A stretch of 64,000 nucleotides of DNA from NCBI GenBank assembly GCA_964576925.1, contig CAZNWJ010000004.1, positions 55,218 to 119,217 of the forward strand. The letters are read 5' to 3'. The notes beneath the pieces were generated by a model. That model was given only the letters and a program-made list of their open reading frames with translations, did no database searches and was not told the origin of the DNA. Both the position numbers and the translations under genes were made by a program. This document shows, one piece after another, positions 1 to 64,000 of the stretch. Positions within the stretch are counted from its first letter, which is position 1, and every line of letters starts with the position of its first letter. The DNA comes from an uncultured Ignavibacteria bacterium. Lineage in GTDB: Bacteria; Zixibacteria; MSB-5A5; CAIYYT01.

Positions 1-230
1 AGGGATTTGACGTTTGCGCTCACATGGACAATGCACCGTCAAGACCCTTCGTCTTTGGCTACCCCGCTACTGTAATCAATTTTGCTCCGTTTCCCGTCTG
101 CGATGGGTCATCAACGTTGCGGGTCTTGACCTACTCGGGAATTGCCCCCCATTCCCCTTGCAATCGGGAAAATCGCGTATTAATTGCTGACGCCGCCTGA
201 ACATCGGCGGGCAACAGGAGCAGAGCACTT

Positions 231-1937
231 ACGCGCATCGCCTTAGGACAAATCAATCCCACGGTCGGAGACTTCGCGGGAAACATCGAAAAGATTCTCG
301 GCTATGTCGCCGCCGCCGCCAAACTCAAATGCGACCTCGTGGCGTTTCCGGAATTGTCGCTCTGCGGTTATCCGCCGGAAGATCTGCTGCTGAATCGCAG
401 TTTCGTCGAAGCCAATCTCGAATATCTCAACAAACTGATCGCGCGCGGCAACGGCCCGGCGATTGTCTGCGGCTGGGCGGGTTCGGAGGGCACCAGCGTC
501 TTCAATTCGGCGGCAGTGATCAACAAACGCAAGCTGCTGCTGTCGTACGAAAAAGTCGCGCTGCCGAATTACGGCGTATTTGATGAAGAGCGCTATTTTC
601 AGCCCGGCTCCGAGATGCCGATATTGCGGCTGCGCAACACGCTGGTCGGGATCAATATCTGCGAGGATATCTGGATTTGTCCGGGCATCACTGAGCAACA
701 GGCGGCGCTGGGCGCGCGCGTGATCCTGAATATTTCCGCCTCGCCGTACCACGTGCACAAGGCGGAAGAGCGAATCGAGATGCTGCGCGACCGTGCGCTG
801 CGCAACAAGTGCCACGTGCTCTACTGCAACATGGTCGGCGGGCAGGATGAGTTGATCTTCGACGGTGCGTCGCTAGCGATCGACCCGAAAGGCAAGGTGA
901 TCGCGCGCGCGGAACTATTCAAAGAAGAACTGCTCGTTGTCGATATCGCCGAAGGCCCCAAACCGAACGGCGCGACTTTTGACCTGCTTAAACGCGCCGG
1001 CGCGAATGCGAATCAACAGTTTCCGATCCGCTACGCCGAAGTCGAATCGCAGGCGGCGACGACGCGTCGATCCGGAAAGCTCAAGGTCGCCAAGCGGCTT
1101 CCGGAAGAAGAAGAAGTTTTTCAGGCATTGGTGCTGGCGACGCGCGACTACGTCAGCAAGAACGGATTTAAGAGCGTGGTGATCGGCATGTCGGGCGGAA
1201 TCGATTCGGCTTTGACATCGGCTGTCGCGGTCGCGGCACTCGGAAAAAAGAATGTCCACCTGCTGTTTATGCCGTCGCGATTTACCTCCGAACTCTCACA
1301 TCGCGCCGCAGCCCGGCAGGCCAAATTGCTTGGCGTCGAGATGGATGACTTGCCGATTGTCGATCTGATCGACGATTACGCCGAACTGCTTAATCCCGTC
1401 TACGGCGATTGCACCGGCGGGCTGACCGGCGAAAACCTGCAGGCGCGCATTCGCGGCAATCTGCTGATGGCGTATTCGAACAAGTTCGGCGCGCTGGTGC
1501 TGAACACTTCGAATAAGTCGGAAGCTGCGGTAGGCTACACGACTCTTTACGGCGACATGGTAGGCGGATTCGCGGTATTGAAGGATATTCCCAAGACGCT
1601 GGTCTACAAAATCAGCAAGCATCTCAATCGCAAGCGCGAAACGATCGCGAAAGAAATCATCAAGCGACCACCGACAGCGGAATTGAAGGACAACCAACTC
1701 GACACCGATTCGTTGCCGCCGTACGAAGTGCTCGACGAAATCCTGCGGCTTTATGTCGAGCACGATACCGACGAACAAGAAATTGTGGCGGCCGGCTTTG
1801 ACCCGAAGATCGTGCATCGCGTGATTCGCATGGTGGGCGCCGCCGAGTACAAACGCCGCCAGTCGCCTCCGGGCGCCCGAATTACGCCGCGCGCCTTTGG
1901 CAAGGATCGGCGCTGGCCGATTACCAACAAATTCTGA
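231..1937 (+). CDS. nadE: Glutamine-dependent NAD+ synthetase (N-terminal CN-hydrolase domain plus C-terminal NAD synthetase domain)
   Basis: The C-terminal half carries the PP-loop SGGIDSALTSAV and the NAD-synthase fold. The N-terminal half is a carbon-nitrogen hydrolase domain (FPELSLCGYPPEDLL). Conservation (RIALGQINPTVGDFAGN) runs upstream of the first canonical start, GTG at 339. The codon at 231 is ACG and sits 10 nt after an AGGAG, so the start is uncertain and the safe call is 339..1937. Confidence 0.85.
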   Translation, partial: TRIALGQINPTVGDFAGNIEKILGYVAAAAKLKCDLVAFPELSLCGYPPEDLLLNRSFVEANLEYLNKLIARGNGPAIVCGWAGSEGTSVFNSAAVINKRKLLLSYEKVALPNYGVFDEERYFQPGSEMPILRLRNTLVGINICEDIWICPGITEQQAALGARVILNISASPYHVHKAEERIEMLRDRALRNKCHVLYCNMVGGQDELIFDGASLAIDPKGKVIARAELFKEELLVVDIAEGPKPNGATFDLLKRAGANANQQFPIRYAEVESQAATTRRSGKLKVAKRLPEEEEVFQALVLATRDYVSKNGFKSVVIGMSGGIDSALTSAVAVAALGKKNVHLLFMPSRFTSELSHRAAARQAKLLGVEMDDLPIVDLIDDYAELLNPVYGDCTGGLTGENLQARIRGNLLMAYSNKFGALVLNTSNKSEAAVGYTTLYGDMVGGFAVLKDIPKTLVYKISKHLNRKRETIAKEIIKRPPTAELKDNQLDTDSLPPYEVLDEILRLYVEHDTDEQEIVAAGFDPKIVHRVIRMVGAAEYKRRQSPPGARITPRAFGKDRRWPITNKF

Positions 1938-2046
1938 TTTGACAATTCACCCCTGTCTCTCCATTATCTTAGTCGATACTCAGGCTCTCTGTTACAGTTC
2001 GCAATTGAAGTTTTGTAGATAACCCTGTCTCTACGGAAGGAGTCCT

Positions 2047-2442
2047 ATGCTCAAGGAATTCAAAGAATTTGCGATGCGGGGCAACGTCGTCGACATGGCG
2101 GTCGGTATAGTTATCGGCGCGGCTTTCGGCAAAATCGTGTCGTCGCTGGTCGGCGATGTGATCATGCCGCCGCTCGGCGTCCTGTTGGGTGGTGTCGATT
2201 TCAGCAACCTGGCGATTACCCTGAAGGCGGCAACCGCGGAAGCTCCAGCGGTGGTCTTGTCGTACGGTAAGTTTATCCAGACCGTGGTGGATTTCATCAT
2301 CGTGGCCTTTGCGATCTTCATGGTGGTCAAGGCCATGAACACACTTAAGCGCAAGAAAGAGGAAGCTCCCGCGGCTCCGCCGGCTCCGAGCAAGGAAGAA
2401 ACCCTGCTCACCGAAATTCGCGACGCCTTGCGCCACAAGTAA
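2047..2442 (+). CDS. mscL: Large-conductance mechanosensitive channel MscL
   Basis: 131 aa with the N-terminus [35 protein letters not shown] and two TM helices, full-length MscL architecture. A GGAG RBS lies upstream. Confidence 0.95.
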
Positions 2443-2510
2443 TCGGGACCATCTCATGTCAGGATCGCAGGGATCCTGACCTCTGGGTCTGAATAGGCAT
2501 GCTCCTGTCA

Positions 2511-2550
2511 AAGTCCGGATGATTTTTTCATCCGGACTTTCGTTTTTTCG
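2511..2550 (+). terminator. Rho-independent terminator downstream of mscL
   Basis: Perfect 12-bp stem AAGTCCGGATGA / TCATCCGGACTT followed by TCGTTTTTTCG. Confidence 0.75.
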
Positions 2551-2754
2551 CACCCCAAAAACCACAGTTCACGTCGATGCGGCCGGCGCAAAAGCTTGTC
2601 GAATCACGACTTAAATTACCCAACATTCGCGCCTTTAATATTAGACAAAACATAAACAATATGAAGTTAGACATGAAAACTAGCTGGTGCATCCAGATGT
2701 TTTATAGACAGAAGTAAGACAGTGAATCAGAATTTGAGAATTCAGAGATAACAA

Positions 2755-2985
2755 GTGAAGGAGACAGAAATGAAAACACTCGATGTCATCGTCGCGGTCC
2801 TGCTCATCGTGGGCGGACTGAACTGGGGTCTGGTCGGCCTGCTGAACTTCGACCTCGTCGCCACTCTTCTAGGAGACGGCACGATACTCGCGAAGATCGT
2901 TTACGTCCTGGTCGGTTTGTCCGCAATCTACCAAGCCGCTGGATTCAAGGCGATCCAGCGTCGTTGGGGTGTGGTTACCGCCTAA
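2755..2985 (+). CDS. Small membrane protein, DUF378 family
   Basis: 76 aa with two TM segments and the DUF378-like motif GGLNWGLVGL. A GAAGGAG RBS precedes it. The start could instead be the ATG at 2770. Confidence 0.6.
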   Translation: MKETEMKTLDVIVAVLLIVGGLNWGLVGLLNFDLVATLLGDGTILAKIVYVLVGLSAIYQAAGFKAIQRRWGVVTA

Positions 2986-3081
2986 CTGGGCAGAGCATCT
3001 GCGCCGGACCGAGTTCGCTCTGTCCGGCGCCACAATAGATCAAGAGCAGAATAGACATATACAGGCAATAGGAGGAGAAAC

Positions 3082-3663
3082 GTGAACAAGAAAATTCCTG
3101 GACTACTGGCGGCGTTTGCCCTGATGGCTTCGCTCAACAGCCAATCAATCCTGGCTGACAATTGTGCGAGCGGTAAAGCAGAAGCCACAAGCAAGAAAAC
3201 AGGAGAAATCATGAAGGCGGGTGCCACGGAGAAAGCGCAGAAGGCGATGGACATCGTCGAAACCGCGGCTTCCGCCGGCAGTTTCAACACGCTGGTGGCA
3301 GCGGTGAAGGCAGCAGGATTGGTTGAGACGCTCAAGGGCGAAGGACCCTTCACTGTCTTCGCGCCGACCGATGAAGCTTTTGCCAAGCTGCCGAAAGGCA
3401 CTGTTGAAGCCCTTCTCAACGACAAGGCGAAGCTGACCAGCATCTTGACCTACCACGTCGTTGCGGGCAAGGTGATGGCGGCTGACGTCGTGAAGCTCAG
3501 CGAAGCCAAGACGGTCAATGGTCAGAGCGCCAAGGTCGTCGCCGGAAAAGACGGCGTGATGATTGACAACGCCAAAGTCGTCAAGACGGACATCACGACC
3601 TCGAACGGCGTGATCCACGTGATCGATACCGTGATTCTTCCCAAGGAAGATAAGAAGTCATAA
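3082..3663 (+). CDS. Secreted fasciclin (FAS1) domain protein
   Basis: GTG start 7 nt after a GGAGGAG RBS, with a signal peptide. FAS1 hallmarks: [30 protein letters not shown]. Confidence 0.85.
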
Positions 3664-3856
3664 TGACCGAGCTGAAGCAGACCGGACACCGTGCGACTCT
3701 ACCCTTGCTTCCACGATCGACTTCTGTCGTCGGTGTCCGCCTGTTTCGAGCAGATACATCGCCCGTAGCGGCCAGTGCCGAAGGGCAGCAGCAAACTTGA
3801 TACAGTAACAGTAACAGATCCGCGGAGAGCGGAGAAAAACAGGAGGAGAGAGAACA

Positions 3857-6361
3857 ATGTTGAAACTGAGATTTCTGGCGGTGTTTCTGGCGACGGTGTT
3901 CGCAATGCCGCTCGTAGCTCGGGCCGCCGATGCGCGCCTGCAGGTGATTCACAACGCTGCCGATCCGGCGGCGGCCGTGGTCGACATCTATGTTAATGAC
4001 GCACTTTTTGAAGATGATTTTGCTTTCCGGGAGGCCACCGAGTATCGCACCGTGCCGGCCGGCGTGCAATTGAATATCCAGATCGCGCCGGGCAACTCGA
4101 GTTCCTCGGCGGAGGCAATCGCCACGATCCCGGTAACTCTTACCGCGAATCGCACCTATGTTGCGATCGCCAACGGCGTGTTAGGTTCCGGTTTTGCCGC
4201 CAATCCTGACGGCGCAGCGATCGGTTTCCAATTGTTTGCGCGCGACGGACTGCGTGAAAAGGCCAACTGGAACCAGGTGGTTGATCTGATTGCGTTTCAC
4301 GGCGCGACCGATGCACCGACCGTTGACGTGCGCATCCGCAAGGGTGGAAAGACTCCGCTTTTCAATGACCTGAGCTATGGTGAATTCAGCGCTTATCGCC
4401 CGGTAGCGGCGCGCAAGTACATTCTCGACGTGACCCCCGGCAACGATGCCTCGACCGTGGTTGCCTCGTTTGAGGCAGATCTCAACGGTCTGAAGGGCGG
4501 CGCTGCCGTCGTGTTTGCCTCCGGATTCTTGAACCCGGCGGCCAACAACGGTGGTCCGGCCTTCGGTTTGTTCGCCGCGCTGCCGAATGGCGCCGTCGCG
4601 GCTTTGCCGGTAGTGGTGCCGACCGCGCGTCTGCAGGTAATTCACAATGCCGCCGATCCGGCTGCGGCGTCAGTCGATATCTACGTGAATGATAATCTTT
4701 TCGAGAACGACTTCGCTTTCCGCGAAGCCACCGAATTTCGCACGGTTCCCGCTGGTGTCCAGTTGAATATCCAGATTGCGCCGGGTAACAGCTCGTCGTC
4801 CGCGCAGGCGATTGCCACGATCCCGGTGACGCTTGAGGACGGTAAGACCTATGTCGCGATTGCCAACGGCGTCCTCGGTTCCGGTTTCGCCACGAATCCC
4901 GATGGCCGCAGCATCAGCTTCAGCCTCTTTGCCAAGGACGGCATTCGCGAGCGCGCTTCCTGGTTCTATCGCACGGATGTCATCGGATTCCACGGCGCCA
5001 CCGATGCGCCGAACGTTGACATCGTTGCGCGCGGCTGGCCGTTTGGTCCGGTTGTCAATAATGCCTCATACGGAGACTTCGGCGGCTACGCTTCACTGGC
5101 TCCGCGAAAGTACGTTCTGGATGTCACTCCCGGCGACGACAACAACACGGTCGTGGCTTCGTTTGAGGCGGATCTGACCGGGCTGAACGGTGGCTCGGCG
5201 GTGGTGTTTGCTTCGGGGTTCTTGAATCCTGCCGCCAACAACAATGGCCCTTCGTTCGGGCTGTTTGCGGCGCTGGCGAATGGCACGGTCGTTGCCTTCC
5301 CGGCTTACCAGGCCACCGCTCGCCTGCAGGTCATTCATAATGCCGCCGATCCGGCTGCGTCGGTTGTTGATGTCTACGTCAACGACGGCGCGACTCCTTT
5401 GATCGACAACTTCGCGTTCCGCACGGCGACGCCGTTTATCGATGTGCCGGCCGGAGTGCAGTTGAATCTCCAGATCGCCCCGGGCAATAGTTCGTCCTCG
5501 GCGCAGGCGATCGCGACGATCCCGGTAACTCTTGAGCCGAATCAGACGTATGTTGCTATCGCCAATGGCATCCTGGGTTCCGGCTTTGCGGCCAACCCGG
5601 ATGGCGAGGATATCGGCTTCAAGCTGTTCCCGGTTGATGGCGTTCTCGAAGAGGGCCGCTCGCGTTTAGGCGTGAACCTCATCGTGTTCCATGGCGCGAC
5701 CGATGCGCCGACAGTCGATGTCTTTGCGCGCCTCGGTAACTTCACCTATCGCGCGGTGAATGACCTGACCTATGGTGAATTCTCGGACTACAAGTTCTTC
5801 TTTGCGAGGAACTACACCTTGACCGTTACCCCGGGCAACAGCACGACGGGTGTCGCGTCCTTCACCGCCGATCTCAGCGGTCTGGGCGGCGGAGCAGCCG
5901 TAGTGTTTGCTTCAGGATTCCTGAATCCGGCGGCTAACAACAACGGTCCGGCGTTTGGGCTGTATGCGGCGCTGCCGAACGGCGCCGTGGTAGCTCTGCC
6001 GGCGGTTGCGCCGAGTGCGATCGTCGCCATCGACAACGAAGACGAGTTGACGGAGGGGAAGATCGAAGAGCTTGAGCGCGGTGCGACAGCTTTGCCGACC
6101 GATTTTGCCCTGAGCCAGAACTACCCGAACCCGTTCAATCCGACCACGACGATTTCCTTCGCCTTGCCGAAGAGCTCGCCGGTGACCTTGAGTGTATACA
6201 ACATTCTCGGGCAGGAAGTAGCGCGGCTGGTGGACGGACCGATGGCCGCCGGCACGCACCAGGTGACGTTTGAGGCCTCCAATATGGCTTCGGGGATATA
6301 CTTCTACCGCCTGCAGACTGACGGGTTCAGCGAGCAGCGCAAGATGGTGTTGATGAAGTAG
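3857..6361 (+). CDS. Large secreted repeat protein: three ~230-aa tandem repeats, each with two DUF4397-like modules, plus a T9SS C-terminal sorting domain
   Basis: Signal peptide. The three repeats begin ARLQVIHNAADPAA..VDIYVND and share ~80% nt identity. The C-terminus YPNPFNPTTTISFALPK...GIYFYRLQ...KMVLMK is a typical Por/T9SS CTD. Confidence 0.75.
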   Translation: MLKLRFLAVFLATVFAMPLVARAADARLQVIHNAADPAAAVVDIYVNDALFEDDFAFREATEYRTVPAGVQLNIQIAPGNSSSSAEAIATIPVTLTANRTYVAIANGVLGSGFAANPDGAAIGFQLFARDGLREKANWNQVVDLIAFHGATDAPTVDVRIRKGGKTPLFNDLSYGEFSAYRPVAARKYILDVTPGNDASTVVASFEADLNGLKGGAAVVFASGFLNPAANNGGPAFGLFAALPNGAVAALPVVVPTARLQVIHNAADPAAASVDIYVNDNLFENDFAFREATEFRTVPAGVQLNIQIAPGNSSSSAQAIATIPVTLEDGKTYVAIANGVLGSGFATNPDGRSISFSLFAKDGIRERASWFYRTDVIGFHGATDAPNVDIVARGWPFGPVVNNASYGDFGGYASLAPRKYVLDVTPGDDNNTVVASFEADLTGLNGGSAVVFASGFLNPAANNNGPSFGLFAALANGTVVAFPAYQATARLQVIHNAADPAASVVDVYVNDGATPLIDNFAFRTATPFIDVPAGVQLNLQIAPGNSSSSAQAIATIPVTLEPNQTYVAIANGILGSGFAANPDGEDIGFKLFPVDGVLEEGRSRLGVNLIVFHGATDAPTVDVFARLGNFTYRAVNDLTYGEFSDYKFFFARNYTLTVTPGNSTTGVASFTADLSGLGGGAAVVFASGFLNPAANNNGPAFGLYAALPNGAVVALPAVAPSAIVAIDNEDELTEGKIEELERGATALPTDFALSQNYPNPFNPTTTISFALPKSSPVTLSVYNILGQEVARLVDGPMAAGTHQVTFEASNMASGIYFYRLQTDGFSEQRKMVLMK
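3938..6003 (+). repeat. Three tandem intragenic nucleotide repeats (~688-bp period) inside the DUF4397 protein gene
   Basis: The units start near 3938, 4626 and 5317, each with the motif CGYCTGCAGGTNATTCAYAAYGCYGCCGATCCGGC. Confidence 0.8.
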
Positions 6362-6889
6362 GAAATTCTGATTTGCTCGCCTCGGTGCGAGCGTTAGAGA
6401 GTCATCTCACTTCCTTTGTTTACGTTTCGCCTGAAGGCGATCCGGTGTTGCTCGGGTCGCCTTCGGCGCTTTTGGCTCATTTCTGAGCGCCCGATCGATC
6501 GAGCTACGAGGAAAGAACAGCGGGTGGAGTCAATCACAAACCGCGGAGTTGTGAGCACTCGCCTGTTGCAGTTCTACCGGGCGAGTGCCTGTGATATGTT
6601 GGCCACCCTAACCGCAGGGACAAGCCCTGCGGCTACATTCGTTCCCCTACTAATAGTCGCGTTTGGATTTATGGAGTGAATCGCTACAAAAAGGGCGGTC
6701 GAATTGAAGTGATCTCGGTGCGAGCGAGAGTGTTAGCATTCATGTTTGAAGGCCGATTTTGCGGGACAGAATGCAGTTAAGAGGGCGGGCGTCGTGAATC
6801 GCATTTGAGAGGGAATAGAGGAAGATTATGAGCAGGAACGGGTTTGCTTCGACGCGATATTCGCGATTGAGATGTCGGCAGTTTGCTCG

Positions 6890-7615
6890 CCCCTCGCATT
6901 GACAGCGCAAGAAAAGACACGGCGCAACGATCTTTAGGGGGAGATCCTGAGCAAGGTAGTGTCAAATCCCTGCGGGTGGATCGGAGGCATTTGGGCTGTA
7001 AGCGAAATCGGGAGAGGTGAGCGTGTTCGAACCGAGAAGAGACGGGATTTGACCTACGATTCTATTGAAGTGAGATTGCTTCGTCGCGGCAGAGTGCGAC
7101 GATAATCGCAGATCGTTCGCTCCTCGCGATGACGGTGCAGAAGAGAAGGAATCTGATTGGCGTCAGGTCGCCTCGCGGGTGGGAAGGGTAGTTCTTCCAG
7201 ATTGTATCGGGCGCGAGAAGACCTGACGCAACGATCTTTGGGGGAAGATACGGTGTCAGGATCGCGGGGATCCTGACCTACAGGCTGACGCAACGAATTC
7301 TAGGGGGACTATACAGATCGAGGAATTGTCAAATCCCTGCGGGTGGGTCGGAGGCATTTGGGCTGTAAGAGTAGTTGGGGAAGGTGAGCGTATTCGAGCT
7401 TAAGAGATTCGGGATTTGACCTACGATTCTTTTGAAGTGAGATTGCTTCGTCGCGGCAGAGTGCGACGACGATAATCGCAGATCGTTCGTTCCTCGCGAT
7501 GACGGTGCAGAAGAGATTGAGCCCAGAGAGCGTCAGGTCGCCTCGCGGGTGGGTAGAGTAGTTCTTCCAGCTTTTATCGGGCGCGAGAAGACCTGACGCA
7601 ACAGTCCATAGCTTG
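6890..7615 (+). repeat. About 2.3 tandem copies (367-bp period) of a composite hairpin-rich non-coding element
   Basis: The inverted-repeat (IR) hairpin GTCAAATCCC...GGGATTTGAC lies at 6961-7053 and 7328-7420. The box CGTTCGCTCCTCGCGATGACGGTGCAG is at 7118 and 7486. The hairpin GCGTCAGGTC...GACCTGACGC is at 7160-7235 and 7524-7600. The GACGCAACGATCTTTRGGGGGA motif recurs at 6925, 7225 and 7290. Confidence 0.9.
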
Positions 7616-7648
7616 AAGCAAAAGCGGCGCACCGATGGTGCGCCGCCA
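7613..7648 (-). terminator. Rho-independent terminator of the pepP-accB-pilT operon
   Basis: On the minus strand, a GGCGGCGCACC/GGTGCGCCGC stem is followed by TTTTGCTTC, directly after the pilT stop. Confidence 0.65.
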
Positions 7649-7688
7649 TTGTAATGCAGATAGTACGCTATGATTGCGTTGCAACCGC

Positions 7689-8798
7689 CTAATGCGTGCC
7701 CTGGATGGTAGTCCAGGAGGTATCGGAGGAGCTGGTGATACCCTTGACGCGCAGATCGAAGTCGTCGGGGTTGGAAGCGTTGCGCATGGCATCCTCGTAA
7801 GTGATATGCCCGGCGCGATAGAGTTTCATGATCGACTGGTCGAACGACTGCATGCCGTACTGCACCTGGCCGGCTTCGATAAACTCGATAATCGACGAGG
7901 TCTTGATCGGATCGATGATGCAATCGCGGATGGCGCCGGTGGTGACGGCTACTTCGACTGCCGGAATTCGGCCTGGCATATCGGCGCGCGGGAGCAGACG
8001 CTGGCAGACGATCGCCTTCATGGTGCCGGCCAGCAGCAAACGGATTTGCTGATGCTGGTGCGGCGGGAAGAAGGAGATGATACGGCTGATGGTTTCGACG
8101 ACGTTCATCGTGTGGAGCGTGGTCAAGACCAGATGGCCGGTATCGGCGGCGGCGAGGGCAATGCCCATCGTCTCGGCGTCACGAATTTCACCGATCAGGA
8201 TCACATCCGGGTCCTGACGAAAAGCGTGGCGCAGCGCGGCGGCGAAGCTCTCGGAGTCGGCGCCAACCTCGCGCTGGCAGATGATCGATTTCTTGTCGCG
8301 ATAGATGTATTCGATCGGGTCTTCGATGGTGACGATGTTTTCCGCCCGGTGCGAGTTAATGTACTCGATGACGGCGGCCAGCGAAGTCGACTTGCCGGAA
8401 CCGGTGGTGCCGGTGACGATAATCAGGCCGCGGCGGGTTTCGCAGAGATCGGAAATGACCTCGGGCAGGTTGAGATCCTCGAAAGAGGGCACCAGCGTGT
8501 TGACGGCACGGATCGCGATGCCGGGAGTACCGCGCTGGCGATAAAGATTGATACGGAAACGGCCGAGCTTGGTGACCGAAAGGGCCAGGTCCATTTCGCT
8601 GCGCGCGGCAAACCGTTTCTGCTGTTCGGGAGAAAGAATTTGGGAGACGATTTCGGTCATCGACTCCTTGGAGATCGGTTCGGTATTGATGACGACCAGT
8701 TTGCCGTGGACGCGCAGGGTCGGTTTGATCCCCACACGCAGGTGCAGGTCGGAGGCGGCTTGATGCTGCATCTCCACCAGCATGTCACGCAGGTTCAT
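7689..8798 (-). CDS. pilT: Type IV pilus retraction ATPase PilT
   Basis: N-terminus MNLRDMLVEMQHQAASDLHL. Walker A TGTTGSGKST. The PilT/PilU secretion-ATPase core is conserved. Confidence 0.95.
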   Translation of the reverse strand: MNLRDMLVEMQHQAASDLHLRVGIKPTLRVHGKLVVINTEPISKESMTEIVSQILSPEQQKRFAARSEMDLALSVTKLGRFRINLYRQRGTPGIAIRAVNTLVPSFEDLNLPEVISDLCETRRGLIIVTGTTGSGKSTSLAAVIEYINSHRAENIVTIEDPIEYIYRDKKSIICQREVGADSESFAAALRHAFRQDPDVILIGEIRDAETMGIALAAADTGHLVLTTLHTMNVVETISRIISFFPPHQHQQIRLLLAGTMKAIVCQRLLPRADMPGRIPAVEVAVTTGAIRDCIIDPIKTSSIIEFIEAGQVQYGMQSFDQSIMKLYRAGHITYEDAMRNASNPDDFDLRVKGITSSSDTSWTTIQGTH

Positions 8799-8857
8799 CG
8801 GTCACTCCTTATGGTTGTTCCGGAATCCTGCTGGTGCCGCGGGCGGAGTGCGCGCGC

Positions 8858-9376
8858 TTACGCCGGCTGGACGAGGAAAAGCACCTGACCGAACTCCACC
8901 GGAGAGGCGTTTTCGACCATGCGTTGGACAAGCACGCCGTCGAATTCCGCTTCGATTTCGTTCATCAGTTTCATCGCCTCGATGATGCAGACCGTCTGGC
9001 CCTTCGTGACCCGCTGGCCAACGTCGACGAACGCGGGCGCACCGGGCTCAGGAGAGGTGTAGAAGGTTCCAACCATAGGCGATTTGATTTCCTTGCCTGC
9101 CGGAGCCGCCACGGGGGGCGGAGCTGCAGCAGGTTGCGGAGCGGGCGCGACCGGGGCGGCAGCGACGGGCGCTGCAGCGGCCGGTTCCAGCGGCGGCAAG
9201 GTCGGCGCCACCTGCGCTTTGGGAATCGTGATCGTCGAGCCGTGGCCGTTACCGTTGGTTCCGGTCGTGCTACGCTTGACGATGGTTACATTGCTGAACA
9301 TCGTTTTGATGTTGAGCGACTCGATTTCCGACGATTCCACCAACTTCACCAGTTTCCGGATAGTTGATTCTCTCAT
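8858..9376 (-). CDS. accB: Acetyl-CoA carboxylase biotin carboxyl carrier protein (BCCP)
   Basis: Biotinyl-lysine motif [11 protein letters not shown] in a C-terminal lipoyl-like domain, preceded by an Ala/Pro-rich linker. Confidence 0.9.
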
Positions 9377-9436
9377 TACGTTCTATGACCGGGTTGAATC
9401 AACCCTACTCCTGTTTATCGAGTTTTCGAGCAAAAA

Positions 9437-10507
9437 CTAAAGCTCCAGCAACGACTTGTCCGCGCGATTCATTACGCGGCAACCGTTTCTGGTAATCACC
9501 ACATCATCTTCCACCCGTACGCCGCCCCAGCCGTCAAGGTAGATACCGGGCTCGACCGTCACGACCATCCCCGGCTGTAAGACAGTGTCCGACAGCGGCG
9601 ACAAGCGGGGTTCTTCGTGAATCAGCAGGCCGATCCCATGACCGAGGCCGTGGCCAAAGTTTTTCGCGTAGCCCGCCTTGGCGATGATATCGCGCACGTG
9701 TTTATCGACAGCCGACCCTTTCAAACCGGCGCGCGCCTTTTTGGTTCCGGCGATTTGCGCCTTGAGGACGAGGTTGTAGATCTTCTTCTGCTGCGCGGAT
9801 GCCTTGCCGACGACCACCGTGCGCGTGATGTCGGAATGATAGCCGCCGTAGATAGCGCCGAAATCAAGGGTAACGAATTCCCCCTTCTTGATGACTTTGG
9901 AAGAAGCGCGGCCGTGCGGCAGCGCCGAGCGATAGCCGGAGGCGATGATTGTTTCGAACGACGGGTCTTCGGAGCCGAGCATCTTCATTTGATATTCGAG
10001 TTCCGCCGCGACTTCGTTTTCGCGCACGCCGGGCTTGATGATCTGCAAAATGCGTCCGAAGGCGACATCGGCAATATCGACGGCCTTCTGGATTTTCTTG
10101 ATCTCGTCGGGTTCCTTGACTGAGGCGAGCGCCTCGACCATACCGCCGGTCGGTGCCAACAGCGCTTGCGGCAGCAGCGCGCGAATCATGTTGAGATTCT
10201 TAACGGTCAGATAAGCTTCCAGGTAGCCGACGCGCAGATTCTTTTGGAGCAGCCGCTTGATTTTCGGGATCTCGGTGTACAGCTCGCGCTGGGCGATCAG
10301 GATCTTGGCGCCCTTGACTTCAGAGCGCACCTGCGCCTTGTAGCGAAAATCGGTAATGAAGTGCGCTTCATTGGTGAAAACAACGAGCAACCCGTTCGAG
10401 CCGGAATAGCCGCAAAGGTATTTGACCTGCGACAGCTCGCTGACGAGGAGGCAGTCGAGATTGCTATCCTTGAGCAGTGCTTGTAGTCTCTTGATTCGTG
10501 CTTGCAT
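9437..10507 (-). CDS. pepP: Xaa-Pro aminopeptidase / M24 family metallopeptidase
   Basis: Creatinase-type N-terminal domain plus a pita-bread C-terminal domain. Metal-ligand region HGLGHGIGLLIHEEP. Confidence 0.9.
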   Translation of the reverse strand: MQARIKRLQALLKDSNLDCLLVSELSQVKYLCGYSGSNGLLVVFTNEAHFITDFRYKAQVRSEVKGAKILIAQRELYTEIPKIKRLLQKNLRVGYLEAYLTVKNLNMIRALLPQALLAPTGGMVEALASVKEPDEIKKIQKAVDIADVAFGRILQIIKPGVRENEVAAELEYQMKMLGSEDPSFETIIASGYRSALPHGRASSKVIKKGEFVTLDFGAIYGGYHSDITRTVVVGKASAQQKKIYNLVLKAQIAGTKKARAGLKGSAVDKHVRDIIAKAGYAKNFGHGLGHGIGLLIHEEPRLSPLSDTVLQPGMVVTVEPGIYLDGWGGVRVEDDVVITRNGCRVMNRADKSLLEL

Positions 10508-10513
10508 AAGCTC

Positions 10514-11125
10514 CTAACCACACAGTTTCAGTTTTTCGTAGATCCGGGGGTCGCCCGGGGAGTCTTGCAGCAGGCGGGCATAGATAGCACGCGCCTTGTC
10601 TTTATACCCCTGTTGGGCATAAAGGTCGGCTGCTGTTTCCGTCCAGAGAATCTCGTGTTCGGGCCGATCGACCGACTCCTGGTAGCGTCCCAGTTCCTCC
10701 AGGCGCGCTGTTATGCCGGGGGATCCGGGTTCCAGTTGGGCAGCCTGCAGATAGTATTTCAGCGCCTCAGCCAATTGACCGGCCTGCCGAAACAAGTCGC
10801 CCAATTTCACCAAGGTCAGCGGATTATCGGCATCCCGCTTCAGCGCCTCCAAGTAAGCAAAGGTGGCCGATACCGACTTGCCGCGCCGAATATAGAGGTC
10901 ACCCAGCACTTGGAGCCCGTTGGCGTAATTGGGGTATTGCCGAATTCCTGCTTGAAGCAGGTCGTAGGCGACATCCAATTCGCCGGCGTCGATCATAATG
11001 GCGGCCTGACGCGCGAAGTCATACCCGATCTTGGTGTCGCCAGAGGCCACTTCTGTGGTCTCAATTTCAGAGGCAGACTGCTCCCCCTGCATAGAGACCT
11101 TGCCTTTGCGGGCAGAATACTCCAT
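10514..11125 (-). CDS. TPR repeat protein
   Basis: Several TPR-like helical repeats (YANGLQVLGDLYIRRGK, LVKLGDLFRQAGQLAEALKYY). First gene of the minus-strand operon. Confidence 0.7.
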   Translation of the reverse strand: MEYSARKGKVSMQGEQSASEIETTEVASGDTKIGYDFARQAAIMIDAGELDVAYDLLQAGIRQYPNYANGLQVLGDLYIRRGKSVSATFAYLEALKRDADNPLTLVKLGDLFRQAGQLAEALKYYLQAAQLEPGSPGITARLEELGRYQESVDRPEHEILWTETAADLYAQQGYKDKARAIYARLLQDSPGDPRIYEKLKLCG

Positions 11126-11491
11126 GACCCTCCCACGACTTAATCCGAATCACGATACGGACTTTGGCGGGATTTGGTCAAGAAAAAAACTGGGGGAGGC
11201 CCGGGAGGTGTGCCGCGAAATCCGCATTTGAGCACCGATAACTACATTGTCGCAGGGGTGAAACGATTTGTAGAATGATCGTGCAGAGCGGTCAAAATGC
11301 CATCCTGACAGCATAACCGCTTACGGGACAGGGTGATTCCAGCCGCGATTGTGATGCGGGAACTGACTGGTGATTCAGTTTCGGCGCGATCGGACGCGTG
11401 ATAACCGGCCAAGATTCCGCTTGTCGGAACTGGTGCCGATGATATATTTTATAAGTTTTGGTAGTATTACGTACGGAGGAATAGCTACGCC

Positions 11492-13312
11492 ATGATGCAA
11501 GTCTTACGGAATAACACGCAGATCATCATCTGGATACTGGTGATTGCGTTTGTGGGCACGATCATCTTCGCCTGGGGCATGGATATCGGCGGCGGCAATG
11601 TCGGCGGCATGGCCACGAACGTGGTCGGCAAGGTTAACGGCCGCGAGATACCGTTGCAGAACTTCGGCGCCCTCGCCGAGCAGTTTATCGACCAGGAGCG
11701 GCAGCGGACGCCGGACAAGGACTTTACCGAGTCTGACTATCGCAATGCGCGCCGCCAGGCCTGGAACGAATTCGTCAACAGCTACTTGCAGCAGGACCAG
11801 ATCGAAAAGCTGGGAATTACCTTGACCGACGCTGAAGTGGTCGATTTCATTCGCCGCTTCCCGCCGCAGGAAGTGCAGCAGATTGAGGTCTTCCAGACCA
11901 ACGGTCAGTTTGATTATAATAAGTACCTCTCAGCCATGGGCGACCCGCAGTATGCCGAGTTGTGGCGTCAGGTCGAAGCACTCGTCAAACCGCGGCTGAC
12001 GACCTTCAAGTTGCAGGAGTATGTCACTTCGATGGTGCGCGTTTCGGACGGTGAGTTGCAGGAGCAGTACCTGCGCGACAATGAAAGAATCCGCGTCGAT
12101 TACGCGCTGGTGCCATATTCCAAATTCCCCGTGGGCGCGAACGAGATCGACTCGAACGAAGTTCGCAGCTACTATAACGACAACCCGGACGAGTTTCGCG
12201 AAGCGGAGCAGGTTTACTATACGACCTATCGCTTGAGCAAGGAAGCTTCGACTGAAGACTTCGCCGCCGCGCTGGAAAAGGCGAACCAAGTGAAGAAGCT
12301 ACTTGACGAAGGCGGCGATTTCGCGACGCTGGCAAATGAGTACACAGAAGATCCCTCGGGCAAGGGCAAGGGCGGCGCGCTGGGATATTTCGCCCGTGGC
12401 GCGATGGTGCGCGAGTTTGACTCGGCGGCATTTGCCATGAGCGACGGCGATATCTCCGTGCCGGTGAAGACGCGATTTGGCTACCATATCATCTACCGCA
12501 CAGGCCAGCGCAAGACCAATGAATTGGAGGAGGTGGAAGCCTCGCATATCCTGTTCCGCCCCGAGATGTCGGAAGGCACGGTGCAGTCGCTTGAAGCAAA
12601 GATGATGCGGCTGAAGTCTGAAGGAAACGCTACGAACGCCGAGACCCTGGCGAAGGAACTCGGAATCACGCAGGAGACTCAGCGCAAGGTTGGCCGCGAC
12701 CAACCGATCGGCAGTTTCGGCAAGGACGCGATGTTGGAGAAGTTCCTGTTCGAAGCCTCCGACGGCTCGTTCTCGGAACTGATCGATCGTAGCGAAGCAT
12801 TCTATCTCGTGCGCAAGGACCGGCTGAAACCGGCGGGTTTGGCAGCCTTCGAAGACGTCTACCCGATCATTACCCGCAAACTGATCGACAAGCGGCAGCG
12901 GCAATTGACCCTGGCCGTCGCGCAGCGCATCCACAGTTCCGTCATGGCGGGCAGTTCGCTGGCTGATGCCGCTAAGGCTGCGGGGCATGAGGTCGTCGAG
13001 TCTGGGTTCTTTGCCCGCAGCGGGCGGTTGCCGGGAATGGGTAATGACGCGACTTTGATCGGTACGGCGTTTTCGCTCTCGGAAGGCAAGCGGTTTTCGC
13101 AGCCGGTGTTAACAAATAATGGCGCTGCAGTGATCGAGTTCAAGGAACGCACGGCCGCCAGCCTCGACGGCTTCGCCGCCGAACGCGACACGCTGCGGAC
13201 CAAGGCGTTGCAGACGGCGCAAAGCGCCTTCTGGGACAAATGGTTTACGGAGCTGATCAACAAGGCTGAGATCGAGGATAACCGCAAGGTGATTTTCGGC
13301 GAAACGATGTAG
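11492..13312 (+). CDS. ppiD: Periplasmic chaperone PpiD-like peptidyl-prolyl isomerase (parvulin domain)
   Basis: N-terminal signal-anchor TM helix. Parvulin PPIase domain (GGDFATLANEYTEDPSGKGKGGALGYFARGAMVREFDSAAFAM...FGYHII). SurA/PpiD-like chaperone domains. Confidence 0.8.
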   Translation: MMQVLRNNTQIIIWILVIAFVGTIIFAWGMDIGGGNVGGMATNVVGKVNGREIPLQNFGALAEQFIDQERQRTPDKDFTESDYRNARRQAWNEFVNSYLQQDQIEKLGITLTDAEVVDFIRRFPPQEVQQIEVFQTNGQFDYNKYLSAMGDPQYAELWRQVEALVKPRLTTFKLQEYVTSMVRVSDGELQEQYLRDNERIRVDYALVPYSKFPVGANEIDSNEVRSYYNDNPDEFREAEQVYYTTYRLSKEASTEDFAAALEKANQVKKLLDEGGDFATLANEYTEDPSGKGKGGALGYFARGAMVREFDSAAFAMSDGDISVPVKTRFGYHIIYRTGQRKTNELEEVEASHILFRPEMSEGTVQSLEAKMMRLKSEGNATNAETLAKELGITQETQRKVGRDQPIGSFGKDAMLEKFLFEASDGSFSELIDRSEAFYLVRKDRLKPAGLAAFEDVYPIITRKLIDKRQRQLTLAVAQRIHSSVMAGSSLADAAKAAGHEVVESGFFARSGRLPGMGNDATLIGTAFSLSEGKRFSQPVLTNNGAAVIEFKERTAASLDGFAAERDTLRTKALQTAQSAFWDKWFTELINKAEIEDNRKVIFGETM

Positions 13313-13337
13313 GCTCCAGTAGAACAGCAAGAGCTCA

Positions 13338-13376
13338 AAGCGCGGTGATCGAACTGATCACCGCGCTTCTTTCTTG
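13338..13376 (+). terminator. Rho-independent terminator after ppiD
   Basis: Stem AAGCGCGGTGATC/GATCACCGCGCTT followed by CTTTCTT. Confidence 0.7.
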
Positions 13377-13521
13377 GACAAACTCCTCCCGTTGGCCGTT
13401 TCAATCTGCACCGGCCAAACTCCCCAATCGAGTGCCGTCACTCGAAAAGATTTTCCGCTTTTTGTCCCTCAAGGTTTGTCAGCCTGTTCCGATATGAAAA
13501 ATACTGAACTTCGGTTCACGG

Positions 13522-14637
13522 ATGAAACCCCAACCGGAAACAGGATGTACCGCTTTGAACACAATGTTGTCGGCAGAAGAGCGCATAGTTGCTTCAAACT
13601 CGGAACGACTTGACTGGAGTGAACTGCTCAGTGGTCTGGCGCGGCACTTGCCCGAGTCAGAGTTAGCAACAGCTATCGATCAGCGCTGCGGCGCGCTCTT
13701 GCGTGTTGCCGGTATCGAGCTGCAATCCTTGGCGACTGACTCTGAACATTCAGAGGCGGGCTCACTACTCGAAGTCAATTTTGACAGCCGCGGTCAGGAG
13801 CGCCGCTTCAGGCTGATGCCGACATTGGGTGAGTTTTCAACGGCGGCGCGTGAAGCGATTCTCGATACCGTCCACGTCACTCTCAGCGACCTGCTTGCCT
13901 CCGTCAATAATCGACTTCAGGCAAACGCGGCAGAAGCAATTTCCGACACCTTTAGCGCCGTCCGCGCAGCTCCAGCACCGACAAGTCTTCCGGATGATCT
14001 GCTTTCGGCGTTCGTGCACAAGTTGCGCAACAATCTGGGCGCGACAGTAACCGCCGCCAGCCAGCTGAACGAGATGCTGGCGGACAAAGCCGGCGCCGAT
14101 GCCGCGATGTTGCTCGGAATCATCGAATCAGCGACGGAAGCGCAGCGGCGTTTGATCGACCGCTTCGTGCTCTTGTCGCGTCCACTGGTGGTGCGTTTGG
14201 CCCGCGTAGAGGTGGCGCCGATCCTGCGCTCGATCCTGCAGCGCTATGCCGCCATCAACGGCAATCAGATCGAAATCGAAGGCCTGGAGCGCGAAGTGGC
14301 AATCGAAACTGACCGCACGCTTTATGCCTTCATCTTGAACGAGCTAGTGGAGAACGGTCTCGAAGCCAGCGCGCAGCACCGCCTCGTGATCAAGGTTGCG
14401 AATCGCGACCACTATTTCGAAATGTCTTTCCGCAACGACTGCGGCGATCTGCCGACCTACGTGTCGGACAGCTTGTTCAAACCGTTCTTTACGACCAAGA
14501 CCAGCCGGGCCGGCCTGGGGCTCACGATCGCGCAGCATTATGCGCGACTGCTCGGCGGTACGATTCGCCATCGCTGCGTGCGCGGCGAAGCGGAGTTTAC
14601 AATCGCAATTCCCCTCGGCAACGAATTGAACAAATGA
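13522..14637 (+). CDS. Sensor histidine kinase (apparently cytoplasmic)
   Basis: H-box FVHKLRNNLGA. HATPase_c with N, G1 and G2 boxes (ILNELVENGLEAS, FKPFFTTKTSRAGLGLTIAQ). No clear TM segment. The start could be the downstream ATG near 13564. Confidence 0.8.
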   Translation: MKPQPETGCTALNTMLSAEERIVASNSERLDWSELLSGLARHLPESELATAIDQRCGALLRVAGIELQSLATDSEHSEAGSLLEVNFDSRGQERRFRLMPTLGEFSTAAREAILDTVHVTLSDLLASVNNRLQANAAEAISDTFSAVRAAPAPTSLPDDLLSAFVHKLRNNLGATVTAASQLNEMLADKAGADAAMLLGIIESATEAQRRLIDRFVLLSRPLVVRLARVEVAPILRSILQRYAAINGNQIEIEGLEREVAIETDRTLYAFILNELVENGLEASAQHRLVIKVANRDHYFEMSFRNDCGDLPTYVSDSLFKPFFTTKTSRAGLGLTIAQHYARLLGGTIRHRCVRGEAEFTIAIPLGNELNK

Positions 14638-14663
14638 TGATAGGTTCTGGAAAGGAACGACCC

Positions 14664-16025
14664 ATGCCCAGCTTGTTAATTGTAGATGACGATCGCAATC
14701 TCTGCAATGCGCTGAAACTGCTCCTGGTGCGCCATGGACATATGGTGGAGTGCGCGTTTACAGCCGCTACCGCCCAGGAATGGCTCGAGAAGAAGTTCTT
14801 CGATCTGGTGATAACCGACCTGCGATTGGTGGATGGGCTTGGGATTGACGTGATCCGCACCGCCAAGCGCGTCATGCCGGAGACCGAAGTGATCATGCTG
14901 ACCGGATTCGGCTCGGTAGATACCGCCGTCGAAGCGATGCGTTCCGGCGCGTTCGATTACATGACCAAACCGTTCAATGAAGCCGAGATGCTGTTGACGG
15001 TTGAAAAAGCGCTCTCGCAGAAGAAAATGAAGAGCGAATTGAAGCACCTGAAACTCGCCTTTGCGGAGACCTACAACTTTGACTCAATCATCGGTTCTTC
15101 ACCGGCGATCAAGAGCGTTATCGACGTGATCAAGCAGGTAGCTTCTCAGGAGATCAACGTTCTGATCACCGGCGATTCAGGCACGGGCAAGGAACTGATT
15201 GCCAAGGCGATCCACAACAATTCGCCGCGTCGCGAGGGCAAGTTCGTCGCGATCAATTGTTCGGCAATGCCGGAACTGCTGTTAGAATCAGAATTGTTCG
15301 GGCACGTAAAAGGCGCGTTTACTTCGGCGACGGCCAACAAGAAGGGCTTGTTCGAAGAGGCCGGCGGCGGGACGATCTTTCTCGATGAAGTCGGCGATAC
15401 CTCGGCATCGCTGCAGGCCAAGCTGTTGCGCGTTCTTCAGGAAGAAGAAATCCGGCCGGTCGGCTCGAACGAGACATTCAAGACTAACGTGCGCGTGATT
15501 GCCGCGACGAACAAGAATCTCGAACAAATGGTGGCGCGCGGGAAGTTCCGCGAAGACCTCTATTACCGGCTCAACGTTATCTCGCTGCATCTGCCGTCTC
15601 TGGCGGAGCGGCGCGAGGATATCGTGCCGTTGGCGCAACACTTCCTGGCGAAGTACTGTGAGCACTTCAACAAGACGATGAAGCGTTTCTCCCAGGCTGC
15701 AGGTGACAAATTGATGGCACACGAATGGCCGGGAAACGTCCGCGAGTTGGAGAACACGATCAAGCGCGCAGTAGCGCTTTCGGTCAGTGATATTATCGAT
15801 GTTGAGAATCTCTTCCTCATGAAGCCGATGCCGAAGCGGGAGGAGCGGGGCGATCGCCCGGGAATGCCCGGCGACACCACCTCGCTGGAAGATATGCAGA
15901 AAGAGCATATCGTGCGCAGTTTGCGCGAGAACCGGTGGAACTACTCGGTGACAGCGGGCAAGCTCGGAATTGGGCGGACGACTCTGTGGCGCAAGGTGAA
16001 GAAGTTCAACATCGTGAAGGAATAG
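14664..16025 (+). CDS. Sigma-54-dependent response regulator (NtrC family: receiver, AAA+ sigma-54 activator and Fis-type HTH domains)
   Basis: Receiver domain (LIVDDDRNL...D). Walker A GDSGTGKE, the GAFTSA loop and an arginine finger. C-terminal HTH. A GGAAAGGA RBS is upstream. The ORF also opens at 14634. Confidence 0.9.
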   Translation: MPSLLIVDDDRNLCNALKLLLVRHGHMVECAFTAATAQEWLEKKFFDLVITDLRLVDGLGIDVIRTAKRVMPETEVIMLTGFGSVDTAVEAMRSGAFDYMTKPFNEAEMLLTVEKALSQKKMKSELKHLKLAFAETYNFDSIIGSSPAIKSVIDVIKQVASQEINVLITGDSGTGKELIAKAIHNNSPRREGKFVAINCSAMPELLLESELFGHVKGAFTSATANKKGLFEEAGGGTIFLDEVGDTSASLQAKLLRVLQEEEIRPVGSNETFKTNVRVIAATNKNLEQMVARGKFREDLYYRLNVISLHLPSLAERREDIVPLAQHFLAKYCEHFNKTMKRFSQAAGDKLMAHEWPGNVRELENTIKRAVALSVSDIIDVENLFLMKPMPKREERGDRPGMPGDTTSLEDMQKEHIVRSLRENRWNYSVTAGKLGIGRTTLWRKVKKFNIVKE

Positions 16026-16063
16026 TCGCAGGAGACGCGATACCTCAAAAGTGGTGAGCGACG

Positions 16064-16089
16064 GCGCCGGACTACTGACTCCGGCGCCG
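16064..16089. terminator. Bidirectional hairpin terminator between convergent genes
   Basis: GGCGCCGGAGTCAGTAGTCCGGCGCC, a 10-bp perfect stem, flanked by T-runs on both strands. Confidence 0.6.
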
Positions 16090-16098
16090 CTTTGTTTT

Positions 16099-17202
16099 TC
16101 AGGCACACGGCGGCGGGCCGCCGGCGAAGATGTAGTTGATCAGGTAGATCGCATCCGAGATGTTGACGAGGCCATTGCTATCGGCATCACCCGCCCGGAG
16201 CGGCACCGGCGGAGGTCCACCTCCGAAGATGTAGCCGATGATGTAGATCGCATCGGAGATGCTGATCACCTGGCTGCCGTCGGCATCGCCGCAGAGGTAG
16301 GCGAACTCGATAGTAAGCATGGCACTGGTGAGCGGAGTCGAGGCCGACCAGGTATCGATCATTAAATAGTATTCTCCCGGAGGGAGCACGAGTTGTTCGA
16401 TTCCGAACGGGTTGGCGAGATTGCTGGTTGCGGAAGCGATACAGCTGCTGCCCACGGGACAGTCAGAACTGATCAAAAAGGCGCTGCCGGCAACCTGTCC
16501 GGGATCAAGAGTGAAATTCAGTCCCAGGGCACTGGCAAGCTCAAAAGAGTAGAACAGATCTTCACCGAGATCGTAGCCGCCGAGACAGGTGGCTGTATAG
16601 TCGTTTCCGGATCCCGCATTCGAGAATGGGCCTTCAGTGAAAGGAAGTTCCGCCGGAGTGAGGGTTCCGAAACCGAGCGGGAGATTGCAGTCGACGCCCC
16701 AGGGATCGACGAAGACCTCGTTGACCGTCACGTCGAATTCGGGGATGCATTCCGGAGCCGGCCAGGTATCGACGATGATGTAGTAGATGCCTGCCTCGAG
16801 CATAACCGGCGGTGTGTAGTGCGGTACACCGGTAGATTTCGTGCTCATGGCTAGGCAGTCACCGTCCGGCGGGCAGGTATCGTCGATAGCGATACCGGTC
16901 CAAGCAGTGCCGTGAGGATTCAGTTCAATTACCGCGAACATGAAGCTAAGAATCTCCAGGCGAATAATGTAATCCTCGCCATTGTCGTAGCTACCGAGGC
17001 AGGTTGAATTGTAGTCGTCGATGTGGCCGCAGGTTGTGAGTGCGGGAAGTTGAACGATCATCGAGCCGGGATAAAAGGTGACTTCATGCGCTGATTCGCA
17101 TTTGCGATTCACCGATTCCGGGTCGGCAGTTTCTGCCGGCAGGCGGGCTGAGCCTATAGCAATAGTGGCGGCGACCAGAAACGCCAGGGACTGGAAGCGC
17201 AT
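16099..17202 (-). CDS. Secreted protein of unknown function with an internal ~130-aa duplication and a dockerin-like C-terminal tandem module
   Basis: Signal peptide. Two internal repeats (TCLGSYDNGEDY... and TCLGGYDLGEDL...). C-terminus CGDADGSQVISISDAIYIIGYIFGGGPPPVPLRAGDADSNGLVNISDAIYLINYIFAGGPPPCA. Confidence 0.6.
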   Translation of the reverse strand: MRFQSLAFLVAATIAIGSARLPAETADPESVNRKCESAHEVTFYPGSMIVQLPALTTCGHIDDYNSTCLGSYDNGEDYIIRLEILSFMFAVIELNPHGTAWTGIAIDDTCPPDGDCLAMSTKSTGVPHYTPPVMLEAGIYYIIVDTWPAPECIPEFDVTVNEVFVDPWGVDCNLPLGFGTLTPAELPFTEGPFSNAGSGNDYTATCLGGYDLGEDLFYSFELASALGLNFTLDPGQVAGSAFLISSDCPVGSSCIASATSNLANPFGIEQLVLPPGEYYLMIDTWSASTPLTSAMLTIEFAYLCGDADGSQVISISDAIYIIGYIFGGGPPPVPLRAGDADSNGLVNISDAIYLINYIFAGGPPPCA

Positions 17203-17513
17203 AAAAGACCCTCCCGACGACGATTGCTCTCGTCGAAAACTGTATTCGGTATTCGCTGAATCGGCACAACAAACATATACAATGTCGTCGCTGTTGTCAA
17301 GGGCGGTGGAGCTGGTTCAAAATGGAGCGGCGGGAGCCGCAAATCGAGGCCGGTTACAAGAACTGCCGCAACGGCAGGTTACGGTTACTGGGGGGGCGGC
17401 CATTGCTGGGGGACCGGTTGATGGGGATAATATTGCCCGATTCAGTCTACAGAAAGGGCACGAAAAAAAGGGGGCAGCAACCGGGAACAGTTAAGCCTGA
17501 CAGGTGTTCCTAT

Positions 17514-17541
17514 TGACAAACGGCTCTTGGTTCATTAGATA
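17514..17541 (+). promoter_or_regulatory. Candidate sigma-70-type promoter for the ECF sigma gene; would give a near-leaderless transcript
   Basis: TTGACA at 17514-17519, a 16-nt spacer and TAGATA at 17536-17541. The ATG is at 17550. An alternative ECF-like GGAAC-N16-GTT lies at 17484-17508. Confidence 0.35.
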
Positions 17542-17549
17542 CCGACAAC

Positions 17550-18137
17550 ATGTTTCGCAGCAAAGCCAAGAGCCTGAAAAGCGAATTCGAGCAAGAAGCG
17601 ATGGTGCATACGGACGCGCTGTATCGGACGGCGCTCCGGATGACAAAGAACGCTTCCGACGCCGAGGACTTAGTCCAGGAGACGTTACTCAAGGCTTATC
17701 GTAGTTTCGACCGGTTCGAGAAAGGCACCAATGCCAAGGCGTGGTTGTTCAAGATCATGACCAACACGTTTATCAACAACTACCGGGCGAGACAGAAAGA
17801 GTCGACCAGCGTTTCCTTTGACGACATCGACGACAGCGTGATGCACACGCAGTTGCCGGGGTTGGTTGCAGAGAGCAGCGATCCCGAGAAGGATTTTTTC
17901 AACAAGATCATCGACCGCGATGTGGTCGCGGCGATCGAGAAACTTCCGGAAGAGTTCCGGATGGTGGTGGTGCTGGCCTTCAACGAAGGTTTTGCCTACC
18001 AGGAGATTGCAGACATCATGGGAATTCAGGTTGGAACCGTCAAGTCGCGACTTCACCGCGGGCGCAAGATCCTGCAGAAGCTGCTCTGGGAGTATGCGAA
18101 TGACAAGGATCGTGCAAAGGAACAAGCGGAACAGTGA
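17550..18137 (+). CDS. ECF-family RNA polymerase sigma factor (sigma-70 regions 2 and 4)
   Basis: Region 2 [39 protein letters not shown]. Region 4 [28 protein letters not shown]. Confidence 0.9.
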
Positions 18138-18916
18138 ACTGCCGGGAAGTATTAGCTAAGCTGTACGACTACCTTGACGAAGAGCTGACCGCATCAGACC
18201 GTCAAGACCTCCAGAAGCACCTCGAACACTGCAGCGATTGCCTGCACAAGTATAATCTCGAAGAACAGTTCAATCGCGTAATCGCCGGCAAGCTTGACTC
18301 GCCGTGCGAGACGAGCCAGTTGAAGAAGCGAATCCTGGTGGAGATCGCCAAGATCGACCAGCAACAGGGCGGAGCAGCATCCCCGGGGCGGCGCAATATT
18401 CTTTACCTGTTCATGCCGATTGCCGCCGCGGCGCTGGTGGCTCTCATTCTAATCAACCCGTTTTCGTCCAAAGGTTCGGTCCTGGAGGCGGTTTATCCGT
18501 TTGCACACGAGCACAGCAAGTGTCTCGATCACGTAATGCAGTACATCGTGCAATCGCACGATCCGGCGGAAGTGCGGGCGGCGCTACAGCACATTGGCGC
18601 GATGCCTGATGATCTCTTTGCGCCGGCAACGGACGGGCAATTCCAGTTAGCGGGCGCGGCGATTGCGCATGTCAACAATCATGACCGGGTACACCTCGAC
18701 TACTCCTATAAGGGAGATGCCATCTCAGTATTTGTCCTCGATAAGAACACAATCGACAAATCGCACTTCGATCGTATGGAACATAATGGCAAGACGATTT
18801 ACGCCGGTTCGTGCCCGAAATTCCAGTATGTAATCTGGGAGTGCGAGCAGCATGAATGTGTAGCGGTGAGCCTGATTGACGAAGAGAAGCTGATTGATTT
18901 TGCTTCGGTATTTTAG
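18134..18916 (+). CDS. Anti-sigma factor (zf-HC2 type) with one TM helix and a periplasmic C-terminal domain
   Basis: N-terminal motif [16 protein letters not shown]...[33 protein letters not shown]. Overlaps the sigma gene by 4 nt (ATGA). Confidence 0.75.
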
Positions 18917-18998
18917 AGCTTAACGACAACGGAATCGACTTCAGATCGCCGGCGGTGGAAACATCGGCGGCGATTTTGGTTTGGGGGGAAATTTGTGA

Positions 18999-19028
18999 TT
19001 GACAGGCGCTGGGAATAATTGATATCAT
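18999..19028 (+). promoter_or_regulatory. Candidate promoter of the R-M island
   Basis: TTGACA at 18999-19004, an 18-nt spacer, and an extended -10 of TG-n-TATCAT at 19020-19028. Confidence 0.4.
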
Positions 19029-19169
19029 CGCTCTTGAAATGCTCAGAGAGGGTGGTGTAACATCGGAAAGCACATCTTAATTCGAGACATTCCGGAAGAA
19101 GTTGAGGGCTGGATTGAGGAAGAACGAAGTCGGTCGCTCCAGAGCCAGAAGGAGTTTCTTCTCGGGATA

Positions 19170-20288
19170 TTGAAGCAGGCAAAGCGTGGTAACGTCGAGC
19201 CGAATCTCTTTGAGAAACCGGCTCCACGTATCGCGCCTCGGGCAATTGCGGCCCCCTTCGTGTTCATTGATCTCTTTGCAGGAATCGGAGGCTTCCGTAT
19301 CGGCCTCGAACGACTGGGCGGGCGTTGCGCGTTTTCATGTGAATGGGACAAGAACGCTCAAAGAACTTATCATGCATGGTTTGGTGAGATTCCTGCCGGT
19401 GACATTCGTAACGTCAATCCATGCGACATCCCTGATCATGACTTGTTGGCAGCGGGATTTCCCTGTCAGCCATTTTCAATTGCTGGCGTGTCCAAGAAGA
19501 ACAGCCTGGGTCACGAACACGGATTCAAGGACAAGACCCAGGGTACTCTATTCTTCCACATAGCCGAGATCATGCAGATGAAGAGACCTCCGGTTGCGAT
19601 TCTGGAGAATGTGAAGAATCTGCTTTCACACGAACGAGGTCGAACATGGCAGGTCATCAAGTCGACACTTGAAGAATTGAATTACGTCGTGTTCCACAAG
19701 ATCATAGATGCGTCCGGCTACGTGCCTCAGCACCGCGAAAGAGTCTTCATTGTCTGCTTTGACAAGGAGGTCTTTGGGGCCAACCCCGACTTTAGTTTCC
19801 CAGCGCCGGTCTCTGACACTGCGCCGAAGTTCAAGTCTATTCTTGAGAAGAAACCAGGCTCGAAGTATATTCTGACTGACCATCTTTGGGAATACCTGCA
19901 GAACTATGCTGCTGCGCACAAAGCGAAAGGCAATGGCTTTGGATTTGGAATGACGGACCTGAATGGAGTGAGTCGAACCCTGAGCGCTCGCTACTACAAG
20001 GACGGATCAGAGGTCTTGATCCCCCGAAATGGTGGCAACCCCCGCAGATTAACTCCACGGGAGGCCGCACGATTGATGGGTTTCGATGATTCGCTTGAGA
20101 TCGTTGTTTCGGATACGCAGGCCTACAAGCAGTTCGGGAACGCGGTTGTACCGGCGGTCGTGGAGGCTGTCGGGGGCGAAATTGTCAAGACCATGTTGCT
20201 CAAGTTTCAGATGATCGAGAATGGGTGTTTGCTCAAAGGACGAGACATCACTGTGAACTCGAATAAGGACATGATGATCGGAGGCTAG
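19170..20288 (+). CDS. dcm: DNA (cytosine-5)-methyltransferase
   Basis: Motif I FIDLFAGIGGF, IV GFPCQPFS, VI ENVKNLL, VIII QHRERVFIV, X GNAV. TTG start. Low local GC. Confidence 0.95.
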   Translation: MKQAKRGNVEPNLFEKPAPRIAPRAIAAPFVFIDLFAGIGGFRIGLERLGGRCAFSCEWDKNAQRTYHAWFGEIPAGDIRNVNPCDIPDHDLLAAGFPCQPFSIAGVSKKNSLGHEHGFKDKTQGTLFFHIAEIMQMKRPPVAILENVKNLLSHERGRTWQVIKSTLEELNYVVFHKIIDASGYVPQHRERVFIVCFDKEVFGANPDFSFPAPVSDTAPKFKSILEKKPGSKYILTDHLWEYLQNYAAAHKAKGNGFGFGMTDLNGVSRTLSARYYKDGSEVLIPRNGGNPRRLTPREAARLMGFDDSLEIVVSDTQAYKQFGNAVVPAVVEAVGGEIVKTMLLKFQMIENGCLLKGRDITVNSNKDMMIGG

Positions 20289-20292
20289 GGCG

Positions 20293-21273
20293 ATGAACAT
20301 TACAGGTTTGCTTAAAGGCTCTGAGTGGGACTATCCGTTCTTTAAGGTGCTGGCAAGAAACGACACCGGAGAGGCTCAAGGACATCAATCCGGATTAGTC
20401 CTTCCCAAAGACCTGCGAGACTACATGCCTGCACTTGAAGAACATAATGTCTCACAGATCTTTCCCACCGTGGATAGAATCCTCACTGCAGAGTTGTACA
20501 AGGGCAGAGTTCTTCTCGACAAATCAAGCCTTCGTTACCAGATTCAAACATGGGGTGGGAAGCGAACGCCGGAGGCGCGAATTACTGCAGGCATTCGAAC
20601 TTTGACGAATCTGGCGAAAGTTGGGGACATACTTGTATTTCAGAGGCGAATCGACTCGGTCGAGGAGTATCGCTTAATATTAATCGAAAGAGCTTCGGCA
20701 GAATATCGTGCTATCGAACGCTTGGTAGCAGGTAGAAAATGGGGCCCACTTAATGCACGTGCTGCTCCAATAACAATTGAGCAGTTTTCGCAAGCCAAGG
20801 AAGAGATGATGCAGACCGCCGACAAAACATTCAGACTGCAGGCAGAACCGCGAAGAATCTCAGGCACTGGCGTTACAAGGATCGCAAGAGACTCTGCATT
20901 CCGCGAAGTAGTAAAGCTACAATATGCGTTCAAGTGTTCGATCAGTGGATATGGGCTCTCTACACAGAGTTCTCACTACGAGGTGGAGGCAGCTCACATA
21001 GTTCCGAAGGAGCACGGAGGACCTGACGACCCACGAAACGGACTATGCCTTACACGCACTTTGCACTGGGCGTTTGATCGGGGCCTAATTGGCGTTACCA
21101 CTGAAAGAAGGGTGTTTATTCCGGAAGATATCAGGTCAATGCCTCAGAACGACTTGCTGCTGCAATTTGACGGGAGGCCTCTTGCAATCCCAAAGAATCC
21201 GAATCTTGCTGCTCACGAAGATGCGCTAGCCTGGCACAGAACGAATGTAGTTCGAGCCTTGGACCATGGTTGA
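20293..21273 (+). CDS. Putative restriction endonuclease: uncharacterized N-terminal DNA-recognition region plus C-terminal HNH nuclease
   Basis: HNH motif EAAHIVPKEHGGPDDPRNGLCLTRTLHWAFDRG at the C-terminus. Sits between dcm and vsr on the same strand. The N-terminal ~200 aa have no obvious family. Confidence 0.65.
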   Translation: MNITGLLKGSEWDYPFFKVLARNDTGEAQGHQSGLVLPKDLRDYMPALEEHNVSQIFPTVDRILTAELYKGRVLLDKSSLRYQIQTWGGKRTPEARITAGIRTLTNLAKVGDILVFQRRIDSVEEYRLILIERASAEYRAIERLVAGRKWGPLNARAAPITIEQFSQAKEEMMQTADKTFRLQAEPRRISGTGVTRIARDSAFREVVKLQYAFKCSISGYGLSTQSSHYEVEAAHIVPKEHGGPDDPRNGLCLTRTLHWAFDRGLIGVTTERRVFIPEDIRSMPQNDLLLQFDGRPLAIPKNPNLAAHEDALAWHRTNVVRALDHG

Positions 21274-21679
21274 TGTCCTGACACCTGGTCAGCGTCGCAA
21301 GAATATGGCTGCGATAAAGTCACATGACACGAAGCCTGAACTCAGAGTTAGACGCGTTGTACATAGACTCGGATTTCGCTTTGCTCTTCACAAGAAAGAC
21401 CTCCCAGGAAAGCCTGACTTAGCCCTGACGAAGCATCGAAAGGTCATCTTGGTTCATGGGTGTTACTGGCACATGCACAATTGCAGGTACGGACGCGTAG
21501 TTCCGAGAACAAACGCTCGGTTCTGGCGTGCAAAACGCGAGACAAACGTTGAAAGGGATCGCAGAAACCTCAGAGAGCTTCGTAAGCTGAAATGGAAAGT
21601 ACTCGTTGTTTGGGAGTGTCAAACAAGAAATCAAGAGAGATTGAAAAGGCGACTTCAGAAGTTTCTATTCAGCAACTGA
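21266..21679 (+). CDS. vsr: Very-short-patch repair endonuclease (T:G mismatch)
   Basis: N-terminus TPGQRRKNMAAIKSHDTKPELRVRRVVHRLGFRFALHKKDLPGKPDL. Catalytic region HGCYWHMH. Overlaps the HNH gene by 8 nt. Confidence 0.9.
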   Translation: MVDVLTPGQRRKNMAAIKSHDTKPELRVRRVVHRLGFRFALHKKDLPGKPDLALTKHRKVILVHGCYWHMHNCRYGRVVPRTNARFWRAKRETNVERDRRNLRELRKLKWKVLVVWECQTRNQERLKRRLQKFLFSN

Positions 21680-21707
21680 AGTATTGGCTTGCTGGCTTCC
21701 TCGCCCC

Positions 21708-22685
21708 CTACCATCCTAGCACGATGGCGAACATCAGCGGGGCGACGATCGAGGCGTCGGATTCGATGATGTACTTCGGCGTGTCGATTCCCAACTTGCC
21801 CCAGGTGATTTTCTCGTTGGGGACGGCGCCGGAATAGGACCCGTAGCTGGTGGTCGAGTCGCTGATCTGGCAGAAGTAGCCCCAGACCGGGACATTGGTG
21901 CGCTGCAGGTCCTGGTGAAGCATCGGTACGACGCAGATCGGGAAATCACCCGCGATGCCGCCGCCGATCTGGAAGAAGCCGATTGTCGATTTCTTCGTCG
22001 TGGCGGTGTACCAATCGGCGAGCCAAGTCATGTATTCGATGCCGGTGCGGACGGTGTGGACGTTCTTGATGTCGCCTTCAATGCAGTGTGCCGCATAAAT
22101 GTTGCCCATGGTGGAGTCTTCCCAGCCGGGCACGACGATGGGGAGATTCTTCTCGGCGGCGGCGACCATCCAGGAATCTTTCGGGTCGATCTGGTAGTGC
22201 AGCTTGAGCGCGCCGGAGCGGATAATCTTGTACATGAACTCGTGCGGGAAATGGCGCTCACCGGCTTTGTCGGCCTTGAGCCATTCGTCGAGGAGGACTT
22301 TCTCGAGCCGACGCAGTGCTTCCTCTTCCGGAATGCAGGTATCGGTAACGCGATTGAGGTGACGGTCGAGCAGGGCCTGCTCATCGTGCGGCGTCAGGTC
22401 GCGATAGTGCGGCACGCGCTCGTAGTGATCGTGGGCGACCAGATTGAAGAGGTCTTCCTCGAGGTTGGCGCCGGTGCAGCTAATGATGTGCACCTTATCG
22501 CGGCGAATCATTTCGGCAAGAGAGAGGCCGAGCTCGGCGGTGCTCATGGCGCCGGCCAGCACGACCATCATCTTGCCGCCGGTTTCGACGTGATGAACGT
22601 AGGCGTTGGCGGCGTCGATCATGGCGGCCGCATTGAAATGGCGATAGTGATGCTTCAGGAACCTGGTGATTTCGCCGTTGCTCAT
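21708..22685 (-). CDS. Deoxyhypusine synthase-like protein (DHS family; bacterial polyamine metabolism)
   Basis: Core IISCTGANLEEDLFN and GGGIAGDFPICVVPMLHQDL match DHS-like NAD-binding domain signatures. Confidence 0.8.
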   Translation of the reverse strand: MSNGEITRFLKHHYRHFNAAAMIDAANAYVHHVETGGKMMVVLAGAMSTAELGLSLAEMIRRDKVHIISCTGANLEEDLFNLVAHDHYERVPHYRDLTPHDEQALLDRHLNRVTDTCIPEEEALRRLEKVLLDEWLKADKAGERHFPHEFMYKIIRSGALKLHYQIDPKDSWMVAAAEKNLPIVVPGWEDSTMGNIYAAHCIEGDIKNVHTVRTGIEYMTWLADWYTATTKKSTIGFFQIGGGIAGDFPICVVPMLHQDLQRTNVPVWGYFCQISDSTTSYGSYSGAVPNEKITWGKLGIDTPKYIIESDASIVAPLMFAIVLGW

Positions 22686-22706
22686 GGTCGTCCCGTCTTT
22701 CGTACG

Positions 22707-23267
22707 TTAGTCTTCGTTGTCAAGAATCAGCATGGCGGCGGTAATGACCGTCGTCCAAAGGCCGTTCTTGTCGCCTTCGGCAGATTGCGTGATGTTACGC
22801 GAGTAGACGACTTCGCCTTTGAGTCTCCACTGCTCTTTGTTCTGGTCCCACGACTTGTCGAGATCGATCTCGAGACCCATCGTGGTCGCGAGCATCTGGA
22901 CGGCGAGGTCCTCGGCGTAGTCGCCGGAGAATTTCTGTGTCTGTCCGAAACCGTGGTGTTCGGACAAATAGCCGAACTTGGATTTGTCTTTTGGCATCGC
23001 CAAACCGATTGAAGCCGAGACCAGGCGATTGGGTTCGTTGGTGGCGTCGCGGCTCATGACGCAGAAAGCAATCTGGCCGGGCTCGAAGTACTTAAGTCCT
23101 TCGCGGCGCGTAATCAACTTGCAGTGCGGCGGAAAGATCGACGAGACGTTGACGAGATTGAGGTATGCGATTCCGGCGTCGCGCAGCGCCAACTCGAATG
23201 AGGCGAGCTTCTCTTTGTGATGGCCCACACCCTTGGTTAAGAAGATCTTTGTCGGTACGAAGTTCAA
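22707..23267 (-). CDS. pdaD: Pyruvoyl-dependent arginine decarboxylase
   Basis: N-terminus VPTKIFLTKGVGHHKEKLASFELALRDAGIAYLNLVNVSSIFPP, with the SS cleavage/pyruvoyl site, is diagnostic of the PdaD family. Confidence 0.85.
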   Translation of the reverse strand: MNFVPTKIFLTKGVGHHKEKLASFELALRDAGIAYLNLVNVSSIFPPHCKLITRREGLKYFEPGQIAFCVMSRDATNEPNRLVSASIGLAMPKDKSKFGYLSEHHGFGQTQKFSGDYAEDLAVQMLATTMGLEIDLDKSWDQNKEQWRLKGEVVYSRNITQSAEGDKNGLWTTVITAAMLILDNED

Positions 23268-23543
23268 CTCAAACTCCTTTGTCTAAAGCCGTCGATTCTA
23301 CGCACGGTAACGCGGGAAAATATGAATTCAACAAAGCGATGCAACAGGAAATTGCGACCGGGCGGGCGACGGCGGGGGTGCTCGCAACCGCGGCTGAGAC
23401 CCGGGCGGTGTCAGTGAAACCCGCGATCGCAGTCTGAGAGAACGCGAATTCAGCTACTACAATGTGTCTTTACAAAAATCTGTCATGGCGTATATTATCG
23501 ACGATACTTCGGAGGGGGTGTTCTTTAACAGGAGTCGTCTGCC

Positions 23544-25454
23544 ATGAGACGTTTGCTACTACCCCTTGTCATAATCGTCCTCACAACTCTCTCTCTGCAA
23601 GGCGCTGATTTGTACAAAGTTACGATCAGCGGCGCGGATGAGGCCAAGACTCTTCAAGCGCTGGGACTGGACGCCGTTGTCAAGATCAGCGATGGCTATC
23701 TGGTCATAGTGGATCAAGGTGAGGCGGCACAGTTGCTCAATTCGGAGTTGAAATCTGTGCGAATCTTCTCGGGGATCAACCGAAATGAACTCGCGCTTGA
23801 TCTGCGCACCAACGACGAGAACGCCGGGCGGTTTGAGTTGGTGTTTCAGGAGGGCGGGCTGCGGTTGTTCTATGTGCCCGGAGGTTATGATCCGAGTTCA
23901 GAGATGACGCCTTCGCTGATGCCGTTGCCGGCATCGCTGCGAATTTCGTATCGCGAGCCGCGGACCGGGGCGCCGAAGGGTATGCCGACGTCGACGGCGC
24001 TGGAATCGTTGCTAGGGACGATTTCGCAGGATTCGCTATACTCCTACGTCGCTAAGTTGCAGAGCTACTACCGCCGGCTGGCCGGAACGCCGAGTATCTA
24101 CCTGGCGCGCGACTGGATAAAAGCCAAATTCGAGTCGTTTGGTTACGACTCGGTTTATCTTGACGGTTGGCAGCAATACTTCAACGGCCAGATGAACAAT
24201 TGTTACAATGTCGTCTGCGTCAAGGTCGGAACGACGTATCCGGACCTGGAGATTATCGTAGGGGCGCATCATGACGGCGTCTACAATTCACCGGCGGCGG
24301 ATGACAACGGTTCCGGAACGGCGGGCGTACTGGAAATGGCGCGGGCGTTGGCCGATACGCCGACGGAAGTGACGTTCAAGTTCATTACGTTTGACGCCGA
24401 GGAGTTTGGGCTTTACGGGTCCTACCATTATGTCAATGGCGCTGTCGCGCGAGGGGATCAGATCCTGGTGATGCACAACATGGATATGATCGCGTTTCTT
24501 TACAATTCCAATGCGGCGACGGTTTACCATGGCGATGACCCATTCTACGCTCAATGGTGGTCCAATATCGCGCAAGCCAATTACGGGATTACCGGCTATT
24601 TAAGCGGCAACAGCTCGGGATCTGACCACTACCCGTTTACACAGAACGGTTACGATGCGCTGTTTATAATCGAGGACATCTTTTCGAGTGTCTATCACAG
24701 TCCGCGCGACAGCACGACGTACATGAATTTCGAGTACATGAACCGCATGGTGCGCGCATCGCTGGCGATGGTCTATGCGGTGGCGAATGGCGGGGATTTT
24801 GACAACGACGGCGTGCCCAATACGCAGGACAATTGCGTCTTCAATCCTAACCCTGCGCAGGAAGATCCTGACGGCGATTTGATTGGCAGCGCCTGCGACA
24901 ACTGCCCCGACTATCCGAATCCCGGACAAGAGGATGAAGACGGCGACGGAGTCGGCGACTACTGTGACGGCAAGGTGCATGTAACGGCGATTCGACTTCC
25001 CGACGCCTACTATGGAGAGCCTTACAACTATCAATTTGAATGCATCGGCGGGACCGGACCGTTTAGCTGGTCGTTCTTCGGAGGTGATCTGCCGTTTGGC
25101 TGCGATTTCCAGAGCCCGGCCGGAATCCTGACCGGCACACCGAGCTACAAAGCGACCTTCTACTTCACGATTGCAGTTCTCGATGCCGGGACGCCGCCCA
25201 GCGCCGATACACAAAGTGTGTGGATTGTTGTCACCGACCCCGGGTATTTGTGTGGCGATGCTGACGCCAGCGGCAACGTGACGGTGTCAGACGCGGTGTT
25301 TATTATCAACTACATTTTTGGCGGGGGACCGGCGCCGAATCCTGACGAGCGCGGGGATGTCGACTGTACGGGTATGACGACCGTCTCGGATGTCGTCTAT
25401 CTGATCAATTATATATTCGGCGGTGGGGCAGCGCCCTGTGCAGCGTGTCCTTGA
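23544..25454 (+). CDS. Secreted M28-family aminopeptidase with thrombospondin type-3 Ca-binding repeats, an Ig-like domain and a dockerin-like C-terminal module
   Basis: Signal peptide. M28 metal ligands ([38 protein letters not shown]). TSP3 repeats [46 protein letters not shown]-terminus [31 protein letters not shown]...[29 protein letters not shown]. Confidence 0.85.
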
Positions 25455-25481
25455 TTCAGAAGAAAAGTTAGTGTGTGGTAA

Positions 25482-25515
25482 GAGCGGGAGCCGGCAGACT
25501 CCCGCTTTTTGTTGG
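25482..25515 (+). terminator. Rho-independent terminator after the M28 peptidase gene
   Basis: AGCGGGAG / CTCCCGCT stem followed by TTTTGTTGG. Confidence 0.7.
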
Positions 25516-26026
25516 CGTCTTGAAGACGTGAAGGTCTCGGACGCTGGTCTCGAGGATCCACAATTAGAGAGCACCGGTTCACAATTTCGCGCCTGCTCAA
25601 ATGTAGTATTGGGAGTTGTGGTATGTCAGGCGCGAAATCAAGAACCGGCGCAACGGAGACAGAGTGCAAACGATGTCGTGTCTGGCGGGAGCCTCCTCAT
25701 TGTGCAGGCGGGCGGGCGAGTGGTTCTTGTGAACGCTGGAACATACCGGCGGAATATGATCGGATTAGTCCGCGAATAATCCCATAGACCTTGGCTGAGC
25801 CTCCTAGATAGCGAACTTGCAACGTCGCTATAAAGTACTGATTACGAATGTCTTGCTGTAAATCAGAGCGTCTCCTTGACATTGTACGTTAGTTAGTGTT
25901 AATTAAAGACAATGTATGTCTTGTTACTTTTTTCACAAGCTGTGACACTTATATGACAATAGAAGTCGAGTTTTCTTTAACTTCAGGACAACGAAAGACG
26001 ATAGTCTTAGGTGAGTATAGGTAGAT

Positions 26027-27286
26027 ATGGAATTTGGGATCATCGGGACATCAATCTGGCAGCAAAATGTAAAGCTGCTGGAGCATCTGACGATCGATCG
26101 TGACAGCCGTGTGGAGACGCTGAAGCGGTTGAAGGATCATCTATCGCTCGATGAGCTGATTTACCTGTCAACGTGCAATCGCGTCGAATTTGTCTATGTC
26201 TCCTCGGGACGATTCGGCGGCTCGAAGTTGCTGCACCGATTGATCGACTTCTTTTTCCGCGGACAACAGGGGTTCGGATTTTTCCCGAACGACTTCTATC
26301 ATTACACAGGCAGAGAGGCAGTTGCGCATTTGTTTCGCACGACTGCCTCGCTCGAATCGCTGGTCGTGGGAGAGGCCCAAATCGCCGGGCAGTATAAAGA
26401 AGCGTACATGGAGGCCCTGGCGACTGGGTTGGCAGGGGTTGCCCTAAAGGACATTTCGGAAGAGGCGCTGGTGGTGGCGAAGAAAGTCAAGCGGGAAACG
26501 GCGGTCGGCAGCGGGTCAGTTTCGATGGCATCGCTGGCGGCCGATGAACTTGCCTCGGCCTGCAACGAGAATTCGCTGATCGCATTGATTGGCGCCGGCA
26601 CAATGACAATCAAGCTGGCGCGATATGTCCTGGATCACAAGCTTGGCAGGCTGCTGTTCGTCAATCGCACCGTTGAAAAGGCGGCGAAGTTTGTCGAGCA
26701 ATTTGGCGGCAGCGCGATATCGCTGGATGAATTCATTGCCGAGCCGCAACAGGTAGATGCGATCGTATCGGCGACAGCCGCTACCGAGGCGATCTTTGAC
26801 CAGAATTTTCTCGATCGATTACCTAAGCAGGATTTGCCCGTAGTGTGTATTGACCTGGCGATCCCGAAGGATTTCTGCGATTGCTTCGGCAGTTCCGACA
26901 AGGTGCGGCTGGTTGACATTGCCTATCTGCGGTCGCAGTGTTCGAGCAACTTGCGGCAGAAATTTATTGAGACGGGTAAGGCCAACGAAATCGTGCGCGA
27001 AGCAGTAAATGTCTATATGTCTGATCGCATCGAAGTTTCGCTCAAGCCGATCTTTACCGACAGTTTCCAGGAATCGATGCAATTAGCCAAGCGCGCCCTC
27101 GACGATCTTTTCGCGAAGAAGGTGACCTCGCTCAATGACGAGGAGAAAGACGCGATTTATCGCCTGGTCACCAAGCTGATCGCCAATTCCGCCTACCAGC
27201 CAGCCAAGGTGCTTTCCGACAAGCTGGCCAATCTTACCGACGAAATCGACCTTTCGGAACTCCGCCGCCGCAAAAACGCGATATGA
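26027..27286 (+). CDS. hemA: Glutamyl-tRNA reductase
   Basis: LSTCNRVEFVYV active-site Cys region. NADPH-binding GAGTMT. C-terminal dimerization helix. Confidence 0.95.
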   Translation: MEFGIIGTSIWQQNVKLLEHLTIDRDSRVETLKRLKDHLSLDELIYLSTCNRVEFVYVSSGRFGGSKLLHRLIDFFFRGQQGFGFFPNDFYHYTGREAVAHLFRTTASLESLVVGEAQIAGQYKEAYMEALATGLAGVALKDISEEALVVAKKVKRETAVGSGSVSMASLAADELASACNENSLIALIGAGTMTIKLARYVLDHKLGRLLFVNRTVEKAAKFVEQFGGSAISLDEFIAEPQQVDAIVSATAATEAIFDQNFLDRLPKQDLPVVCIDLAIPKDFCDCFGSSDKVRLVDIAYLRSQCSSNLRQKFIETGKANEIVREAVNVYMSDRIEVSLKPIFTDSFQESMQLAKRALDDLFAKKVTSLNDEEKDAIYRLVTKLIANSAYQPAKVLSDKLANLTDEIDLSELRRRKNAI

Positions 27287-28197
27287 GCGAAAGACTGATT
27301 ATTGGCTCGCGGGGGTCTGATCTCGCACTCTATCAGGCTAATTTCATCAAGGATATCTTGATTCGGGAGCATGGTTGCGACGTCGAAATCAAGATCATTC
27401 ACACAGCCGGTGACAAGATCGACAACGTCTCGTTCGATAAGATGGAAGGTAAGGGATTCTTTACCAAGGAGTTAGAAGACTCGCTCTTGAAGAACGAAAT
27501 TGACCTCGCTGTTCATTCCCTCAAGGATTTGATGACAACGCAGCCGGAGGGCCTCAAACTGGGGGCTGCCGGGTATCGAGCTGACCGCGCCGAGATGCTC
27601 CTAATTCGCAAGGAATCGCGCAGCGGAGCCGGTGTTTTGCCGGTTCGGGACGGCGGCGTCATCGGCACAAGTTCGGCGAGACGCAAATGTCAGGTTGCCT
27701 TCCATCACCCAAAGTTGCAAATTAAGGATCTGCGCGGAAACGTACCGACGCGAGTCCGTAAGTTACGTGAAGGTCAGTACGACGCGATTCTCCTGGCGTG
27801 TGCCGGGGTGAAGCGTCTGCAACTGGATTTGTCTGATCTGGAAGTTGTCGAGCTCGATCCGCAGGTATTTCTGCCGGCTCCGGCCCAGGGCATTTTGGGG
27901 ATACAAATTCGCGACCGCGATCCGCGCGTGGAGAACATAGTAGCAAAACTTGGATCCAAGGACGAAATGCTTCAGGCAGAGTTAGAGCGCGGATTATTGA
28001 AGATGTTCGATTCCGGCTGTTCATTGCCGCTCGGGGTATGGTCTGACAGGAGAAACGGGGAATACCATTTGAAGGCTATATTGGGACAGCAGGTTGAGGC
28101 GCGCTGGAATGGTCTGGCACGAGCCGAGGTCAAGGGGGCCAATATCGCGAGCCTGATCGAACAGGCGTTTTTGATGTTGCAGCGGGGGGGACAATGA
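27283..28197 (+). CDS. hemC: Hydroxymethylbilane synthase (porphobilinogen deaminase)
   Basis: N-terminus IIGSRGSDLALYQAN. The dipyrromethane cofactor Cys region is conserved. ATGA overlap with hemA. Confidence 0.95.
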   Translation: MSERLIIGSRGSDLALYQANFIKDILIREHGCDVEIKIIHTAGDKIDNVSFDKMEGKGFFTKELEDSLLKNEIDLAVHSLKDLMTTQPEGLKLGAAGYRADRAEMLLIRKESRSGAGVLPVRDGGVIGTSSARRKCQVAFHHPKLQIKDLRGNVPTRVRKLREGQYDAILLACAGVKRLQLDLSDLEVVELDPQVFLPAPAQGILGIQIRDRDPRVENIVAKLGSKDEMLQAELERGLLKMFDSGCSLPLGVWSDRRNGEYHLKAILGQQVEARWNGLARAEVKGANIASLIEQAFLMLQRGGQ

Positions 28198-28892
28198 GAG
28201 TTGTCGTCACCCGACCGGCACGCCAGTTAACCGAATTGACACAAAAGGCCGCCGAACGAAACATCGAAGTCGTGCCTTTGCCGCTGATGGAAATCGTCCC
28301 GCTGCAGTTTGACTGGCCGCGCGGTCTGGAAATCAAAGATATCGATTGGATGTTCTTCACTAGCGCGCAAGGGGTCGCCTCGTTCTTCCTGCGACTGAGC
28401 GAACTTGATCTGGTGCTTTCCGACAAGACGCGTTTTGCCGTCGTCGGCGCGCGCACCGACAGCTCGTTGCGCAAGTGGGAGAAGGAAGCCTCGTTCCAGC
28501 CGTCAGATGCCTACGGGCAGACTCTATTCACCGAGTTCATTCAGCACTACCCCGACAATAAGCAAGTCGTTATGTACGCGCGGGCGCGTGACGTCGAGTA
28601 CGATCCGGCGCCGCTGTTTTTTGGACGCGGTTACAAGTATTACTCGGTGCCGTGCTACGAATCGGTGGAGCGGAGCATCGACCCGCAGGTCATGGCCCGG
28701 ATCAAGCGCAACGACGCGATTCTATTCACTGCCCCCTCGATGGTGCGCGCCTATCAGCGCCAATTCGGCAGTCCGCAGGCGAAGCTGTTGGCGATTGGCA
28801 ACACGACGGCCGCGGAGATGGAACGTCACCGCTGGCGCAATATTGTCGTGCTCAAACAGGCGGACGTCAACACGGTCCTGGAGTATTTGTAG
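28194..28892 (+). CDS. hemD: Uroporphyrinogen-III synthase
   Basis: HemD fold with N-terminus MRVVVTRPARQ. Position in the operon between hemC and hemB. Confidence 0.8.
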   Translation: MRVVVTRPARQLTELTQKAAERNIEVVPLPLMEIVPLQFDWPRGLEIKDIDWMFFTSAQGVASFFLRLSELDLVLSDKTRFAVVGARTDSSLRKWEKEASFQPSDAYGQTLFTEFIQHYPDNKQVVMYARARDVEYDPAPLFFGRGYKYYSVPCYESVERSIDPQVMARIKRNDAILFTAPSMVRAYQRQFGSPQAKLLAIGNTTAAEMERHRWRNIVVLKQADVNTVLEYL

Positions 28893-28893
28893 A

Positions 28894-29871
28894 GTGGAGC
28901 GCGCCTTTCGCCCGCGCCGGTTGCGGCGCAACGCCGTCATCCGCGATTTGGCTTCTGAGACGCGCCTGGATATCAAGGGGCTGATTCAACCGTATTTCGT
29001 AACCGACGGCAGCGGAGTTCGCGAGGAAATCAACGGCATGCCGGGGATCTATCGCGAGTCGGTCGACCAGCTGCTCGATACAATCACGATCGATACCAAG
29101 CTGGGAGTCAATAAGGTCATGCTGTTCGGTGTCACGGAACGCAAGGACCAGCTCGCTTCGACGGCCTGGGACGACAAGAACCCTGTCATCAGAGCCTGCA
29201 AGGACTTGAAGCAGAAGTTCGGCGAGTCGCTCTTTGTGAGCGCCGACGTCTGTCTCTGCGCCTACACCGACACCGGCCACTGCGGACTGACTATCGACGG
29301 CGAAATCGAAAACGACAAGTCGGTCGCTGTGCTTTCGCGTATGGCCGTTGCGCTCGCCAAGGCAGGTTGCGATTGTGTCGGGCCGTCCGACATGATGGAT
29401 GGACGCATCGCATCGATTCGGATGGCGCTGGAGAAGGAGGGTTTCAGCCAAACGCTCATTCTGGCCTACTCGGCGAAGTACGCTTCGGCGTACTATGGAC
29501 CGTTCCGCGAGGCGGCGCACTCGGCTCCCGGCAAGGGAGACCGCAAGGGTTACCAGATGGACTTCCGCAATCGTCGCGAAGCGCTACGCGAACTGGAGCT
29601 CGACGAATCCGAGGGCGCGGACATCGTGATGGTCAAACCGGCGCTGGCCTACCTGGACATCATTTCGGATTTCGCGGAGAACTCGAGTTTGCCAATCGCC
29701 GCCTACAACGTTTCCGGCGAATACACGGCAGTGAAGCTCCTGGCGCAGGCCGGAATGGCGGATGAGAAGACCATGACGATTGAGAACCTCACGGCGATCA
29801 CGCGCGCCGGGGCTTCGATTATACTCACCTATCATCTCAGGGACATTCTCAAGAATGGCTGGCATCTCTAA
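28894..29871 (+). CDS. hemB: Porphobilinogen synthase (delta-aminolevulinate dehydratase)
   Basis: GTG start right after the hemD stop. N-terminus ERAFRPRRLRRNAVIRDL. The active-site lysines and the metal-binding Cys cluster CLCAYTDTGHCG are present. Confidence 0.95.
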   Translation: MERAFRPRRLRRNAVIRDLASETRLDIKGLIQPYFVTDGSGVREEINGMPGIYRESVDQLLDTITIDTKLGVNKVMLFGVTERKDQLASTAWDDKNPVIRACKDLKQKFGESLFVSADVCLCAYTDTGHCGLTIDGEIENDKSVAVLSRMAVALAKAGCDCVGPSDMMDGRIASIRMALEKEGFSQTLILAYSAKYASAYYGPFREAAHSAPGKGDRKGYQMDFRNRREALRELELDESEGADIVMVKPALAYLDIISDFAENSSLPIAAYNVSGEYTAVKLLAQAGMADEKTMTIENLTAITRAGASIILTYHLRDILKNGWHL

Positions 29872-31171
29872 GGTCGTTTTCGATCACCAAAAATCGCGCC
29901 GGCTGATGGAACTCTCTTCGGAAGTGATTCCGGGCGGCGTCAACTCGCCGGTGCGAGCGTTTCGATCGGTGGGCGGAACACCGCGCTTCATCGCCAAAGG
30001 TGAAGGCGCTTTCCTCTTCGACGTCGACGGCAACAAGTACCTCGACTTCTGCAATTCCTGGGGTCCGCTGATTCTCGGACATGGCGATCCGGATGTGGTG
30101 GCCGCCGTCAAAGCGCAGGTCGAGAAAGGCATGACGTTTGGGGCCTCAACCGAACTGGAGTATGAACTGGCCTCGTTCATCGTCAAGACGGTCGAGGCGG
30201 TGGAGAAGATTCGCTTTGTCTCGTCGGGTACCGAGGCGGTGATGTCGGCGATCCGCGTGGCGCGCGGCTTCACCGGACGCGACCTGATCCTGAAATTCGA
30301 GGGGTGCTATCACGGCCACAGCGATCATCTCCTGGTGAAGGCCGGCTCCGGGTTGGTGACGTTTGGCGAGCCGTCGTCAGCCGGGGTCCCGGAAGCGATC
30401 ACCAGTAAGACAGTCGTGCTGCCCCTGGATGATGAAGATGCGCTTCAAGAATTTTTCGACCGTCACGGAGATGAGCTGGCGGCGGTGATCATCGAGGGAA
30501 TTCCCGCCAATAACGGGTTACTCATTCAAAGACACGATTATGTTCGTCTACTGCGTGCCCTGACCGAAAAGCACGGTGCGCTGTTGATCTTCGACGAAGT
30601 GATTACCGGGTTCCGCATCGGTATGGGCGGCGCCGCAGCCTACTATGGCATTCGTCCCGACTTGTTGACCTACGGAAAGATCATCGGCGGCGGTATGCCC
30701 GTAGGGGCGTTCGGCGGTCGCGCCGAGATCATGGAAAAGCTCTCGCCGCTAGGGCCGGTCTATCAGGCCGGTACGCTGTCGGGCAATCCGGTCGCGATGA
30801 CGGCGGGATTGACAACACTCAAGAAACTCGCGGACGGCAAGATTCACGAGCGGTTAGAGTCCATGAATCGAAGGTTCGTCGGCCAGTTAACCTCTTACTT
30901 CCGCGATAGCCAGGCGACGGTCGGCGGCGTCGGCTCGATCTACTGGATTGTGTTCCAGCCGGAATTGCCGCGTGCGGCACACACGATTTCGACTGACGGC
31001 ATCAGCCACTATAATCGACTTCACAGCAAGATTCTGCTGCAGGGCATCTACATGCCGCCGTCGGGCTATGAGGTTTGTTTCCTCTCTGCGGCGCACACTG
31101 AAGAACTCCTGATGCAGGCAGCGGATGTCCTGGGCCAGGCGATCCAGAGCGAGGCGCATTCGTGGGCGTAA
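29856..31171 (+). CDS. hemL: Glutamate-1-semialdehyde 2,1-aminomutase
   Basis: N-terminus EVIPGGVNSPVRAF. The PLP-lysine region is conserved. Overlaps the hemB end by 16 nt. Confidence 0.95.
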
Positions 31172-32187
31172 AAGACAGCCCGTTCATCCGCGCTTGTTAT
31201 GGCCAGAACGACGGCCCGATTCCGGTCTGGATCATGCGCCAGGCCGGCCGCTACCTCCCCGAGTACCAGGAGGTGCGCAGCAAGGTCTCATTTCAGGAGC
31301 TTTGCCGTTCGCCGCGACTGATTGCGGAGGTCGTTCGGCAACCGGTGGAACGCTTCAATCTCGATGCGGCCATCTTATTCTCGGATATCCTGACGTTGTT
31401 GGAACCGATGGGCGTTCAGGTCAGCTTTCCGGAGGGCGGGCCGCTGATTGCTCAGCCGATACGCACGCCAGAGGACGTCGGCCGCGTGCATCGCTGCGAC
31501 GTACAGCGTGATCTGTCGTTTGTGCTGGCGGGGATCGATGAAATCAAGCAGCGTTTACCCCAAACGCCGCTGATCGGCTTTGCCGGCTCGCCGTTTACGT
31601 TGTTTTGTTACCTGGTCGAGGGCAAAGGTTCGAAGACGTTCGACAAAGCCAAACAATTCATCCATCGCTATCCCGATGCGGCCCGACAACTGATTGATTT
31701 GCTGGCCGACTCGGTAGCGGACTACCTATCAGAGCAGATCAATGCCGGTGCCGACGCTGTGCAGCTGTTTGACAGTTGGGGCGGAATTCTTTCCCACGAG
31801 GATTACCGCCAGTGGTCGGCAGCGCCCAATCAGCGAATCTTTGCCGCTGTCAAGAAATTCAGTGTGCCGCGAGTTCTCTTCGTCAACAATGTGGCGCCGT
31901 ATTTGGATATCGTCAAGTCGATGGACTGTGAAGTGATCGGCGTGGATTATCGTATTGCCCTGGCGACGGCCGCGAGCGTTCTCAACGGCAAGTCGGTGCA
32001 GGGTAATCTTGATCCGACGGTGCTATTCGATAAGCCGGATGTTGTCAAGTCACGAACCCAAGAGATTCTCGACAGCCTCAGCCGCCATAACAACTTCATT
32101 TTCAATCTTGGCCACGGGATCCTGCCCGAAACGCCGCTGGCTTCAGTCGAGGCGATGATCCAGACGGTGAAGAAATTCCGCAGTTAA
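31162..32187 (+). CDS. hemE: Uroporphyrinogen decarboxylase
   Basis: PVWIMRQAGRYLPEY signature. Confidence 0.95.
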   Translation: MGVKDSPFIRACYGQNDGPIPVWIMRQAGRYLPEYQEVRSKVSFQELCRSPRLIAEVVRQPVERFNLDAAILFSDILTLLEPMGVQVSFPEGGPLIAQPIRTPEDVGRVHRCDVQRDLSFVLAGIDEIKQRLPQTPLIGFAGSPFTLFCYLVEGKGSKTFDKAKQFIHRYPDAARQLIDLLADSVADYLSEQINAGADAVQLFDSWGGILSHEDYRQWSAAPNQRIFAAVKKFSVPRVLFVNNVAPYLDIVKSMDCEVIGVDYRIALATAASVLNGKSVQGNLDPTVLFDKPDVVKSRTQEILDSLSRHNNFIFNLGHGILPETPLASVEAMIQTVKKFRS

Positions 32188-32189
32188 GC

Positions 32190-33587
32190 ATGAGCACGCC
32201 GCAAGCCGCCACAAAAGTCCCGATCGAGTTGCTCCGGAAATATGACCGTCCGGGACCCCGCTACACCAGTTATCCGACCGTGCCGGTGTGGACAAGTGAG
32301 ATGGGTGTCGCGCAGTATCGCGAGGCGTTAGGCGCCGCTGCCGGGCGCGTTGAGACACCGCTAGCCCTGTACTGCCATATTCCGTTCTGTCGTAAACGGT
32401 GTTTCTACTGCGGCTGCAATACGGTCGTAACGCAGCACAAAGAGCGCATCGACAGCTACGTGGCCAGTATCACGGCAGAAATCAGGAATACCGCCGCACT
32501 GCTGGGTGCGCGCCGGCGGGTGAGCCAGTTGCATCTCGGCGGCGGAACGCCGACGTATCTCGATTGCCGAGGCTTGGAAATCGTCCTCAGTGCAATCGAT
32601 GGCAAGTTCGAGTTTGCTGCAGGCTGCGAAAAGTCGATCGAGGTTGATCCGCGCGTGACGACCGACGAGCAGTTAGAGTTTCTCGCCAAGTCAGGTTTCA
32701 ATCGTCTCTCGATCGGCACACAGGATTTTGATCCGCAGGTGCAGGAGGCAATGGGACGGGTGCAATCGTTTGAATCGGTGCATCATATTCTGGAGAAGGG
32801 CAGGCAGTTGGGTTTCACGGGTATCAACCTGGACTTGATCTATGGTTTGCCGAAACAGAATGTCGAGTCGTTTGCCGCGACGATTGCCAAGGCGCTATCG
32901 CTGCGCCCCGATCGCGTGGCTATGTATTCGTTCGCCTACTTGCCGCAGAACATGCCGCACCAATCCGTGATTGACTCCCTGCAACTTCCCGCAACAGAAG
33001 TGAAATATCAATTGTTCGCCACCGCCGTCGAGCAGTTTACCAGAGCCGGGTATCATCAGATCGGGATGGATCACTTTGCGCTGCCGGAGGACGAATTGTC
33101 GCTGGCGCAGCAGGATGGCCGCTTGCATCGCAATTTCATGGGCTACACCGTGCAAAGCGCGCCGGAAATGATCGGTTTCGGCATGTCGGCGATCGGCTAC
33201 GTCAACAACGCGTTCTTCCAGAATTACTCCAAACTGGACAGCTACGAGAGGGCAATCAAGGAGCAGGAATTCGCCGTCTATCGCGGGATGAATCTCTCGC
33301 AAGACGACCTGATCCGCCAGTACGTTATCAGCCAGCTGATGTGCAATTTTCGGCTGCACTACCAGGCGCTGGAGCAGCTATTTGCTATTCGATACCGTGA
33401 TTACTTTGCGAAAGAACACAGCCGCCTCGATCCGTTTCTCGCCGATGAATTGATGAGCTTCGAAGAAGACGGACTGCAGATCACGCCGGTGGGGAGGACA
33501 TTTGTCCGCAACATCGCGATGACGTTTGATGCCTACCTTGACGAGAACGGTGAAGCGCGTGGTGTAAAATTCTCGCGCACGATCTAA
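32190..33587 (+). CDS. hemN: Oxygen-independent coproporphyrinogen-III oxidase (radical SAM)
   Basis: Radical-SAM CxxxCxxC motif YCHIPFCRKRCFYCGCN plus the HemN C-terminal domain. Confidence 0.9.
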   Translation: MSTPQAATKVPIELLRKYDRPGPRYTSYPTVPVWTSEMGVAQYREALGAAAGRVETPLALYCHIPFCRKRCFYCGCNTVVTQHKERIDSYVASITAEIRNTAALLGARRRVSQLHLGGGTPTYLDCRGLEIVLSAIDGKFEFAAGCEKSIEVDPRVTTDEQLEFLAKSGFNRLSIGTQDFDPQVQEAMGRVQSFESVHHILEKGRQLGFTGINLDLIYGLPKQNVESFAATIAKALSLRPDRVAMYSFAYLPQNMPHQSVIDSLQLPATEVKYQLFATAVEQFTRAGYHQIGMDHFALPEDELSLAQQDGRLHRNFMGYTVQSAPEMIGFGMSAIGYVNNAFFQNYSKLDSYERAIKEQEFAVYRGMNLSQDDLIRQYVISQLMCNFRLHYQALEQLFAIRYRDYFAKEHSRLDPFLADELMSFEEDGLQITPVGRTFVRNIAMTFDAYLDENGEARGVKFSRTI

Positions 33588-33594
33588 GGCCCCG

Positions 33595-34551
33595 GTGATG
33601 CAGGACAAGACAGCAGTCATACTACTGGCCATGGGCGGTCCGGCCACGACCGCCGAGATTCCCGAGTATCTTTTCAATATCTTCTCCGACCGCCACATCA
33701 TCCGTCTGCCGGGAGGAGCGCTCTTTCAGAAGCCGTTTGCGCGGATGATCTCTAAGCGACGGACGCCGGAGGTGACGCACAACTACAGCCGGATCGGCGG
33801 CGGCTCGCCGCTCTTGAAATGGACCGAAGCACAGGCGCGTCATATCGAAGCAGAGCTTCAAGAGGCAATACCGGGTATCAAGTGCTTCGTCGGAATGCGC
33901 TATTCCCGGCCCGCGATTGCTGCGGCAATTGAAGGCGCGGTTAGAGAGGGATTTGGGCGTCTGGTGTTTTTGCCGCTCTATCCGCAGTACAGCAAAGCGA
34001 CGACCGGTTCGTCGTTCGCGGTGGCAGAAACGGAATTGAAGAAGTATCCGCAAGTGCAGGCAGTGTGGATCAGGGAATTTCACGACGAACCCGCTTACAC
34101 TGCCTTGCTGCATGACTACATCGAGGCAAACATCACAGCCGACGAAGCGCTGCTCTTTTCGGCGCACTCGTTGCCGCAGAAATTCGTCGATGAAGGCGAC
34201 CCGTATGTTGATCAAATCCGTCAGACAGCTAAGTTGGCGGCCGGTAAGCGCGAATATTTCCTGTCGTTCCAGAGCCGCACCGGGCCGGTGAAATGGGTTG
34301 GTCCCGATACGATCGACGAGACCAAACGTTTGCTGAATGAACGTGCGGGTGGGCTGTTTATCGTGCCGATAGCTTTTGTTTGCGACCATATTGAGACGCT
34401 ATTTGAGATTGATTTGCAGTTAAAGGAAATCGCCGGTGCAGAACAGGGCGCCCGGATTCGGCGGATGCCGATGTTCAATGACGACCGGCGGTTTGGCGCG
34501 ATCCTGGCGAAGCTGGTACGGAAGGCGGTGATCTCTGATGTCAGAGTATGA
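33595..34551 (+). CDS. hemH: Ferrochelatase
   Basis: N-terminus AVILLAMGGP...IPEYLFNIFSD and the conserved ferrochelatase core. Confidence 0.9.
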   Translation: MMQDKTAVILLAMGGPATTAEIPEYLFNIFSDRHIIRLPGGALFQKPFARMISKRRTPEVTHNYSRIGGGSPLLKWTEAQARHIEAELQEAIPGIKCFVGMRYSRPAIAAAIEGAVREGFGRLVFLPLYPQYSKATTGSSFAVAETELKKYPQVQAVWIREFHDEPAYTALLHDYIEANITADEALLFSAHSLPQKFVDEGDPYVDQIRQTAKLAAGKREYFLSFQSRTGPVKWVGPDTIDETKRLLNERAGGLFIVPIAFVCDHIETLFEIDLQLKEIAGAEQGARIRRMPMFNDDRRFGAILAKLVRKAVISDVRV

Positions 34552-35911
34552 TGTAATCATCGCCGGCGGAGGAATCTCCGGGCTGGCGACGTTGCACTAC
34601 TTGCGGCGCAACAAGCCGCAACTTCGCGTCAGACTGCTCGAGGCCGAACCGCGTTTAGGGGGCACGATCGGCACCGATCGGATCGACGGCTACAGTTTCG
34701 ACTGGGGTCCAAACGGATTTCTCGACCGCGAGCCGCTGACGCTGCAACTTTGCGAAGAACTAGGGCTCAAGGATCAACTCGAGCGCGCTAACGAAAGTGT
34801 CAATGCGAGGTTTATCCTGCGCGGGGGAAGACTTCGGCCGGTACCAATGTCGCCTCCAAAATTCCTGATGTCGGATATTATCAGTTGGCGCGGCAAGCTG
34901 CGGATCATGCGCGAGCCGTGGGCGAAGCCGCGGCCGGACGGAGTCGACGAATCGATTTACGATTTTGCGAAACGCCGGATCGGTCAGGAGGCCGCTGATT
35001 ATCTGGTGCAGCCGATGGTGTCGGGGGTCTACGGCGGAGTGGCGTCGAAGCTGTCGCTGCAGTCGTGTTTCGCGATCATGCGCGAAATGGAAGACGAGTA
35101 CGGCTCGCTGTTCAAGGCGATGATGGCCAAGGCGAAGGCGGCGCGTGCGGCCGGGAAGAAAAGCGGCGGGCCGGCAGGACCGGGTGGGTGGTTGACCTCG
35201 TTTCACGGCGGACTCTACCGCGTGATCGAGCGCTTTGCCGAGTTGTACAGCGGCAATATCCAGTGCTCCAGCCCGGTGAAGTCGGTCGCCCGATCGGGCG
35301 AGTCTCTGCGCGTCGAAACTGCAGATGGAACCACACTTGGAACTCGGCATCTTGTCCTGGCAACGCCTTCATACGTCGCTGCAGATGTTGTCAGGAATCT
35401 GTCGTCAACCCTGCACGATGCTCTCGGTCGAATCAAATATGCGCCGATCGCGGTCGTGTGTCTTGGCTATGATGCCGCGCAAGTGAAGAGCTCAGTAGAA
35501 GGGTTCGGATTTCTGGTACCGCAGAAAGAGGGACGACGAATATTGGGATCGATCTGGACTTCGTCGATCTTTGCCGAACGCGCGCCGCAGGGCAAGGTGC
35601 AGTTTCGCACGATGCTGGGCGGCGACGGCGATCATGATTCGATCAAACTCGATGACAATAAACTGACCGAATTGGCGACGAGCGATCTGGCTGGGATCAT
35701 GGGCATCAGCGGCGAGCCGGAGACGGTCAAGGTCTACCGCTGGCAATATGGGATACCGCAGTATCATATTGGGCATCGCGCCGTGATGGACACTGTTGAA
35801 GGGGAGTTGAAGCGGCTGCGGCAGGTTCACCTCGCCAGCAATGCCTATTTTGGTATCGGGCTGAATGATTGCGTCAAGCAGGCTTGGCGCGTCTATCAGA
35901 AAATCGACTGA
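34538..35911 (+). CDS. hemY: Protoporphyrinogen oxidase (FAD-dependent, HemY-type)
   Basis: Rossmann motif YDVIIAGGGISGLATLHYL. Amine-oxidase fold. Last gene of the heme operon. Confidence 0.85.
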   Translation: MSEYDVIIAGGGISGLATLHYLRRNKPQLRVRLLEAEPRLGGTIGTDRIDGYSFDWGPNGFLDREPLTLQLCEELGLKDQLERANESVNARFILRGGRLRPVPMSPPKFLMSDIISWRGKLRIMREPWAKPRPDGVDESIYDFAKRRIGQEAADYLVQPMVSGVYGGVASKLSLQSCFAIMREMEDEYGSLFKAMMAKAKAARAAGKKSGGPAGPGGWLTSFHGGLYRVIERFAELYSGNIQCSSPVKSVARSGESLRVETADGTTLGTRHLVLATPSYVAADVVRNLSSTLHDALGRIKYAPIAVVCLGYDAAQVKSSVEGFGFLVPQKEGRRILGSIWTSSIFAERAPQGKVQFRTMLGGDGDHDSIKLDDNKLTELATSDLAGIMGISGEPETVKVYRWQYGIPQYHIGHRAVMDTVEGELKRLRQVHLASNAYFGIGLNDCVKQAWRVYQKID

Positions 35912-35926
35912 GCTACTTCCTGACTT

Positions 35927-36748
35927 CTAACCCAATCCAATCTTCTTCGATTCGAGAAATTCACGCAGGTGGACGCGCAACGAAGCGGGATTCGTGGTAG
36001 CCGCGCGGCGTGCCGAATGTTCGCTCCAGCTATAGGCATCGTCCGGAATCGTGCGGCCATCGGGAGCAGCGATCTTGCGTTTATCGCCTTCGTAAAGACC
36101 AGTAGATTTGACGATGCGGTCGTAATCGGCGATTAGATCGGCAAGCGTGTCGTCTTTATACTCCTCGCGATGGACGGCAAGTTCACGAGGCAGTCGGGGC
36201 TTGACCATCGGCTCGTGATCGGGATAGCCGAGGCAGATCCCCATTAACGGAAACACGCGCTCAGGCAGCTTGAGCAGCTCGCTGACTTGCGCCGGATTGT
36301 TGCGAATGGCGCCGATCATGCAGATACCGAGCCCGGAGGCCTCCGTGGCAACGACGATGTTCTGAGCCACAAGAGCGGTGTCGACGATGGCAACCATCAT
36401 CATCTCAATGTAGCGATCGGTGAACTGGTAGCCGCGCAATTCGCAGACACGCTGGATGCGGTGCAGGTCGGGGCACATCGCGAGAAATACGGGACAGCCG
36501 GCGACATAGGATTGGTTGCCGCAATAGCCCGCGAGTTTCTCTTTCTTAGCCGAATCTGTCACCACAATAATCGAGTAGGTCTGCAGATTGGAAGAAGTCG
36601 GCGCCTGGCGCGCGGAATCGAGGATTCGATTGAGAAGTTCCTCCGGAATCGGTTCGCTCTTATAGCGGCGGATCGAGCGGTGCGAAGTAAGGATTTCGAA
36701 AACATCTTTCATGGTGGAAAAAGATAGGCGCTTCGGGCGCTGCGGCAA
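35927..36748 (-). CDS. Nitroreductase-family FMN-dependent oxidoreductase (NfsA-like)
   Basis: SHRSIRRYKSEPIPEELLNRILDSARQAPTSSNLQ motif and a nitroreductase fold. The start may be the internal ATG at 36712. Confidence 0.8.
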   Translation of the reverse strand: MPQRPKRLSFSTMKDVFEILTSHRSIRRYKSEPIPEELLNRILDSARQAPTSSNLQTYSIIVVTDSAKKEKLAGYCGNQSYVAGCPVFLAMCPDLHRIQRVCELRGYQFTDRYIEMMMVAIVDTALVAQNIVVATEASGLGICMIGAIRNNPAQVSELLKLPERVFPLMGICLGYPDHEPMVKPRLPRELAVHREEYKDDTLADLIADYDRIVKSTGLYEGDKRKIAAPDGRTIPDDAYSWSEHSARRAATTNPASLRVHLREFLESKKIGLG

Positions 36749-36929
36749 GGAGAAAGGGGCTGATTGATCAGGCGAGGAAGAACGTCAAGAGCGTGAAAGC
36801 CATCGAGATTCCGAGAGCCAGCCAGATGATCCGAAAGGCATTACTGCGAACCTGGGCGAGTTCTTCGGAATTCGTGATGTCTTCTTCTCCCTGGTCAAGA
36901 TTGCGCCGACCGCGCATCGCCAGGAGAGC

Positions 36930-37139
36930 TCAGGTTTTCTCGCGCGCCTGGAGCAGGCCGAGAACGGCGGCAAAGGCCGAGAGAAAGAGCGGGATATACC
37001 AGCCCCGGCTCACGTCATAGACCTTGAGTGCCAGAAAGATGAAGATCGTGGCGACAAAGGCGACCAGCGAGATGAGTTCGCGGCGGCGACATTCGCGCGG
37101 GCCGATGTTGGAAACGGACTTTGAGAAAAACGGCGACAT
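36930..37139 (-). CDS. Small two-TM membrane protein (hypothetical)
   Basis: 69 aa with two hydrophobic helices. A second 50-aa one-TM ORF (36768..36917) follows 3 codons after its TGA stop. Confidence 0.3.
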   Translation of the reverse strand: MSPFFSKSVSNIGPRECRRRELISLVAFVATIFIFLALKVYDVSRGWYIPLFLSAFAAVLGLLQAREKT

Positions 37140-37304
37140 AATGGTCTCGATAATGGTACGAATGAACCGAATCAGAAATCTTGCGGCAAAGTGTTTTTTT
37201 GGATTGAACGCCGGCGCAAGGTGACGCGTCAGGATTATAGAGGCCAGCCCACAGGCTTCGTTGCGACAAGCGAGCTATTCTAAAACTGGAAATGGGAAGT
37301 ATCT

Positions 37305-37850
37305 GTGAATATCGGGGCATTCACAGAAATTGGAAAGTTACGTCAGGAGGCTGTCGTGCGCGGAATTTGTGCTCTGCTGTTCGCTTGCCTGCTGCTGCAG
37401 GGTGCGGTATCACTCGCAGCGAAGGACTCGACAGGAGTAGGGTGTATCTGCGGAAAGGTGACCAGCGCGGATACGGGTAGCACAATCCCGTTTGCTGTTG
37501 TGTACCTCGCAGGCACTACCAAAGGCTGCCAAACTGATACTTCAGGAGTATTTTGTATTTGCGGTCTGACAGCAGGTGTGTACACGGTAGTTGGCGCAAC
37601 TGCAGGCTATAGCTCTGTGGCTGTTGAAGGCGTTGAAGTTGCGGCGGCTTGCACGAGTTGGGTGACTTTCTGTCTGGAGGAAACGATAATCGTTATCGAT
37701 GGCTGTCCAATAGTTCCGCGTGCAAAGTGGCGGCTAAGAATATACGAAACTCAATCGATGTATCAGCTTACTGCCGAACACATTCGTTACATGCCGAGCG
37801 GCGACGTTTATGACATCCTGCGCAAACGAGGGGGTGTAACGATCCGATAG
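37305..37850 (+). CDS. Carboxypeptidase-regulatory-like (CarbopepD_reg) domain protein, hypothetical
   Basis: Signal/TM region, then a Cys-containing GKVTSADTGSTIPFAVVYLAGT...GVYTVVGATAGYS beta-sandwich motif. Confidence 0.5.
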   Translation: MNIGAFTEIGKLRQEAVVRGICALLFACLLLQGAVSLAAKDSTGVGCICGKVTSADTGSTIPFAVVYLAGTTKGCQTDTSGVFCICGLTAGVYTVVGATAGYSSVAVEGVEVAAACTSWVTFCLEETIIVIDGCPIVPRAKWRLRIYETQSMYQLTAEHIRYMPSGDVYDILRKRGGVTIR

Positions 37851-37964
37851 CTAAGTCCTGATCCGACAGCCATAAACAGATTCACCGCCATGATGGGAAT
37901 ATCCGCGCATTCAGGCTGTATTGAGTGCAAGGAAGAAGAATCAACCTGAAAAACGGAGGAACTC

Positions 37965-39989
37965 ATGAAACGCTTCCTTCTGACGGCTGCAATCGCAGCG
38001 CTGTGGCTACTGGCGGTGGTGGCCTCGCAAGTGATGTCGGGTGAGACCGGCAAAATCCGCGGAAAAGTGATCAACAAGAGCACCAAGCAGCCGATAGCGT
38101 CGGCGGTCGTTGTCATCAACGGCACGACTATGGGCGCGCAGGCGGACTCGCTCGGCGAGTACATCATTGTCAATGTACCGCCGGGAAAGTACGCGCTAAC
38201 GGCTTCGGTGGCGGGCTACTCTTCGGTCCGAGTCGTGGAATTGACGGTGTCGCCCAATTCGACAACGCAGCAGGATTTCGCGCTCGAGGAATCGCTCATC
38301 CAGACCGATGCGCAGATTGTCGTTGCTGAGAGAGACCTACTCAAGATTACCGAGACCGCGAACCTGCGGCAAGTTTCACCGGAAGAAATCAAGAACATGC
38401 AGGCAAAGAACGCGCAGGATGCTCTTGGCGTTCAGTACCAGAGTGTCGCGCCAAAGAAAGAGCATCACATGCGCGCGAAGTCTGCTCCCCTCGGTTTCTG
38501 CGGTACACCGCCACCGGCAGTGCTTCCAGGAGGATGTTTCCCCCCGGCGCACGGCGGTACCACACCGCCGAACGGCGAGCCAGTCGATGCGATGTTCTTC
38601 AAGAACTACGGTGTCAATCCCTTCATAGATACCGATGACGACCACCTTTCGACTTTCGCTATCGACACGGATAACGCTTCCTACACGATGGCGAGGGCGT
38701 ACTTGAACGACGGCAACCTGCCGCCGGAAGAGGCTATCCGTGTTGAAGAGTTCGTTAACAACTTTAAGTATGACTATCAACATCCCCACGACCGCGCCTT
38801 TGCAGTGGAACTGGAGGCAGCGCCATCGCGCTTCGGGCAGAATTGCCAGCTTCTCAAAATCGGCATTGCCGGAAAGGTAGTCGATCCTAAGAAGCGGCTC
38901 GATGCGAACCTCGTGTTCGTGGTTGATGTGTCGGGTTCGATGGCCGCCGAGAATCGACTGGGTCTGGTGCGGCGCAGCTTGCGGATGCTGGTCGACCAAC
39001 TCAATCCGCGCGATCGGGTCGGCATTGTGGCTTATGGCAGCCAGGCGTGGACGATTCTGGAACCGACCTCAATTGCGAACAGCGAGCAGATCATCAACGC
39101 CATCGAACAGCTATATCCCAATGGTTCGACCTACGCCGAGGCGGGTATTCGGCTCGGTTACCAGATGGCTGACCGGATGTTCGAGACCGGCAAGATCAAC
39201 CGCGTGATCCTCTGCTCCGACGGCGTGGCGAATGTCGGGCAGACGGGAGCGGACGAAATCCTCAAGTCGATCAAGCAGTATGCGGACAAGGGGATCACGC
39301 TCTCGACGATCGGATTCGGTATGGGCAACTACAATGACATCTTGATGGAGAAGCTGGGGAACAAGGGCAACGGCTACTATGCCTATGTCGACACCTGGGA
39401 GGACGCGAAGCGGGTGTTCCGCGACAATCTGACCGGTGCGCTGCAGGTGATTGCGCGCGACGTGAAGATTCAGGTCGACTTCAACCCGAACGCCGTGGAG
39501 CGCTACCGACTGCTAGGTTACGAGAATCGCGACGTCGCCGACGAGAAGTTCCGCGATGACAAGGAAGACGGCGGCGAAATCGGCTCAGGGCACAAGGTGA
39601 CGGCGCTTTACGAAATCAAGTTGCGCAAGGACGCAGCCAGCAGCGAGATCGGCACGATTTACGTGCGTTTCAAGCACCCCGAGACCTTTGCCGTAACCGA
39701 GATTTCCGAGCGGATCGACCGGAGAATCCTGCGACGCAGTTTTGAGGAAGGCTCTGCCGATTTTCGCCTGGCAGCGGCTGCGGCTGAATTCTCTGAGATC
39801 ATGCGCAATTCGTTTTGGGCCAAGGGCAGCGACCTCAAGGCAGTGCTCCAGGTCGCACGCGACGTTGAACGGCAGCGATCGGACGATCAGGTCATTGAGT
39901 TGATGGACCTGATTGCCAAAGCCGATCGCCTGCGCAAAGACAAGGAGCGGAATCTGAACCCGGAGCCGATTGGATTGCGGGGCGAGTAG
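37965..39989 (+). CDS. Secreted von Willebrand factor A domain protein with an N-terminal CarbopepD_reg domain and a C-terminal DUF3520-like region (YfbK-like)
   Basis: Signal peptide. CarbopepD_reg GKIRGKVINKSTKQPIASAVVVINGT. vWA MIDAS motif DVSGSM. YfbK-like tail. Confidence 0.8.
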   Translation: MKRFLLTAAIAALWLLAVVASQVMSGETGKIRGKVINKSTKQPIASAVVVINGTTMGAQADSLGEYIIVNVPPGKYALTASVAGYSSVRVVELTVSPNSTTQQDFALEESLIQTDAQIVVAERDLLKITETANLRQVSPEEIKNMQAKNAQDALGVQYQSVAPKKEHHMRAKSAPLGFCGTPPPAVLPGGCFPPAHGGTTPPNGEPVDAMFFKNYGVNPFIDTDDDHLSTFAIDTDNASYTMARAYLNDGNLPPEEAIRVEEFVNNFKYDYQHPHDRAFAVELEAAPSRFGQNCQLLKIGIAGKVVDPKKRLDANLVFVVDVSGSMAAENRLGLVRRSLRMLVDQLNPRDRVGIVAYGSQAWTILEPTSIANSEQIINAIEQLYPNGSTYAEAGIRLGYQMADRMFETGKINRVILCSDGVANVGQTGADEILKSIKQYADKGITLSTIGFGMGNYNDILMEKLGNKGNGYYAYVDTWEDAKRVFRDNLTGALQVIARDVKIQVDFNPNAVERYRLLGYENRDVADEKFRDDKEDGGEIGSGHKVTALYEIKLRKDAASSEIGTIYVRFKHPETFAVTEISERIDRRILRRSFEEGSADFRLAAAAAEFSEIMRNSFWAKGSDLKAVLQVARDVERQRSDDQVIELMDLIAKADRLRKDKERNLNPEPIGLRGE

Positions 39990-40134
39990 ACAAGATGATG
40001 GTGGTCAGTGGACGGAGGCTGCCACTGATCAGATGAAAGAGGGCATCACCTGGCGGTGAAACAAAGGGGAAAGCTGTGAGGGCGAGCCTGAGGCTCGCCC
40101 TCGCGTTTGCAGGGGTGAAGGATGGTCGAACTTA

Positions 40135-41616
40135 CTATGCGCCAACCTTGCCGGTCAGGGTAACAACTCGCTGTCTGGCTAATGACTGGTTAAGATTGTT
40201 GACTGAATTGTAAGTGAACGCTTCCTGAAAGCTGTGCTCGGCTTTCTCGGTTTCCCCCTTGCCCCGATAAGCCTCGGCCAGCAGGCAGAGATTGTAAGGG
40301 TTCTGCGGGTTCGACTGGCCGAGATGCGTGATTGCTTGAGCCCAGTTCTTTTCCTGCAGCGCGATAATCGCCCCCAACTGGTGGGCGGCCCAAATCTGGA
40401 AGGTGTTCTGGTTGGCCTCGGCGCCGGTTTGATAAGTCTGAAAATGTTGTTTGGCCGATTCCAGATCACCGGAACGCGCGGCAACACGGCCGGCATCATA
40501 ATGGAAGTTGAGTTGCGCCAGCGCCATCAGGCGTTCGGAGTTATTCTCGGCCTTGGCCTGCAGGTCGACGGTTTCCTGGAAACGCTGGAGCGCATCAGCG
40601 TGACGGCCCATTTCGAGAAGGACATTCCCCATCAAATTGACGTCGCCCGACATGGCCGCGAAATCGTTGCTCGCGGCGGCGATGTCATACATCTTGTGCA
40701 GCATATCGAGTCCAAGCTCGTAATTGCCTTCGTCGATCGCCGAGATCGCCATCCCCGCATAGGCGGCACGGCGCTGGCCATCGTTTTTTGCCTGGTCGAG
40801 AAACTGTTGTAGTTTCTCGCGCGCGTCTTGGTGGCGACCCATGAAATTGAGATTGCTGGCGATGCCGAAGTACGACGGCGGGAAATCGGCATTGGTCTTG
40901 AGCGCTTTCTCGTATTGCGCGATCGATTCTTCGAAGCGGCTCAGCTTCATCAACAACTCGGCATACGAATCGTAGGGGTTCGGATCGGTCGGGATCAGCT
41001 CGATGTATTTCTTGAATGCCGCTTCGGCCTCATCCATGCGGTTATTGAAGCGGTGCGCGTAGCCGAGTTGGTTGTAAACCGGCGAGTAGTTCGGCGAGAT
41101 TGCCGCGGCCTGCATGTAATGGCGGGAGGCGTCCTCCCAGCGTTGCTGGCCGAAGTAGACGTTGCCGAGAAGCGTGTGGACGCGCTCGTCGGTTGGGCGG
41201 GCCGTTTCAAGCTGCTTGAGAAGTTCTTCCTGCTTGGGCTGATCGCCATTAACGCCGGCGACCGTAGCCTGGATCAGCAATTGCTCTGCGGGGCTGGCCT
41301 TGGCGGCGGTGTTGCGCGCCTTATCGAGAGCGGCGAAAAAATCCGCGGGTGTGGCGGAAACCTGCGCAAGCAACAGGTGTGCCTGGGCGAAATCGGGATC
41401 GAGTTCGACCGCCTGTTTAAGCAGCGGCAGCGCCTCGGTGGCGCGCAATTTTTCGCTGAGATCGCGCGCCTGGACGAATAACTGTTTGGCCTTGTCGGAG
41501 TTGGTTGTGATCGGGACTTTGCCGTCGTCGACCGGCGTTGAAGCGCAGCCGAAAGCGGCGAGTGTCAACAGCGCCAGCGCGAGGACGGCGCCGCGGCGAG
41601 CCTTGACAAATTGCAT
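40135..41616 (-). CDS. TPR-repeat lipoprotein
   Basis: Lipobox LAAFGC after a signal peptide, then about ten TPR repeats. Confidence 0.7.
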   Translation of the reverse strand: MQFVKARRGAVLALALLTLAAFGCASTPVDDGKVPITTNSDKAKQLFVQARDLSEKLRATEALPLLKQAVELDPDFAQAHLLLAQVSATPADFFAALDKARNTAAKASPAEQLLIQATVAGVNGDQPKQEELLKQLETARPTDERVHTLLGNVYFGQQRWEDASRHYMQAAAISPNYSPVYNQLGYAHRFNNRMDEAEAAFKKYIELIPTDPNPYDSYAELLMKLSRFEESIAQYEKALKTNADFPPSYFGIASNLNFMGRHQDAREKLQQFLDQAKNDGQRRAAYAGMAISAIDEGNYELGLDMLHKMYDIAAASNDFAAMSGDVNLMGNVLLEMGRHADALQRFQETVDLQAKAENNSERLMALAQLNFHYDAGRVAARSGDLESAKQHFQTYQTGAEANQNTFQIWAAHQLGAIIALQEKNWAQAITHLGQSNPQNPYNLCLLAEAYRGKGETEKAEHSFQEAFTYNSVNNLNQSLARQRVVTLTGKVGA

Positions 41617-41796
41617 CGGGATCTCCTTATGTCAGGAAAGTTGCGTAATGGGTTACCAATAAATATGAGACGCAGTGAGGCGTGCGTCGTTTAATCGCAT
41701 ACGGTTGGGCAGTTTAGGTTACGAGATTGGGCGGGAAGAAGTTGCGGGGAATGTCATTCCCGCGCAGGCGGGAATCCAGGGTTTTTGGACAGCGAG

Positions 41797-42115
41797 TCGT
41801 TCGCTCCTCGCAATGACAATAGGTGGGGCAGGGGCTGGGTTTGCCTGCCCGGGCGGATGACGGAACAGGTGCAGATCAGGTGTCAAATCCCTGCATCACG
41901 CAATATCGGTGCGGAAGACGCACGTCTGTCGGGAACAGGCGGATCGAGGCGGTGTGAGGAGAGACGGGATTTGACCTACTGGCTACGAAATCACGTCGAA
42001 GCGAGAAACCCGACACTCGCTTGCAAATCACGTACCGATGTCGGGTTTCTCATTCCGCGCGCACTAGTCCGGTTACTTGCGGTGGATTTACGCGCGGAAT
42101 TCGGATCCTGACTTG
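41797..42115 (+). repeat. Composite hairpin-rich element, copy B1 (modules M1-M4)
   Basis: M1 CGTTCGCTCCTCGCAATGAC plus the GGGCAGGGGCTGGGTTTGCCTGCCCGGG hairpin. M2 IR GTCAAATCCC at 41883 ... GGGATTTGAC at 41975. M3 GAGAAACCCGACAC...GTCGGGTTTCTC at 42003-42051. M4 TTCCGCGCGC...CGCGCGGAATT at 42053-42101. Confidence 0.85.
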
Positions 42116-42307
42116 CGAATTGTTGCACACGCGTTTGGATGCGATAATTCGCGGTGGTGCGATAAGAGTCGGGAATTGATCCTCGGCCTGAGCCGTTGCC
42201 GTCCTGCGATGGGCGACGATTTTCCCGAACTTGAATCCTTCAAATCACAGGTCCGGTCTAAGGAAGTAAGAGTTTTTCATGTGCGTTACTGATCATTGGA
42301 GGTAGGA

Positions 42308-43357
42308 TTGACCAAGAAGATCATTGGCTGGACACTCGTTCTGATTGCGGCGGGCCTCGTGGCAATCTTCATCTGGTGCCTGATTCCGATTAAACCGACA
42401 ATTGCACCGCTTGCGGAACGTCCCGGCACGAAGTACTGGCAGATGTCGAAAGGCTATCGATTAGCCTACACGCATATTCTCGCTGCGCCCCCTGCCGACC
42501 GCCCGCCGGTCATTTATGTACATGGCGGACCGGGCGGTTATGTTGACTCCACCGAAATCAATACATTCGGTGTGTTGGCGCAATTCGGACACGATGTTTA
42601 TCTCTATGACCAAGTCGGATCGGGGCTATCCGACCGGCTGCCGCGGCCGAAGGACTATTCGTTCACCGGACACCTTGCAGATTTGCACGAGATTATCACG
42701 CGACAGCTGGCGGCGCCCCAGGTGATTCTGATCGGGCAGTCGTACGGCGGTATCCTGGCCGCGCACTATCTGGCGCAGCATCCGGAAATGGTCGAGAAGA
42801 TCGTCCTGAGTTCCCCGGGCGAGTTGGCGCCGACACGGTTTACCGCGGAAGGCAAGTGGGTGAACGACAGTCTTTATCCGACGCCGGATTCACCGAGATT
42901 CATCAAGGTCGAGAGCAAGGGCGGTGATGTGGCGATGAGGATGCCGTTACGGGGATTGCTGGCGATGGCATTGGCGACCACCCTGAATATCAAGTTCGTG
43001 CCGGATGCCGAGGCGGACGGAATCCTTAACACACTTGCGGCCGGGTTTACCTGGGAGATGGTCTGTGATTCGGCGAACGTGCGGCCGGAGGAAGGCGGCG
43101 CGGGATTCTATTCACACGGTTGGAGCAACTGGTTTGGCGATCTGGAGGATCCGCGCGAAGCGATGCGAACGATCAAGGTGCCCGTGTTGGTACTCCAGGG
43201 TCAGTGCGACCATATCCCCTATGCGGCCGTAATTGAGTACGCCGATCTGTTCCCGGAATCACGCTACGTATTCATCGAAGGGGCCGGGCACGTGATCTGG
43301 TGGGAGAAGCGGGAGGAGTATCTGCGATTGATCGGTGAATTCCTCGCCGAGCGATAG
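42308..43357 (+). CDS. Alpha/beta-hydrolase, proline iminopeptidase-like (S33 family)
   Basis: N-terminal TM helix. Nucleophile elbow GQSYGG. HGGPGG oxyanion region. A GGAGG RBS sits 7 nt before the TTG at 42308, and the ORF also opens at TTG 42296. Confidence 0.8.
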   Translation: MTKKIIGWTLVLIAAGLVAIFIWCLIPIKPTIAPLAERPGTKYWQMSKGYRLAYTHILAAPPADRPPVIYVHGGPGGYVDSTEINTFGVLAQFGHDVYLYDQVGSGLSDRLPRPKDYSFTGHLADLHEIITRQLAAPQVILIGQSYGGILAAHYLAQHPEMVEKIVLSSPGELAPTRFTAEGKWVNDSLYPTPDSPRFIKVESKGGDVAMRMPLRGLLAMALATTLNIKFVPDAEADGILNTLAAGFTWEMVCDSANVRPEEGGAGFYSHGWSNWFGDLEDPREAMRTIKVPVLVLQGQCDHIPYAAVIEYADLFPESRYVFIEGAGHVIWWEKREEYLRLIGEFLAER

Positions 43358-43489
43358 ACCGTGACAGGCGGGTGTTGAAGCCCTGCAGAAAGTCAACTCG
43401 GAAATGGGTTTGTGCAACCATGGGGTGCGACCTGCGGGCGTCGGTTAGATTGCTTCGTAGCGGCAGTGGAAGGTAGTTGTTCCAGGGGG

Positions 43490-43810
43490 ATCGTCCGCTC
43501 CTCGCAATGACAGAAATCGGGCGTAGGGGCTGGGTTTGCCTGCCCGGGTATGTGACGGGACGAAGGATGATCAGGTGTCAAATCCCTACGTCGCGGAATA
43601 TCGAAATGGAATGGACCCGTGTGTCGGACAAACGGATCGCGGTGGTGTGAGGAGAGGCGGGATTTGACCTACTGGCTACGAAATCACGTCGAAGCGAGAA
43701 ACCCGACACTCGCTTGCAAATCACGTACCGATGTCGGGTTTCTCATTCCGCGCATTGTAATCCGGTTGTTTACGTTGGACCTGTGCGCGGAATTCGGAAC
43801 CCGACCTACG
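43490..43810 (+). repeat. Composite hairpin-rich element, copy B2 (M1-M4), followed by an orphan half of M2 at about 43830-43885
   Basis: M1 at 43490-43548. M2 IR at 43577-43667. M3 at 43696-43744. M4 at 43745-43800. The M3 and flanking sequence are near-identical to copy B1. Confidence 0.85.
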
Positions 43811-43893
43811 AACTACGGAACATCCATATGGAATACACGCGTCTGTCGGACAGGTAGATTGTGGTGGCGTTAGAAGAAGCGAGATTTGACCGA

Positions 43894-44622
43894 CTACTTC
43901 AGCAGCAGCAATTTTAGACTGTGTTGTTTGCCTCCGGCAATAATTCGACAGAAATAGACGCCGGATGCAGCCGCAGCACCGGTTTCATCGCGACCATCCC
44001 AGGAAAACTCATGAGGACCGGATAACAATAGCCGCCGCTGGAGAAGGCGAACCCTGCGGCCGCTGACATCAATTATCGAAATGTCAACAGCAGCCGATGC
44101 GGAGAGGTTGAAACTGATAGTCGTAGCCAAATTGAAGGGATTAGGAAATGCAACGAGTCGCATTTCGGACAGTGAATTCACGTCAACGGCATATTCAGTC
44201 GATAGCGGTTGCGGGTGCAGATAGAACGTGTACTCAGTGGGCCCAAAGGTGAAATCGAAGTCGTCTGGACATCCCAACTGATCCCACTTGTAACTGACAA
44301 TTGTGGTATCGTAGCCTTGCGCAGTAGCATAATAGTGTACATATCCGCCAACAGGTCCTGAGGGATAGTACAATGTGCAACAATCGGCGATGGTGAAACG
44401 ACCCTCTGCATCAGTCAGGGCAAACAGTTCGCCATTGAGATTTCCGCATCCCCAGCATTGGGAGTACAAGCTGACGAGGGCGCCTTCGATGGGTAGAGAA
44501 TCCCGATAGTCGAGCACCTGCCCGGAAAGACCATTGTTGATGAAACACCCGGCTGACGCTGATGATGCTGATACCAATAGCCCCAACAGCCAGAAACAGA
44601 ACGCAAACTTGGATTGCCGCAT
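43894..44622 (-). CDS. Secreted protein with a CarbopepD_reg-like N-terminal domain and a T9SS C-terminal sorting domain
   Basis: Signal peptide. GQVLDYRDSLPIEGALVSL...TDAEGRFTI. CTD FPNPFNLATTISFNLS...GVYFCRI...KLLLLK. Confidence 0.7.
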   Translation of the reverse strand: MRQSKFAFCFWLLGLLVSASSASAGCFINNGLSGQVLDYRDSLPIEGALVSLYSQCWGCGNLNGELFALTDAEGRFTIADCCTLYYPSGPVGGYVHYYATAQGYDTTIVSYKWDQLGCPDDFDFTFGPTEYTFYLHPQPLSTEYAVDVNSLSEMRLVAFPNPFNLATTISFNLSASAAVDISIIDVSGRRVRLLQRRLLLSGPHEFSWDGRDETGAAAASGVYFCRIIAGGKQHSLKLLLLK

Positions 44623-44724
44623 AGTTAGCTCCGCTTAACAAGTCCCTTTCGTCCGAGCTGTCAGACCCCGTTGTACAATTCAAGTTACCTAAATCTACAA
44701 ATGTGTCAAGCATTAAGAGCAGTT

Positions 44725-45045
44725 GTCAAATCCCTTCGTCACGGAATATCTAAACGGAACGCACACGTCTATCGGATAGATAGATTGCGGTGGTGTGAGA
44801 AAAAGCGGGATTTTACCTACGAACTCGCTCCTCGCAATGAGGAACGGTGGGCCTAGGGGTTGGGTTTGTCTGCCCGGGTTAGTATTCCGTAGGTCGGGTT
44901 CCGAGCGTTGCCGTTGCCCTATTCTACGAAATCATGTGGAAGCGAGAAACCCGACACTTCCGAATCACACACCGATGTCGGGTTTCTCATTCCGCGCGCA
45001 ATAATCCGTTTACTTGCGTTGGATTTCCGCGCGGAATTCAGAACC
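44725..45045 (+). repeat. Composite hairpin-rich element, copy B3 (module order M2-M1-M3-M4)
   Basis: M2 IR at 44725-44817, with the 3-prime arm variant GGGATTTTAC. M1 at 44821-44878. M3 at 44944-44987. M4 at 44989-45040. Confidence 0.85.
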
Positions 45046-45573
45046 CGACCTACGAACTGCCAATGTCGACTTCGATCGACGATAGATGCGCCTTATCACT
45101 CTTTGAGACCGACAGCCTTTGGCCCCACATTCGCCGAAGAACCCGAGCAAGTAGATGCCAGAAAATGGATTGTGGCTCGGCTTGTTGATTTGACTCAGCA
45201 GTCGCGACATTTCGCATGAGCAATGCAGATTTGGAGAGATGTGAACCAACAAGACCGTGTCAGATGGATACGGTAGATCTGACTTCCTCTTAAGAATACG
45301 ATTGAGTCGTTCTTCCAGTCTGAGTTCCTCCCATGTCCCGACTTCAGTTTCCTCTCCGCGGTACGTCTGCCATTTCCGACGTGCGTCACTTGGATTGTAG
45401 TATTCCGAGGTGATTTCGAGATCTATGCACTGATTTCGTTGCACATATCGAAGGTCCGGTCGCGGATTGTCGAGTCGCCGCTCAAACACAAAGCTGTGCC
45501 CGCTGCGAGCGTTGTACCAGGCAATGAAGGTATCAGCTACGTCCCTCTCGAATTTGACCTGAGATCGATCCAT
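45010..45573 (-). CDS. Hypothetical protein in a low-GC patch, no recognizable domain
   Basis: Open frame with AT-richer composition than its neighbours. Its last ~35 codons read into repeat copy B3, so the true 3-prime end is uncertain. Confidence 0.35.
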   Translation of the reverse strand: MDRSQVKFERDVADTFIAWYNARSGHSFVFERRLDNPRPDLRYVQRNQCIDLEITSEYYNPSDARRKWQTYRGEETEVGTWEELRLEERLNRILKRKSDLPYPSDTVLLVHISPNLHCSCEMSRLLSQINKPSHNPFSGIYLLGFFGECGAKGCRSQRVIRRIYRRSKSTLAVRRSGSEFRAEIQRK

Positions 45574-45616
45574 CTCGCCGTATTGCTCTCTGTTTCGTTG
45601 GACATGAAGTCACCCC

Positions 45617-47584
45617 CTACAACCTCCCCTTGACCCACTCTTCGAGGCCGCCGGCGAGGATCAGCTCCTGCGCAGCGATACCGACCGGGCCGATCGGGTA
45701 ATCTTTGCCGGAAGCGACGATCTTCGAGTTTGCGAAGTCGACCTTTGCAGCGATGCCGGTCTTGACGGTGAGTTTGTCGGCGCCGAATTGCTTCTTGAGA
45801 TCGTTGACGAGTTCCGGCGCTTCGACAGCAAGGAAGCCGTTATTGAGCGCGTTGCGTTTGTAGGTCTCGGAGAATGATCCGGCTACCACCAGCGCGATGC
45901 CGCGATACTTGAGCGCCGTCGCGGCCTGCTCGCGTGACGAGCCGGTCCCGAAGTTGAAGCCGCCGACGAGCACGTCGCCCTTCTTGACGATCTTGCCGAA
46001 TTCCTGATCGTAGTTTTCCATCACGACGGAGGCCTGTTGCTCCGGCGTGAAATCGTCGATGTAGGTATACTTGCCGGGATAGATGCCGTCGGTGTTGAGA
46101 TTGTCCTGATGACAGAAAATCAACTCGCCCTCGATCTGCGCCGGAAAGCCGCTGATGATCGTGACCTTGCCTGGGGCGGAAGCTTTGGCAGGGCTGCCGG
46201 ACACGCCGCCGATCGGTTTGCCTTCACCGTCTCCGCCGGGCAAATCGATATGACCGGCGATGGCCGAAGCCGCCACCACAGCGGGCGAAGCAAGATACGC
46301 CTGCGATTCTCGCGAACCCATACGGCCTTTGAAATTGCGGTTGGTGGCGGAGATACCCACTTCGCCGTCCTCAAGCGTGCCGGTGCCGAGTCCGATACAG
46401 GCGCCGCAGCCGGCGGGAAGCACAATGGCGCCGGCATCGACGAGAACCTTCCAGTCACCGCGACGCTCCGATTCGGATTGGACTTCCGAGGAAGCTGCTG
46501 CGAGATAGAACTTCACGCCGGGGGCGAATTTCTTGCCGCGGGTAACTGCTGCAGCCTGCGCGATGTCCTCGATACGTCCGTTGACGCAGGACATCAGGTA
46601 AGCTTTGTGGATGGCGACTTTTTTTGCGCGCATCGAAGCGACGGAATTCATCACTTTGACGGTGTTTGGGCCGGAAACGTGAGGCTGAACGGAATCGAGT
46701 TCGAGATAGAGCTCACGGGCATAGACAGCGCCTGTATCGGCCTTGGGGATATTCCGTTCAAGTTCATCGATGCGTCGGTGATTCATGCGCGGTTGTGATC
46801 CGCCGCCATCGGAATCCGAAGGCACGCGTTGCAGGCCGCGCTTTGCCACATAGTCTGCCCGCGCACGCAGCCAGTTGATGGTGACTTCGTCGATGGGGAA
46901 GAGGCCGACCAGCGCGCCCCATTCGGTGGTCATATTGGCGATGGTCAAGCGTTCGTCGATCGAAAGGGCTTTCAGACCGTCGCCGGCAAATTCGACGGCG
47001 TGGTTCAAGACTTCGTCTTTGTTGAAGAAACCGCAAAGCGTGACAATGACATCCTTGCCGGTAACGCCGGGGCGCAACTTGCCGCGCAATTCCACTTTTG
47101 CCACCGGCGGGACTTGCCACCAGGTGCGGCCGGTCGCCCAGATCGCGGCGGCGTCAGTGCGTACGATCGGTGTTCCGAGGCAACCAAGGCCGCCGTACAT
47201 ATTGGAGTGCGAATCGGAAGCGACCGCGAGCGTGCCAGGCCAGGCATAGCCCTCTTCGCACATGATCTGGTGTCCGATGCCGCGACCGGCCGGATAAAAG
47301 TCGATGCCGTGTTCTTTGGCAAAGGCTTCGATCTTACCGTACTTCCTGAGATTATCCTCGCCGGTGTCCTGCACGTTGTGGTCGAGGGTGAAGACAACTT
47401 GGCGCGGATTGAAGACTCTCTTTGCGCCGATCGACTTGAATTTCGGGATCACGGCGCCGGTGTTGTCGTGCGTCATGACATAGGCAGGTTTGATCGAGAT
47501 GTAGTCGCCGGCGCGAACCTCGTGGCCGGGCTCAAGACCGTACGCGAATATTTGGGCGAGTTTCTCGACGAGTGTTTGCGGCAT
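45617..47584 (-). CDS. Aconitase-family hydro-lyase with fused large (LeuC-like) and small (LeuD-like) domains
   Basis: Fe-S cluster and substrate motifs [12 protein letters not shown] and CGACIGLG. The C-terminal swivel domain resembles LeuD. 655 aa. Confidence 0.8.
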
Positions 47585-47687
47585 GGCGGATTCTCTCCAA
47601 TGTCTGTCAATAAGTCAAAACTGGAGAAAAGATACCGACCATCCGGGTGGAAGTCAACGGGCGCGGAGAGGCGTCAATACCGGCGAT

Positions 47688-48092
47688 TTAGCGATTTTCT
47701 TTGCGAATTACGAGCTTGAGTCCCGACCAGTAATCGTCGACAGCGCAGACCTTGACATCGACCAATCCAAGCGGCAAAGCGACTTCGCGAACGACATCTT
47801 CGGTCAAATCGGTCGGCACCTTGGCGGTTTTCTTCGGCCAGGAGATCCAGATCATGCCGTCCTTGGTCAATTGCTTAAGAAACTGCGGCAGCAACGCCGC
47901 CAAGCGCGGGCGCTGGGTTGCAAAGCAATGGATAAAGTCGGCAGACTTGGCGCGCGCGTCGACGATGGTTACGTCGCTCGGCAATTTCCCGACCAGGCGC
48001 AGGTAATTATCGGGCTGGTTGACCAGGCGGATCGTGAGACCCGACTTGATGCCAAGTTTGTTAATCAGGGGGGTGTCGGAATAGCCGGCCAT
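47688..48092 (-). CDS. Hypothetical protein, DUF3052-like
   Basis: N-terminal MAGYSDTPLINKLGIK motif is typical of DUF3052. The ORF stays open upstream to 48152. Confidence 0.5.
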   Translation of the reverse strand: MAGYSDTPLINKLGIKSGLTIRLVNQPDNYLRLVGKLPSDVTIVDARAKSADFIHCFATQRPRLAALLPQFLKQLTKDGMIWISWPKKTAKVPTDLTEDVVREVALPLGLVDVKVCAVDDYWSGLKLVIRKENR

Positions 48093-48301
48093 GGTGTCGG
48101 TCGCCTCGAGTTTCATGATTCCTACCGGAGTCCCGATCCGTGAGCGGGACAATAACGATCCCTAAAGTATATAATTGACGCGCGATCCTCGCAACTACGG
48201 ATTATTAGGAATTATCGGTAGCGGGGGCGACAAGTTTAAGGTCGACCATACCGCCCGCGGGGCGGTCATCAGTCTCGTCTTATTGACTATGAGATTCCGG
48301 A

Positions 48302-48814
48302 TCAGAACGGCGAGAAACCGGCGCCAGACCAGTACTCTCCCTTTAGCTCTTCCTGCTGACGCAACAGCGCATTGTAATGGCCCGCTTCCCACTCTGCCAG
48401 CTCCCCGAAGAATTTGCGCGCTTCAGGTTCGATAGCCGTCTGCGCCTGTTCTTGATAGAACTTGATGGCATCGCGTTCCAGTTGAATGCCGATCGCCAGC
48501 GCGCTCATCTCGAAGTGAGCGTCGCGGATGCGTTGTTTGATGCTGGCTGTGAAGATGGGAGAATCGCCGGCGAAAGCCACACTGTGCCCGAGGCGGGCGG
48601 TGGGATTGAGTTTACCGGTCTGCAAGAGGGAATCATAGTGGCTCTTGAGAAACCCGAGATGCTCGAGTTCTTCGTGAGCGAGTTGCTCGAATGCGGCCTT
48701 GCCCTTGGGGTCCTGCGTCGTATTGGCGGCCATCATATAGAAACTGTGCCCTTCACGCTCGGCCATGGCAGCCTTGAGCAGAGCGTCGCTGAGCGGGGAT
48801 TGATTCGATACCAT
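48302..48814 (-). CDS. Rubrerythrin-like ferritin-fold diiron protein (no rubredoxin domain)
   Basis: Two E-x-x-H diiron motifs (EELEHLGF and EWEAGHY) in a four-helix-bundle arrangement. Confidence 0.8.
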   Translation of the reverse strand: MVSNQSPLSDALLKAAMAEREGHSFYMMAANTTQDPKGKAAFEQLAHEELEHLGFLKSHYDSLLQTGKLNPTARLGHSVAFAGDSPIFTASIKQRIRDAHFEMSALAIGIQLERDAIKFYQEQAQTAIEPEARKFFGELAEWEAGHYNALLRQQEELKGEYWSGAGFSPF

Positions 48815-49063
48815 GTCGGCTCCTGAACAATTGACTACAAGTCCAAGTTATCGATCCCGGCGCGCGAATCAAGCCGAATCGCGCGGGCTAAAACAGCCAT
48901 TTACGAATCAAACCTTGCCGTTCGCGTAATCCGATTGACCATTGGAAAGCTGCAACCGTCTCCCAGCCTGAGTACAACGAATTCTGCGACCGATGGAGGG
49001 TTTGTCAGCACAGCCTTCGCCCGGTCTTCATTCCAGCCGCTATCCCTTTTTAAGGAGAGGAGC

Positions 49064-51103
49064 ATGCGCCACCTTAGTCAAAAGCGATTTGCCTCGAACG
49101 CCGTCATGATTGCCGCCTTCTGCCTGGTCTGGGCAGCGCCAGCCGACGCTCAGACAGCATTCACGAGAATCACCGATGTCGGCAACCCGGTTGTTTCCGA
49201 CGTTACCAACCAAACCTACACTGGGTGTGCGTTCGTCGATTACAACAATGACGGGAATCTCGATCTGGTTGTTGTCGATCCGAACCAAACCAAGCTCTAC
49301 AAAGGAGATGGCACGGGAGGATTCACCCGTATTACCAGCACCCCCATCACGACCGGGACGTTCTTCGCGCTGGGGACTACCTGGGCGGATTACGACAATG
49401 ATGGTGACCTTGACTGCCTTCTGGCGGGCACCGGCGGAAGCGCCCTCTATAAGAACAACGGCGATGAGACGTTCACCCAGGTCTCGGCGAGCCTGATGGG
49501 GACTACCGACCTACGCGGCTGGAGCCCGGCCTGGGGCGACTATGACAGCGACGGCTATGTCGACCTGGTGATCACGTTTCCCACAGGATTCGTCGGCAAC
49601 CCACAACGGCCGAACCGGATGCTCCGTAACCAGGGCCCGCCCGATTACGCCTTCGAAGTGATCGACACCGGCGTTATCGTTACCGGGCTCAAGCCGTACA
49701 CCTCCGGCAACTGGGCCGATTACGATCTCGATGGCGACCTCGACTTCTTCATCGGCAGCGGCCCGGCCTCGTCGGTTTCTGGACTGGATGATCTTTACAA
49801 GAATCTGCTGGTCGAAACCGGAGTCCCTGGATTCGAACGAATCTTGCAGGCGCCGATCGCGAACGACCCGGGCGATGGTCAGGTGTGGAACTGGATTGAT
49901 ATCGACAACGACATGGACTTGGACGCCTACCGCACCAACTGGGGCGGCGTGGCCATCGGCTTGCGCAGTAATGATCTCTATGTCAACAACGGCGGAACTT
50001 ACACCGAAGTGGGCGGCGAGGAGATCGTTGACGATCAGACGGTGTCGCTGTCGCAAATCTGGCAAGATTTCGATAACGACGGCGATTTGGATTGCTATAC
50101 GGTTAACATCGGCATGAACAAGTACTACCGCAATGCGGGCGGGACGTTCTTTGGTGATTTCATGGGAGACCATGTCACGACCAGCCAGCAGGGATCGGGC
50201 GGCACCGCCGGCGATATTGACAACGACGGTGACATGGACATCTTCGCGGTGGCTTCCGGAGCGAACAAGCGTCTTCTCCTGCGCAATGACTACGCGGGTG
50301 CAAATGGCTGGCTCAAGCTCAAACTGGTGGGTCAGAAATCCAACTGGGCGGCAATCGGGGCGCGGGTCTGGATCAAGGCCACCATCGACGGCGACTCGGT
50401 CTGGCAGACGCGCGACATCTCGGCACAAAACACCTTCCTGGGGCACAATTCTTTTGAGGTACACTTCGGCCTGAAGAACGCATCGGTGGTCGAAGCTCTG
50501 CGGATTGAGTGGCCGTCGGGCATTGTCTTCGATACTACGATGGTAGGAATCAACCAAACGCTGACGTTCATCGAGAGTTGTGAGGACGGCGATGGCGACG
50601 GCGTAGGGTGTCTGGACAATTGCCCGTCGGTCGCCAACGCTTCGCAAGCGGATACGGATGGCGATTTCATCGGCGATGCTTGTGACAATTGCCTGAGCGT
50701 CTCAAACCATGAACAGGCCAATTCCGATGCCGACAGCCTCGGTGATGCCTGCGACAATTGTCCGGCAGACGCCAATAACGACCAACTGGATTCCGATAGC
50801 GATGGTGTTGGCGACGCTTGTGACAATTGCATCGATGTGGCCAACCCGGGTCAGGAAGATGGCAACAGCAACGGCGTTGGCGATGCCTGCGACTACATCT
50901 GCGGCGACACCGATGGCAACAGTATCATCACAATCTCGGATGCCGTCTACCTGATTACCTACATCTTTGGTGGCGGTCCGGCGCCCGACCCGGTGATTGC
51001 CGGGGATGCGGATTGCAATGGGATCGTGACGATCTCCGACGCCGTGTTCCTGATAACCTTCATATTCGGCGGCGGCCCGGCGCCTTGCACCAGTTGCCCG
51101 TAA
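49064..51103 (+). CDS. Secreted CRTAC1-like protein: FG-GAP/VCBS beta-propeller repeats, an UnbV/ASPIC domain, thrombospondin type-3 repeats and a dockerin-like C-terminal module
   Basis: AAGGAGAGGAGC RBS and a signal peptide. Repeats of the type W(A/G)DYDNDGDLD. The UnbV-like block ANGWLKLKLVGQKSNWAAIGARVW. TSP3 repeats CDNC...D.D.DG.GDACD. C-terminus [29 protein letters not shown]...[29 protein letters not shown]. Confidence 0.75.
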   Translation: MRHLSQKRFASNAVMIAAFCLVWAAPADAQTAFTRITDVGNPVVSDVTNQTYTGCAFVDYNNDGNLDLVVVDPNQTKLYKGDGTGGFTRITSTPITTGTFFALGTTWADYDNDGDLDCLLAGTGGSALYKNNGDETFTQVSASLMGTTDLRGWSPAWGDYDSDGYVDLVITFPTGFVGNPQRPNRMLRNQGPPDYAFEVIDTGVIVTGLKPYTSGNWADYDLDGDLDFFIGSGPASSVSGLDDLYKNLLVETGVPGFERILQAPIANDPGDGQVWNWIDIDNDMDLDAYRTNWGGVAIGLRSNDLYVNNGGTYTEVGGEEIVDDQTVSLSQIWQDFDNDGDLDCYTVNIGMNKYYRNAGGTFFGDFMGDHVTTSQQGSGGTAGDIDNDGDMDIFAVASGANKRLLLRNDYAGANGWLKLKLVGQKSNWAAIGARVWIKATIDGDSVWQTRDISAQNTFLGHNSFEVHFGLKNASVVEALRIEWPSGIVFDTTMVGINQTLTFIESCEDGDGDGVGCLDNCPSVANASQADTDGDFIGDACDNCLSVSNHEQANSDADSLGDACDNCPADANNDQLDSDSDGVGDACDNCIDVANPGQEDGNSNGVGDACDYICGDTDGNSIITISDAVYLITYIFGGGPAPDPVIAGDADCNGIVTISDAVFLITFIFGGGPAPCTSCP

Positions 51104-51240
51104 GATGACGAGCGGTCTCCTCACCAGACCGTTCAGCACGCAATACCGGTGGCGTAGGACCGCCACCGGTGTTTGTGCCCGCAGTACGTCAACCGTGATT
51201 TTTGTTAGACAATCGCCGGTGTTTTCCCGTTTAAGTTGAT

Positions 51241-52434
51241 ATGGACAATTCTCCGTCAACCATAGATACCAGCGAAAGGCGCAGCGCCGCCCTGGAACTC
51301 TACCGGCGCTTGCTGCCGTCGCCAATCCTGCGGTGGTTGGCAGCGATTGGCCTCTGGCTCGTGGTCGCGCTGGGTTCGGCGACGCATTGGTGGTTTTTCC
51401 CGCAGGGAAGTTACCCCTACACGTGGTGGGAATTGGTCGCTGCCAAGAGCGGCGTCTGGTTGCTCTGGGGCGCGCTCGTTCCGCTCATGTTTGCGGTGGC
51501 AGCGCGTTTTCGTCTTGAAGTCGGCTTTCGCTTGCGCAGCGCCGCCGTGCTGACTGCCTTCGGCATCGTCTTGACTCTTGCCTATATTCTTGGCTACACG
51601 TTTGTGGTGCTGTCCGTCATCAGCGAACCCACGAGTTACGGAATTCGCCAGCTTTGGGACTTCATGATCACGATGCACTCGACGTGGTATTTTCTGGCGT
51701 TTTGGGTGGTGGTCGGATTTGAGCACACGGTATCGTACCACCGTCGTCTTGCCGAGCGCGAGCGGCAAGCCGAACAATTGCGGACGCAGTTGGTCGAGGC
51801 GGAACTGGAGCGCCTCAAGGGACGGTTGCAGCCTCATTTCTTGTTTAATACTCTGAATACGATTTCTTCGCTCGTCTTGAGCGACCGCAAATCGCTGGCT
51901 TACGACACGCTTGCCGACCTTGCGCACCTGCTGCGGCTGAGTCTCGACCGCAGCGACGAGCAGTTTGTCACTCTCGCGGCAGAGATGGAGTTTGCGCGAT
52001 TGTATCTCAACTTGATGACGCGGCGCTTCCCCGATGCGCTGGATATCAAATACGAGGTGGACGATTCCTGCCTCGACGCGGCAGTACCGAGCCTGATCCT
52101 GCAGCCGCTGGTGGAAAACGCCGTGAAATACGGCACCAGCGACGGTGCCGGTTGGGTGCGGATCAAGGCCTCCCGCAGCGACGACTGGTTGCATCTGGAG
52201 GTCGTCAATCCCATCGGCCGCAGCGAACCGATGGAATCGGAGAACGGGGGACGCGGGCTGCTCTACCTGCGAGAACGCCTTGAATGTCTCTATGACGGCG
52301 CGGAAGGGCTCTTAAAGGTCGAGGAGACTAACGGTGAGTTCGCCGTGCAACTGATACTGCCATGGTCAAGACTGGAAAGGGATTCGGCGAGTGAAGTCAA
52401 GCTCGGTCAATACAATCCGCGCTCTGGTCGTTGA
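51241..52434 (+). CDS. LytS-family sensor histidine kinase (membrane-bound; internal His_kinase domain plus HATPase_c)
   Basis: Multi-TM N-terminal sensor. PF06580-type block LQPHFLFNTLNTISSLV. C-terminal ATPase. Confidence 0.85.
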   Translation: MDNSPSTIDTSERRSAALELYRRLLPSPILRWLAAIGLWLVVALGSATHWWFFPQGSYPYTWWELVAAKSGVWLLWGALVPLMFAVAARFRLEVGFRLRSAAVLTAFGIVLTLAYILGYTFVVLSVISEPTSYGIRQLWDFMITMHSTWYFLAFWVVVGFEHTVSYHRRLAERERQAEQLRTQLVEAELERLKGRLQPHFLFNTLNTISSLVLSDRKSLAYDTLADLAHLLRLSLDRSDEQFVTLAAEMEFARLYLNLMTRRFPDALDIKYEVDDSCLDAAVPSLILQPLVENAVKYGTSDGAGWVRIKASRSDDWLHLEVVNPIGRSEPMESENGGRGLLYLRERLECLYDGAEGLLKVEETNGEFAVQLILPWSRLERDSASEVKLGQYNPRSGR

Positions 52435-53227
52435 CGACGAAAAACCGGCGCGGGAACTGCTCGTGCAGCTCCTGGCGGGAGAAGCGGATTTCGAGATCGT
52501 CGGGGAGTGCGCCAGCGGCCGCGAGGCGATTGCCGCAGTCAACAAACTGCATCCCGACATAATGTTTCTCGACATTCGCATACCCGGGCACGATGGCTTT
52601 GGCGTTCTCGAGCGGCTGGGCAAAGCCGCGCCGGCCGTGGTGTTCGTGACTGCATATGATGAATATGCGGTCAAGGCGTTCGAGTATCATGCCTTCGACT
52701 ACCTGTTGAAACCGTTCCGGCGTGAACGACTGGCGCAGACGCTCTCGCGCTTGCGGCAGGAATTGCAGCGGCCGCCAGGACAGCGGCAGGCGCCTCGTAT
52801 CCGGGAATTACTGCAATACTGGGATCACACGTCTCAGACTGCGCCGCCAACGCCCAACAATCCCGGATTTCTTCAGCGAGTCTTTGTCAAATCGGCGCGG
52901 CACTCGCTCTCGATTGAAGTCTCCCACATCGATTGGATTCATTCCGTCGATCACTTCGTACAGATCTACGCGCGGGGGAAAAGCTACATGCTCTATTCCT
53001 CGATTGGCGCACTCGAGGATTCACTTGATCCTGCCTCGTTTCTTCGCATCCATAGAACGACGATTGTCAACCTCAGGTCAATCAAGGAATTCCGCCTGGC
53101 GGCCCTCGGCAAGTGCTACGTGATTCTCAAGGACGACTCCGAACAAGCCGTGAGCCGCAATCGGCGCGGGGCGTTGCGCGATCGGCTGCGCCAGCTGGTG
53201 CAAAAGCCCGCGACCGTCACGAAATAG
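52391..53227 (+). CDS. LytTR-family response regulator (receiver plus LytTR DNA-binding domain)
   Basis: Receiver domain ALVVDDEKPARELL...D. LytTR domain RVFVKSARHSLSIEVSHIDWIHSVDHFVQIYARGKSY. GTG start overlapping the kinase gene. Confidence 0.85.
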   Translation: MKSSSVNTIRALVVDDEKPARELLVQLLAGEADFEIVGECASGREAIAAVNKLHPDIMFLDIRIPGHDGFGVLERLGKAAPAVVFVTAYDEYAVKAFEYHAFDYLLKPFRRERLAQTLSRLRQELQRPPGQRQAPRIRELLQYWDHTSQTAPPTPNNPGFLQRVFVKSARHSLSIEVSHIDWIHSVDHFVQIYARGKSYMLYSSIGALEDSLDPASFLRIHRTTIVNLRSIKEFRLAALGKCYVILKDDSEQAVSRNRRGALRDRLRQLVQKPATVTK

Positions 53228-53390
53228 CCGGTCGCAGCGCGCCAAAGCAGGCGCGGAAATCCCGAAATTAGACCTTCCGTATTACGTTGCCTCGCGGCTA
53301 CGTCTGCAGATATATTACCTCCCGAAAGAATGCTAACCGGCGCCGGGCTGTCGGTCGCGACATTGACCCGGAAATAGTCGAGGTCCCAAA

Positions 53391-54344
53391 ATGAAATCAC
53401 ATCTTCGCACGATGCTCGCCGTGGTTCTGGCGACGCTCACTCTGTCATTGTCGGGTTGCGGAAAAGGCAAGAATGACGCAGCACAACAGGAAGGTCAACC
53501 TCTTGCCGCCAAGATCAAAATCGGCGTCAGCCTCTTGACTCGCACACACCCGTTCTACCAGGATTTGGAAGCGGGAATGCTGGAAGCGGCCAATGCCAAT
53601 GGCTACGAATTGCTGGTTACAGCAGGCGAATTTGACGTTGCCCGGCAGAAGGATCAATTGCAGGACTTCATCGTGCAGAAGGTGAATGCGATTGTCGTCA
53701 GTCCCTGCGACTCGCGCTCGATTGGCACGGCGATTCAAGCAGCCAATGACGCCGGCATCCCGGTCTTCACCGCCGATATCGCCTGCCTGGCGGAGAATGC
53801 CAGGGTCGTTACGCACGTGGCCTCTGACAACGTCGCCGGTGGTCGCCTGGCTGCCCAGGCACTGGCCAAGGCGCTGGGCGGGCAGGGCAAGGTGGCGATC
53901 ATAGACCATCCGGAAGTGGAATCGGTCATCCAGCGCGTCAGCGGTTTCGAGGCTGAGATCGCTGCGACACCGGGGATCCAGATCGCGGCGAAACTCACCG
54001 GCCGCGGCGTCAAGGATCAAGCGATGCGTACCGCGGAAGACGTTCTCCAGTCTCATCCTGATCTCGCCGCCTTCTTCGGCATCAATGATGATTCCGCGTT
54101 GGGAGCGCTTGCGGCAGTCGAGAAGGCCGGGAAACAGGGCAAGGTGGTGATCGTTGGATTCGATGCCGTGCCCGAGGCGCGTGAGGCGATCAAGGCGGGA
54201 AAGATCTTCGCGGACGTCATCCAGCAGCCGCGCGAGATCGGCATGCAGACTATCGAAGCGATCAAGATTTATATGGCAGGCGGTCAGGTTCAACCGACGA
54301 TCCTGATCCCGTGCGGTTTGTTCACGCAGGCGGATGCTCAGTAA
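53391..54344 (+). CDS. Sugar ABC transporter periplasmic substrate-binding lipoprotein (CUT2 / RbsB-like)
   Basis: Lipobox LSLSGCG. Type-I periplasmic binding fold (IGVSLLTRTHPFYQDLEAG...). Confidence 0.85.
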   Translation: MKSHLRTMLAVVLATLTLSLSGCGKGKNDAAQQEGQPLAAKIKIGVSLLTRTHPFYQDLEAGMLEAANANGYELLVTAGEFDVARQKDQLQDFIVQKVNAIVVSPCDSRSIGTAIQAANDAGIPVFTADIACLAENARVVTHVASDNVAGGRLAAQALAKALGGQGKVAIIDHPEVESVIQRVSGFEAEIAATPGIQIAAKLTGRGVKDQAMRTAEDVLQSHPDLAAFFGINDDSALGALAAVEKAGKQGKVVIVGFDAVPEAREAIKAGKIFADVIQQPREIGMQTIEAIKIYMAGGQVQPTILIPCGLFTQADAQ

Positions 54345-55848
54345 TTCTGCCGACGTAGGCGATCCTGGTACGCTGGAGATCCTGTTAAGCGCCGCCGGAA
54401 TCCAGAAGGCTTTCCCCGGCGTTCAAGCGATCGGTAGCGGCGAGTTGGAACTCCGCCGCGGCGAGATTCATGCGCTGGTCGGTGAAAATGGGGCAGGCAA
54501 GAGCACGCTGATCAAGGTGCTGACGGGAGTCCACCAGCCCGATGCCGGAACAGTTTCATTGTCGGGCCAGAAAAAACGTTTCAATTCGCCTGTCGATGCC
54601 CATCGCAACGGTATAACTGCGATCTATCAGGAGCTTTCGCTGGTGCCGAACATTTCGGTATCCGCCAACCTGTTCCTGGGTCGCGAACCCACGCGCGGTG
54701 GGCTGTTGCGAAGTGAACAGGAAATCAGGGCCGCTACCGAGGTCCTGGCTCGACTTGGCTTGACACTTGATGTGCGCCGCCCGGTCGGCGAATTGTCGAT
54801 CTCCGAACAACAACTTGTCGAAATCGCCCGCGCATTGATTACCGATGCCAGAATCATCATCATGGACGAACCAACAGCGGCATTAACGCCCCGTGAAGTC
54901 ACAAGGCTCTTCGCTATATTGCGCGGGTTAACCCGGGGTGGTATCGGCATCATCTTCGTCAGTCATCGGCTGGAAGAAGTGCTCGCGATCTCCGACCGCG
55001 TGACGGTCATGCGGTACGGATTCACGGTCGCCACCCGGCCTACAGCGGAGCTGTCCCAGAGGGCACTGATCGAGCTCATGGTCGGTCGTGTGCTGGAAGA
55101 CGAGTTTCCGCCGAGCAATTCGCAACCAGGCGCCACACGTCTTTCTGTCCGCGGACTTTCCGGCGATCGGGTGCATGATGTCTCGTTTGACGTGCACTCC
55201 GGCGAGATTCTCGGTATCGCCGGGCTGATGGGCGCCGGGCGCACCGAGCTGGCACGGCTGATCTTTGGCGCCGACCGGCGCAGTAGTGGCAAGTTTCAAC
55301 TTGATGGTCGAGCGATAGTCCCGTTCACGCCGCGCGAAGCGATCAGAGCCGGTATCGGCCTGTTGAACGAAGACCGCAAACGGCAGGGACTGGTGCTGTG
55401 CGCACCTGCCGTCGACAGTTTCGCGCTGACGAGTTATCCCAAATGGTCGCGTTTTGGATTGCTAAACCTGAAACGCCTGGGAGAGTCGTTTCAGCGGCAT
55501 GTGAAATCACTGGCGATCAAGATCGCGCATCCGCTTCAGCGCACGGAATTCCTTTCCGGCGGTAATCAACAAAAGCTCCTGGTGGCGCGGTGGCTGGAGA
55601 CCGATTCGCAGGTGCTCATCTTTGATGAGCCGACGCGCGGCATCGATGTCGGCGCGAAGTACGAGATGTATGTGATTATCCGCCGGCTTGCGGCAGCGGG
55701 CAAGGCGATCATCCTTATTTCATCTGATCTTCCGGAGATTCTCGGAATGTGCGACCGTGTGTTGGTCATGAAAGCCGGGCGGATCGCCGGCGAGGTCAGC
55801 GACATGAAATCGGCCACCCAGGAAATGATCATGGCATTGGCGGTATGA
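54334..55848 (+). CDS. Sugar ABC transporter ATP-binding protein with duplicated ABC domains (CUT2 family)
   Basis: Walker A GENGAGKST. Two LSGG-type signature regions and two Walker B regions. About 500 aa, typical of RbsA/MglA-like ATPases. Confidence 0.9.
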   Translation: MLSNSADVGDPGTLEILLSAAGIQKAFPGVQAIGSGELELRRGEIHALVGENGAGKSTLIKVLTGVHQPDAGTVSLSGQKKRFNSPVDAHRNGITAIYQELSLVPNISVSANLFLGREPTRGGLLRSEQEIRAATEVLARLGLTLDVRRPVGELSISEQQLVEIARALITDARIIIMDEPTAALTPREVTRLFAILRGLTRGGIGIIFVSHRLEEVLAISDRVTVMRYGFTVATRPTAELSQRALIELMVGRVLEDEFPPSNSQPGATRLSVRGLSGDRVHDVSFDVHSGEILGIAGLMGAGRTELARLIFGADRRSSGKFQLDGRAIVPFTPREAIRAGIGLLNEDRKRQGLVLCAPAVDSFALTSYPKWSRFGLLNLKRLGESFQRHVKSLAIKIAHPLQRTEFLSGGNQQKLLVARWLETDSQVLIFDEPTRGIDVGAKYEMYVIIRRLAAAGKAIILISSDLPEILGMCDRVLVMKAGRIAGEVSDMKSATQEMIMALAV

Positions 55849-57236
55849 CTCAACGCGGCGAAGAGAACGCGCTCAAGCGCCTGCTCCGCGACTACGGCAT
55901 GCTTCCCGTCCTGCTGCTGCTCTGCATCCTCTTCTCGATCCTCACGATCAGGGACCAGACAGTCAGCGGCGAAGCCGGCGCGGCGCAGATCATCGAGAGA
56001 CTCAGTGGCGAACCGGCGGATCAGCGCGGTTTGCTCGTGGTTACATCCGAAGGCAAAGCCGAGATCGATTTCGCTGAGTCGTTTAAGCGACTGGCGGAAT
56101 CACAAGGCTGGGTCGTGCACAGCGTCACGGGCGACCCGGCGGCAGTCCGCGGTGCCTTCGCCACAATTGACTCGACCGCTTCTCGCGAGTGGATAGTCGT
56201 TACCAGTTCAAACTATCGGCCATTGGTGTCGCAGATCGCGGCACAATTTCCATCGCTCAAAGACAGCCGAATCGAAAGTCCGACCGGCAGACGCTGGCCG
56301 ACGTTTCTCCTGGCCGAAAATCTCCGCAACGTCGCCAACCAGATCACGGTAATTGCCATCATCGCCATCGGCATGACGATGGTGATTATCACGGCAGGAA
56401 TCGATCTCTCGGTCGGCAGCTTGATAGCGTTGTCGGCGGTCGTCATTGCCTGGGTAATCGAACCGCTGGGCGGTGCAGGGGCCTCTGCCGGTGGCGTGCT
56501 GCTGGGCGGGATGGCAGCCGTCCTGGCCTGCGCCGTCATTGGGGCATTCAGCGGTGTGATGATCACCTCATTTCGCATTCCTCCGTTTATCGCGACGCTG
56601 GCAATGATGCAGGTTGCGGCCGGCCTCGCCTACATTGTCTCGCAGGGCAAACCGATTTACCAACTACCGGATGGATTTGTCTGGCTCGGACGCGGCGTCG
56701 ATCCGCTGCTGGGGATTCCGGTGGCTGTTGTCCTGATGTTTGTCATGTATTTCCTCGCCTGGGTCGTGATGGAGCGGTCGGTGCTGGGGCGGCACATTTA
56801 CGCTGTAGGCGGTAACCCCGAAGCAGCCCGATTGGCCGGGATCAGGGTGAATCGTATCCTATTATTTGTCTACACGCTGTGCGGATTGCTGGCGGGACTC
56901 GGCGGCATCATCATGGCGTCGCAATTGAAAAGCGGTGCGCCGACTTACGGTCTGACCTACGAGCTGTACGTCATTGCTGCTGTGGTGGTCGGTGGTACCA
57001 GCCTGAGCGGTGGCGAGGGAAGGATTTTCGGCACGTTGATCGGCGCGTTCATCATTGGCGTCATTCAGAATGGAATGAACTTGACGAATATCGAAAGCTA
57101 CACACAAAAGGTGGTGTTGGGACTGGTCATTTTGGCTGCGGTCTTGTTCGATCGCCTTAAGCAGCGCGGATTCAAAAAGCGCGCAGCTCTGACGAAGAGC
57201 GGACCACCTGAGGAGAAGATTGCTGATTTGGGATAG
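55847..57236 (+). CDS. Sugar ABC transporter permease (BPD_transp_2) with a ~150-aa N-terminal periplasmic extension
   Basis: ATGA start/stop overlap with the ATPase gene. The C-terminal ~320 aa form a typical RbsC-like 8-10 TM permease core. The N-terminal TM helix plus a ~150-aa soluble segment is extra. Confidence 0.85.
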
Positions 57237-57251
57237 TGGGAAGGAGATTTA

Positions 57252-60200
57252 CATGAATCGCGGGATCATTATGGCACTGTGCGCCTTGTGCTTGTTGACA
57301 ACACAAGTCGTTGCCCAGCCGCCGGCTTCAACGCCGCGACTGAAGAAGCTCGGAGTGGTCGGCACGGCGCATCTGGACACGCAATGGCGCTGGACGATCA
57401 AGAATACAATCGAAGAGTATATTCCAAACACGCTGCACGATAACTTTAAGTTGCTCGAGATTTATCCCGACTATGTCTTCAGCTTTGAAGGATCGTTTCG
57501 CTACATGCTGGCGAAGGAATACTACCCTGCGGATTACGAGCGCCTCAAGCAGTACATAGCCGCCGAACGCTGGCGGGTCGCGGGAAGCTGGGTCGATGCA
57601 GTTGATGTCAACATCCCGTCATTCGAATCGCTGGTGCGCCACGCACTCTACGGCAACGGTTTCTACAAGCGCGAATTCGGCAAGCAGAGCTACGACATTT
57701 TCATGCCGGATTGCTTCGGCTTCGGCTACGCACTCCCTTCGATTGCAGCGCACTGCGGGCTCAAGAGTTTCTCCACTCAAAAACTGACCTGGGGGTGTTC
57801 GGTTCCGGTGCCGTTCTCGATTGGAGAGTGGCAGGGTGTTGACGGTTCGACTGTGCTCGCAGGACTGAAAACCGGCAACTATGTGGCGAAGTTTTCCGGC
57901 GATCTGTCGCGGGACACCGTGTGGACGAGAGAGATCGACGCGCTTGGCGAGGCGAGCGGCTGCTACGCTGGTTACATCTACTTCGGAACCGGGGACGTCG
58001 GCGGCGCTCCGGAATCGCTGTCGGTCGATTGGCTCAGCAAGTCGATTCACAGCGACGGCCCGGTGCAGGTGGCCAGTATCGGGGCCGACGATTTGCCGAA
58101 ACTGGTGAGGGAATTTCCTGAGGCCAAGCTTCCGCGCTTCAATGGTGAGTTGGTTATGACGCGGCACGGCGTGGGCTGTTACACTTCTCAAACTGCGATG
58201 AAACGCTGGAATCGCCGCAATGAACTGCTGGCGGACGCAGCCGAACGGGCCGCAGTCACGGCGAGCCTGTTGGGCGGTTACTCGTACCCGCGCGAACAGC
58301 TCGAGCGCTCGTGGGTGCGCTTTCTCTGGCATCAGTTTCACGACGACCTGACAGGAACCTCGATTCCCGAGGCTTACGAATATTCGTGGAGCGATGAACT
58401 GCTGTCGCTGAATGAGTTTGCGAACATTCTCACATCGGCAGTCGCGGCAGTTACGCCGGCGCTTGATACGCGCGGTGACGGCGAAAGTTATGTCGTCTAT
58501 AATCCGCTCTCGGTCAACCGCCAGGATGTTGTTGAGGTAGCTGTAAGTGAACAACTGGGAGAGAATGACCCGGTACAAGTCGTCGGACCGGATAACAAGA
58601 TCGTGCCCAGTCAGATCGTTCGCGAGGCGGATGGAACAAAAAAGGTTGCTTTCCTCGCCAGCGTCCCGTCGGTTGGCTTTGCCGTTTACGATGTCCGCGC
58701 CGGTGAGGGTTATACACAGGCTCAGGGTGTCACAGTAACCACCTCGTCTTTGGAGAACGAGAGATACATCGTCAAACTCAACGAAAACGGCGATGTCGCA
58801 TCGATCTTCGACAAGCTCGCCAAACGCGAACTGCTGGCGCAGCCGATCGAGTGGCAGTTGATCTTCAACAAGCCGCGCCAGTGGCCGGCCTGGGAGATCC
58901 AGTACGAAGATCTACAGGCGGGTCCCCGCGGGAAAGTCGAGGGAAGACCGCAAATCGAGATTCTGGAATCGGGAGCCGTGCGCGGCGCACTGCGCATTAC
59001 GCGACAGCACGGCAACTCGACCTACTCGACAACGATTGTCCTGGCTTCGGGTGCAGCGGGCGATCGCATCGACTTCATCAATGATGTCCAGTGGGCGGAA
59101 AAAGAGACGCTGCTTAAAGTGGCTTTCAAGCCGAGTCTTGCCAATGAGCAGGTTACCTATGATCTGGGTCTCGGCGCCATTGAGCGTGGAATCAGTACTG
59201 ACAAGAAATACGAAGTCCCTGGACACCAATGGGCTGATCTTACGGCAACCGACGGGTCGTATGGTATCACGGTTATGAATGACTGCAAGTACGGCTGGGA
59301 TCATCCCGATGCCGGTACTCTGCGACTGACTTTGGTACACACGCCTGGTGTGTTCGATTCCTGGAGCTGGGTCGGCGATCAGAGTTCGCAGGATCTCGGC
59401 CGTCACCATTTCACATATTCGATTGCCGGGCACCAGGGCACCTGGCGTGAATCTGATATCGCCTGGCAGGCCGCGCGACTAAATCAACCGTTAGCCACAT
59501 TTGCCGTCCCTCAACATCCGGGAGTACACGGCAAGAGTCATTCGCTGCTTCGTGTCGAAGGCAGCGGAGCTGTCATGGTAAACGCGATCAAGCAGGCTGA
59601 GTTGTCTGATGAATTGATTATCAGGGTCAAAGAGCTTGCCGGCAGACCGGCAGAGAAAATGACGCTGATATTCAATCATCCGGTGGTGTCGGCGCGGGAA
59701 GTCAATGGACAGGAGGAGCCTGTCCAAGAGGCAACAGCGCTTAAGAACAAAGTGGAGTTTTCTCTGACGCCGTACCAGCCCAAGGCCTTCGCCGTGCGAT
59801 TGGGGCAACCACGGATGAGAGCGGTCAGTTCGCTCACATCGATGCCGATCGCACTCAATTACGATCTCGATGGAATCTCAGGCGATCAGAATCGCACCGA
59901 CGGAAAACTGGATCGCGACGGCAATACGTTGGTCGCGGAGTTGCTGCCGGACACGCTGACTTTTCGCAGTGTCCGCTATGTTTTCGGGCCGAAGGCCGAC
60001 GGCCAGAATAACATGGTTTCCTGCTCCGGACAGCGGATTGAACTTCCGCAAGCCGCGAGTCGGGGATGGTCGCGCCTACACTTGCTGGTCCTGGCGACCG
60101 ACGGGCCGGCAGAGGGAACCTTGACCATCGAAAGTACAACCGAGACGATTATCAAAAATGTCTCCCTGTACGATTATTCCGAGCCGATTGGTCAGTGGAA

Positions 60201-61176
60201 CAATCGGATGGTCAATGGTCGGATGGTGACGACAGCCGAAGAGATCCTCCCGGCCTACATCAACCAAACACCGATAGCTTGGGCTGGGACTCATCGGCAC
60301 ACAGGCAACGGCAAGAACGATATCTACCGATTCACCTACGTCTATGAACAGAGTTTCGAACTTCCGGCGGGCGCCCAGTCGGTGGTTTTGCCCGACAATC
60401 CGCAAATCAAGTTGCTGGCGGCCTCGGTCAGCGGACCGGAGCATGATCAGGTAGCAGCCGTCACGGAACTCTACGATGCAGCGTCAACTTCGCTGGCGCG
60501 CATCGGCGCAACTGAGACAATCTTCATCGATTCAACGCTGGCATCGATGTATAGCCCGATGCCGGGTGCGAAAGTTCATTACACACTCGACGGCAGTGAG
60601 CCGACAGCGGCATCACCCGTCTTTTCAAGTGCCGTGGCATTGACGGGATCGACCACGATCAAGGCTCGGGCATTCGATCGCGACCAAGTCGGCGGCGCCG
60701 TGACCACACTCGCCGTGAAGAAGCTGATTCCGCGCCCGGCCGTGACTGCGGATGGACTCAGGAAAGGATTGCATTGCCGCTATTATGAGGGGGAGTGGCA
60801 CCGATTACCCGATTTCGACACTGTGAAAGTCGTGCGCGAGTTCACGGCAGAATCAGTCAGGATTCCAAGCACCGCCCGTCCCGAAGACTATGGGTTGGTA
60901 TTCCGCGGCTACATCGAAGTTCCGGCTGACGGAATGTACGAGTTCGGCATCAGCTCCGACGACGGCAGCAAATTGTGGGTAGCGGATACGCTCGTCGTCG
61001 ACAATGACGGACTACACGGTGAAGGCGAGCTTGCTGGAAAGGTTGCGCTCAAGAAGGGCCTGCACCCGATCGAAGCGCGCATGTTCCAGTGCAAGGGCGG
61101 ACAGGGATTGAATCTGTTCGTTACCGGGCCTGGACTGCCGAAGCAGGAAGTGGGCAAGGGGATGATTTTTCATTGA
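57252..61176 (+). CDS. Secreted GH38-family alpha-mannosidase with C-terminal accessory domains, including a PA14 domain
   Basis: GGGAAGGAG RBS and a signal peptide. GH38 N-terminal catalytic region (GTAHLDTQWRW, DCFGFGYALP). A Fn3/CHB_HEX-like segment. C-terminal PA14 (RYYEGEWHRLPDFD...GMYEFGISSDDGSKLWV). Confidence 0.85.
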
Positions 61177-61342
61177 GCGAGCGGCAGTAATTGCCGGGAC
61201 CGATTGAAAGATCATTGAAAGCGCTCGCGCAGCGTGCGAAAGAACAGAGCGGGTCGCCGAATGCAGCGACCCGTTTTCTAATCCATGCAAACCGGAATCA
61301 TCCTTGCATCGCGCCGACGCCGAGTCCCGGGATTCTACCAGC

Positions 61343-64000
61343 TTACGGACACGCCGCACAGGGCACCGGCCCGCCGGCGAAGATGTAATTGATTAGATAC
61401 ACAGCATCGGAAATCGTCACTATGCCATTGCAGTCTCCGTCACCCGCGGGCAACGGATTCGGCGCCGGACCGCCTCCAAAGATGTAGTTGATCAAGTAGA
61501 CGACATCGGAAATCGAAATAATGGCTGAGCCATCGGCATCGCCGCAAACAGATGAAGGCAAGGCCATGATGAACGGCGAAAGCGAGCCAGTTACTCCGCA
61601 AATTCGGTTGTTGTCAGTGTCGAGGGAACTCGTGATATCGACCCATGAATCGCCGTCGTAATGGAAAAGTGTTAAGTCCAGTTCGCTACCGCCCCCGAGG
61701 TTAGCTGAATCGTACAGGAAGCAGACTTCGATCGTTCCCGAGTACGGCGCGGTCGTTGTCAGGTCGAAGTACAATTCGGGCGTACTGGGGACTATCTGGT
61801 ATCCCGAAGGCGGATTTGGACCTATTGTACCGGCCGCTACTGAAGTCTCGCCATCAGTTGAGACCTCGGCAAAGGTGACTGTGAGGCTGTCGCCCAGGGC
61901 AACCATGACATCGGCGCCAGCCGGTGTATTCCCGCAGGCGGCAGAACCGGCCCCAATCAGCTGCCCACAAGAATTGTTGGCAGGCGCGCAAGGCGAGGTG
62001 CTGCTGACCCGGTAATCTCGGGCGGGCAGATCGCAAAACACTGGATCAGCAGAGAAGTTGTCATTCACCCCATTTTGGCCAGCCAAACAGGCGGTGAAAT
62101 CTGCCGGCGTGTTGCCGAAAATATTCGAACAAGTTACGGTCAGGCCGCCTTCATCGCAAACCGCAACATTTCCACCCTCATTGAAGGCAATCACGCATTC
62201 GACAAGGTTGACAACGCCATCTTCTATGAGCAGGACACTCGCGTCAGCGGCAGGATGGGGAAGTAGGAAGTTTCGAGTGAAGGTGGATTTTGTGACAGTC
62301 ATGCTTCCAGGGTCTGCGGAATACAGCGCTCCGCCGCCTTGGGCGGCGTTGGAATCAAAGACACAACCCAAAACCGTCATTTGCCCGGCATTGAATAACG
62401 CGCCGGCAACATCCGCATGGTTCCCAACAAACCGACTGTTGGTGACTTCGACGATGCACCCTTCGAAGACTCCCAAGGCAGCTACGTACGTGCCGAAATT
62501 CCCTTCAAAGTGAGAATCGCGGACGGTGAGCCGGGCGCCCGCTGAAACGGCAATTGCACCGGCAACGGCAAGCGAATACCCGTTGTCTCTGAAGGTACAC
62601 CGTTCAAATGTCGGCCACGTCGTGCCGGCGCCGCTGTTTTGGACCGAGACCGCACCGCCTTGTCCGATCGCGAAGTTGTTTTCGAAGACACAATCTCGAA
62701 ACTGCGGCCGCGCGCCATAATCGATGTGGACTGCGCCGCCCTCGTGGCCGAAATTCCCCGCCAACGGTGCTGCGCCGTTGCGGATGGTCAGGCCCGAGAC
62801 CACCAGGTTGCTGTCCTCGCTCGACGACACAAACCTGAAGGCTCGATGCGGATCCCCTTCGCTCCCCTGGCAGTCTATGATTGTCGCAGCTGCCCCCTCG
62901 CGGCCTGTAAGCGAGACTTTTTTGTTCGAGAACGTGATGTCGCGGTTTCCGGCGCCGGTATATGTACCGGGCGCCAGCATGATCTTGTCAAAACTGTTCG
63001 CGAAATCAATTGCCGCCTGGAGAGTGCCGAACTGCTCCGGAACCGACAACTCACACAAGCGGGGGTCAATCTGCTCTTCAAAACTCTCGATGAGAAAACT
63101 CACGATGTTCGGGCCATAGTCATATCCGTCAACGAGAGCAGCACGTAGTACCTGCTCGCCACCGCTGGGGATATTGAATTCTCCGAATGTCAGCAGGATC
63201 GACACGTCGCTGCCGCCGGTGATATCTGCCGAGTTTGACGACTTCATTTCCTTGTAGGCATCGCCGTCCCTGAGACCGCCATAGGGATAGATCAGACTCG
63301 AGTTTAAGATCGCCCGCAAATTGCGATCGCTGCTGCAGGGCGTTAAATTCACAAGTCCAAACGCCGTGGCGGGGCCGCCCGTGTTTTGAATCCTGACAAA
63401 GTGATTGCCGGCCTCAACGATCGCCTCGTCCGTGACCGGACCGGTAGTGATGTCCGCATCCGCGAAGATGCCGACGGTAACCGCCACCGGCGTTCCACAC
63501 TCGTTACGAACCCGGTATTCGGCTTCAATGAACGAGCAGCTGTCGGGGATGGTGGGACTGTAGCCGTACTTATAGATGACGTCCCCGTGAAAGCGCGCAT
63601 CCTTTGTCGCAAAGCGAAGGCCCTGTGTCGTGCGGCCATAGGCGTCAACGTCGGTAACAAACCTGTCGGCGTAGAGAAAATCGTCTTGAGAGTGCAAATC
63701 CATGTAGACAGTCGTGTCGCTGCCGTCAACGACTCCTAGCAGCAGCGAGCCGCTGAGGTAGTATGCTCCGCTGGGATCAACGAGAGACTCGTAGCCCCCG
63801 CCGAGTCCCGCAGTCGGCGGCGCCTGGAGTGAGAAGCACCCGGTTCCGATGCTCGTAAACGCCGAGGTAGGATAGTCGTGAACGATCTGAACCGTGATGG
63901 GTACACGCAGGGTCGTCCCATCCGGCGGAGAAAATGTCAAGATGAGAGTATCGGAAAGATCCGTGAGATCACACGCCGACGCGGCGCTTCCAGCATCGAA
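61343..64000 (-). CDS. Secreted right-handed parallel beta-helix (PbH1) repeat protein with a dockerin-like C-terminal module; the 5-prime end may run off the window
   Basis: Repeated N..G..G.A beta-helix rungs (CVFENNFAIGQGGAVSV, CTFRDNGYSLAVAGAIAVS, SRFVGNHADVAGALFN). C-terminus [31 protein letters not shown]...[29 protein letters not shown]. The ORF is still open at position 64000. Confidence 0.7.
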   Translation of the reverse strand, partial: FDAGSAASACDLTDLSDTLILTFSPPDGTTLRVPITVQIVHDYPTSAFTSIGTGCFSLQAPPTAGLGGGYESLVDPSGAYYLSGSLLLGVVDGSDTTVYMDLHSQDDFLYADRFVTDVDAYGRTTQGLRFATKDARFHGDVIYKYGYSPTIPDSCSFIEAEYRVRNECGTPVAVTVGIFADADITTGPVTDEAIVEAGNHFVRIQNTGGPATAFGLVNLTPCSSDRNLRAILNSSLIYPYGGLRDGDAYKEMKSSNSADITGGSDVSILLTFGEFNIPSGGEQVLRAALVDGYDYGPNIVSFLIESFEEQIDPRLCELSVPEQFGTLQAAIDFANSFDKIMLAPGTYTGAGNRDITFSNKKVSLTGREGAAATIIDCQGSEGDPHRAFRFVSSSEDSNLVVSGLTIRNGAAPLAGNFGHEGGAVHIDYGARPQFRDCVFENNFAIGQGGAVSVQNSGAGTTWPTFERCTFRDNGYSLAVAGAIAVSAGARLTVRDSHFEGNFGTYVAALGVFEGCIVEVTNSRFVGNHADVAGALFNAGQMTVLGCVFDSNAAQGGGALYSADPGSMTVTKSTFTRNFLLPHPAADASVLLIEDGVVNLVECVIAFNEGGNVAVCDEGGLTVTCSNIFGNTPADFTACLAGQNGVNDNFSADPVFCDLPARDYRVSSTSPCAPANNSCGQLIGAGSAACGNTPAGADVMVALGDSLTVTFAEVSTDGETSVAAGTIGPNPPSGYQIVPSTPELYFDLTTTAPYSGTIEVCFLYDSANLGGGSELDLTLFHYDGDSWVDITSSLDTDNNRICGVTGSLSPFIMALPSSVCGDADGSAIISISDVVYLINYIFGGGPAPNPLPAGDGDCNGIVTISDAVYLINYIFAGGPVPCAACP

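Follow-up and report, generated by a model that had tools for sequence, protein, structure and literature searches.

The largest gap between credible genes in the 64-kb window (the whole stretch of DNA that was analysed) measures 1327 nt and extends from position 6362 to 7688; the second largest is 679 nt long. The genes flanking the gap converge, with a T9SS-sorted DUF4397 protein gene on the plus strand (3857-6361) and pilT on the minus strand (7689-8798). The initial annotation had described the tract as gene-free, and further analysis agrees with this. The six open reading frames in the gap, of 48-204 amino acids, gave no Pfam matches at E≤1 and are not conserved in the closest relative, L001, being broken by stops and a 2-nt indel. 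A tblastx search of the gap returned no matches, and no protein-coding gene with homologues was found across it by Pfam or tblastx.

The first ~250 nt of the gap are well conserved (92.5-95% identity to L001 over 6361-6610) and include a GC-rich long hairpin (Table 1). A simple terminator scan did not list this hairpin, which probably serves the T9SS-sorted DUF4397 protein gene as its intrinsic terminator. The terminator of pilT stands outside the repeat array. Perfect stems had been claimed for the upstream part of the gap (6361-6890), and they are present: GCTCGCCTCGGTGCGAGC at 6375-6392 and CCGCAGGGACAAGCCCTGCGG at 6612-6632. In L001, the CTAC following the latter is kept and the stem is partly broken.

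Table 1. Features of the gap between the two convergent genes, in window coordinates.
Feature	Position	Strand	Basis
GC-rich long hairpin, CGCC-U-GAAGGCGAUCCG ... CGGGUCGCCUUC-GGCG, then CTTTTGG; probable terminator	6427-6476	+	Sequence, minimum-free-energy fold
Short GTAG-tagged palindrome; minus strand GTAG + CCGCAGGGCTTGTCCCTGCGG, 8-bp stem, 5-nt loop	6612-6636	-	Perfect inverted repeat, then CTAC
Degenerate M1: TTTGCTTCGACGC, 33-nt insert, GCCCCTCGCATTGAC; start of leading partial unit	6843-6903	+	Fuzzy M1-arm search, L001 alignment
H3 3'-arm remnant and tail motif (GCGCAAGAAAAGACACGGCGCAACGATCTTTAGGGGGA); H3 5' arm and loop deleted	6905-6942	+	Direct-repeat families, motif search
M2 copy 1 (hairpin 6961-7053, then CTAC; GTAG on minus strand)	6961-7057	+	Covariance model R1, 72.5 bits
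M1 long form: GAGATTGCTTCGTCGC, 31-nt insert, GCTCCTCGCGATGAC	7076-7133	+	Arm search
H3 copy 1 (GCGTCAGGTC ... GACCTGACGC)	7160-7229	+	Inverted repeat; DNA fold -21.9 kcal/mol, z=-4.8
Tail motif CTGACGCAACGATCTTTGGGGG: last bases of H3 3' arm and downstream tail	7223-7246	+	Direct repeats, motif search
Short GTAG-tagged REP-like palindrome; minus strand GTAG + GTCAGGATC-CCCGC-GATCCTGAC	7255-7281	-	Perfect inverted repeat; R1 match with interior deleted
Tail motif duplicate CTGACGCAACGAATTCTAGGGG; in register with motif at 6921	7285-7308	+	Direct repeats, motif search
M2 copy 2 (hairpin 7328-7420, then CTAC)	7328-7424	+	Covariance model R1, 74.3 bits
M1 long form, 34-nt insert; same position as single M1 of L001	7443-7503	+	Arm search
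H3 copy 2; same position as single H3 of L001	7530-7599	+	Inverted repeat, fold
pilT intrinsic terminator, 11-bp stem and T-run	7623-7647	-	Terminator scan; conserved in L001

The array itself combines several short modules in a mosaic: M2, M1, H3 and a 23-nt palindrome followed by CTAC. M2 is formed by exact 10-bp inverted arms, GTCAAATCCC and GGGATTTGAC, with a 73-nt interior between them, and is followed by CTAC; M1 is a bipartite box, ATTGCTTCGTCGC ... CGCTCCTCGCRATGAC; and H3 is a 70-nt hairpin. M2-type hairpins, M1-type boxes, a long imperfect hairpin and a motif recurring three times had all been proposed in the initial annotation, and each was recovered, at or near the proposed site where one had been given. 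The M1 boxes lie at 7118-7133 and 7488-7503, with a degenerate box in addition at 6888-6903, and the recurring motif is a 22-nt tail motif found at 6921, 7225 and 7287, with no occurrences expected by chance.

The duplicated block is M2-M1-H3, of ~367 nt, and the array contains two full units and a degenerate leading partial unit (a third copy, 6843-6942), the latter composed of an M1-like sequence and a 3' portion of H3. The repeat was not among the calls of Tandem Repeats Finder. In self-alignment, 6923-7232 matched 7289-7602 (314 nt, 85.7% identity, E=1e-100), and the start-to-start spacing was 367 nt, then 370 nt. The earlier figure of about 2.3 copies is a fair description of the array, whereas the accompanying estimate of about 90% identity was slightly high.

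The longest exact run common to both full units is 38 nt and ~14% of positions differ; the units are further distinguished by indels, and one of them has 62 nt inserted in addition. Since the duplication, the modules have stayed 94-100% identical (97-100% for the two long forms of M1), whereas the spacers are down to 50-62% in ungapped register, the value of 50% being understated by a 1-nt indel and amounting to ~70% when aligned. This disparity points to constraint or gene conversion acting on the modules, which may have some cellular function. Each unit shares only 76-78% identity with the L001 unit. Because the two units are closer to each other than to that of L001, the duplication would be younger than the split between these genomes, and the two full units appear to have arisen after divergence from the closest sequenced relative.

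The interior of M2 is tightly conserved in length (71-74 nt) but not in sequence, being 50-65% identical between subfamilies versus 52% for shuffled sequence. Across 14 M2 copies, the RNAalifold consensus retains no structure beyond the terminal stem. The arms are not palindromic by themselves and the interior is largely unpaired. The arms change in a compensatory manner, from A-T to G-C and from T-A to A-T. M1 is not a palindrome, and the hairpin formed by its variable insert is not the same in the window as in L001. Neither M1 nor H3 carries a GTAG tag, H3 being followed by AAC.

Comparison with relatives, as had been recommended in the initial annotation, revealed that the array is variable. 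L001 is syntenic over positions 1070-14794 of the window at 88-92% DNA identity, and its gap of ~720 nt contains one M1+H3 unit, with no M2 and no short palindrome. The farther relatives have a short spacer instead, with only ~70-80 nt after pilT in L002 and L003 and ~70 nt after the T9SS-protein gene in L149. Judged from these sequences, some close relatives have the cluster, some lack it and some have it in another size.

The gap modules are not restricted to this site. They recur in shuffled order in intergenic clusters at 1-138 nt and at 41.8-42.1, 43.4-43.9 and 44.7-45.1 kb, confirming a proposed link to an element family at 41.8-45.1 kb. Within the window, the M2 arm is found 11 times (1.2 expected) and the M1 box 6 times (0.25 expected). 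Covariance model R1, run with filters off, located whole or partial copies of M2 at no sites other than 34-138, 6957-7061, 7324-7428, 41878-41983, 43573-43676, 43813-43881 and 44721-44824, thus confining M2 to the intergenic clusters; on the short palindrome (7251-7285) it scored 15.9 bits and matched only with the interior deleted. All copies in the 64 kb are intergenic and fall into five clusters; they number seven or eight for the M2 type and six for the M1 type. Cluster D also contains M3, with 16-bp inverted ends, GTAGGTCGGGTTCCGA ... TCAGAACCCGACCTAC.

Further module copies are present in six contigs of one related metagenome. Palindromes consisting of GTAG and GTCAA.../GTCGGGTT... were detected in the Zixibacteria loci L006, L007, L016, L020, L034, L042, L097, L105, L108, L111, L122 and L141, and in none of 28 Gemmatimonadota loci; the family extends across more than one genus. 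The M2 arms also occur in other Zixibacteria as simple palindromes of 22-26 nt, short forms with these arms giving matches of 34-36 nt in L006, L007, L042 and L122, and L097 carries two M2 copies in opposite orientation, 25 nt apart. Four or five short modules thus make up the mosaic of the region, and they are also found in other intergenic clusters of this genome and of related Zixibacteria.

The palindromes of the gap differ in length, at 21 nt (6612-6632), 23 nt (7255-7277), 93 nt (M2) and 70 nt (H3). On the minus strand, GTAG adjoins a stem at 6612-6636, 6961-7057, 7255-7281 and 7328-7424. Among the perfect inverted repeats of the whole window whose arms reach 8 nt or more, CTAC is found at 10 of 272 flanks where 0.70 would be expected, an enrichment of ~14-fold (P=3.5e-9). 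Nine of the ten tagged palindromes in the window are on the plus strand, and those in the gap are all co-oriented. In the minus-strand reading, each tagged module shows the anatomy of a REP (repetitive extragenic palindrome), namely an unpaired GTAG adjoining a stem-loop. The 7255-7281 palindrome is flanked on both sides by copies of the tail motif. A second copy of its 23-nt core, at 2458-2480, has no CTAC/GTAG tag and is followed by CTCT; at the matching site in L001 the palindrome is missing too.

The closest known systems are the GTAG-tagged REP superfamily (Di Nocera et al., 2013, PMC3733652) and the REP/RAYT REPtrons (Nunvar, 2010, PMC2817692; Corneloup, 2021, PMC8266576). GTAG REPs have a stem of 6-13 bp with an unpaired GTAG at one end, form several families per genome and prefer sites between convergent or co-directional ORFs (PMC3733652). 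For comparison, they were taken as elements of 20-40 bp with GTAG or a close variant of it as tag and loops mostly of 2-4 nt and up to ~27 nt, high in copy number, dispersed and extragenic. Like these, the gap elements have an unpaired GTAG adjoining a stem of 8-10 bp, belong to several intergenic families in one genome with compensatory arm changes, are reiterated in tandem with flanking DNA between convergent ORFs, and vary in presence between close relatives. The two short palindromes fit the size range, but M2 and H3 do not, and the M2 interior has a fixed length of 71-74 nt in contrast to loops of 2-27 nt. The gap elements also differ in that all copies are co-oriented, the host belongs to the Zixibacteria and a cognate RAYT was not found.

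Similarities extend to other intergenic repeats. One passage of Nunvar (PMC2817692) describes the BIMEs of Escherichia coli as REPs alternating in orientation with regular spacing. The gap resembles BIMEs as a mosaic of REP-type palindromes and short conserved motifs in one intergenic region, often 3' of genes in the case of BIMEs, but its M1 and H3 are unrelated to BIME motifs. Assignment to the E. coli type of BIME was rejected for want of alternating orientation, the tagged palindromes pointing the same way throughout the gap and in nine of ten cases in the window. REPINs, reportedly described by Bertels and Rainey in 2011, are said to consist of two complete inverted REPs that pair into one long hairpin and to represent the replicative unit that a RAYT moves. 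M2 is similar to them in its size of ~90-110 nt and in having two inverted conserved ends about a less conserved spacer of fixed length. Each REP of a REPIN presumably has its own palindrome and tag, whereas M2 has a single CTAC tag, arms that are not palindromic alone and a largely unpaired interior, and we rejected a REPIN identity for M2. ERIC/IRU, Correia elements and RPE are small MITE-like intergenic repeats of ~90-150 nt with terminal inverted repeats, present in many copies and variable between strains. The gap elements are alike in these features, but differ in lacking a target-site duplication, in the asymmetry of their GTAG tag and in having relatives that are short palindromes with the same arms.

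Taking these comparisons together, we consider the gap to be probably a lineage-specific cluster of GTAG-tagged REP-type repeats between convergent genes, enlarged by local tandem duplication. The initial annotation had suggested amplification of the 41.8-45.1-kb element family at a hotspot, and this was essentially right, given the shared modules and an array that is absent or much smaller in relatives. The palindromes may spread as folded single-stranded DNA hairpins, recognised by a REP-associated tyrosine transposase (RAYT), a type of HUH enzyme akin to those of IS200/IS605, that would be encoded elsewhere in the genome, with GTAG as its putative recognition and cleavage tag. Slippage or unequal recombination between adjacent modules could then duplicate whole blocks, in this case the M2-M1-H3 block. 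Since the 3' regions of both convergent genes lie here, transcription might extend into the hairpins, which could then also serve to stabilise 3' ends or to terminate transcription, a role that has been proposed for other REPs. REP clusters are ordinary bacterial genome filler, made up of selfish palindromic repeats; this one lies in a little-studied phylum, and the literature searched held no mention of REPs in Zixibacteria.

Several features of the gap could also be accommodated by an array of two or three structured ncRNA genes, each ~367-nt unit being one RNA. The gap is gene-free and rich in hairpins; its plus strand is strongly G-rich, with a GC skew of +0.2 to +0.33 over 6700-7600, and transcribed structured RNAs are often G-rich on their strand. 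Compared with shuffled sequence, H3 folds much more stably (z=-4.8), and between units the modules are better conserved than the spacers. However, this suggestion of the initial annotation was not supported and is quite improbable. Rfam 15 gave no match at gathering score in the whole window, the matches at E≤10 being noise (E of 1.5-9.8, far under gathering scores). M2 has no consensus structure in its interior and its single copies fold with z of only -0.2 to -2.5, the hairpins of the M1 insert differ between the window and L001, a scan found no sigma-70-like promoter, L001 has one truncated unit without M2 and other relatives have none, and module order varies between clusters. It is unlikely, too, that M2 (and M3) are miniature inverted-repeat transposable elements (MITEs) derived from a DDE-type insertion sequence and moved via their terminal inverted repeats, although the exact 10-bp repeats of M2 around an unstructured interior of fixed length (~73 nt), the 16-bp inverted ends of M3 in cluster D and the differences in presence among relatives would all suit such an origin. 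None of the 14 M2 copies is flanked by a direct target-site duplication, the CTAC tag is one-sided and thus asymmetric unlike MITE ends, the arms also exist as simple palindromes in other Zixibacteria, and no related full-length insertion sequence was seen.

The source is a metagenome-assembled genome, the region is repeat-rich and L001 has a single unit, all of which would be compatible with an assembly artefact in which, for instance, variants of one unit from two strains were joined end to end. We regard this as barely credible: the units are ~14% apart, with indels and a 62-nt insertion in one, their longest shared exact run is shorter than typical final assembly k-mers, which we take to be longer than 38 nt, a third, degenerate partial unit lies upstream of both, and each unit is nearer to the other than to L001. 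An old duplication, as favoured in the initial annotation, is plausible instead. In the window, M2 copies that share one orientation (41882, 43577 and 44725) each enclose one gene, the abhydrolase gene between these copies is patchily distributed, and a Logan contig with the abhydrolase gene has the same 22-nt M1-insert sequence at its start and end; furthermore, M2 has conserved ends and length with a free interior, as in attC sites. The co-oriented M1-M2 modules could accordingly be read as site-specific recombination sites, like the attC sites of integrons, around exchangeable gene cassettes, and the gap array as empty cassettes, but this is very unlikely. By inspection, the arms GTCAAATCCC/GGGATTTGAC are off the R''/R' consensus (RYYYAAC ... 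GTTRRRY), the M2 interior is not an imperfect palindrome, the M2 pair of L097 is oppositely oriented, the bracketed genes are on both strands, and no integrase was noticed among the top families listed.

With regard to the reading as a cluster of REP-type repeats, the untagged state of M1 and H3, the non-palindromic nature of M1, the co-orientation of all but one tagged palindrome in the window, the higher identity of modules than of spacers since the duplication and the lack of a cognate RAYT among the loci searched count against it, as does the M2 interior, which is far longer than the loops known from GTAG REPs and has kept its length despite its change in sequence, for which simple drift is no obvious explanation. 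A tblastn search with two RAYTs yielded none in the window or in ~1.1 Mb of compared loci except in L023, and none flanked by GTAG-GTCAA palindromes. Genomes holding REPs can be without REPtrons (PMC3733652). The L023 sequence at 305-838 scored 111 bits against NF047646 (cut-off 80) and is flanked by a different palindrome, GTTCCCAAACTSSAGTTTGGGAAC; in support of the reading, a RAYT does exist in the phylum.

The stop codons of pilT and of the gene for a T9SS-sorted DUF4397 protein are separated by 1327 nt. No other gap between credible genes of the window is as long, in keeping with the initial annotation; the second largest measures 679 nt. The tandem array read there by eye was recovered when the region was compared with the window by BLAST: 6923-7232 recurs at 7289-7602 with 85.7% identity (314 nt, E=1e-100). 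The copies start 367 nt and then 370 nt apart, a third, degenerate and partial unit lies ahead of the two full ones, and every sub-feature that had been named was found, exactly or within a few bases of where it had been placed. The 367-nt repeat was not reported by Tandem Repeats Finder, and was found by seed-and-extend and BLAST. The repeat modules of the array (M1, M2, H3, a tail motif and a short palindrome) and the other features discussed below are collected in the table.

Location and composition of the genes, repeat units, modules and compared loci
Feature	Position	Strand	Composition or remark
T9SS-sorted DUF4397 protein gene	3857-6361	+	834 aa
pilT	7689-8798	-	
Degenerate unit, M1-like box	6843-6903		
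Degenerate unit, 3' part of H3 and tail motif	6905-6942		
Leading partial unit			M1'' - H3 remnant - tail motif - M2
First full unit			M1 - H3 - tail motif - short palindrome - tail-motif duplicate - M2
Last unit			M1 - H3 - pilT terminator
M2			exact 10-bp inverted arms GTCAAATCCC/GGGATTTGAC, 73-nt interior, CTAC always after
M1			bipartite box: GAGATTGCTTCGTCGC, 31-35-nt insert, GCTCCTCGCRATGAC
H3			70-nt hairpin, folding z=-4.8
Short palindrome	7255-7277		GTCAGGATC ... GATCCTGAC + CTAC
Abhydrolase gene	42296-43357		co-oriented M1-Gbox-M2 clusters on both sides
Abhydrolase region	window 41617-43900; L105 2100-3900; L150		
Rearrangement sites	window 7689 and 41617-42295; L105 3400-4103		window versus L105
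RAYT loci with flanking palindrome	L023 150-1080; L145-L148 ~2700-3900		

Between the two full units, identity is 100% in the M2 arms, 97-100% in M1, 94% in H3 and 79.5% in the M2 interior; the spacers are 50-62% identical in ungapped register, where the 50% figure is too low owing to a 1-nt indel (~70% when aligned). No locus fetched from other genomes or metagenomes is identical to the window, and exact look-ups of PilT and of the T9SS-sorted protein returned no protein record. The closest, L001, shares synteny over window 1070-14794 at 88-92% DNA identity and comes from a MAG labelled Ignavibacteria, with pilT neighbours in the scan that are mostly Zixibacteria and several Ignavibacteria. 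Its corresponding gap of ~720 nt holds one M1+H3 unit beside the pilT terminator, and neither M2 nor the short palindrome. The window units are 85.7% identical to each other and each 76-78% identical to the L001 unit; since they are closer to each other, the duplication is younger than the split from L001. In two further relatives, L002 and L003 (PilT 96% and 90% identical), only 70-80 nt follow pilT before another gene, and in the L003 genome a different gene follows that for the T9SS protein.

The same modules recur elsewhere in the window. Intergenic clusters at 41.8-42.1, 43.4-43.9 and 44.7-45.1 kb are built of M2, M1, a G-rich box (Gbox) and a double hairpin (M3), and two more M2-type copies lie at the extreme start of the window. 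With filters switched off, a covariance model trained on 14 M2 copies placed M2 within the window in the gap, in the 41.8-45.1-kb clusters and at the window start only. These shared modules lend support to the earlier suggestion that the gap is a hotspot at which the 41.8-45.1-kb element family amplifies. Module order is M1-Gbox-M2-M3 in two clusters versus M2-M1-Gbox-M3 in the third, so that the modules are independent pieces, not one fixed gene. A metagenome scan with the two M2 arms gave 63 matches, mostly unrelated palindromes or low-complexity repeats, the only true relatives being WBZO01 contigs (L097, L105, L108, L110, L111, L141). A scan of viral contigs for GGGATTTGACCTAC is of use solely as a negative control: its 120 matches were all single and due to chance, and the partner arm accompanied none of them. 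A full-text literature search for the M1 sequence returned only unrelated primer matches.

The palindromes carry a tag. On the minus strand the tagged forms read 5'-GTAG followed by a stem-loop. Of the 272 sequences in the window that flank a perfect inverted repeat with arms of 8 nt or more, 10 are CTAC versus 0.70 expected (P=3.5e-9); nine of the ten CTAC-flanked repeats are on the plus strand, and one is a 'perfect stem', 6612-6632, singled out in the initial annotation. GTAG-GTCAA... and GTAG-GTCGGGTT... heads appear in a dozen Zixibacteria loci that had been fetched for other reasons, as simple palindromes of 22-26 nt or long forms of 70-93 nt, and in none of 28 Gemmatimonadota loci. The tagged palindromes of the window share the defining anatomy of the superfamily of GTAG-tagged repetitive extragenic palindromes (REPs), in which a stem measures 6-13 bp and has an unpaired GTAG at one of its ends; these REPs occur as multiple families in each genome and favour sites between convergent or co-directional ORFs (PMC3733652). 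The gap holds a mosaic whose repeat modules have REP anatomy; it varies among relatives and was duplicated locally.

Other readings of the tract were weighed. One, an array of non-coding RNA genes, had been offered in the initial annotation and goes unsupported: the points in its favour are confined to the richness in hairpins and the G-rich plus strand. The region has no Rfam match at the gathering score, nor any above noise at E<=10; ARAGORN detects neither tRNA nor tmRNA genes in the window, and no promoter-like site was detected. Among the 14 M2 copies the consensus pairs are those of the terminal stem only, with three compensatory arm changes, and the interiors have no common fold, being 50-65% identical between subfamilies versus 52 +/- 5% for shuffled sequence. 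The hairpins that the M1 insert forms in L001 are not those it forms in the window. Another reading, a decayed gene, is rejected: the ORFs of the gap (48-204 aa) have no Pfam matches, those at E<=1 included, and tblastx of the gap against all compared loci gave, besides L001 and the window itself, a single weak match (L084, E=0.004). These ORFs are broken in L001 by stops or a 2-nt indel, and no plasmid or phage record is similar to the region.

Under a REP-type mechanism, the palindromes would move as single-stranded DNA folded into hairpins, which a REP-associated tyrosine transposase (RAYT, an HUH enzyme) would process via the GTAG motif. This step is modelled on REP/RAYT systems (PMC2817692, PMC8266576), with binding, cleavage and strand transfer having been assayed for TnpA-REP (PMC8266576). 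The strong strand bias of the tags would fit a putative replication-coupled single-strand mechanism. Tandem duplication might then follow through slippage or unequal exchange among adjacent modules, and the hairpins may act within the 3' regions of both convergent mRNAs. The enzyme is the weak link of the REP mechanism. Neither E. coli RayT nor the RAYT of L023 had a tblastn match in the window; a Pfam comparison of 49 window ORFs listed the best 25 of 94 families. The sole Zixibacterial RAYT found is that of L023 (305-838; NF047646, 111 bits). Together with its homologs (57-66% identical; Scalindua, KSB1 and one further MAG), it is in every case flanked by a GTTCCCAAACTSSRGTTTGGGAAC palindrome, which differs from the GTAG-tagged ones of the window, plus GAAACTCTGTTTC, and this pairing of RAYT and inverted-repeat ends is conserved across phyla. 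The M1 box was considered as the REP of this RAYT clade and rejected, as the homologs in Scalindua, KSB1 and the further MAG have a different flanking palindrome.

We class the locus as working like a REP cluster and as a variant form of one that belongs to none of the described families, because of its fixed-length but free interiors, its modules being better conserved than its spacers and the co-orientation of its copies. The M2 interior measures 71-74 nt in 14/14 copies and the M1 insert 31-35 nt in every long-form copy, whereas short forms in distant Zixibacteria have interiors of 3-5 nt and the loops of described GTAG REPs reach 27 nt at most (PMC3733652). Unlike in classical REPs and bacterial interspersed mosaic elements (BIMEs), interior length is fixed here while its sequence is free, modules have been kept better than spacers since the duplication, and all copies are strictly co-oriented. 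Such long-interior forms do not match the described REP families. Fixed length with free sequence is what would be expected if the interior were a functional spacer or guide; it could be a ruler for a protein bound at the two ends, or a target-specifying sequence in RNA or single-stranded DNA. We nevertheless consider it very improbable that M2 and long-form M1 are a distinct element class with conserved ends and a fixed-length free interior, instead of inert REP derivatives, and that such elements could bracket exchangeable single genes, for example the abhydrolase gene.

On the related metagenome contig L105, the operon of pilT directly adjoins the abhydrolase gene with M1-Gbox-M2 between them, which places repeat clusters at gene-order breakpoints. 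Clusters coincide both with such breakpoints and with patchily distributed single genes; therefore, the repeats may influence how genomes of this lineage rearrange, and that they break short-read assemblies is certain. A REP-type cluster with local tandem duplication is a familiar growth route of bacterial intergenic DNA and in itself matters little; the locus is a genome feature of an ordinary type that occurs in an unusual phylum and has a single structural oddity. GTAG-tagged palindromes are hereby extended to Zixibacteria, to our knowledge a phylum known from metagenomes only, which supports the repeat type being old and widespread. The oddity lies in the long-interior forms of fixed length and free sequence.

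Several observations concern the surroundings of the repeats. The ~34 kb of the window between pilT and the abhydrolase gene lie elsewhere or inverted in the L105 genome, and the breakpoints between L105 and the window coincide with repeat clusters A and B. In the protein collection the abhydrolase has a single close homolog, 84% identical, and no match from the L001 MAG appeared there. A Logan contig with the gene carries the same 22-nt M1-insert sequence at its start and end, as if between direct repeats. The gene behaves like a cassette-type accessory gene. In L108 (7950-10350), a 16S rRNA gene (minus strand, ~8225-9790) has co-oriented M2 copies on both sides, with a long-form M1 after the second.

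The first ~250 nt of the gap (6361-6610) are 92.5-95% identical to L001, equal to coding DNA, while other intergenic stretches are 67-78% identical. This stretch has no conserved ORF and several hairpins, one of which (6555-6588) shows a compensatory A-T to G-C change, and is missing 3' of the ortholog in L149; a small RNA or a 3' UTR that includes a terminator could account for it. The non-coding stretch 3670-3869, upstream of the gene for the T9SS protein, matches L001 at 98.5% identity; no other non-coding 200 nt across the 13 kb compared is conserved as well, and the stretch probably serves as a promoter or leader. The short palindrome has a second copy (2458-2480), which lies just 3' of a small gene (2048-2440) and 5' of a conserved terminator hairpin (2510-2540); its arms are followed by CTCT, leaving it without the CTAC/GTAG tag, and it is missing at the corresponding L001 site. 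The sole Tandem Repeats Finder array of the window (16102-16287; 99-nt period, 1.9 copies, 74% matches) is a coding repeat inside ORF 16099-17202 (minus strand), unrelated to that of the gap. Finally, an ORF of 187 aa beside cluster D (45010-45573, minus strand) has no Pfam or NCBIfam match and by these two collections is not a transposase; L105 has it beside the aconitase gene too, and the M3 repeat encodes its final ~17 codons.

Follow-up and report, generated by a model that had tools for sequence, protein, structure and literature searches.

Three co-directional genes, encoding a Dcm-type C5-cytosine methyltransferase (M), a putative restriction endonuclease (R) and a Vsr mismatch endonuclease (V), are likely to form a self-contained 2.7-kb Type II restriction-modification (R-M) cassette in the window (the whole 64-kb stretch of DNA that was analysed), one that is most likely CCWGG-specific, compositionally foreign and absent from the corresponding site in a sister genome. 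The system is of an ordinary kind; what is new is the architecture of its nuclease, which by its predicted structure and profile matches is an EcoRII-N-like B3 DNA reader fused to an McrA/TagI-type HNH nuclease. We infer the CCWGG specificity by homology, together with the methylation sensitivity, the cleavage position and the autorepression proposed below.

Extent, composition and setting of the cassette

The original prediction placed three co-directional genes between an ECF sigma/anti-sigma pair and a convergent DHS-like gene, and the list of open reading frames agrees with it: M (from a TTG at 19170 to 20288), R and V all lie on the + strand, free of frameshifts and stops, flanked by the ECF sigma gene (17550-18137), the zf-HC2 anti-sigma gene (18134-18916) and a convergent deoxyhypusine-synthase-like (DHS) gene ending at 21708. 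The three genes had also been described as overlapping, which holds for R and V, whose 8-nt overlap (ATGGTTGA) suggests translational coupling, but not for M and R, which are separated by 4 nt in the junction sequence. Similarly, the 29 bp originally given between the vsr stop and the DHS gene are 28 nt when counted from 21679 to the stop codon at 21708-21710; a terminator scan of this spacer found none. On the opposite side, the terminator-like hairpin closing the sigma/anti-sigma operon recurs in the sister genome L085 (10808-10845) and belongs to the host DNA bordering the island, as the last block common to both genomes.

Table 1. Features of the cassette and its borders (positions in the window)
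Feature	Position	Strand	Details and basis
Terminator-like hairpin and T-run closing the sigma/anti-sigma operon	18945..18978	+	Inverted repeat 18945-18957/18962-18974
M-R-V cassette, inserted	18987..21707	+	2721 bp; replaces 305 bp of sister-genome spacer; blastn break points
Sigma-70 promoter	18999..19028	+	-35 TTGACA 18999-19004; 18-nt spacer with GGGAATAA; extended -10 TGaTATCAT 19020-19028
Operator-like element	19020..19045	+	Palindrome TGATATCA over the -10; homologues then carry a second copy (TGCTATCA/TGATATCA)
M, Dcm-type C5-cytosine methyltransferase	19062..20288	+	408 aa; PF00145, TIGR00675, Dcm identity, tblastn
M N-terminal DNA-binding-like domain	19062..19190	+	Residues 1-43; ribbon-helix-helix pattern: extended segment, helix 12-25, helix 29-41
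R, putative restriction endonuclease	20293..21273	+	326 aa; GGAGG Shine-Dalgarno 20280-20284; ORF, junction sequence
R N-domain, EcoRII-N-like B3 pseudobarrel	20293..20820	+	Residues 1-176; predicted reader of unmethylated CCWGG
R C-domain, McrA/TagI-type HNH (beta-beta-alpha-Me) nuclease	20869..21273	+	Residues 193-326; catalytic H235, N249, H258
V, Vsr T:G mismatch very-short-patch-repair endonuclease	21266..21679	+	TIGR00632, PF03852, E. coli Vsr alignment
Spacer, vsr stop to convergent DHS-like stop codon	21680..21707		28 nt, read from sequence

The lower GC content noted by eye in the original prediction is borne out by measurement, with surroundings at 56.5% and not the roughly 60% first given. 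GC of 18917-21707 is 0.504 against a mean of 0.565 (sd 0.019) for sliding windows of the same length across the 64 kb; 0.3% of these reach so low a value, the 15 lowest all overlap the M-R-V block, and no stretch of this length in the window is lower in GC (50.4% vs 56.5%). Codon usage follows the same direction, GC3 being 0.594 in M, 0.474 in R and 0.486 in V compared with 0.688 +/- 0.039 in 32 long ORFs elsewhere, which puts R and V at z = -5 relative to host genes.

In L085 (GCA_964584025.1), both flanks are present at about 85-91% nucleotide identity and the site consists of the sigma/anti-sigma genes, a 374-bp spacer and the DHS gene; the triad is absent there, as it is from this site in L086/L087. 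In a blastn comparison of L085 with the window, homology stops at 18986 and restarts at 21709, within a few bases of the sharp boundaries (18990-21700) originally drawn. The cassette replaces 305 bp of the L085 spacer and does not merely interrupt it, a point missed by the original prediction; the L085-only segment is unrelated to the cassette and holds a repeat element. The left end of the cassette, AAATTTGTGATTGACAG, is found again in cassette L178. No mobility gene was found at the cassette in the ORF list, and repeat searches found no flanking direct repeat or target-site duplication around it. Because L085, at about 91% nucleotide identity, has the sigma/anti-sigma pair directly facing the DHS gene without the triad, the M-R-V block is strain-variable; its composition is foreign, it is probably not ancestral where it now lies, and the horizontal acquisition deemed probable at the outset draws support from both the empty site and the foreign composition.

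Promoter, methylase and Vsr

The cassette promoter is strong and would serve all three genes. A promoter of its own, sigma-70-like and with an extended -10, had been proposed, and it matches the consensus at 11 of 12 positions, with the TG of the extended -10 present, and is conserved, as is the operator-like repeat, before homologous cassettes: an alignment of seven cassette upstream regions contains 20 invariant columns, which take in a GGG block, the larger part of the -35 and, in the extended -10, the entire TGATATCA core. The second copy of the operator-like repeat is degenerate in the cassette of the window. By analogy with the autorepression exerted by M.EcoRII, M.SsoII and M.Ecl18kI (PMC12707154), the element is a putative binding site of the N-terminal domain of M.

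M matches PF00145 with 283 bits (cut-off 22) and TIGR00675 with 299 bits (cut-off 100.65), and methyltransferase motifs I, IV, VI, VIII, IX and X are legible in its translation (DLFAGIGGF, GFPCQPFS, ENVKNL, QHRERV, RRLTPREAARLMGF and QFGNAVVP), in keeping with the C5-cytosine methyltransferase carrying all canonical motifs that had been claimed. Its identity to E. coli Dcm is 47% and extends through the target-recognition domain, of which the two share the core KYILT..LW.YL..GNGFG.GM..RTLSARYYKDG.E.LI. Its best NCBIfam match is the Dcm subfamily PRK10458 (355 bits, the model cut-off being 710) and its best PADLOC match is DrmMII (456 bits), which Ofir and colleagues reportedly described in 2018 as methylating CCWGG. 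By these resemblances, M would modify the inner C of CCWGG.

The annotated 372-aa form of M begins at TTG 19170, 36 codons short of the ATC at 19062 at which we infer initiation. A GAGGG Shine-Dalgarno stands at 19047-19051, and homologues about 395-410 aa long match the 408-aa form over 95-99% of its length; in tblastn, residue 1 of this form aligns with the ATG of homologues. Three homologues likewise have an ATC or ATA start preceded by a strong Shine-Dalgarno; the ORF list and the translation show no ATG, GTG or TTG between 19038 and 19170. In the 35 codons following the start, pN/pS is 0.18-0.41 in frame vs 0.58-2.5 in the +1 frame control and synonymous change is near saturation; by this measure, the region upstream of the annotated start is under purifying selection. 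The domain encoded there is probably ribbon-helix-helix, the AF2 monomer showing two helices after an extended segment (pLDDT about 80). A library-wide search gave 22 significant matches to it, the lowest single-stretch E being 1e-8. Most of them start at residue 2-6 in proteins that are small or truncated, and among those inspected several run on into FIDLFAGIGGF. Searches of Pfam and PDB sequences gave no significant match for the domain, and its match to VapB NF050181 (E = 0.034) is weak and under the cut-off. The ATC start could leave the N-terminal domain poorly translated or not translated at all. Both domain and non-AUG start had been overlooked in the original prediction.

The third gene had been called a Vsr T:G mismatch endonuclease, and V indeed scores above cut-off against the corresponding families (134.6 bits for TIGR00632, cut-off 97.85; 99 bits for PF03852). 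Its alignment with E. coli Vsr, at 44% identity, matches D51, H64, C66, H69, H71 and C73, which include the catalytic Asp51, His64 and His69 and the Zn ligands.

The nuclease and its family

The AF2 model of R is confident (pLDDT 90.8, pTM 0.82). With the R-family profile, 3HQF (E = 6e-5) and 1NA6 (E = 3e-4) are matched in the PDB; Foldseek aligns the N-domain with 3HQF_A at probability 1.00 and a TM score of 0.65 over 160 columns, and further matches are the B3 domains of UbaLAI and BfiI (BfiI 2C1L, 3ZI5). The Pfam EcoRII-N family (PF09217) is matched at 18.6-20.3 bits, under its gathering score of 25, and many relatives of R carry a precomputed PF09217 match. EcoRII-N contacts CCTGG through N28, H36, Q37, Y85, R94, E96 and R98 and loses binding when 5mC is present on either strand (PMC2770665). 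All seven contacts are kept in R (as N23, H31, Q32, Y82, R91, E94 and R96); among 27 family members N23, Y82, R91 and E94 are invariant, Q32 and R96 nearly so, and H31 is His in most. The target of R would by homology be unmethylated CCWGG. The N-domain of EcoRII itself acts as an allosteric effector and does not direct cleavage, and for this reason the N-domain of R is spoken of here as the presumed sole determinant of specificity. The window shows no depletion of CCWGG (O/E = 0.94), which is uninformative or argues for recency only.

The C-terminal half of R is HNH; it matches PF13391 (HNH_2) with 50.9 bits (cut-off 21), its catalytic residues are invariant among 27 relatives, and its nearest solved relatives are the modification-dependent enzymes TagI, VcaM4I, EcoKMcrA and ScoMcrA, with TagI (6GHS) matching at a profile E of 5.7e-7 and superposing at an rmsd of 2.7 A over 124 columns. 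No match to PF09019, the EcoRII-C PD-(D/E)XK domain, was found in R, whereas sister cassettes do show it. Assignments considered for R and rejected are the phosphorothioate-dependent REase family NF045808 (96.4 bits vs a cut-off of 180, with just profile positions 156-284, the HNH part, aligning), the EcoRII family (Type IIE), of which the EcoRII-C catalytic domain is absent, and the Type IV McrA-like enzymes, on account of the EcoRII-N-like reader and the always adjacent methylase. The original prediction had overlooked the EcoRII-N-like reader domain.

The family of R is large, common in metagenomes and uncharacterised; a literature search found no paper characterising the combination of an EcoRII-N-like B3 domain with HNH. 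A Dcm-like methylase gene lies near the R homologue in 68 of 83 loci, and 14 of the remaining 15 have less than 1.3 kb of flank on one side; in loci flanked by 2.5 kb or more on each side, the methylase is found in 25/25 and Vsr in 20/25, so that methylase and nuclease co-occur across genomes. Gene orders among these loci are M-R-V, M-V-R and R><V-M, one member resides on the Thauera plasmid pTha01, and the best R homologue found is 50% identical. M homologues at 70-75% identity sit in cassettes with an EcoRII-type R, together with a 63-69% identical Vsr where vsr is on the contig; in these closest relatives, the R slot is occupied by EcoRII-C only (L173-L175, L177, L178) or by EcoRII-N plus EcoRII-C (L176). 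The earlier reading of the HNH protein as the restriction enzyme of a compact Type II system gains support from the obligate linkage of the family to a Dcm-like methylase and from the EcoRII-type nucleases in the equal slot of sister cassettes.

Alternative readings, proposed mechanism and known systems

The HNH relatives of R raise the question as to whether it is a modification-dependent Type IV (McrA/TagI-like) nuclease acting against foreign modified DNA, beside an orphan Dcm-Vsr pair in a defence cluster; the phosphorothioate-dependent NCBIfam match (96 bits, under the 180-bit cut-off) points the same way, and E. coli has a Dcm-Vsr pair without R. This is very improbable, as the reader resembles EcoRII-N, a domain that 5mC blocks and does not attract, and retains all of its base contacts, as a Dcm-like methylase accompanies R in every well-flanked locus and EcoRII-type nucleases fill its slot in sister cassettes, and as a 5mC-dependent enzyme would be toxic to its own cell next to a CCWGG methylase, unless blind to that context. 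PUA-HNH modification-dependent enzymes are typically not found near methylases (PMC6765204). An R-M system as described but with another target, for instance CCNGG or another CC/GG-containing site, is unlikely: SsoII/Ecl18kI-type (CCNGG) systems have the same framework (PMC4081073) and the H31 position is H, N or K across the R family, but the EcoRII-N readers of the central T:A pair (N28, Q37, Y85, R98) are conserved in R, and the Dcm-like recognition core of M and its DrmMII match also speak against such a target.

The history and state of the cassette admit two further readings. The triad could have been ancestral here and lost by deletion in the L085 lineage, instead of being a recent island: the site is known from two genomes only, which cannot polarise insertion vs loss, the unrelated 305 bp with a repeat element imply that both states derive from something else, and integrase, transposase and target-site duplication were all looked for and not found. 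We nevertheless hold this to be improbable in view of the GC3 of R and V, 5 sd under host genes, of the GC minimum of the 64 kb, of the distance to the best R homologue anywhere (just 50% identity), and of a near-identical architecture and promoter at unrelated loci and on a plasmid; the composition is foreign under both histories, and timing alone would differ. A decaying system, in which the start of M was lost (ATG to ATC), no N-terminal domain is made, R is perhaps inactive and a Dcm-Vsr pair is left, would fit the lack of a conventional start codon in 19038-19170 and the degenerate second operator copy. It is, however, a distinctly remote prospect given the ATC or ATA start with strong Shine-Dalgarno in three independent homologues, the constrained and synonymously near-saturated codons downstream, the intact catalytic and DNA-contact residues of the confidently modelled R, and three uninterrupted reading frames.

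In the preferred reading, that of a CCWGG-specific Type II cassette, the single sigma-70 promoter would drive M, R and V. M, translated from a weak ATC start, would place 5mC on the inner C of CCWGG, while its N-terminal domain would most likely repress the cassette promoter via the TGATATCA repeat over the -10. The B3 domain of R would read CCWGG and fail to bind once either strand is methylated, and the tethered HNH would cut the DNA, probably at or near the site; as each HNH contains a single active site, breaking both strands would take either a dimer or two successive nicks. With an EcoRII-N-like reader and a tethered HNH, R would therefore couple reading to cutting much as BfiI and the Type IV SRA-HNH enzymes do, but with unmodified DNA as its target. 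Where deamination of the 5mC made by M leaves a T:G mismatch, V would nick on the 5' side of the T. We lean slightly towards a broader proposal, namely that EcoRII-N-HNH proteins are a widespread uncharacterised Type II family, in which a methylation-sensitive CCWGG B3 reader directs an McrA-type HNH, and one of at least three interchangeable modules (EcoRII-C, EcoRII-N+C, EcoRII-N+HNH) in a conserved ribbon-helix-helix-methylase/nuclease/Vsr cassette, where in one sub-clade the AUC/AUA start of the methylase/repressor gene deliberately sets a low level of methylase or repressor.

CCWGG systems are a textbook case of different proteins reading one sequence (EcoRII, PspGI, MvaI, UbaLAI), and a B3 reader with an HNH cutter would give this recognition another solution; if true, an HNH (beta-beta-alpha-Me) nuclease joins the PD-(D/E)XK folds described for CCWGG enzymes in the literature consulted. 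R would exemplify a natural Type IV-style chassis turned Type II via a swapped-in reader of unmodified DNA, and could serve as a methylation-sensitive reagent. Cassettes with an exchanged nuclease slot but the same methylase, Vsr and promoter provide a clean system for studying R-M module recombination. Conservation of an AUC/AUA start in a methylase-repressor gene amounts to a testable claim on translational control of R-M establishment, and standard gene callers would systematically truncate these methylase genes.

Among known systems, EcoRII (Type IIE, CCWGG) shares with the cassette the predicted target, a homologous N-terminal B3 reader with equal base-contact residues and a Dcm-type methylase that, like M.EcoRII, has a DNA-binding domain (here a putative one) fused to its N-terminus, and genuine EcoRII-C or EcoRII-N+C occurs in the sister cassettes with 70-75% identical M. 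In contrast to EcoRII, R cuts by HNH and lacks the EcoRII-C PD-(D/E)XK domain, and because the HNH domain does the cleavage its B3 domain must target and not allosterically activate; the regulatory domain of M looks ribbon-helix-helix and not helix-turn-helix, and Vsr lies in the same operon. M.EcoRII, M.SsoII and M.Ecl18kI likewise have an N-terminal DNA-binding extension on a C5 methylase and an operator-like repeat over their own promoter (PMC12707154), whereas the extension of M is probably of another fold, its binding is putative and its gene has a non-AUG start. UbaLAI, an EcoRII-N-like B3 domain with an MvaI-like catalytic domain cleaving CC/WGG, is a precedent for re-use of the EcoRII-N reader with a different nuclease in CCWGG systems (PMC5766183) and matches in B3 fold; its catalytic domain is a CCWGG-specific PD-(D/E)XK, in contrast to the HNH of R, from a clade with little intrinsic specificity. 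The closest mechanistic analogue is likeliest to be BfiI (Type IIS, PLD nuclease plus B3-like domain), in which the B3-like domain is the sole sequence reader tethered to a non-specific nuclease, although its PLD is metal-independent as opposed to beta-beta-alpha-Me HNH, its domain order reversed and its target another. TagI, EcoKMcrA, ScoMcrA and VcaM4I (Type IV) have a homologous C-terminal HNH and the same N-reader/C-HNH layout, but it is modified DNA that their readers (SRA, NEco, SBD, PUA) recognise, and a cognate methylase is lacking, whereas the reader of R is of the methylation-blocked type and its gene always stands beside a methylase. In E. coli, Dcm and Vsr (47% and 44% identical to M and V) are likewise encoded by adjacent genes and follow an equal logic of 5mC deamination repair, but K-12 has no linked restriction gene where R here lies between M and V.

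Gene content, empty site and composition of the cassette

The cassette consists of three open reading frames: a Dcm-type C5 methylase (M; PF00145, 283 bits; TIGR00675, 299 bits), an HNH protein (R; PF13391, 50.9 bits, with an EcoRII-N match of 18.6 bits that lies below threshold) and a Vsr endonuclease (V; TIGR00632, 134.6 bits against a cut-off of 97.85). A gap of 4 nt separates M from R, whose ATG is preceded at 8 nt by GGAGG; the R and V frames share 8 nt, and only 28 nt (21680-21707) lie between vsr and the convergent deoxyhypusine-synthase-like (DHS) gene. No terminator was found in this 28-nt spacer and the DHS 3' spacer of the sister genome is absent from the window; transcripts of the island and of the DHS gene probably run into one another. 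Upstream of the cassette stands an ECF sigma factor gene followed by a zf-HC2 anti-sigma factor gene that ends at 18916.

Features of the cassette, its right-hand neighbours and the domains of nuclease R
Feature	Position	Strand	Remarks
Promoter	18999-19028		TTGACA-18 nt-TGaTATCAT; 11/12 consensus positions plus extended -10
M, R and V ORFs	19170-21679	+	ORF scan
DHS-like gene	21708-22685	-	convergent with cassette, ends at 21708
Pyruvoyl-dependent arginine decarboxylase	22707-23267	-	downstream, paired with DHS-like gene
R, B3 reader	residues 1 to about 176		
R, linker			short, flexible
R, McrA-type HNH	residues 193-326		

Among the matches listed, the DHS-like protein shows an unusually high identity of 74-81% in Gemmatimonadota, Verrucomicrobiota, Acidobacteriota, Planctomycetota and Bacteroidota, and the pairing of its gene with the arginine decarboxylase suggests a polyamine pathway. 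Two further genes of the surroundings, at 16099-17202 (-) and 23544-25454 (+), encode secreted-looking proteins ending in dockerin-like tandem repeats, the DNA of which also cross-matches 61345-61546.

A contig scan for syntenic relatives with the DHS-like protein gave no close relative among the matches listed; an empty site was recovered through the 90%-identity cluster of the anti-sigma protein, one member of which is encoded on a contig of 340 kb in GCA_964584025.1. The gene order of this sister locus (L085) matches both flanks, with sigma and anti-sigma genes on one side and DHS, arginine decarboxylase, M28 peptidase and hem genes on the other, while its anti-sigma/DHS spacer measures 374 bp and holds no triad; the same state occurs on two short contigs from other samples. 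Nucleotide identity (blastn) is 91% up to 18986 and 85-90% from 21709 on; between these breaks, 305 bp are unique to L085 and 2722 bp to the window. The left break falls directly after a terminator-like hairpin of the anti-sigma operon that both genomes share, and the right break is the DHS stop codon, so that the limits originally predicted for the island agree with the homology breaks to a few bases. With the same flanks around an empty site, the cassette is thus strain-variable. Neither an integrase, a transposase nor a flanking repeat was found at the cassette, and a search of its ends revealed neither terminal repeats, inverted or direct, nor conservation at the right end.

The 305 bp of L085 spacer replaced by the island include, at about 11040-11065, a 25-nt palindromic repeat, GGATTCCCGCCTGCGCGGGAATGAC, which in the window is intergenic at 41753-41777; the two short-read contigs in the empty state (L086 and L087) end at this repeat, which is therefore probably a dispersed REP-like element. 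The sister genome also differs by an indel at window 25514-25724 (211 bp against 72 bp), and GC dips to 0.42 upstream of a hemA-like gene (25600-26200).

The GC content of 18917-21707 is 50.4%, against a mean of 56.5% (sd 1.9%) for windows of the same length over the 64 kb; equally low values occur in 0.3% of these windows, and the 15 lowest all overlap the cassette block. The low GC of the original prediction is thus borne out, as the window minimum, while the background is 56-57% and not the ~60% that had been estimated by eye. Relative to 32 long ORFs elsewhere in the window (GC3 0.688 +/- 0.039), GC3 is 0.474 in R (z = -5.5), 0.486 in V (z = -5.2) and 0.594 in M (z = -2.4). Composition argues for gain over loss, a direction that two lineages cannot by themselves polarise.

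Nuclease R, its relatives and a predicted CCWGG target

A search of 5.8 billion proteins returned 705 relatives of R; nearly all of the best 120 are full-length (about 320-330 residues, 41-50% identity), and many of those listed carry both PF09217 (EcoRII-N) and PF13391. An exact look-up gave no record for the window R, nor for P0206. Against the PDB, a 27-member R profile matches the HNH domain of TagI (E = 5.7e-7) and the EcoRII N-domain (3HQF, E = 6e-5; 1NA6, E = 3e-4). In the AlphaFold model (pLDDT 90.8, pTM 0.82), Foldseek pairs the N-domain with DNA-bound EcoRII-N (TM 0.65, 160 columns), with the B3 domains of UbaLAI and BfiI and with plant B3/ARF proteins, and the C-domain with the HNH of TagI (2.7 A, 124 columns), VcaM4I, ScoMcrA and EcoKMcrA. 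Profile and fold matches thus describe R as a B3 reader joined to a McrA-type HNH nuclease, whose catalytic residues H235, N249 and H258 do not vary across the family.

In the structure of EcoRII-N with CCTGG, bases are contacted by N28, H36 and Q37 of the N-arm and by Y85, R94, E96 and R98 of the C-arm, and binding is lost once the inner C of either strand carries a C5 methyl group (PMC2770665). By HMMER alignment these contacts fall on N23, H31, Q32, Y82, R91, E94 and R96 of R; across the family N23, Y82, R91 and E94 are invariant, Q32 and R96 nearly so, and position 31 is mostly His. With E. coli Dcm, M shares 47% identity, which extends through the variable target-recognition region; V shares 44% with E. 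coli Vsr and retains the catalytic and zinc residues. All three proteins thus point by homology to CCWGG as the likely target. The window and L085 have observed/expected ratios for CCWGG of 0.94 and 1.06, respectively; avoidance is seen in neither, which neither supports nor contradicts this assignment.

Members of the R family are already labelled "putative restriction endonuclease" in databases, and the Thauera plasmid pTha01 carries one as dcm-vsr-"HNH endonuclease". PADLOC has no full-length model for R and reports HNH-domain matches only; the literature search, which did not extend to REBASE, returned reviews and unrelated work and no paper describing an EcoRII-N/B3-HNH enzyme.

Upstream DNA and the methylase N-terminus

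Upstream of six other cassettes, whose proteins show 50-75% identity, lies DNA that aligns with that of the window in 20 invariant columns; these take in the entire TGATATCA core of the extended -10, the greater part of the -35 and a spacer block of GGG. Directly behind the first copy stands a second, TG(A/C)TATCA. This non-coding DNA is better conserved than the adjoining coding sequence, which implies a function. In M.EcoRII, M.SsoII and M.Ecl18kI, fused N-domains repress the methylases' own promoters (PMC12707154); by analogy, we infer that the N-domain of M may bind the TGATATCA repeat.

Upstream, the M frame stays open as far as 19038, with no ATG, GTG or TTG ahead of 19170, and the stretch upstream of the annotated start translates as IGKHILIRDIPEEVEGWIEEERSRSLQSQKEFLLGILKQA. 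This peptide has 22 library-wide significant relatives (full-library phmmer; single-stretch matches, E down to 1e-8) and no match in Pfam (E up to 10) or the PDB (phmmer). Most of these matches start at residue 2-6 in proteins that are small or truncated, and of those read several continue into motif I, FIDLFAGIGGF; full-length homologues of M (about 395-410 residues) span 95-99% of the extended, 408-residue form, whose residue 1 (ATC, 19062) is aligned by tblastn to the ATG of homologues. Three related cassettes also have no canonical start at that position, with ATC at 31 (L177) and 333 (L178) and ATA at 4923 (L176), each 6 nt after GGAGG or AGGAGG; a strong Shine-Dalgarno sequence precedes all four starts, the window's included. 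Their deposited methylases are cut likewise to 366-371 residues (366-372 with the public form of the window M). Over the 35 codons upstream of the window's annotated start, compared in these four genes, where synonymous sites are largely saturated, pN/pS is 0.18-0.41, against 0.58-2.5 in the +1 frame control; the low in-frame values indicate that the region is protein-coding and under purifying selection. The simplest reading of these sequences is that M would be initiated at AUC or AUA. According to Hecht and colleagues (2017), such codons reportedly reach about 1% of the AUG initiation level in E. coli, or less.

An AF2 model of the N-domain predicts an extended segment followed by helices 12-25 and 29-41, the pattern of a ribbon-helix-helix (RHH) fold, and there is a weak VapB match (E = 0.034); as no family match is significant, the RHH label is provisional.

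Sister cassettes, methylase linkage and a proposed mechanism

The closest relatives of the window M (70-75% identity) do not lie beside R homologues but in M-R(-V) cassettes with another R: an EcoRII-C-only protein of 255-256 residues in five of them (L173, L174, L175, L177, L178) and a full EcoRII-N+EcoRII-C protein in L176. A Vsr 63-69% identical to V accompanies each except L176, where the contig stops within R. At least three alternative nucleases are thus found on one and the same methylase/Vsr/promoter chassis, each made from parts of CCWGG systems; this is the strongest indirect evidence for a restriction role of the window R and for CCWGG as the target. A recent swap of the catalytic half alone was considered and rejected, since the N-domains of R and of L176 EcoRII-N are 22% identical and the whole R gene differs. 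The L177 cassette adjoins TPR, M24 peptidase, biotin-lipoyl and T2SSE genes; the last three (L177 2513-6210) share about 71% nucleotide identity with window 7699-10462, which marks L177 as a distant relative whose sister cassette occupies a different locus, beside the TPR gene and some 8.5 kb away from where the island sits in the window.

Loci with R relatives (80 metagenomic, 2 genomic and 1 on a plasmid) were scanned for homologues of M and V. A Dcm-like methylase, 52-65% identical to M, is present at 68 of the 83; among the 15 others, 14 are flanked on one side by under 1.3 kb of sequence and the last has vsr at its contig edge. Where both flanks reach 2.5 kb or more, M is found at 25 of 25 loci and Vsr at 20. 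Gene order varies (M-R-V 26, M-V-R 11, R><V-M 6), so that the linkage of M and R is selected and not merely inherited. An RHH-type methylase occurs at none of the 83, and its combination with an EcoRII-N-HNH nuclease is seen in the window only; the N-extensions of the methylases at these loci are often HTH-type or other. They differ among L041, L047, L052, L056, L060, L063, L066, L073, L080 and L081, and L067, L072 and L084, some being Xre-type HTH (..REIA..LGV..RTVRRWE..) and others an unrelated ~100-aa domain, which suggests repeated fusion of regulators to the methylase family.

The best account of the cassette is a CCWGG Type II restriction-modification system. M would shield host DNA, the B3 domain of R would bind a site only when it is unmethylated and the HNH domain would cut, probably nearby, a double-strand break then calling for dimerisation or two nicking events, and V would mend deaminated 5-methylcytosine. 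A target other than CCWGG is improbable beside the shared base contacts and the likeness of M to Dcm. An ancestral locus is also unlikely, composition favouring gain, and there is little to recommend a decaying system: although M has no canonical start codon at 19062, the codons ahead of its annotated start are under purifying selection. That R is a Type IV enzyme is likewise doubtful; although its HNH domain is of the McrA type, its B3 contacts are those of EcoRII-N.

The logic of restriction and modification is ordinary here, and the novelty lies in the nuclease's architecture, in a slot that accepts different R genes and in a start codon other than AUG. In comparison, modification-dependent PUA-HNH enzymes usually lie away from methylases (PMC6765204), a pattern opposite to that of the methylase-linked R family.

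Follow-up and report, generated by a model that had tools for sequence, protein, structure and literature searches.

A putative Type II restriction-modification cassette that pairs an EcoRII-N-like B3 reader with an HNH nuclease beside a Dcm-like methylase

What is the role of an HNH nuclease gene that lies between genes for a Dcm-like methylase and a Vsr-like mismatch endonuclease, and which DNA would its product cut? The question is raised by a cassette in a window of 64,000 nucleotides (the whole stretch of DNA analyzed here) from an uncultured Ignavibacteria bacterium (contig CAZNWJ010000004.1), where three genes, referred to as M, R, and Vsr, follow one another in that order and are tightly packed (Table 1). 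An earlier note on this DNA, made from the sequence alone, had put forward R as a candidate HNH restriction enzyme with a Dcm partner, and this proposal stands; the ORF list of the window contains the 326-aa reading frame, with an ATG start on the + strand, the peptides quoted in the note are present in it, an HNH_2 domain is found, and M is Dcm-like.

Table 1. Features of the M-R-Vsr cassette (coordinates are those of the window)
Feature	Coordinates	Strand	Remarks
Candidate sigma-70-type promoter of the cassette, TTGACA-18-TATCAT with extended TG	18999..19028	+	Consensus match only
M, Dcm/M.EcoRII-like C5 cytosine DNA methyltransferase	19170..20288	+	Profile matches; C5mCWGG product predicted
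R, candidate restriction endonuclease, 326 aa	20293..21273	+	EcoRII-N-like B3 reader, linker, HNH nuclease
B3-like/EcoRII-N-like DNA-binding pseudobarrel, aa ~10-176 of R	20320..20820	+	Predicted reader of unmethylated CCWGG
Inter-domain linker of R, aa ~177-192	20821..20868	+	pLDDT dip, poor conservation
HNH (ββα-Me) nuclease module, TagI/McrA/SBD-HNH type, aa ~193-326	20869..21270	+	
Pfam HNH_2 core of R, aa 215-268	20935-21096	+	
Vsr, very-short-patch T:G mismatch endonuclease	21266..21679	+	Profile matches

R is a genuine gene. A search of a large protein collection found 705 homologs, nearly all of 320-330 aa, of which the closest non-identical one is ~50% identical (E = 7e-99); their public labels are "HNH endonuclease" or "putative restriction endonuclease." The ATG of R follows the M stop codon by 4 nt and has its own GGAGG 8 nt upstream, and the start of vsr and the stop codon of R overlap by 8 nt (ATGGTTGA). 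No terminator-like sites were found between M, R, and Vsr on the + strand; a weak one lies within the M gene. The candidate promoter agrees with the consensus at 11 of 12 positions and is located ~140 nt 5′ of the M start.

The GC content of the cassette is 0.49-0.52, compared with 0.54-0.60 in its flanks (window positions 18500-21800). An ECF sigma/zf-HC2 anti-sigma pair is found on one side, and a deoxyhypusine-synthase-like gene and a pyruvoyl arginine decarboxylase gene on the other; a search of the surroundings for signs of a mobile element revealed no integrase among the neighbors, no tRNA gene, and only short chance repeats, so that the modest dip in GC is the single hint of mobility. 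This setting suggests that the M-R-Vsr cassette is an old horizontal acquisition. Two predicted secreted proteins that flank the cassette (16099-17202, - strand, and 23544-25454, + strand) end in Dockerin_1 domains (E ~3-5e-5); in the + strand protein this domain is combined with an M28 peptidase domain and a thrombospondin type 3 repeat.

The partner genes are readily assigned. M matches Pfam DNA_methylase (E = 4.4e-84), NCBIfam PRK10458 (Dcm; E = 5.6e-106), TIGR00675 (above cutoff), and PADLOC DrmMII (E = 1.5e-137), and it shares 47% identity with E. coli K-12 Dcm across aa 30-325, a span that includes the target-recognition region. Class 2 DISARM is reported to yield 5mC in CCWGG, and another DrmMII is reported to act on a different motif. 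The M reading frame begins with TTG and lacks the ~85-aa N-terminal extension of Dcm and M.EcoRII, its alignment with Dcm beginning at aa 30 of M and aa 87 of Dcm; in M.EcoRII the extension is described as a repressor domain fused to the methylase, and M is therefore unlikely to regulate itself in that way. The Vsr reading frame matches TIGR00632 (E = 1.9e-39, above cutoff) and Pfam Vsr (E = 1.3e-28) and is 44% identical to E. coli Vsr.

The N-terminal half of R was the more difficult part. The earlier note had found no assignable match for it, had allotted it ~200 aa, and had presumed it to be the DNA-recognition module, possibly a new specificity domain. Against Pfam EcoRII-N (PF09217), R scores 18.6 bits (E = 0.0017), which is under the 25-bit gathering threshold. 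The same domain is detected at E ≤ 0.01 in 50 of 52 relatives of R (best E = 2.7e-7), and a precomputed PF09217 match is present in many homologs; the low score of R therefore reflects the divergence of its single sequence and not the absence of the domain. The comparison with EcoRII-N and B3-like folds that the note had recommended was run, and EcoRII-N structures were matched both by the R family profile (6.3e-5) and by the predicted N-terminal fold of an AF2 model (pLDDT 93.3, pTM 0.88). The model has the pseudobarrel with an N-arm and a C-arm that form the DNA-binding cleft. The N-terminal domain of R thus belongs to the known EcoRII-N/B3 pseudobarrel family, a homology that supports the recognition role and makes a new type of specificity domain unlikely. 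It is also shorter than had been supposed, spanning ~165-175 aa before a linker of ~15 aa that is modeled with lower confidence; the block at aa 181-190 (pLDDT = 70) is the sole internal dip in confidence, and aa 177-192 are modeled without regular secondary structure and are weakly conserved in the alignment.

The residues of EcoRII-N listed as contacting the bases of CCWGG are Asn28, His36, Gln37, Tyr85, Arg94, Glu96, and Arg98 (Golovenko 2009; PMC2770665). In HMMER alignments these correspond to Asn23, His31, Gln32, Tyr82, Arg91, Glu94, and Arg96 of R, so that all seven are identical, and the phosphate contacts Lys23 and Thr100 of EcoRII are retained as Lys18 and Thr98. The seven positions are kept in 111-121 of 121 family sequences. 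At the position of His31 (window nucleotides 20383-20385), the counterpart of the EcoRII His36 that reads the outer C:G pair, Asn stands in seven of the 121 family sequences and Lys in another, and the proteins concerned could differ in specificity. The one structural difference noted is in the C-arm loop of R, which is a residue longer than that of EcoRII (R91-T-P-E94 versus R94-N-E96) and could shift its DNA contacts.

In experiments EcoRII-N no longer binds when the inner cytosine of either strand carries a 5-methyl group, an effect ascribed to clashes with Tyr85 and with a water molecule held by Gln37, and the domain takes a single orientation on its pseudo-palindromic site, set by the central T:A pair (PMC2770665). 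R retains the counterparts of both residues. Two independent lines of reasoning, from the EcoRII contact residues and from the Dcm-like partner methylase, converge on unmethylated CCWGG as the site of R; we infer that its B3 domain reads this sequence and is excluded by inner-C methylation. The earlier suggestion that R reads the same site as its Dcm partner, or an overlapping one, and may discriminate the methylation state is in this way supported by homology, with CCWGG as the predicted site and the methylated form as the one predicted to be rejected. The window itself contains 157 CCWGG sites (O/E 0.94), a frequency that is not depleted and is unremarkable among pentamers. This frequency implies only a reliance of the host on methylation; it is neutral with respect to restriction at that site and favors no model over another.

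The C-terminal part of R matches Pfam HNH_2 (PF13391) at aa 215-268 with E = 1.4e-13 and 50.9 bits (cutoff 21), and in the predicted structure it has a TagI-like fold. The His-Asn-His triad and metal ligands are present: H235, D245, N249, H258, and D262 of R align with the five residues that serve catalysis or metal binding in TagI (PMC6212794), and these positions are kept in 117-121 of 121 relatives. Profile and structure searches detected no further DNA-binding domain in R. The HNH module by itself (aa ~140-320) is also found, at 30-37% identity and joined to unrelated N-termini, on many plasmids of rhizobia and haloarchaea and in Haloarcula hispanica pleomorphic virus 4 (2304-2762); it seems to be a nuclease cassette that has been shuffled widely. 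A further feature of the R family is a set of invariant residues at the extreme N-terminus (W12/D13/P15) and in the last helix (A311/W314/H315), which are distant from the DNA-contact and catalytic residues. Together with the pTM of the model, these invariant termini hint at a conserved interface between domains or in a dimer, possibly autoinhibitory; the high pTM implies, as far as the model goes, a fixed arrangement of the domains in the apo form, which may likewise be autoinhibited.

Relatives of R were found in 298 species representatives in a scan of one genome per species. They range over Verrucomicrobiota, Planctomycetota, Bacteroidota, Alpha-, Beta-, and Gammaproteobacteria, and others, and occur mostly in metagenome-assembled genomes and in some cultured strains. 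Neighboring Dcm-like and Vsr-like genes were located by tblastn in 80 related loci, 51 of which are complete, with at least 2.5 kb on each side of the R homolog. A Dcm-like gene (48-62% identical to M of the window) is present within ~2 kb in 50 of the 51 complete loci, and vsr in 38. There are at least four gene orders around the R homologs: M-V-R in 15 of the complete loci, R with convergent V and M in 12, M-R-V (the type in the window) in eight, and M-R in eight; plasmid pTha01 of Thauera aminoaromatica has the order dcm-vsr-"HNH endonuclease." That R and M stay linked while the gene order changes is the mark of a restriction-modification pair whose members are functionally coupled, and the nuclease gene both adjoins and is co-inherited with a methyltransferase gene, as expected of a Type II system.

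We therefore consider it likely that the three genes form a Type II restriction-modification cassette and that R supplies its nuclease, with a B3 domain that recognizes unmethylated CCWGG and an HNH domain that cuts in the vicinity. Support for this comes from the domain identities of R, the conservation of its contact and catalytic residues, and its tight linkage to a Dcm-like methylase. In the proposed mechanism, the B3 pseudobarrel would bind the unmethylated 5-bp site through the major groove by means of the N-arm and C-arm residues typical of EcoRII-N; a short flexible linker would tether it to the HNH module, which would contribute little specificity of its own and cleave close to the bound site. 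Methylation of host DNA by M to C5mCWGG would prevent the reader from docking there, and Vsr would repair the T:G mismatches that arise from deamination of 5mC. BfiI and NgoAVII, which are among the structure matches of the R reader, owe their specificity solely to a B3 domain, and by analogy with them this domain is probably the main specificity determinant of R and not a mere allosteric effector.

Where R would cut can be predicted from related nucleases. In SBD-HNH enzymes the site is set by the reader, and the HNH domain cleaves N4-N7 beyond that site, leaving a 1-nt 3′ stagger (N7/N6 in EcoWI, N5/N4 in Ksp11411I); when the reader is deleted, a non-specific or loosely specific nickase remains (PMC7461809). 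TagI, which dimerizes by way of its HNH domains, breaks both DNA strands at RYN/RY. By analogy, R probably cuts a few bases outside its site, possibly as an HNH dimer in the manner of TagI or with the one-base 3′ stagger of SBD-HNH enzymes, and because EcoRII-N binds in one orientation, the cut may lie to one particular side of the site. A broader reading, on which our judgment is nearly balanced and leans slightly toward doubt, is that R represents a widespread, hitherto uncharacterized Type II class (~300 species representatives from many phyla) in which the HNH chassis of modification-dependent enzymes is driven by an EcoRII-type reader of unmethylated sites, giving Type IIS-like cutting at a short fixed offset from CCWGG, on the side that the orientation of its central A:T pair dictates.

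Of the alternatives, one that leaves R as a restriction enzyme comes closest. The B3 domain might serve, as in Type IIE enzymes, only as an effector or tether on one CCWGG while the HNH module, linker, and flanking helices read and cut a second site, so that at least two sites would be needed. Both characterized CCWGG enzymes with an EcoRII-N-type domain, EcoRII and UbaLAI, do use it as an effector, the fixed inter-domain geometry (pTM 0.88) fits an EcoRII-like autoinhibited apo form, and TagI-type HNH domains dimerize and have some sequence preference. The HNH module of R, however, is just ~135 aa long, with nothing in it to suggest that it could read 5 bp independently, and we rate this arrangement below a reading role for the B3 domain on that account; the HNH domains of its relatives have a loose preference of 2-4 bp and without their readers are non-specific nickases, no additional DNA-binding domain is detectable in R, and BfiI and NgoAVII provide the precedent for specificity residing in the B3 domain. 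We regard an effector-only role as unlikely.

It is more improbable still that R has no part in defense, being instead a site-specific nickase or accessory protein that acts alongside Vsr and Dcm at CCWGG sites, in repair or in regulation, or a decayed, inactive remnant. There is a single active site per HNH domain and relatives often nick DNA, vsr accompanies R in 38 of the 51 complete loci, and the host DNA shows no avoidance of CCWGG. Decay, however, is contradicted by the strong conservation of the catalytic residues across phyla; linkage to the methylase is tighter than linkage to Vsr, and the patchy spread over ~298 species, the plasmid copy, and the low GC content of the cassette fit a mobile restriction-modification module.

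We think it very improbable that R is a modification-dependent nuclease of Type IV or IIM (like TagI, ScoMcrA, VcaM4I, and the SBD-HNH enzymes) that attacks modified foreign DNA. What favors it is the HNH module, whose close relatives of solved structure (TagI, VcaM4I, EcoKMcrA, and ScoMcrA) are all modification-dependent enzymes and whose best NCBIfam match is the phosphorothioate-dependent family NF045808, but that match covers only aa 184-321, the C-terminal half, and reaches 96.4 bits where the cutoff is 180. The reader is a B3 domain, not SRA, EVE, SBD, or NEco, and its EcoRII counterpart is blocked by 5mC. A Dcm-like methylase alongside R in 50 of 51 loci would be suicidal if R depended on C5mCWGG, and PUA-HNH enzymes of the modification-dependent type are reported to be rarely adjacent to methylases. 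The possibility of a homing-endonuclease or phage-packaging (terminase-associated) HNH protein, named in the earlier note as the case that would refute it, for which there are weak partial matches to PHROG "HNH endonuclease" families (E = 0.03 and 0.048), can be virtually dismissed, as the stronger PHROG matches are confined to the HNH half and involve families without an assigned function, no full-length relative of R occurs in 50,697 phage records, and R sits in an M-R-Vsr operon with no intein, intron, or terminase context at the locus.

That restriction enzymes shuffle their domains is well known. In the published literature (REBASE was outside the scope of the search), we found no characterized B3-HNH or EcoRII-N-HNH restriction enzyme and no CCWGG-specific HNH enzyme, and the paper on the Menshen system is the sole one found that places EcoRII-N and HNH together. 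Two screens of HNH-fusion architectures, by the Xu and Bochtler groups, cover PUA, DUF3427, and SBD readers only (one of them is PMC7461809). If R is the Type II nuclease proposed here, HNH would be a third nuclease superfamily coupled to B3-type readers, beside PD-(D/E)XK and phospholipase-D, and the family would provide a natural example of interconversion between Type II and Type IV by exchange of the reader on one nuclease chassis, in which a single swap turns "cut if modified" into "cut unless modified." In practice R could also serve as an enzyme that is directed to CCWGG, is sensitive to methylation, and cleaves beyond its recognition sequence, and it would be a compact, well-predicted two-domain scaffold for the engineering of reader-nuclease fusions. 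Several hundred genes labeled merely "HNH endonuclease" thereby gain a concrete, testable prediction of function.

Comparison with known systems places R between several of them. The E. coli dcm-vsr pair, whose products are the counterparts of M and Vsr and whose adjacency is repeated in many related loci, has no linked nuclease in strain K-12, whereas in the window a nuclease gene lies between M and Vsr. EcoRII (Type IIE, /CCWGG; PDB 1na6 and 3hqf) provides the closest reader, yet R is only ~22% identical to EcoRII-N overall, EcoRII Y41 is replaced by V36, and the alignment ends at about aa 100-150 of R. The catalytic half of EcoRII is the PD-(D/E)XK domain EcoRII-C, which itself reads CCWGG and flips the central base; R has no EcoRII-C domain and is therefore not a member or ortholog of the EcoRII family, and because an HNH module stands in place of the self-reading EcoRII-C, the B3 domain is probably the sole reader in R and not an effector. 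UbaLAI, a monomeric Type IIE enzyme (CC/WGG), differs from R in having an MvaI-like PD-(D/E)XK catalytic domain with its own CCWGG recognition, and several of its B3 contact residues differ from those of EcoRII, which R matches exactly.

BfiI and NgoAVII/CglI join a B3-like domain to a phospholipase-D nuclease, in contrast to the HNH superfamily nuclease of R; their recognition sequences differ from that predicted for R, whose contact residues are of the EcoRII type, and in BfiI the order of the domains is reversed. TagI, ScoMcrA, VcaM4I, EcoKMcrA, and the SBD-HNH enzymes (EcoWI and SprMcrA) share the HNH module with R, although of the TagI cysteines C210, C213, C248, and C250 only the first (C215 in R) is conserved across the R family. 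R falls outside these modification-dependent families, since it has no modification reader and is accompanied by a cognate methylase; with a predicted reader of unmodified sequence and that methylase adjacent, its logic would be inverted, making it Type II and not Type IV. R may thus be likened to a hybrid, with the reader of EcoRII, the design of BfiI, and the nuclease of TagI or EcoWI.

Follow-up and report, generated by a model that had tools for sequence, protein, structure and literature searches.

The question raised by this locus is why four proteins of largely different build share one C-terminal tail, and how that tail relates to the type IX secretion system (T9SS) C-terminal domains (CTDs) carried by two neighboring proteins. 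The first-pass annotation of the window (the whole 64-kb stretch of DNA analysed) suggested a second, dedicated anchoring or sorting system, and offered cohesin-dockerin-like display, S-layer attachment and an alternative secretion tag as possible forms of it.

Four window proteins with a common tail

The shared tail, 66-69 aa in length, occurs on all four ORFs for which it had been described (Table 1). Pairwise identities are 58-68%, and 30 of the 69 columns are invariant when the four window tails are aligned. A six-frame search of the window with an HMM built from these tails returns exactly four matches, at 130-139 bits, with the next at E=1.4. The DNA encoding the tails is only 62-71% identical between copies, which excludes a recent duplication or an assembly artefact. 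Both Ca loops keep their patterns across the four tails, D-x-D-x-(S/N)-x6-D in loop 1 and D-x-D-C-(S/N)-x6-D in loop 2. The first description also holds for the GGGP(A/P)P motif and for the CxxCP at the very end, which is reduced to a single C in the protein encoded at 16099..17202 (the 16099 protein). The start originally given for the tail of the M28 protein, 25258, is one base off; in the reading frame, the Ca loop begins at 25257 and YLCGD at 25245.

Table 1. Positions, within the window, of the genes and sequence features discussed in the text.
Feature	Position	Strand	Length	Architecture or remark
M28 gene	23544..25454	+	636 aa	signal peptide, M28 peptidase, TSP3 repeats, He_PIG Ig-like, dockerin
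M28 protein, dockerin module	25245..25451	+	69 aa	YLCGD...CAACP
M28 dockerin, Ca loop 1	25257-25292	+		
M28 dockerin, Ca loop 2	25356-25391	+		
M28 dockerin, Cys codons	25251, 25365, 25437, 25446	+		
16099 gene	16099..17202	-	367 aa	signal peptide, duplicated unknown domain (2 x ~95 aa), dockerin
16099 protein, dockerin module	16102..16299	-		two-Cys variant
FG-GAP gene	49064..51103	+	679 aa	signal peptide, FG-GAP/UnbV_ASPIC (CRTAC1-like) propeller, TSP3 repeats, dockerin
FG-GAP protein, dockerin module	50894..51100	+		
Beta-helix gene	61343..64000	-		right-handed beta-helix, C-terminal dockerin
Beta-helix protein, dockerin module	61346..61552	-		
DUF4397 protein gene	3857..6361 (CTD 6107-6358)	+		signal peptide, 6 x DUF4397, T9SS type A CTD
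Small secreted protein gene	43894..44622 (CTD 43897-44163)	-		T9SS type A CTD

The carriers had been called unrelated, which holds in general, except that the M28 and FG-GAP proteins have TSP3 repeats in common. Pfam finds Peptidase_M28 (1e-35), TSP_3, He_PIG and Dockerin_1 in the M28 protein. Among the tail-bearing proteins, NCBIfam matches to MtsC lie outside the tail, within TSP3 repeats (residues 415-476 and 505-565). The domain of the 16099 protein thought to be duplicated is indeed so, with 34% identity over 95 aa (E=1e-18). Signal-peptide-like N-termini, as judged by eye, are seen on all three carriers whose starts are visible; the beta-helix ORF is open to the window edge, and its N-terminus lies outside. 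The M28 gene has an ortholog with the same tail in related locus L006 (74% nucleotide identity), and the FG-GAP gene has a tail-bearing ortholog in L032 (68%).

Canonical T9SS CTDs, recognized by PF18962 and TIGR04183, are confirmed for the two other proteins in which they had been reported. The six DUF4397 domains of the first make up three tandem units of ~230 aa, and its gene lies on the plus strand, a correction to the earlier reading. The CTD of the second, the small protein at 43894..44622, shows that the host uses T9SS.

Sequence and model identify a type-I-like dockerin

The two tandem segments of the tail had been said to resemble the F-hand of type I dockerins; profile, PDB and AlphaFold comparisons place the tail within the family itself. 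Model PF00404 (Dockerin_1) scores 24.5 bits for the 16099 protein and 23.7 for the M28 protein, both above the GA cutoff of 22.9, and 19.8 for the beta-helix protein and 19.1 for the FG-GAP protein, both just below it; the latter scores 134 bits against the tail HMM. PF00404 is found in 58 of 75 proteins of the cohort described below at E<=1e-3 (best 2e-12), and close homologs of the tail carry precomputed PF00404 assignments. A word-indexed homology search returned 10 close fragments for a 66 aa tail query, and 11 for a CipA cohesin query. PDB sequence matches of the tail at E<0.05 are dockerins only. AlphaFold models the M28 protein tail at a pLDDT of 85 and places helices at residues 14-26 and 47-59. 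The model superposes on 32 solved dockerin chains (TM 0.60-0.80, rmsd 1.5-3.1 A), while no other fold exceeds a probability of 0.1, the next best being parvalbumins at 0.07 or less. Across 199 cohort modules, D or N occupies Ca-loop positions 1, 3 and 12 in >95%, and S, N, D or T occupies position 5 in about 95%. By sequence and by model, the tail is a type-I-like dockerin, in which an F-hand segment, made of a 12-residue loop and then a helix, occurs twice in tandem, and the window tails would be expected to bind Ca. For the four window proteins, an annotation as exported cargo with a dockerin tag is secure.

Type I dockerins of clostridial cellulosomes (PF00404), such as those of C. thermocellum Xyn10B (1OHZ/2CCL) and A. 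cellulolyticus ScaB (4UYP/4UYQ), share with the tail the duplicated ~22-residue F-hand segments with 12-residue Ca loops, the loop ligands D1, D/N3, S/N/D5 and D12, the two antiparallel helices, the C-terminal placement on secreted enzymes, and a near-symmetry of segments as in dual-binding-mode dockerins; the window model superposes on them at TM 0.7-0.8. The window subtype differs in having four conserved Cys residues, absent from three PDB dockerin alignments, a GGGPxP motif conserved behind both helices, and helices that are themselves very hydrophobic (YLINYIF). Its host, moreover, is presumably a diderm of the FCB group, and its cargo consists of peptidases, propellers and lectins, whereas clostridial cargo consists of glycoside hydrolases acting on plant cell walls.

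The four window proteins end in ...GGPxPCxxCP-stop, and neither a transmembrane helix nor a basic tail comes after the module, which rules out a signal of the sortase or exosortase type. Signals of the LPXTG, PEP-CTERM, MYXO-CTERM and rhombosortase types were considered and set aside, as there is no hydrophobic helix past the module.

Conserved cysteines and a putative covalent clasp

All four Cys residues are present in 149 of 187 cohort modules. Over the same 187 modules, the loop-2 Cys co-occurs with the Cys past helix 2 (Fisher p=6e-15), and the Cys at position -1, just before loop 1, co-occurs with the last Cys (p=1.5e-9). Judged from this covariation, the four conserved residues most likely form two disulfides, one from the -1 Cys to the last Cys and one from the loop-2 Cys to the Cys past helix 2, both of which would form in the oxidising periplasm or outside the cell. 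The alternative pairing, first to third and second to fourth, is contradicted by the covariation, which favors first to fourth and second to third. The 16099 module has neither the loop-2 Cys nor the last Cys, and its CxCx pattern is rare (1 of 187).

Position -1 is a clasp position in solved dockerins, where a residue at -1 to -3 contacts a C-terminal residue, steadying the fold and aiding cohesin binding (PMC3821032). The likeness is to the clasp of the R. flavefaciens ScaA dockerin (PMC3821032), to which the covarying -1 and last Cys residues would correspond here. Known clasps are non-covalent, made by aromatic stacking or salt bridges, whereas the pair here is Cys-Cys, and thus probably a disulfide. 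The first of the two proposed bonds would then be a covalent form of the intramolecular clasp.

Expansion of the subtype in Zixibacteria-like relatives

The window is syntenic with Zixibacteria-like MAGs at 67-77% nucleotide identity, dockerin-bearing orthologs included. The tail profile has at least 502 confirmed matches in species-representative genomes, so the earlier reservation, that no cohort might exist beyond the four, does not apply. The cohort comprises 199 dockerin modules in 193 ORFs, from 79 loci totaling 1.33 Mb, a density of ~1 module per 7 kb in loci whose sampling is biased towards dockerin genes. At E<=1e-10, the subtype has 9,398 cluster representatives. This dockerin subtype is greatly expanded in the MAGs syntenic with the window.

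Cohort modules end within 5 residues of the stop codon in 90% of cases; the module also occurs in N-terminal and internal positions and in 8-12 tandem copies. A signal peptide is likely in 149 of the 193 ORFs, by a crude heuristic. Most of the cargo consists of peptidases (M1/M4/M43/M12B/M28), propellers, lectin-like domains and beta-helices, and no cellulase family is among the 25 commonest cargo domains. Helix conservation is very strong across unrelated carriers and genomes, with I/V-S at loop positions 10-11 and the helix motif YLINYIF. The combination IS/IS at loop positions 10-11 occurs in 120 of 184 cargo dockerins versus 5 of 15 dockerins of cohesin-bearing proteins, a difference that hints at specificity classes and, in so small a sample, serves as a lead only.

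Divergent cohesins in related genomes

The search for cohesin partners proposed at first reading succeeded in close relatives and not in the window. Within the window, profile searches at relaxed thresholds (best E=0.34) and Pfam scans identify no cohesin, so a cohesin in the source genome is extrapolated from relatives only. A single-sequence search of window and loci with a C. thermocellum CipA cohesin (a sequence that matches 1AOH at E=1.6e-91) also returned nothing, such a search being too insensitive. Pfam model PF00963 (Cohesin) does match proteins that carry the same dockerin subtype, P0024 at 34.1 bits (GA 24.1) and P0026 at 23.2, and a profile seeded on the P0024 cohesin recovers true CipA cohesins at E=7e-19.

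This profile detects 16 cohesin ORFs in the 79 loci. Four have a T9SS CTD and no dockerin, 11 have a dockerin and no CTD, and one, a contig-end fragment, has neither. Cohesins are present in at least 9 of 15 related MAGs, for which only ~20 kb flanks were sampled, and 41 of 51 cohesin proteins have the cohesin fused to the window-type dockerin subtype.

The CTD-bearing proteins contain a single cohesin and are ~275 aa long, or 729 aa in locus L020; the cohesin-CTD family as a whole has 19 cluster representatives of 262-277 aa. Standard models miss them. Pfam scans of ten T9SS-CTD ORFs from the loci give zero Cohesin matches, and three of those ten are recognized as cohesins only by the dedicated profile and the structure model. 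Direct profile comparison of the cohesin-CTD proteins to CipA cohesins gives no match; the link runs through an iterated profile (E 1e-13 to 1e-18), an hhalign probability of 73% to an intermediate family, and the predicted fold. The model of one member, P0176, has a pLDDT of 79, with roughly 85-93 over most of the domain at residues 26-176. Cohesins, 2XDH and 2W1N among them, fill the first 42 places of its PDB match list (E down to 2.5e-10, target TM reaching 0.82, rmsd ~3 A). On one 211 kb contig, a member of the family and a dockerin gene are ~15 kb apart. The 1.33 Mb of loci contain no multi-cohesin ORF; the P0024-seeded profile does find some metagenomic proteins with 2-3 cohesins. Going by profiles and models, the relatives encode divergent cohesins of two kinds, anchor-like where fused to a T9SS CTD and adaptor-like where fused to a dockerin.

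The DUF4397-CTD protein of the window, whose architecture is suggestive, was considered as a scaffoldin-like partner and rejected for lack of support (hhalign 0.08% against cohesin; no solved relative).

A proposed display system and its alternatives

We consider it likely that the dockerin tails plug their cargo into cohesins delivered by T9SS. In this proposal, the dockerin at the extreme C-terminus of a Sec-exported protein would dock its carrier, be it peptidase, propeller, beta-helix or lectin-like protein, on a cohesin in a non-covalent, Ca-dependent manner. The anchor would be a small protein with signal peptide, cohesin and T9SS CTD that leaves the cell through T9SS and probably stays attached to its surface, and cohesin-dockerin proteins could serve as adaptors. 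We infer the binding, its specificity, the surface retention and the existence of a cohesin in the source genome. Surface retention of the cohesin is not assured, since type A CTD proteins are released to the medium, not anchored, in some Bacteroidota. Of the suggestion made at first reading, the cohesin-dockerin display is supported; the anchor-like cohesins themselves bear T9SS CTDs, which points to a layer on T9SS and not to a second independent system. Dockerin tail and T9SS CTD would be two layers of one display system, not alternatives. Neither S-layer attachment nor an alternative secretion tag gained support.

The tail could instead be a true dockerin fold that binds no cohesin, acting as a Ca-dependent stabilising or solubility module, or binding another ligand such as a polysaccharide, the S-layer or the outer-membrane surface. 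The window is without a cohesin, dockerin ORFs far outnumber cohesin ORFs in the sampled loci (193 vs 16), and many genomes reportedly have dockerins with no detectable cohesins. We regard this explanation as unlikely, however. A large excess of dockerins over cohesins is normal in cellulosomes, the matching divergent cohesins occur in most of the related MAGs sampled, the same dockerin subtype sits on most of the cohesin proteins themselves, and the strong helix conservation across carriers and genomes fits a shared protein partner.

A further alternative concerns the route of export. Dockerin cargo has no CTD or other recognisable outer-membrane export signal, its host is presumably diderm, and it is nevertheless expected outside the cell. 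Cargo might already bind the cohesin-CTD protein within the periplasm, which offers Ca2+ and allows disulfides to form, and cross the T9SS translocon as a complex; the CTD does sit on the anchor-like cohesin, and the Cys pairs imply folding in an oxidising compartment. The step is, on the other hand, wholly conjectural, a type II system or vesicles could export the cargo instead, and we know of no established case of T9SS co-transport of non-covalent partners. We rate it improbable. The fullest form of the idea, a large cohesin-dockerin display, non-cellulolytic and T9SS-based, that presents peptidases and adhesins and in which disulfide-locked cargo rides the translocon bound to single-cohesin CTD anchors, is something of a long shot. 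If true, it would represent a new protein export route by non-covalent hitchhiking.

It is very unlikely that the module is a secretion or sorting tag, read like a T9SS CTD by an outer-membrane translocation or sorting machine. The closeness of most modules to the stop codon would suit a tag, as would the lack of another export signal on the cargo and the finding that tail and T9SS CTD never occur on one protein in the Zixibacteria loci (0 of 193 vs 12). A C-terminal position is, however, also usual for cellulosomal dockerins, the N-terminal, internal and tandem placements do not fit a tag, and the module has no transmembrane helix or basic tail behind it. In other lineages the poly-dockerin proteins P0031, P0053, P0075 and P0094 bear a T9SS CTD as well, which indicates two modules with different jobs. 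To our knowledge, no secretion system recognizes the dockerin fold.

That the tail is a divergent T9SS CTD subtype, as the first-pass annotation allowed and as its C-terminal position, similar length (~70 aa) and T9SS-using host might suggest, is ruled out: PF18962 and TIGR04183 give zero matches on the four window tails, hhalign gives 0.15% against an alignment of 12 same-lineage CTDs, and the tail model has two helices with Ca loops and dockerins as its only structural matches, whereas the P0176 CTD is predicted to be a beta-sandwich. What the type A CTD (TIGR04183/PF18962) does share with the dockerin tail is its form, a C-terminal module of ~70-80 aa on secreted proteins of the same organism; it differs in fold, has no sequence relationship, and acts as a signal for translocation and sorting, whereas the dockerin is a plug for assembly.

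Comparison with known systems

The proposed cohesin-dockerin display works like a cellulosome and is not to be filed as one; in the strict sense the term does not apply, given the absence of cellulase families from the commonest cargo domains and of multi-cohesin ORFs from the loci. Non-cellulosomal cohesins and dockerins are known, such as those of Archaeoglobus fulgidus (2XDH) and C. perfringens (2OZN/2W1N). As here, hosts that do not break down cellulose reportedly carry dockerins on peptidases and on further proteins without a cellulolytic function; the present case differs in the scale of the expansion and in the link to T9SS.

A close parallel is Ca. Stygibacter (Cloacimonadota), an uncultured member of the same FCB superphylum, for which signal-peptide enzymes with C-terminal dockerins, peptidases included, were inferred, together with a cohesin scaffoldin attached to the surface by its T9SS CTD (PMC8542988). 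There, the cohesins are in tandem, together with CBMs, on one scaffoldin of 3,755 aa (PMC8542988), whereas here single-cohesin CTD proteins and separate cohesin-dockerin adaptor-like proteins are found, with no multi-cohesin scaffoldin in the sampled DNA. The Ca. Stygibacter and Zixibacteria cases are both known from genome inference alone. Within the literature searched, no paper names Zixibacteria together with dockerin; the type of display system is a known one, and that literature does not describe it for this lineage.

Significance

None of these findings overturns current understanding. They replace a speculative new sorting tag with a known assembly module and, after Cloacimonadota, bring a second FCB lineage under the proposal of a cellulosome-like complex. 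The standard Cohesin model of Pfam fails to detect the anchor-like, T9SS-tailed cohesins. Reagents for a test of the proposal are at hand in the window tails, in the cohesin-CTD proteins of ~275 aa and in the adaptor-like proteins that join cohesin and dockerin, and a Cys-locked dockerin, possibly a more stable module, may be of use to designer-cellulosome engineers. For the organisms themselves, a cohesin-dockerin system appears to take up a large set of the peptidases, propellers and lectin-like proteins that this uncultured lineage of sediment and soil secretes.

Identity of the shared tail

All four open reading frames (ORFs) that the first-pass annotation credited with a common C-terminal module end in it. 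Measured from the Y-x-C-G-D motif to the stop codon, each tail spans 66-69 residues; pairwise identity is 58-68%, and 30 of the 69 aligned columns are invariant. In a six-frame search of the window, the tail profile picks out just these four (130-139 bits), with the next best match at E=1.4. The coding DNA is only 62-71% identical among copies, so the likeness is kept at the protein level and reflects neither recent duplication nor an assembly artefact. The carriers, previously described as unrelated, have nothing in common overall, except that two share TSP3 (thrombospondin type 3, Ca-binding) repeats; the duplicated unknown domain reported for one of them is confirmed. The carriers appear to be exported, and the three N-termini visible in the window resemble Sec signal peptides by eye. 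Two further window proteins do carry a T9SS C-terminal sorting domain (CTD), as annotated. Two details required correction: the gene at 3857-6361 lies on the plus strand, not the minus, and the M28 tail, placed at 25258, starts in frame at 25257 or 25245.

The resemblance to dockerins is borne out by Pfam, by profile search of the PDB and by predicted fold, and it is virtually certain that the tails are members of the dockerin type I family, more than look-alikes. Model PF00404 matches all four across profile positions 2-56 of 57; two tails exceed its gathering score (22.9 bits) and two fall slightly short. Against all PDB sequences, the tail profile hits dockerins only at E<0.05. Modelled with AlphaFold2 from a 13-sequence alignment (mean pLDDT 85), the M28 tail has helices at 14-26 and 47-59 with a loop before each. 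In Foldseek the model superposes on 32 solved dockerin chains (TM 0.60-0.80, rmsd 1.5-3.1 A), and no non-dockerin fold reaches a meaningful probability. Both 12-residue loops follow the canonical ligand pattern D1, D/N3, S/N5, D12. Among 199 related modules, conservation exceeds 95% at positions 1, 3 and 12, and about 95% have S, N, D or T at position 5. No transmembrane helix follows the tail, which rules out a sortase- or exosortase-type signal.

Features of the window and of two related loci
Coordinates	Strand	Feature	Remarks
1969-2565	-	ORF	No Pfam match at E<=1e-3
3857-6361	+	Secreted DUF4397 protein, terminal T9SS CTD	Tandem unit of ~230 aa, a DUF4397 pair, in three near-identical copies; A-type repeats 71-79% identical to one another
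7674-8888 or 7689-8798	+ or -	ORF	No Pfam match at E<=1e-3
7.7-11.0 kb		Block conserved in loci L055 and L067	Adjoins two cohesin-plus-dockerin genes there; DUF4397-CTD gene on the corresponding side here instead
16099-17202	-	Dockerin tail, unknown domain	Internal duplication, E=1e-18 between halves
19170-21273	+	C-5 cytosine DNA methyltransferase gene, HNH endonuclease gene directly after	Resembles a restriction-modification pair; 2-4 kb from two dockerin genes
21708-23267	-	Pyruvoyl-dependent arginine decarboxylase and deoxyhypusine-synthase-like genes (polyamine metabolism)	Just upstream of the M28-dockerin gene; arrangement conserved in locus L006
23544-25454	+	Dockerin tail, M28 peptidase	TSP3 and He_PIG modules
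25044-25244		TSP3 linker region	Just upstream of dockerin
43894-44622	-	T9SS CTD protein
45010-45573	-	ORF	No Pfam match at E<=1e-3
49064-51103	+	Dockerin tail, FG-GAP/UnbV_ASPIC propeller	TSP3 repeats
50564-50893		TSP3 linker region	Just upstream of dockerin
53391-61176	+	Sugar ABC transporter (periplasmic binding protein, ATPase, permease), then 1,318 aa GH38 alpha-mannosidase	Mannosidase with CHB_HEX_C and PA14 domains, without dockerin or T9SS CTD; region syntenic with locus L023, 69% nt identity
61343->64000	-	Dockerin tail, right-handed beta-helix	ORF extends past window edge
L047:7670-10207		Variant dockerin before cohesin
L041:6706-9117		Variant dockerin before cohesin

Homologs in related genomes

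A scan of species-representative genomes with the tail alignment yielded at least 572 pattern matches, at least 502 of them confirmed, and a cohort beyond the four window proteins therefore exists. The best 79 loci (1.33 Mb) are confined to 15 MAGs, whose labels are Zixibacteria/Zixiibacteriota, "uncultured Ignavibacteria" or "uncultured bacterium"; these loci contain 193 ORFs with 199 modules in all. Several of the MAGs share synteny with the window at 67-77% nucleotide identity, and the M28 and FG-GAP orthologs keep the dockerin. The source of the window is therefore probably another, as yet unsampled relative within this lineage; the gene index has no entry identical to its M28 protein. Public labels of the syntenic dockerin MAGs are inconsistent ("uncultured Ignavibacteria", "candidate division Zixibacteria", "uncultured bacterium"), and TPA assembly taxonomy labels may be unreliable. 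Within the loci, 179 modules lie at most 5 residues from the stop codon, and a crude heuristic assigns a signal-peptide-like N-terminus to 149 of the 193 ORFs.

A Pfam census of 75 cohort ORFs finds FG-GAP propellers, peptidases (M1, M43, M4, M12B), Laminin_G_3, PKD, sialidase-like and beta-helix domains, and no cellulase family among the 25 commonest domains. TSP3 repeats join carrier to dockerin in 23 of the 75, as in two of the four window proteins, forming a recurrent cassette TSP3-(He_PIG)-dockerin in which the Ig-like He_PIG domain (12 ORFs) is often present. Searched exhaustively with the profile, 1.84 billion cluster representatives yielded 30,959 proteins at E<=1e-3, the weaker of which include dockerins without the four-cysteine signature described below, and 9,398 at E<=1e-10; the exact C-terminal signature occurs in 54 of the best 150 matches.

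A four-cysteine subtype

Numbered along the tail, the four cysteines are C3, at position -1 ahead of the conserved Gly-Asp; C41, the fourth residue of loop 2; C65; and C68. Of 187 full-length cohort modules, 149 have the complete set. Two pairs are each kept or lost jointly: C41 with C65 (Fisher p=6e-15) and C3 with C68 (p=1.5e-9). The most frequent variant (n=14) is missing exactly C3 and C68, and modules with C68 but without C3 usually have another Cys a few residues upstream. The protein at 16099-17202 shows a rare pattern, C3 and C65 only. The simplest reading of this covariation would be two disulfides, C3-C68 and C41-C65. Solved dockerins have an "intramolecular clasp", a contact between residues -1 to -3 and a C-terminal residue that makes the module more stable and its binding to cohesin tighter (PMC3821032); C3-C68 would be the covalent equivalent.

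Candidate cohesin partners

Among 36 window ORFs scanned with Pfam, the four dockerin-tailed and two CTD proteins included, none shows a cohesin, and a dedicated cohesin profile run over the window at relaxed thresholds is likewise negative (best E=0.34). A single CipA cohesin query (validated against 1AOH) finds nothing in window or loci, and is too insensitive alone. Among the best metagenomic matches, many have a variant dockerin right behind the signal peptide and then a module of about 150 residues, which Pfam recognizes as Cohesin in protein P0024 (34.1 bits, gathering score 24.1) and nearly so in P0026. Iterated from this module, a profile came to recover genuine C. thermocellum cohesins (E=7e-19), and hhalign links the module-derived family to CipA in the expected register (E=7.8e-4). 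This profile finds 16 cohesin ORFs in the 79 loci, so candidate partners of the kind sought exist in relatives, although none was found in the window.

Their architectures fall into two mutually exclusive classes. Four have a T9SS CTD without dockerin (about 280-295 aa in loci L009, L035 and L079; 729 aa in L020). Eleven have a C-terminal dockerin without CTD, four of these being a minimal signal peptide-cohesin-dockerin of about 270 aa. One contig-end fragment has neither tag. The small cohesin-CTD proteins are a conserved family with 19 cluster representatives of 262-277 aa whose sole annotation is PF18962; the Pfam Cohesin model does not match them, and hhalign gives 73% against the intermediate cohesin family. 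In the AlphaFold2 model of one, P0176 (pLDDT 79), the signal helix is followed by a beta domain predicted with confidence (26-176), then by a disordered linker and the CTD. Cohesins fill the first 42 places among its PDB matches (E down to 2.5e-10, target TM up to 0.82), including 3UL4, 1AOH and 1OHZ, type I cohesins solved with dockerins, and 2XDH, an archaeal non-cellulosomal cohesin. The P0176 gene lies beside tilS, hpt and ftsH, about 15 kb from dockerin locus L038 on the same 211 kb contig. The lineage thus encodes cohesins both on T9SS substrates and on dockerin-bearing proteins.

The variant dockerin directly precedes the cohesin in 41 of 51 cohesin-bearing metagenomic matches. In the sequences inspected, its loop-2 Cys is displaced one position (D-x-D-x-C-G-S), and the proteins often also bear a window-type dockerin at the far C-terminus. 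The variant dockerin-cohesin unit might either cap itself, as an intramolecular pair, or link proteins into chains.

Other metagenomic proteins are poly-dockerins. P0011, P0014, P0016, P0017, P0020 and P0028 (about 1,100 aa) have 8-12 tandem Cys-less modules and, by eye, a putative subtilisin-like (S8) protease domain at the end; P0012, P0013 and P0015 are nearly all tandem dockerins. A T9SS CTD terminates P0031 and P0053 (3-4 modules by Pfam) and, by local CTD profile only, P0075 and P0094. This polarity reverses that of the anchor-like cohesin-CTD proteins: T9SS would deliver dockerins, not cohesins. The tandem protein at 3857-6361 was considered as a scaffoldin, which it resembles in architecture, but it has no cohesin profile similarity and no solved relative.

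Proposed mechanism and alternatives

The system belongs to the cohesin-dockerin family and works like it, and cohesin binding is the probable function of the window tails. In 120 of 184 cargo modules, both segments have I/V-S at loop positions 10-11; this strong conservation and near-symmetry fit one dominant specificity, possibly with the dual binding mode of clostridial type I dockerins. After Sec export, the dockerin would fold round two Ca2+ ions and two disulfides and then dock onto cohesins. T9SS would export the cohesin-CTD proteins, which are probably retained at the cell surface, and cohesin-dockerin proteins are candidate adaptors multiplying docking sites. The dockerin and CTD tags of the window would be layers of one display system. 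We consider this specific model of T9SS-anchored display evenly poised between true and false. As to the second, dedicated anchoring system first proposed, display of the cohesin-dockerin type is supported, but it is probably coupled to T9SS, not parallel to it, because the anchor-like cohesins carry CTDs.

That the tail is an orphan dockerin with a non-cohesin role is unlikely: all that speaks for it is the lack of a cohesin hit in the window and a 12:1 excess of dockerins over cohesins, and against it cohesins co-occur and are often fused to dockerin. Still less probable, and speculative, is piggyback export, in which cargo would pass through T9SS bound to cohesin-CTD proteins; if true, it would be novel. 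An alternative secretion tag would fit the C-terminal placement and the mutual exclusion of tail and CTD in the loci (together in 0 of 193 ORFs), but it is very improbable given that the module is also found N-terminally, inside proteins and as tandem arrays of as many as 12, and that poly-dockerins elsewhere (P0031, P0053, P0075, P0094) also bear a CTD. A T9SS CTD subtype is refuted by profile comparison (hhalign probability 0.15% against 12 CTDs of the same lineage, no Por_Secre_tail match in a profile scan of the tails) and by predicted structure, helical in the tail versus a beta-sandwich in the CTD.

Comparison with known systems

The nearest published analogue is the inferred cellulosome-like complex of Ca. 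Stygibacter (Cloacimonadota), whose scaffoldin also has a T9SS CTD (PMC8542988) but carries tandem cohesins, whereas the cohesin-CTD proteins found here carry a single one. The present system should not be named a cellulosome, because its cargo is non-cellulolytic and no multi-cohesin scaffoldin was found in the sampled DNA. Our literature search found no joint mention of Zixibacteria with dockerin, and Zixibacteria with cellulosome in one paper only, in unrelated passages. Peer et al. in 2009 reportedly catalogued non-cellulosomal dockerins on peptidases across all domains of life. What is distinctive is the putative four-cysteine lock, the single-cohesin T9SS proteins missed by standard profiles, and the scale of the expansion. 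Meeting dockerins in a non-cellulolytic, uncultured bacterium would not surprise a specialist; the interest lies in the T9SS-linked cohesins and in the route by which CTD-less cargo passes the outer membrane.
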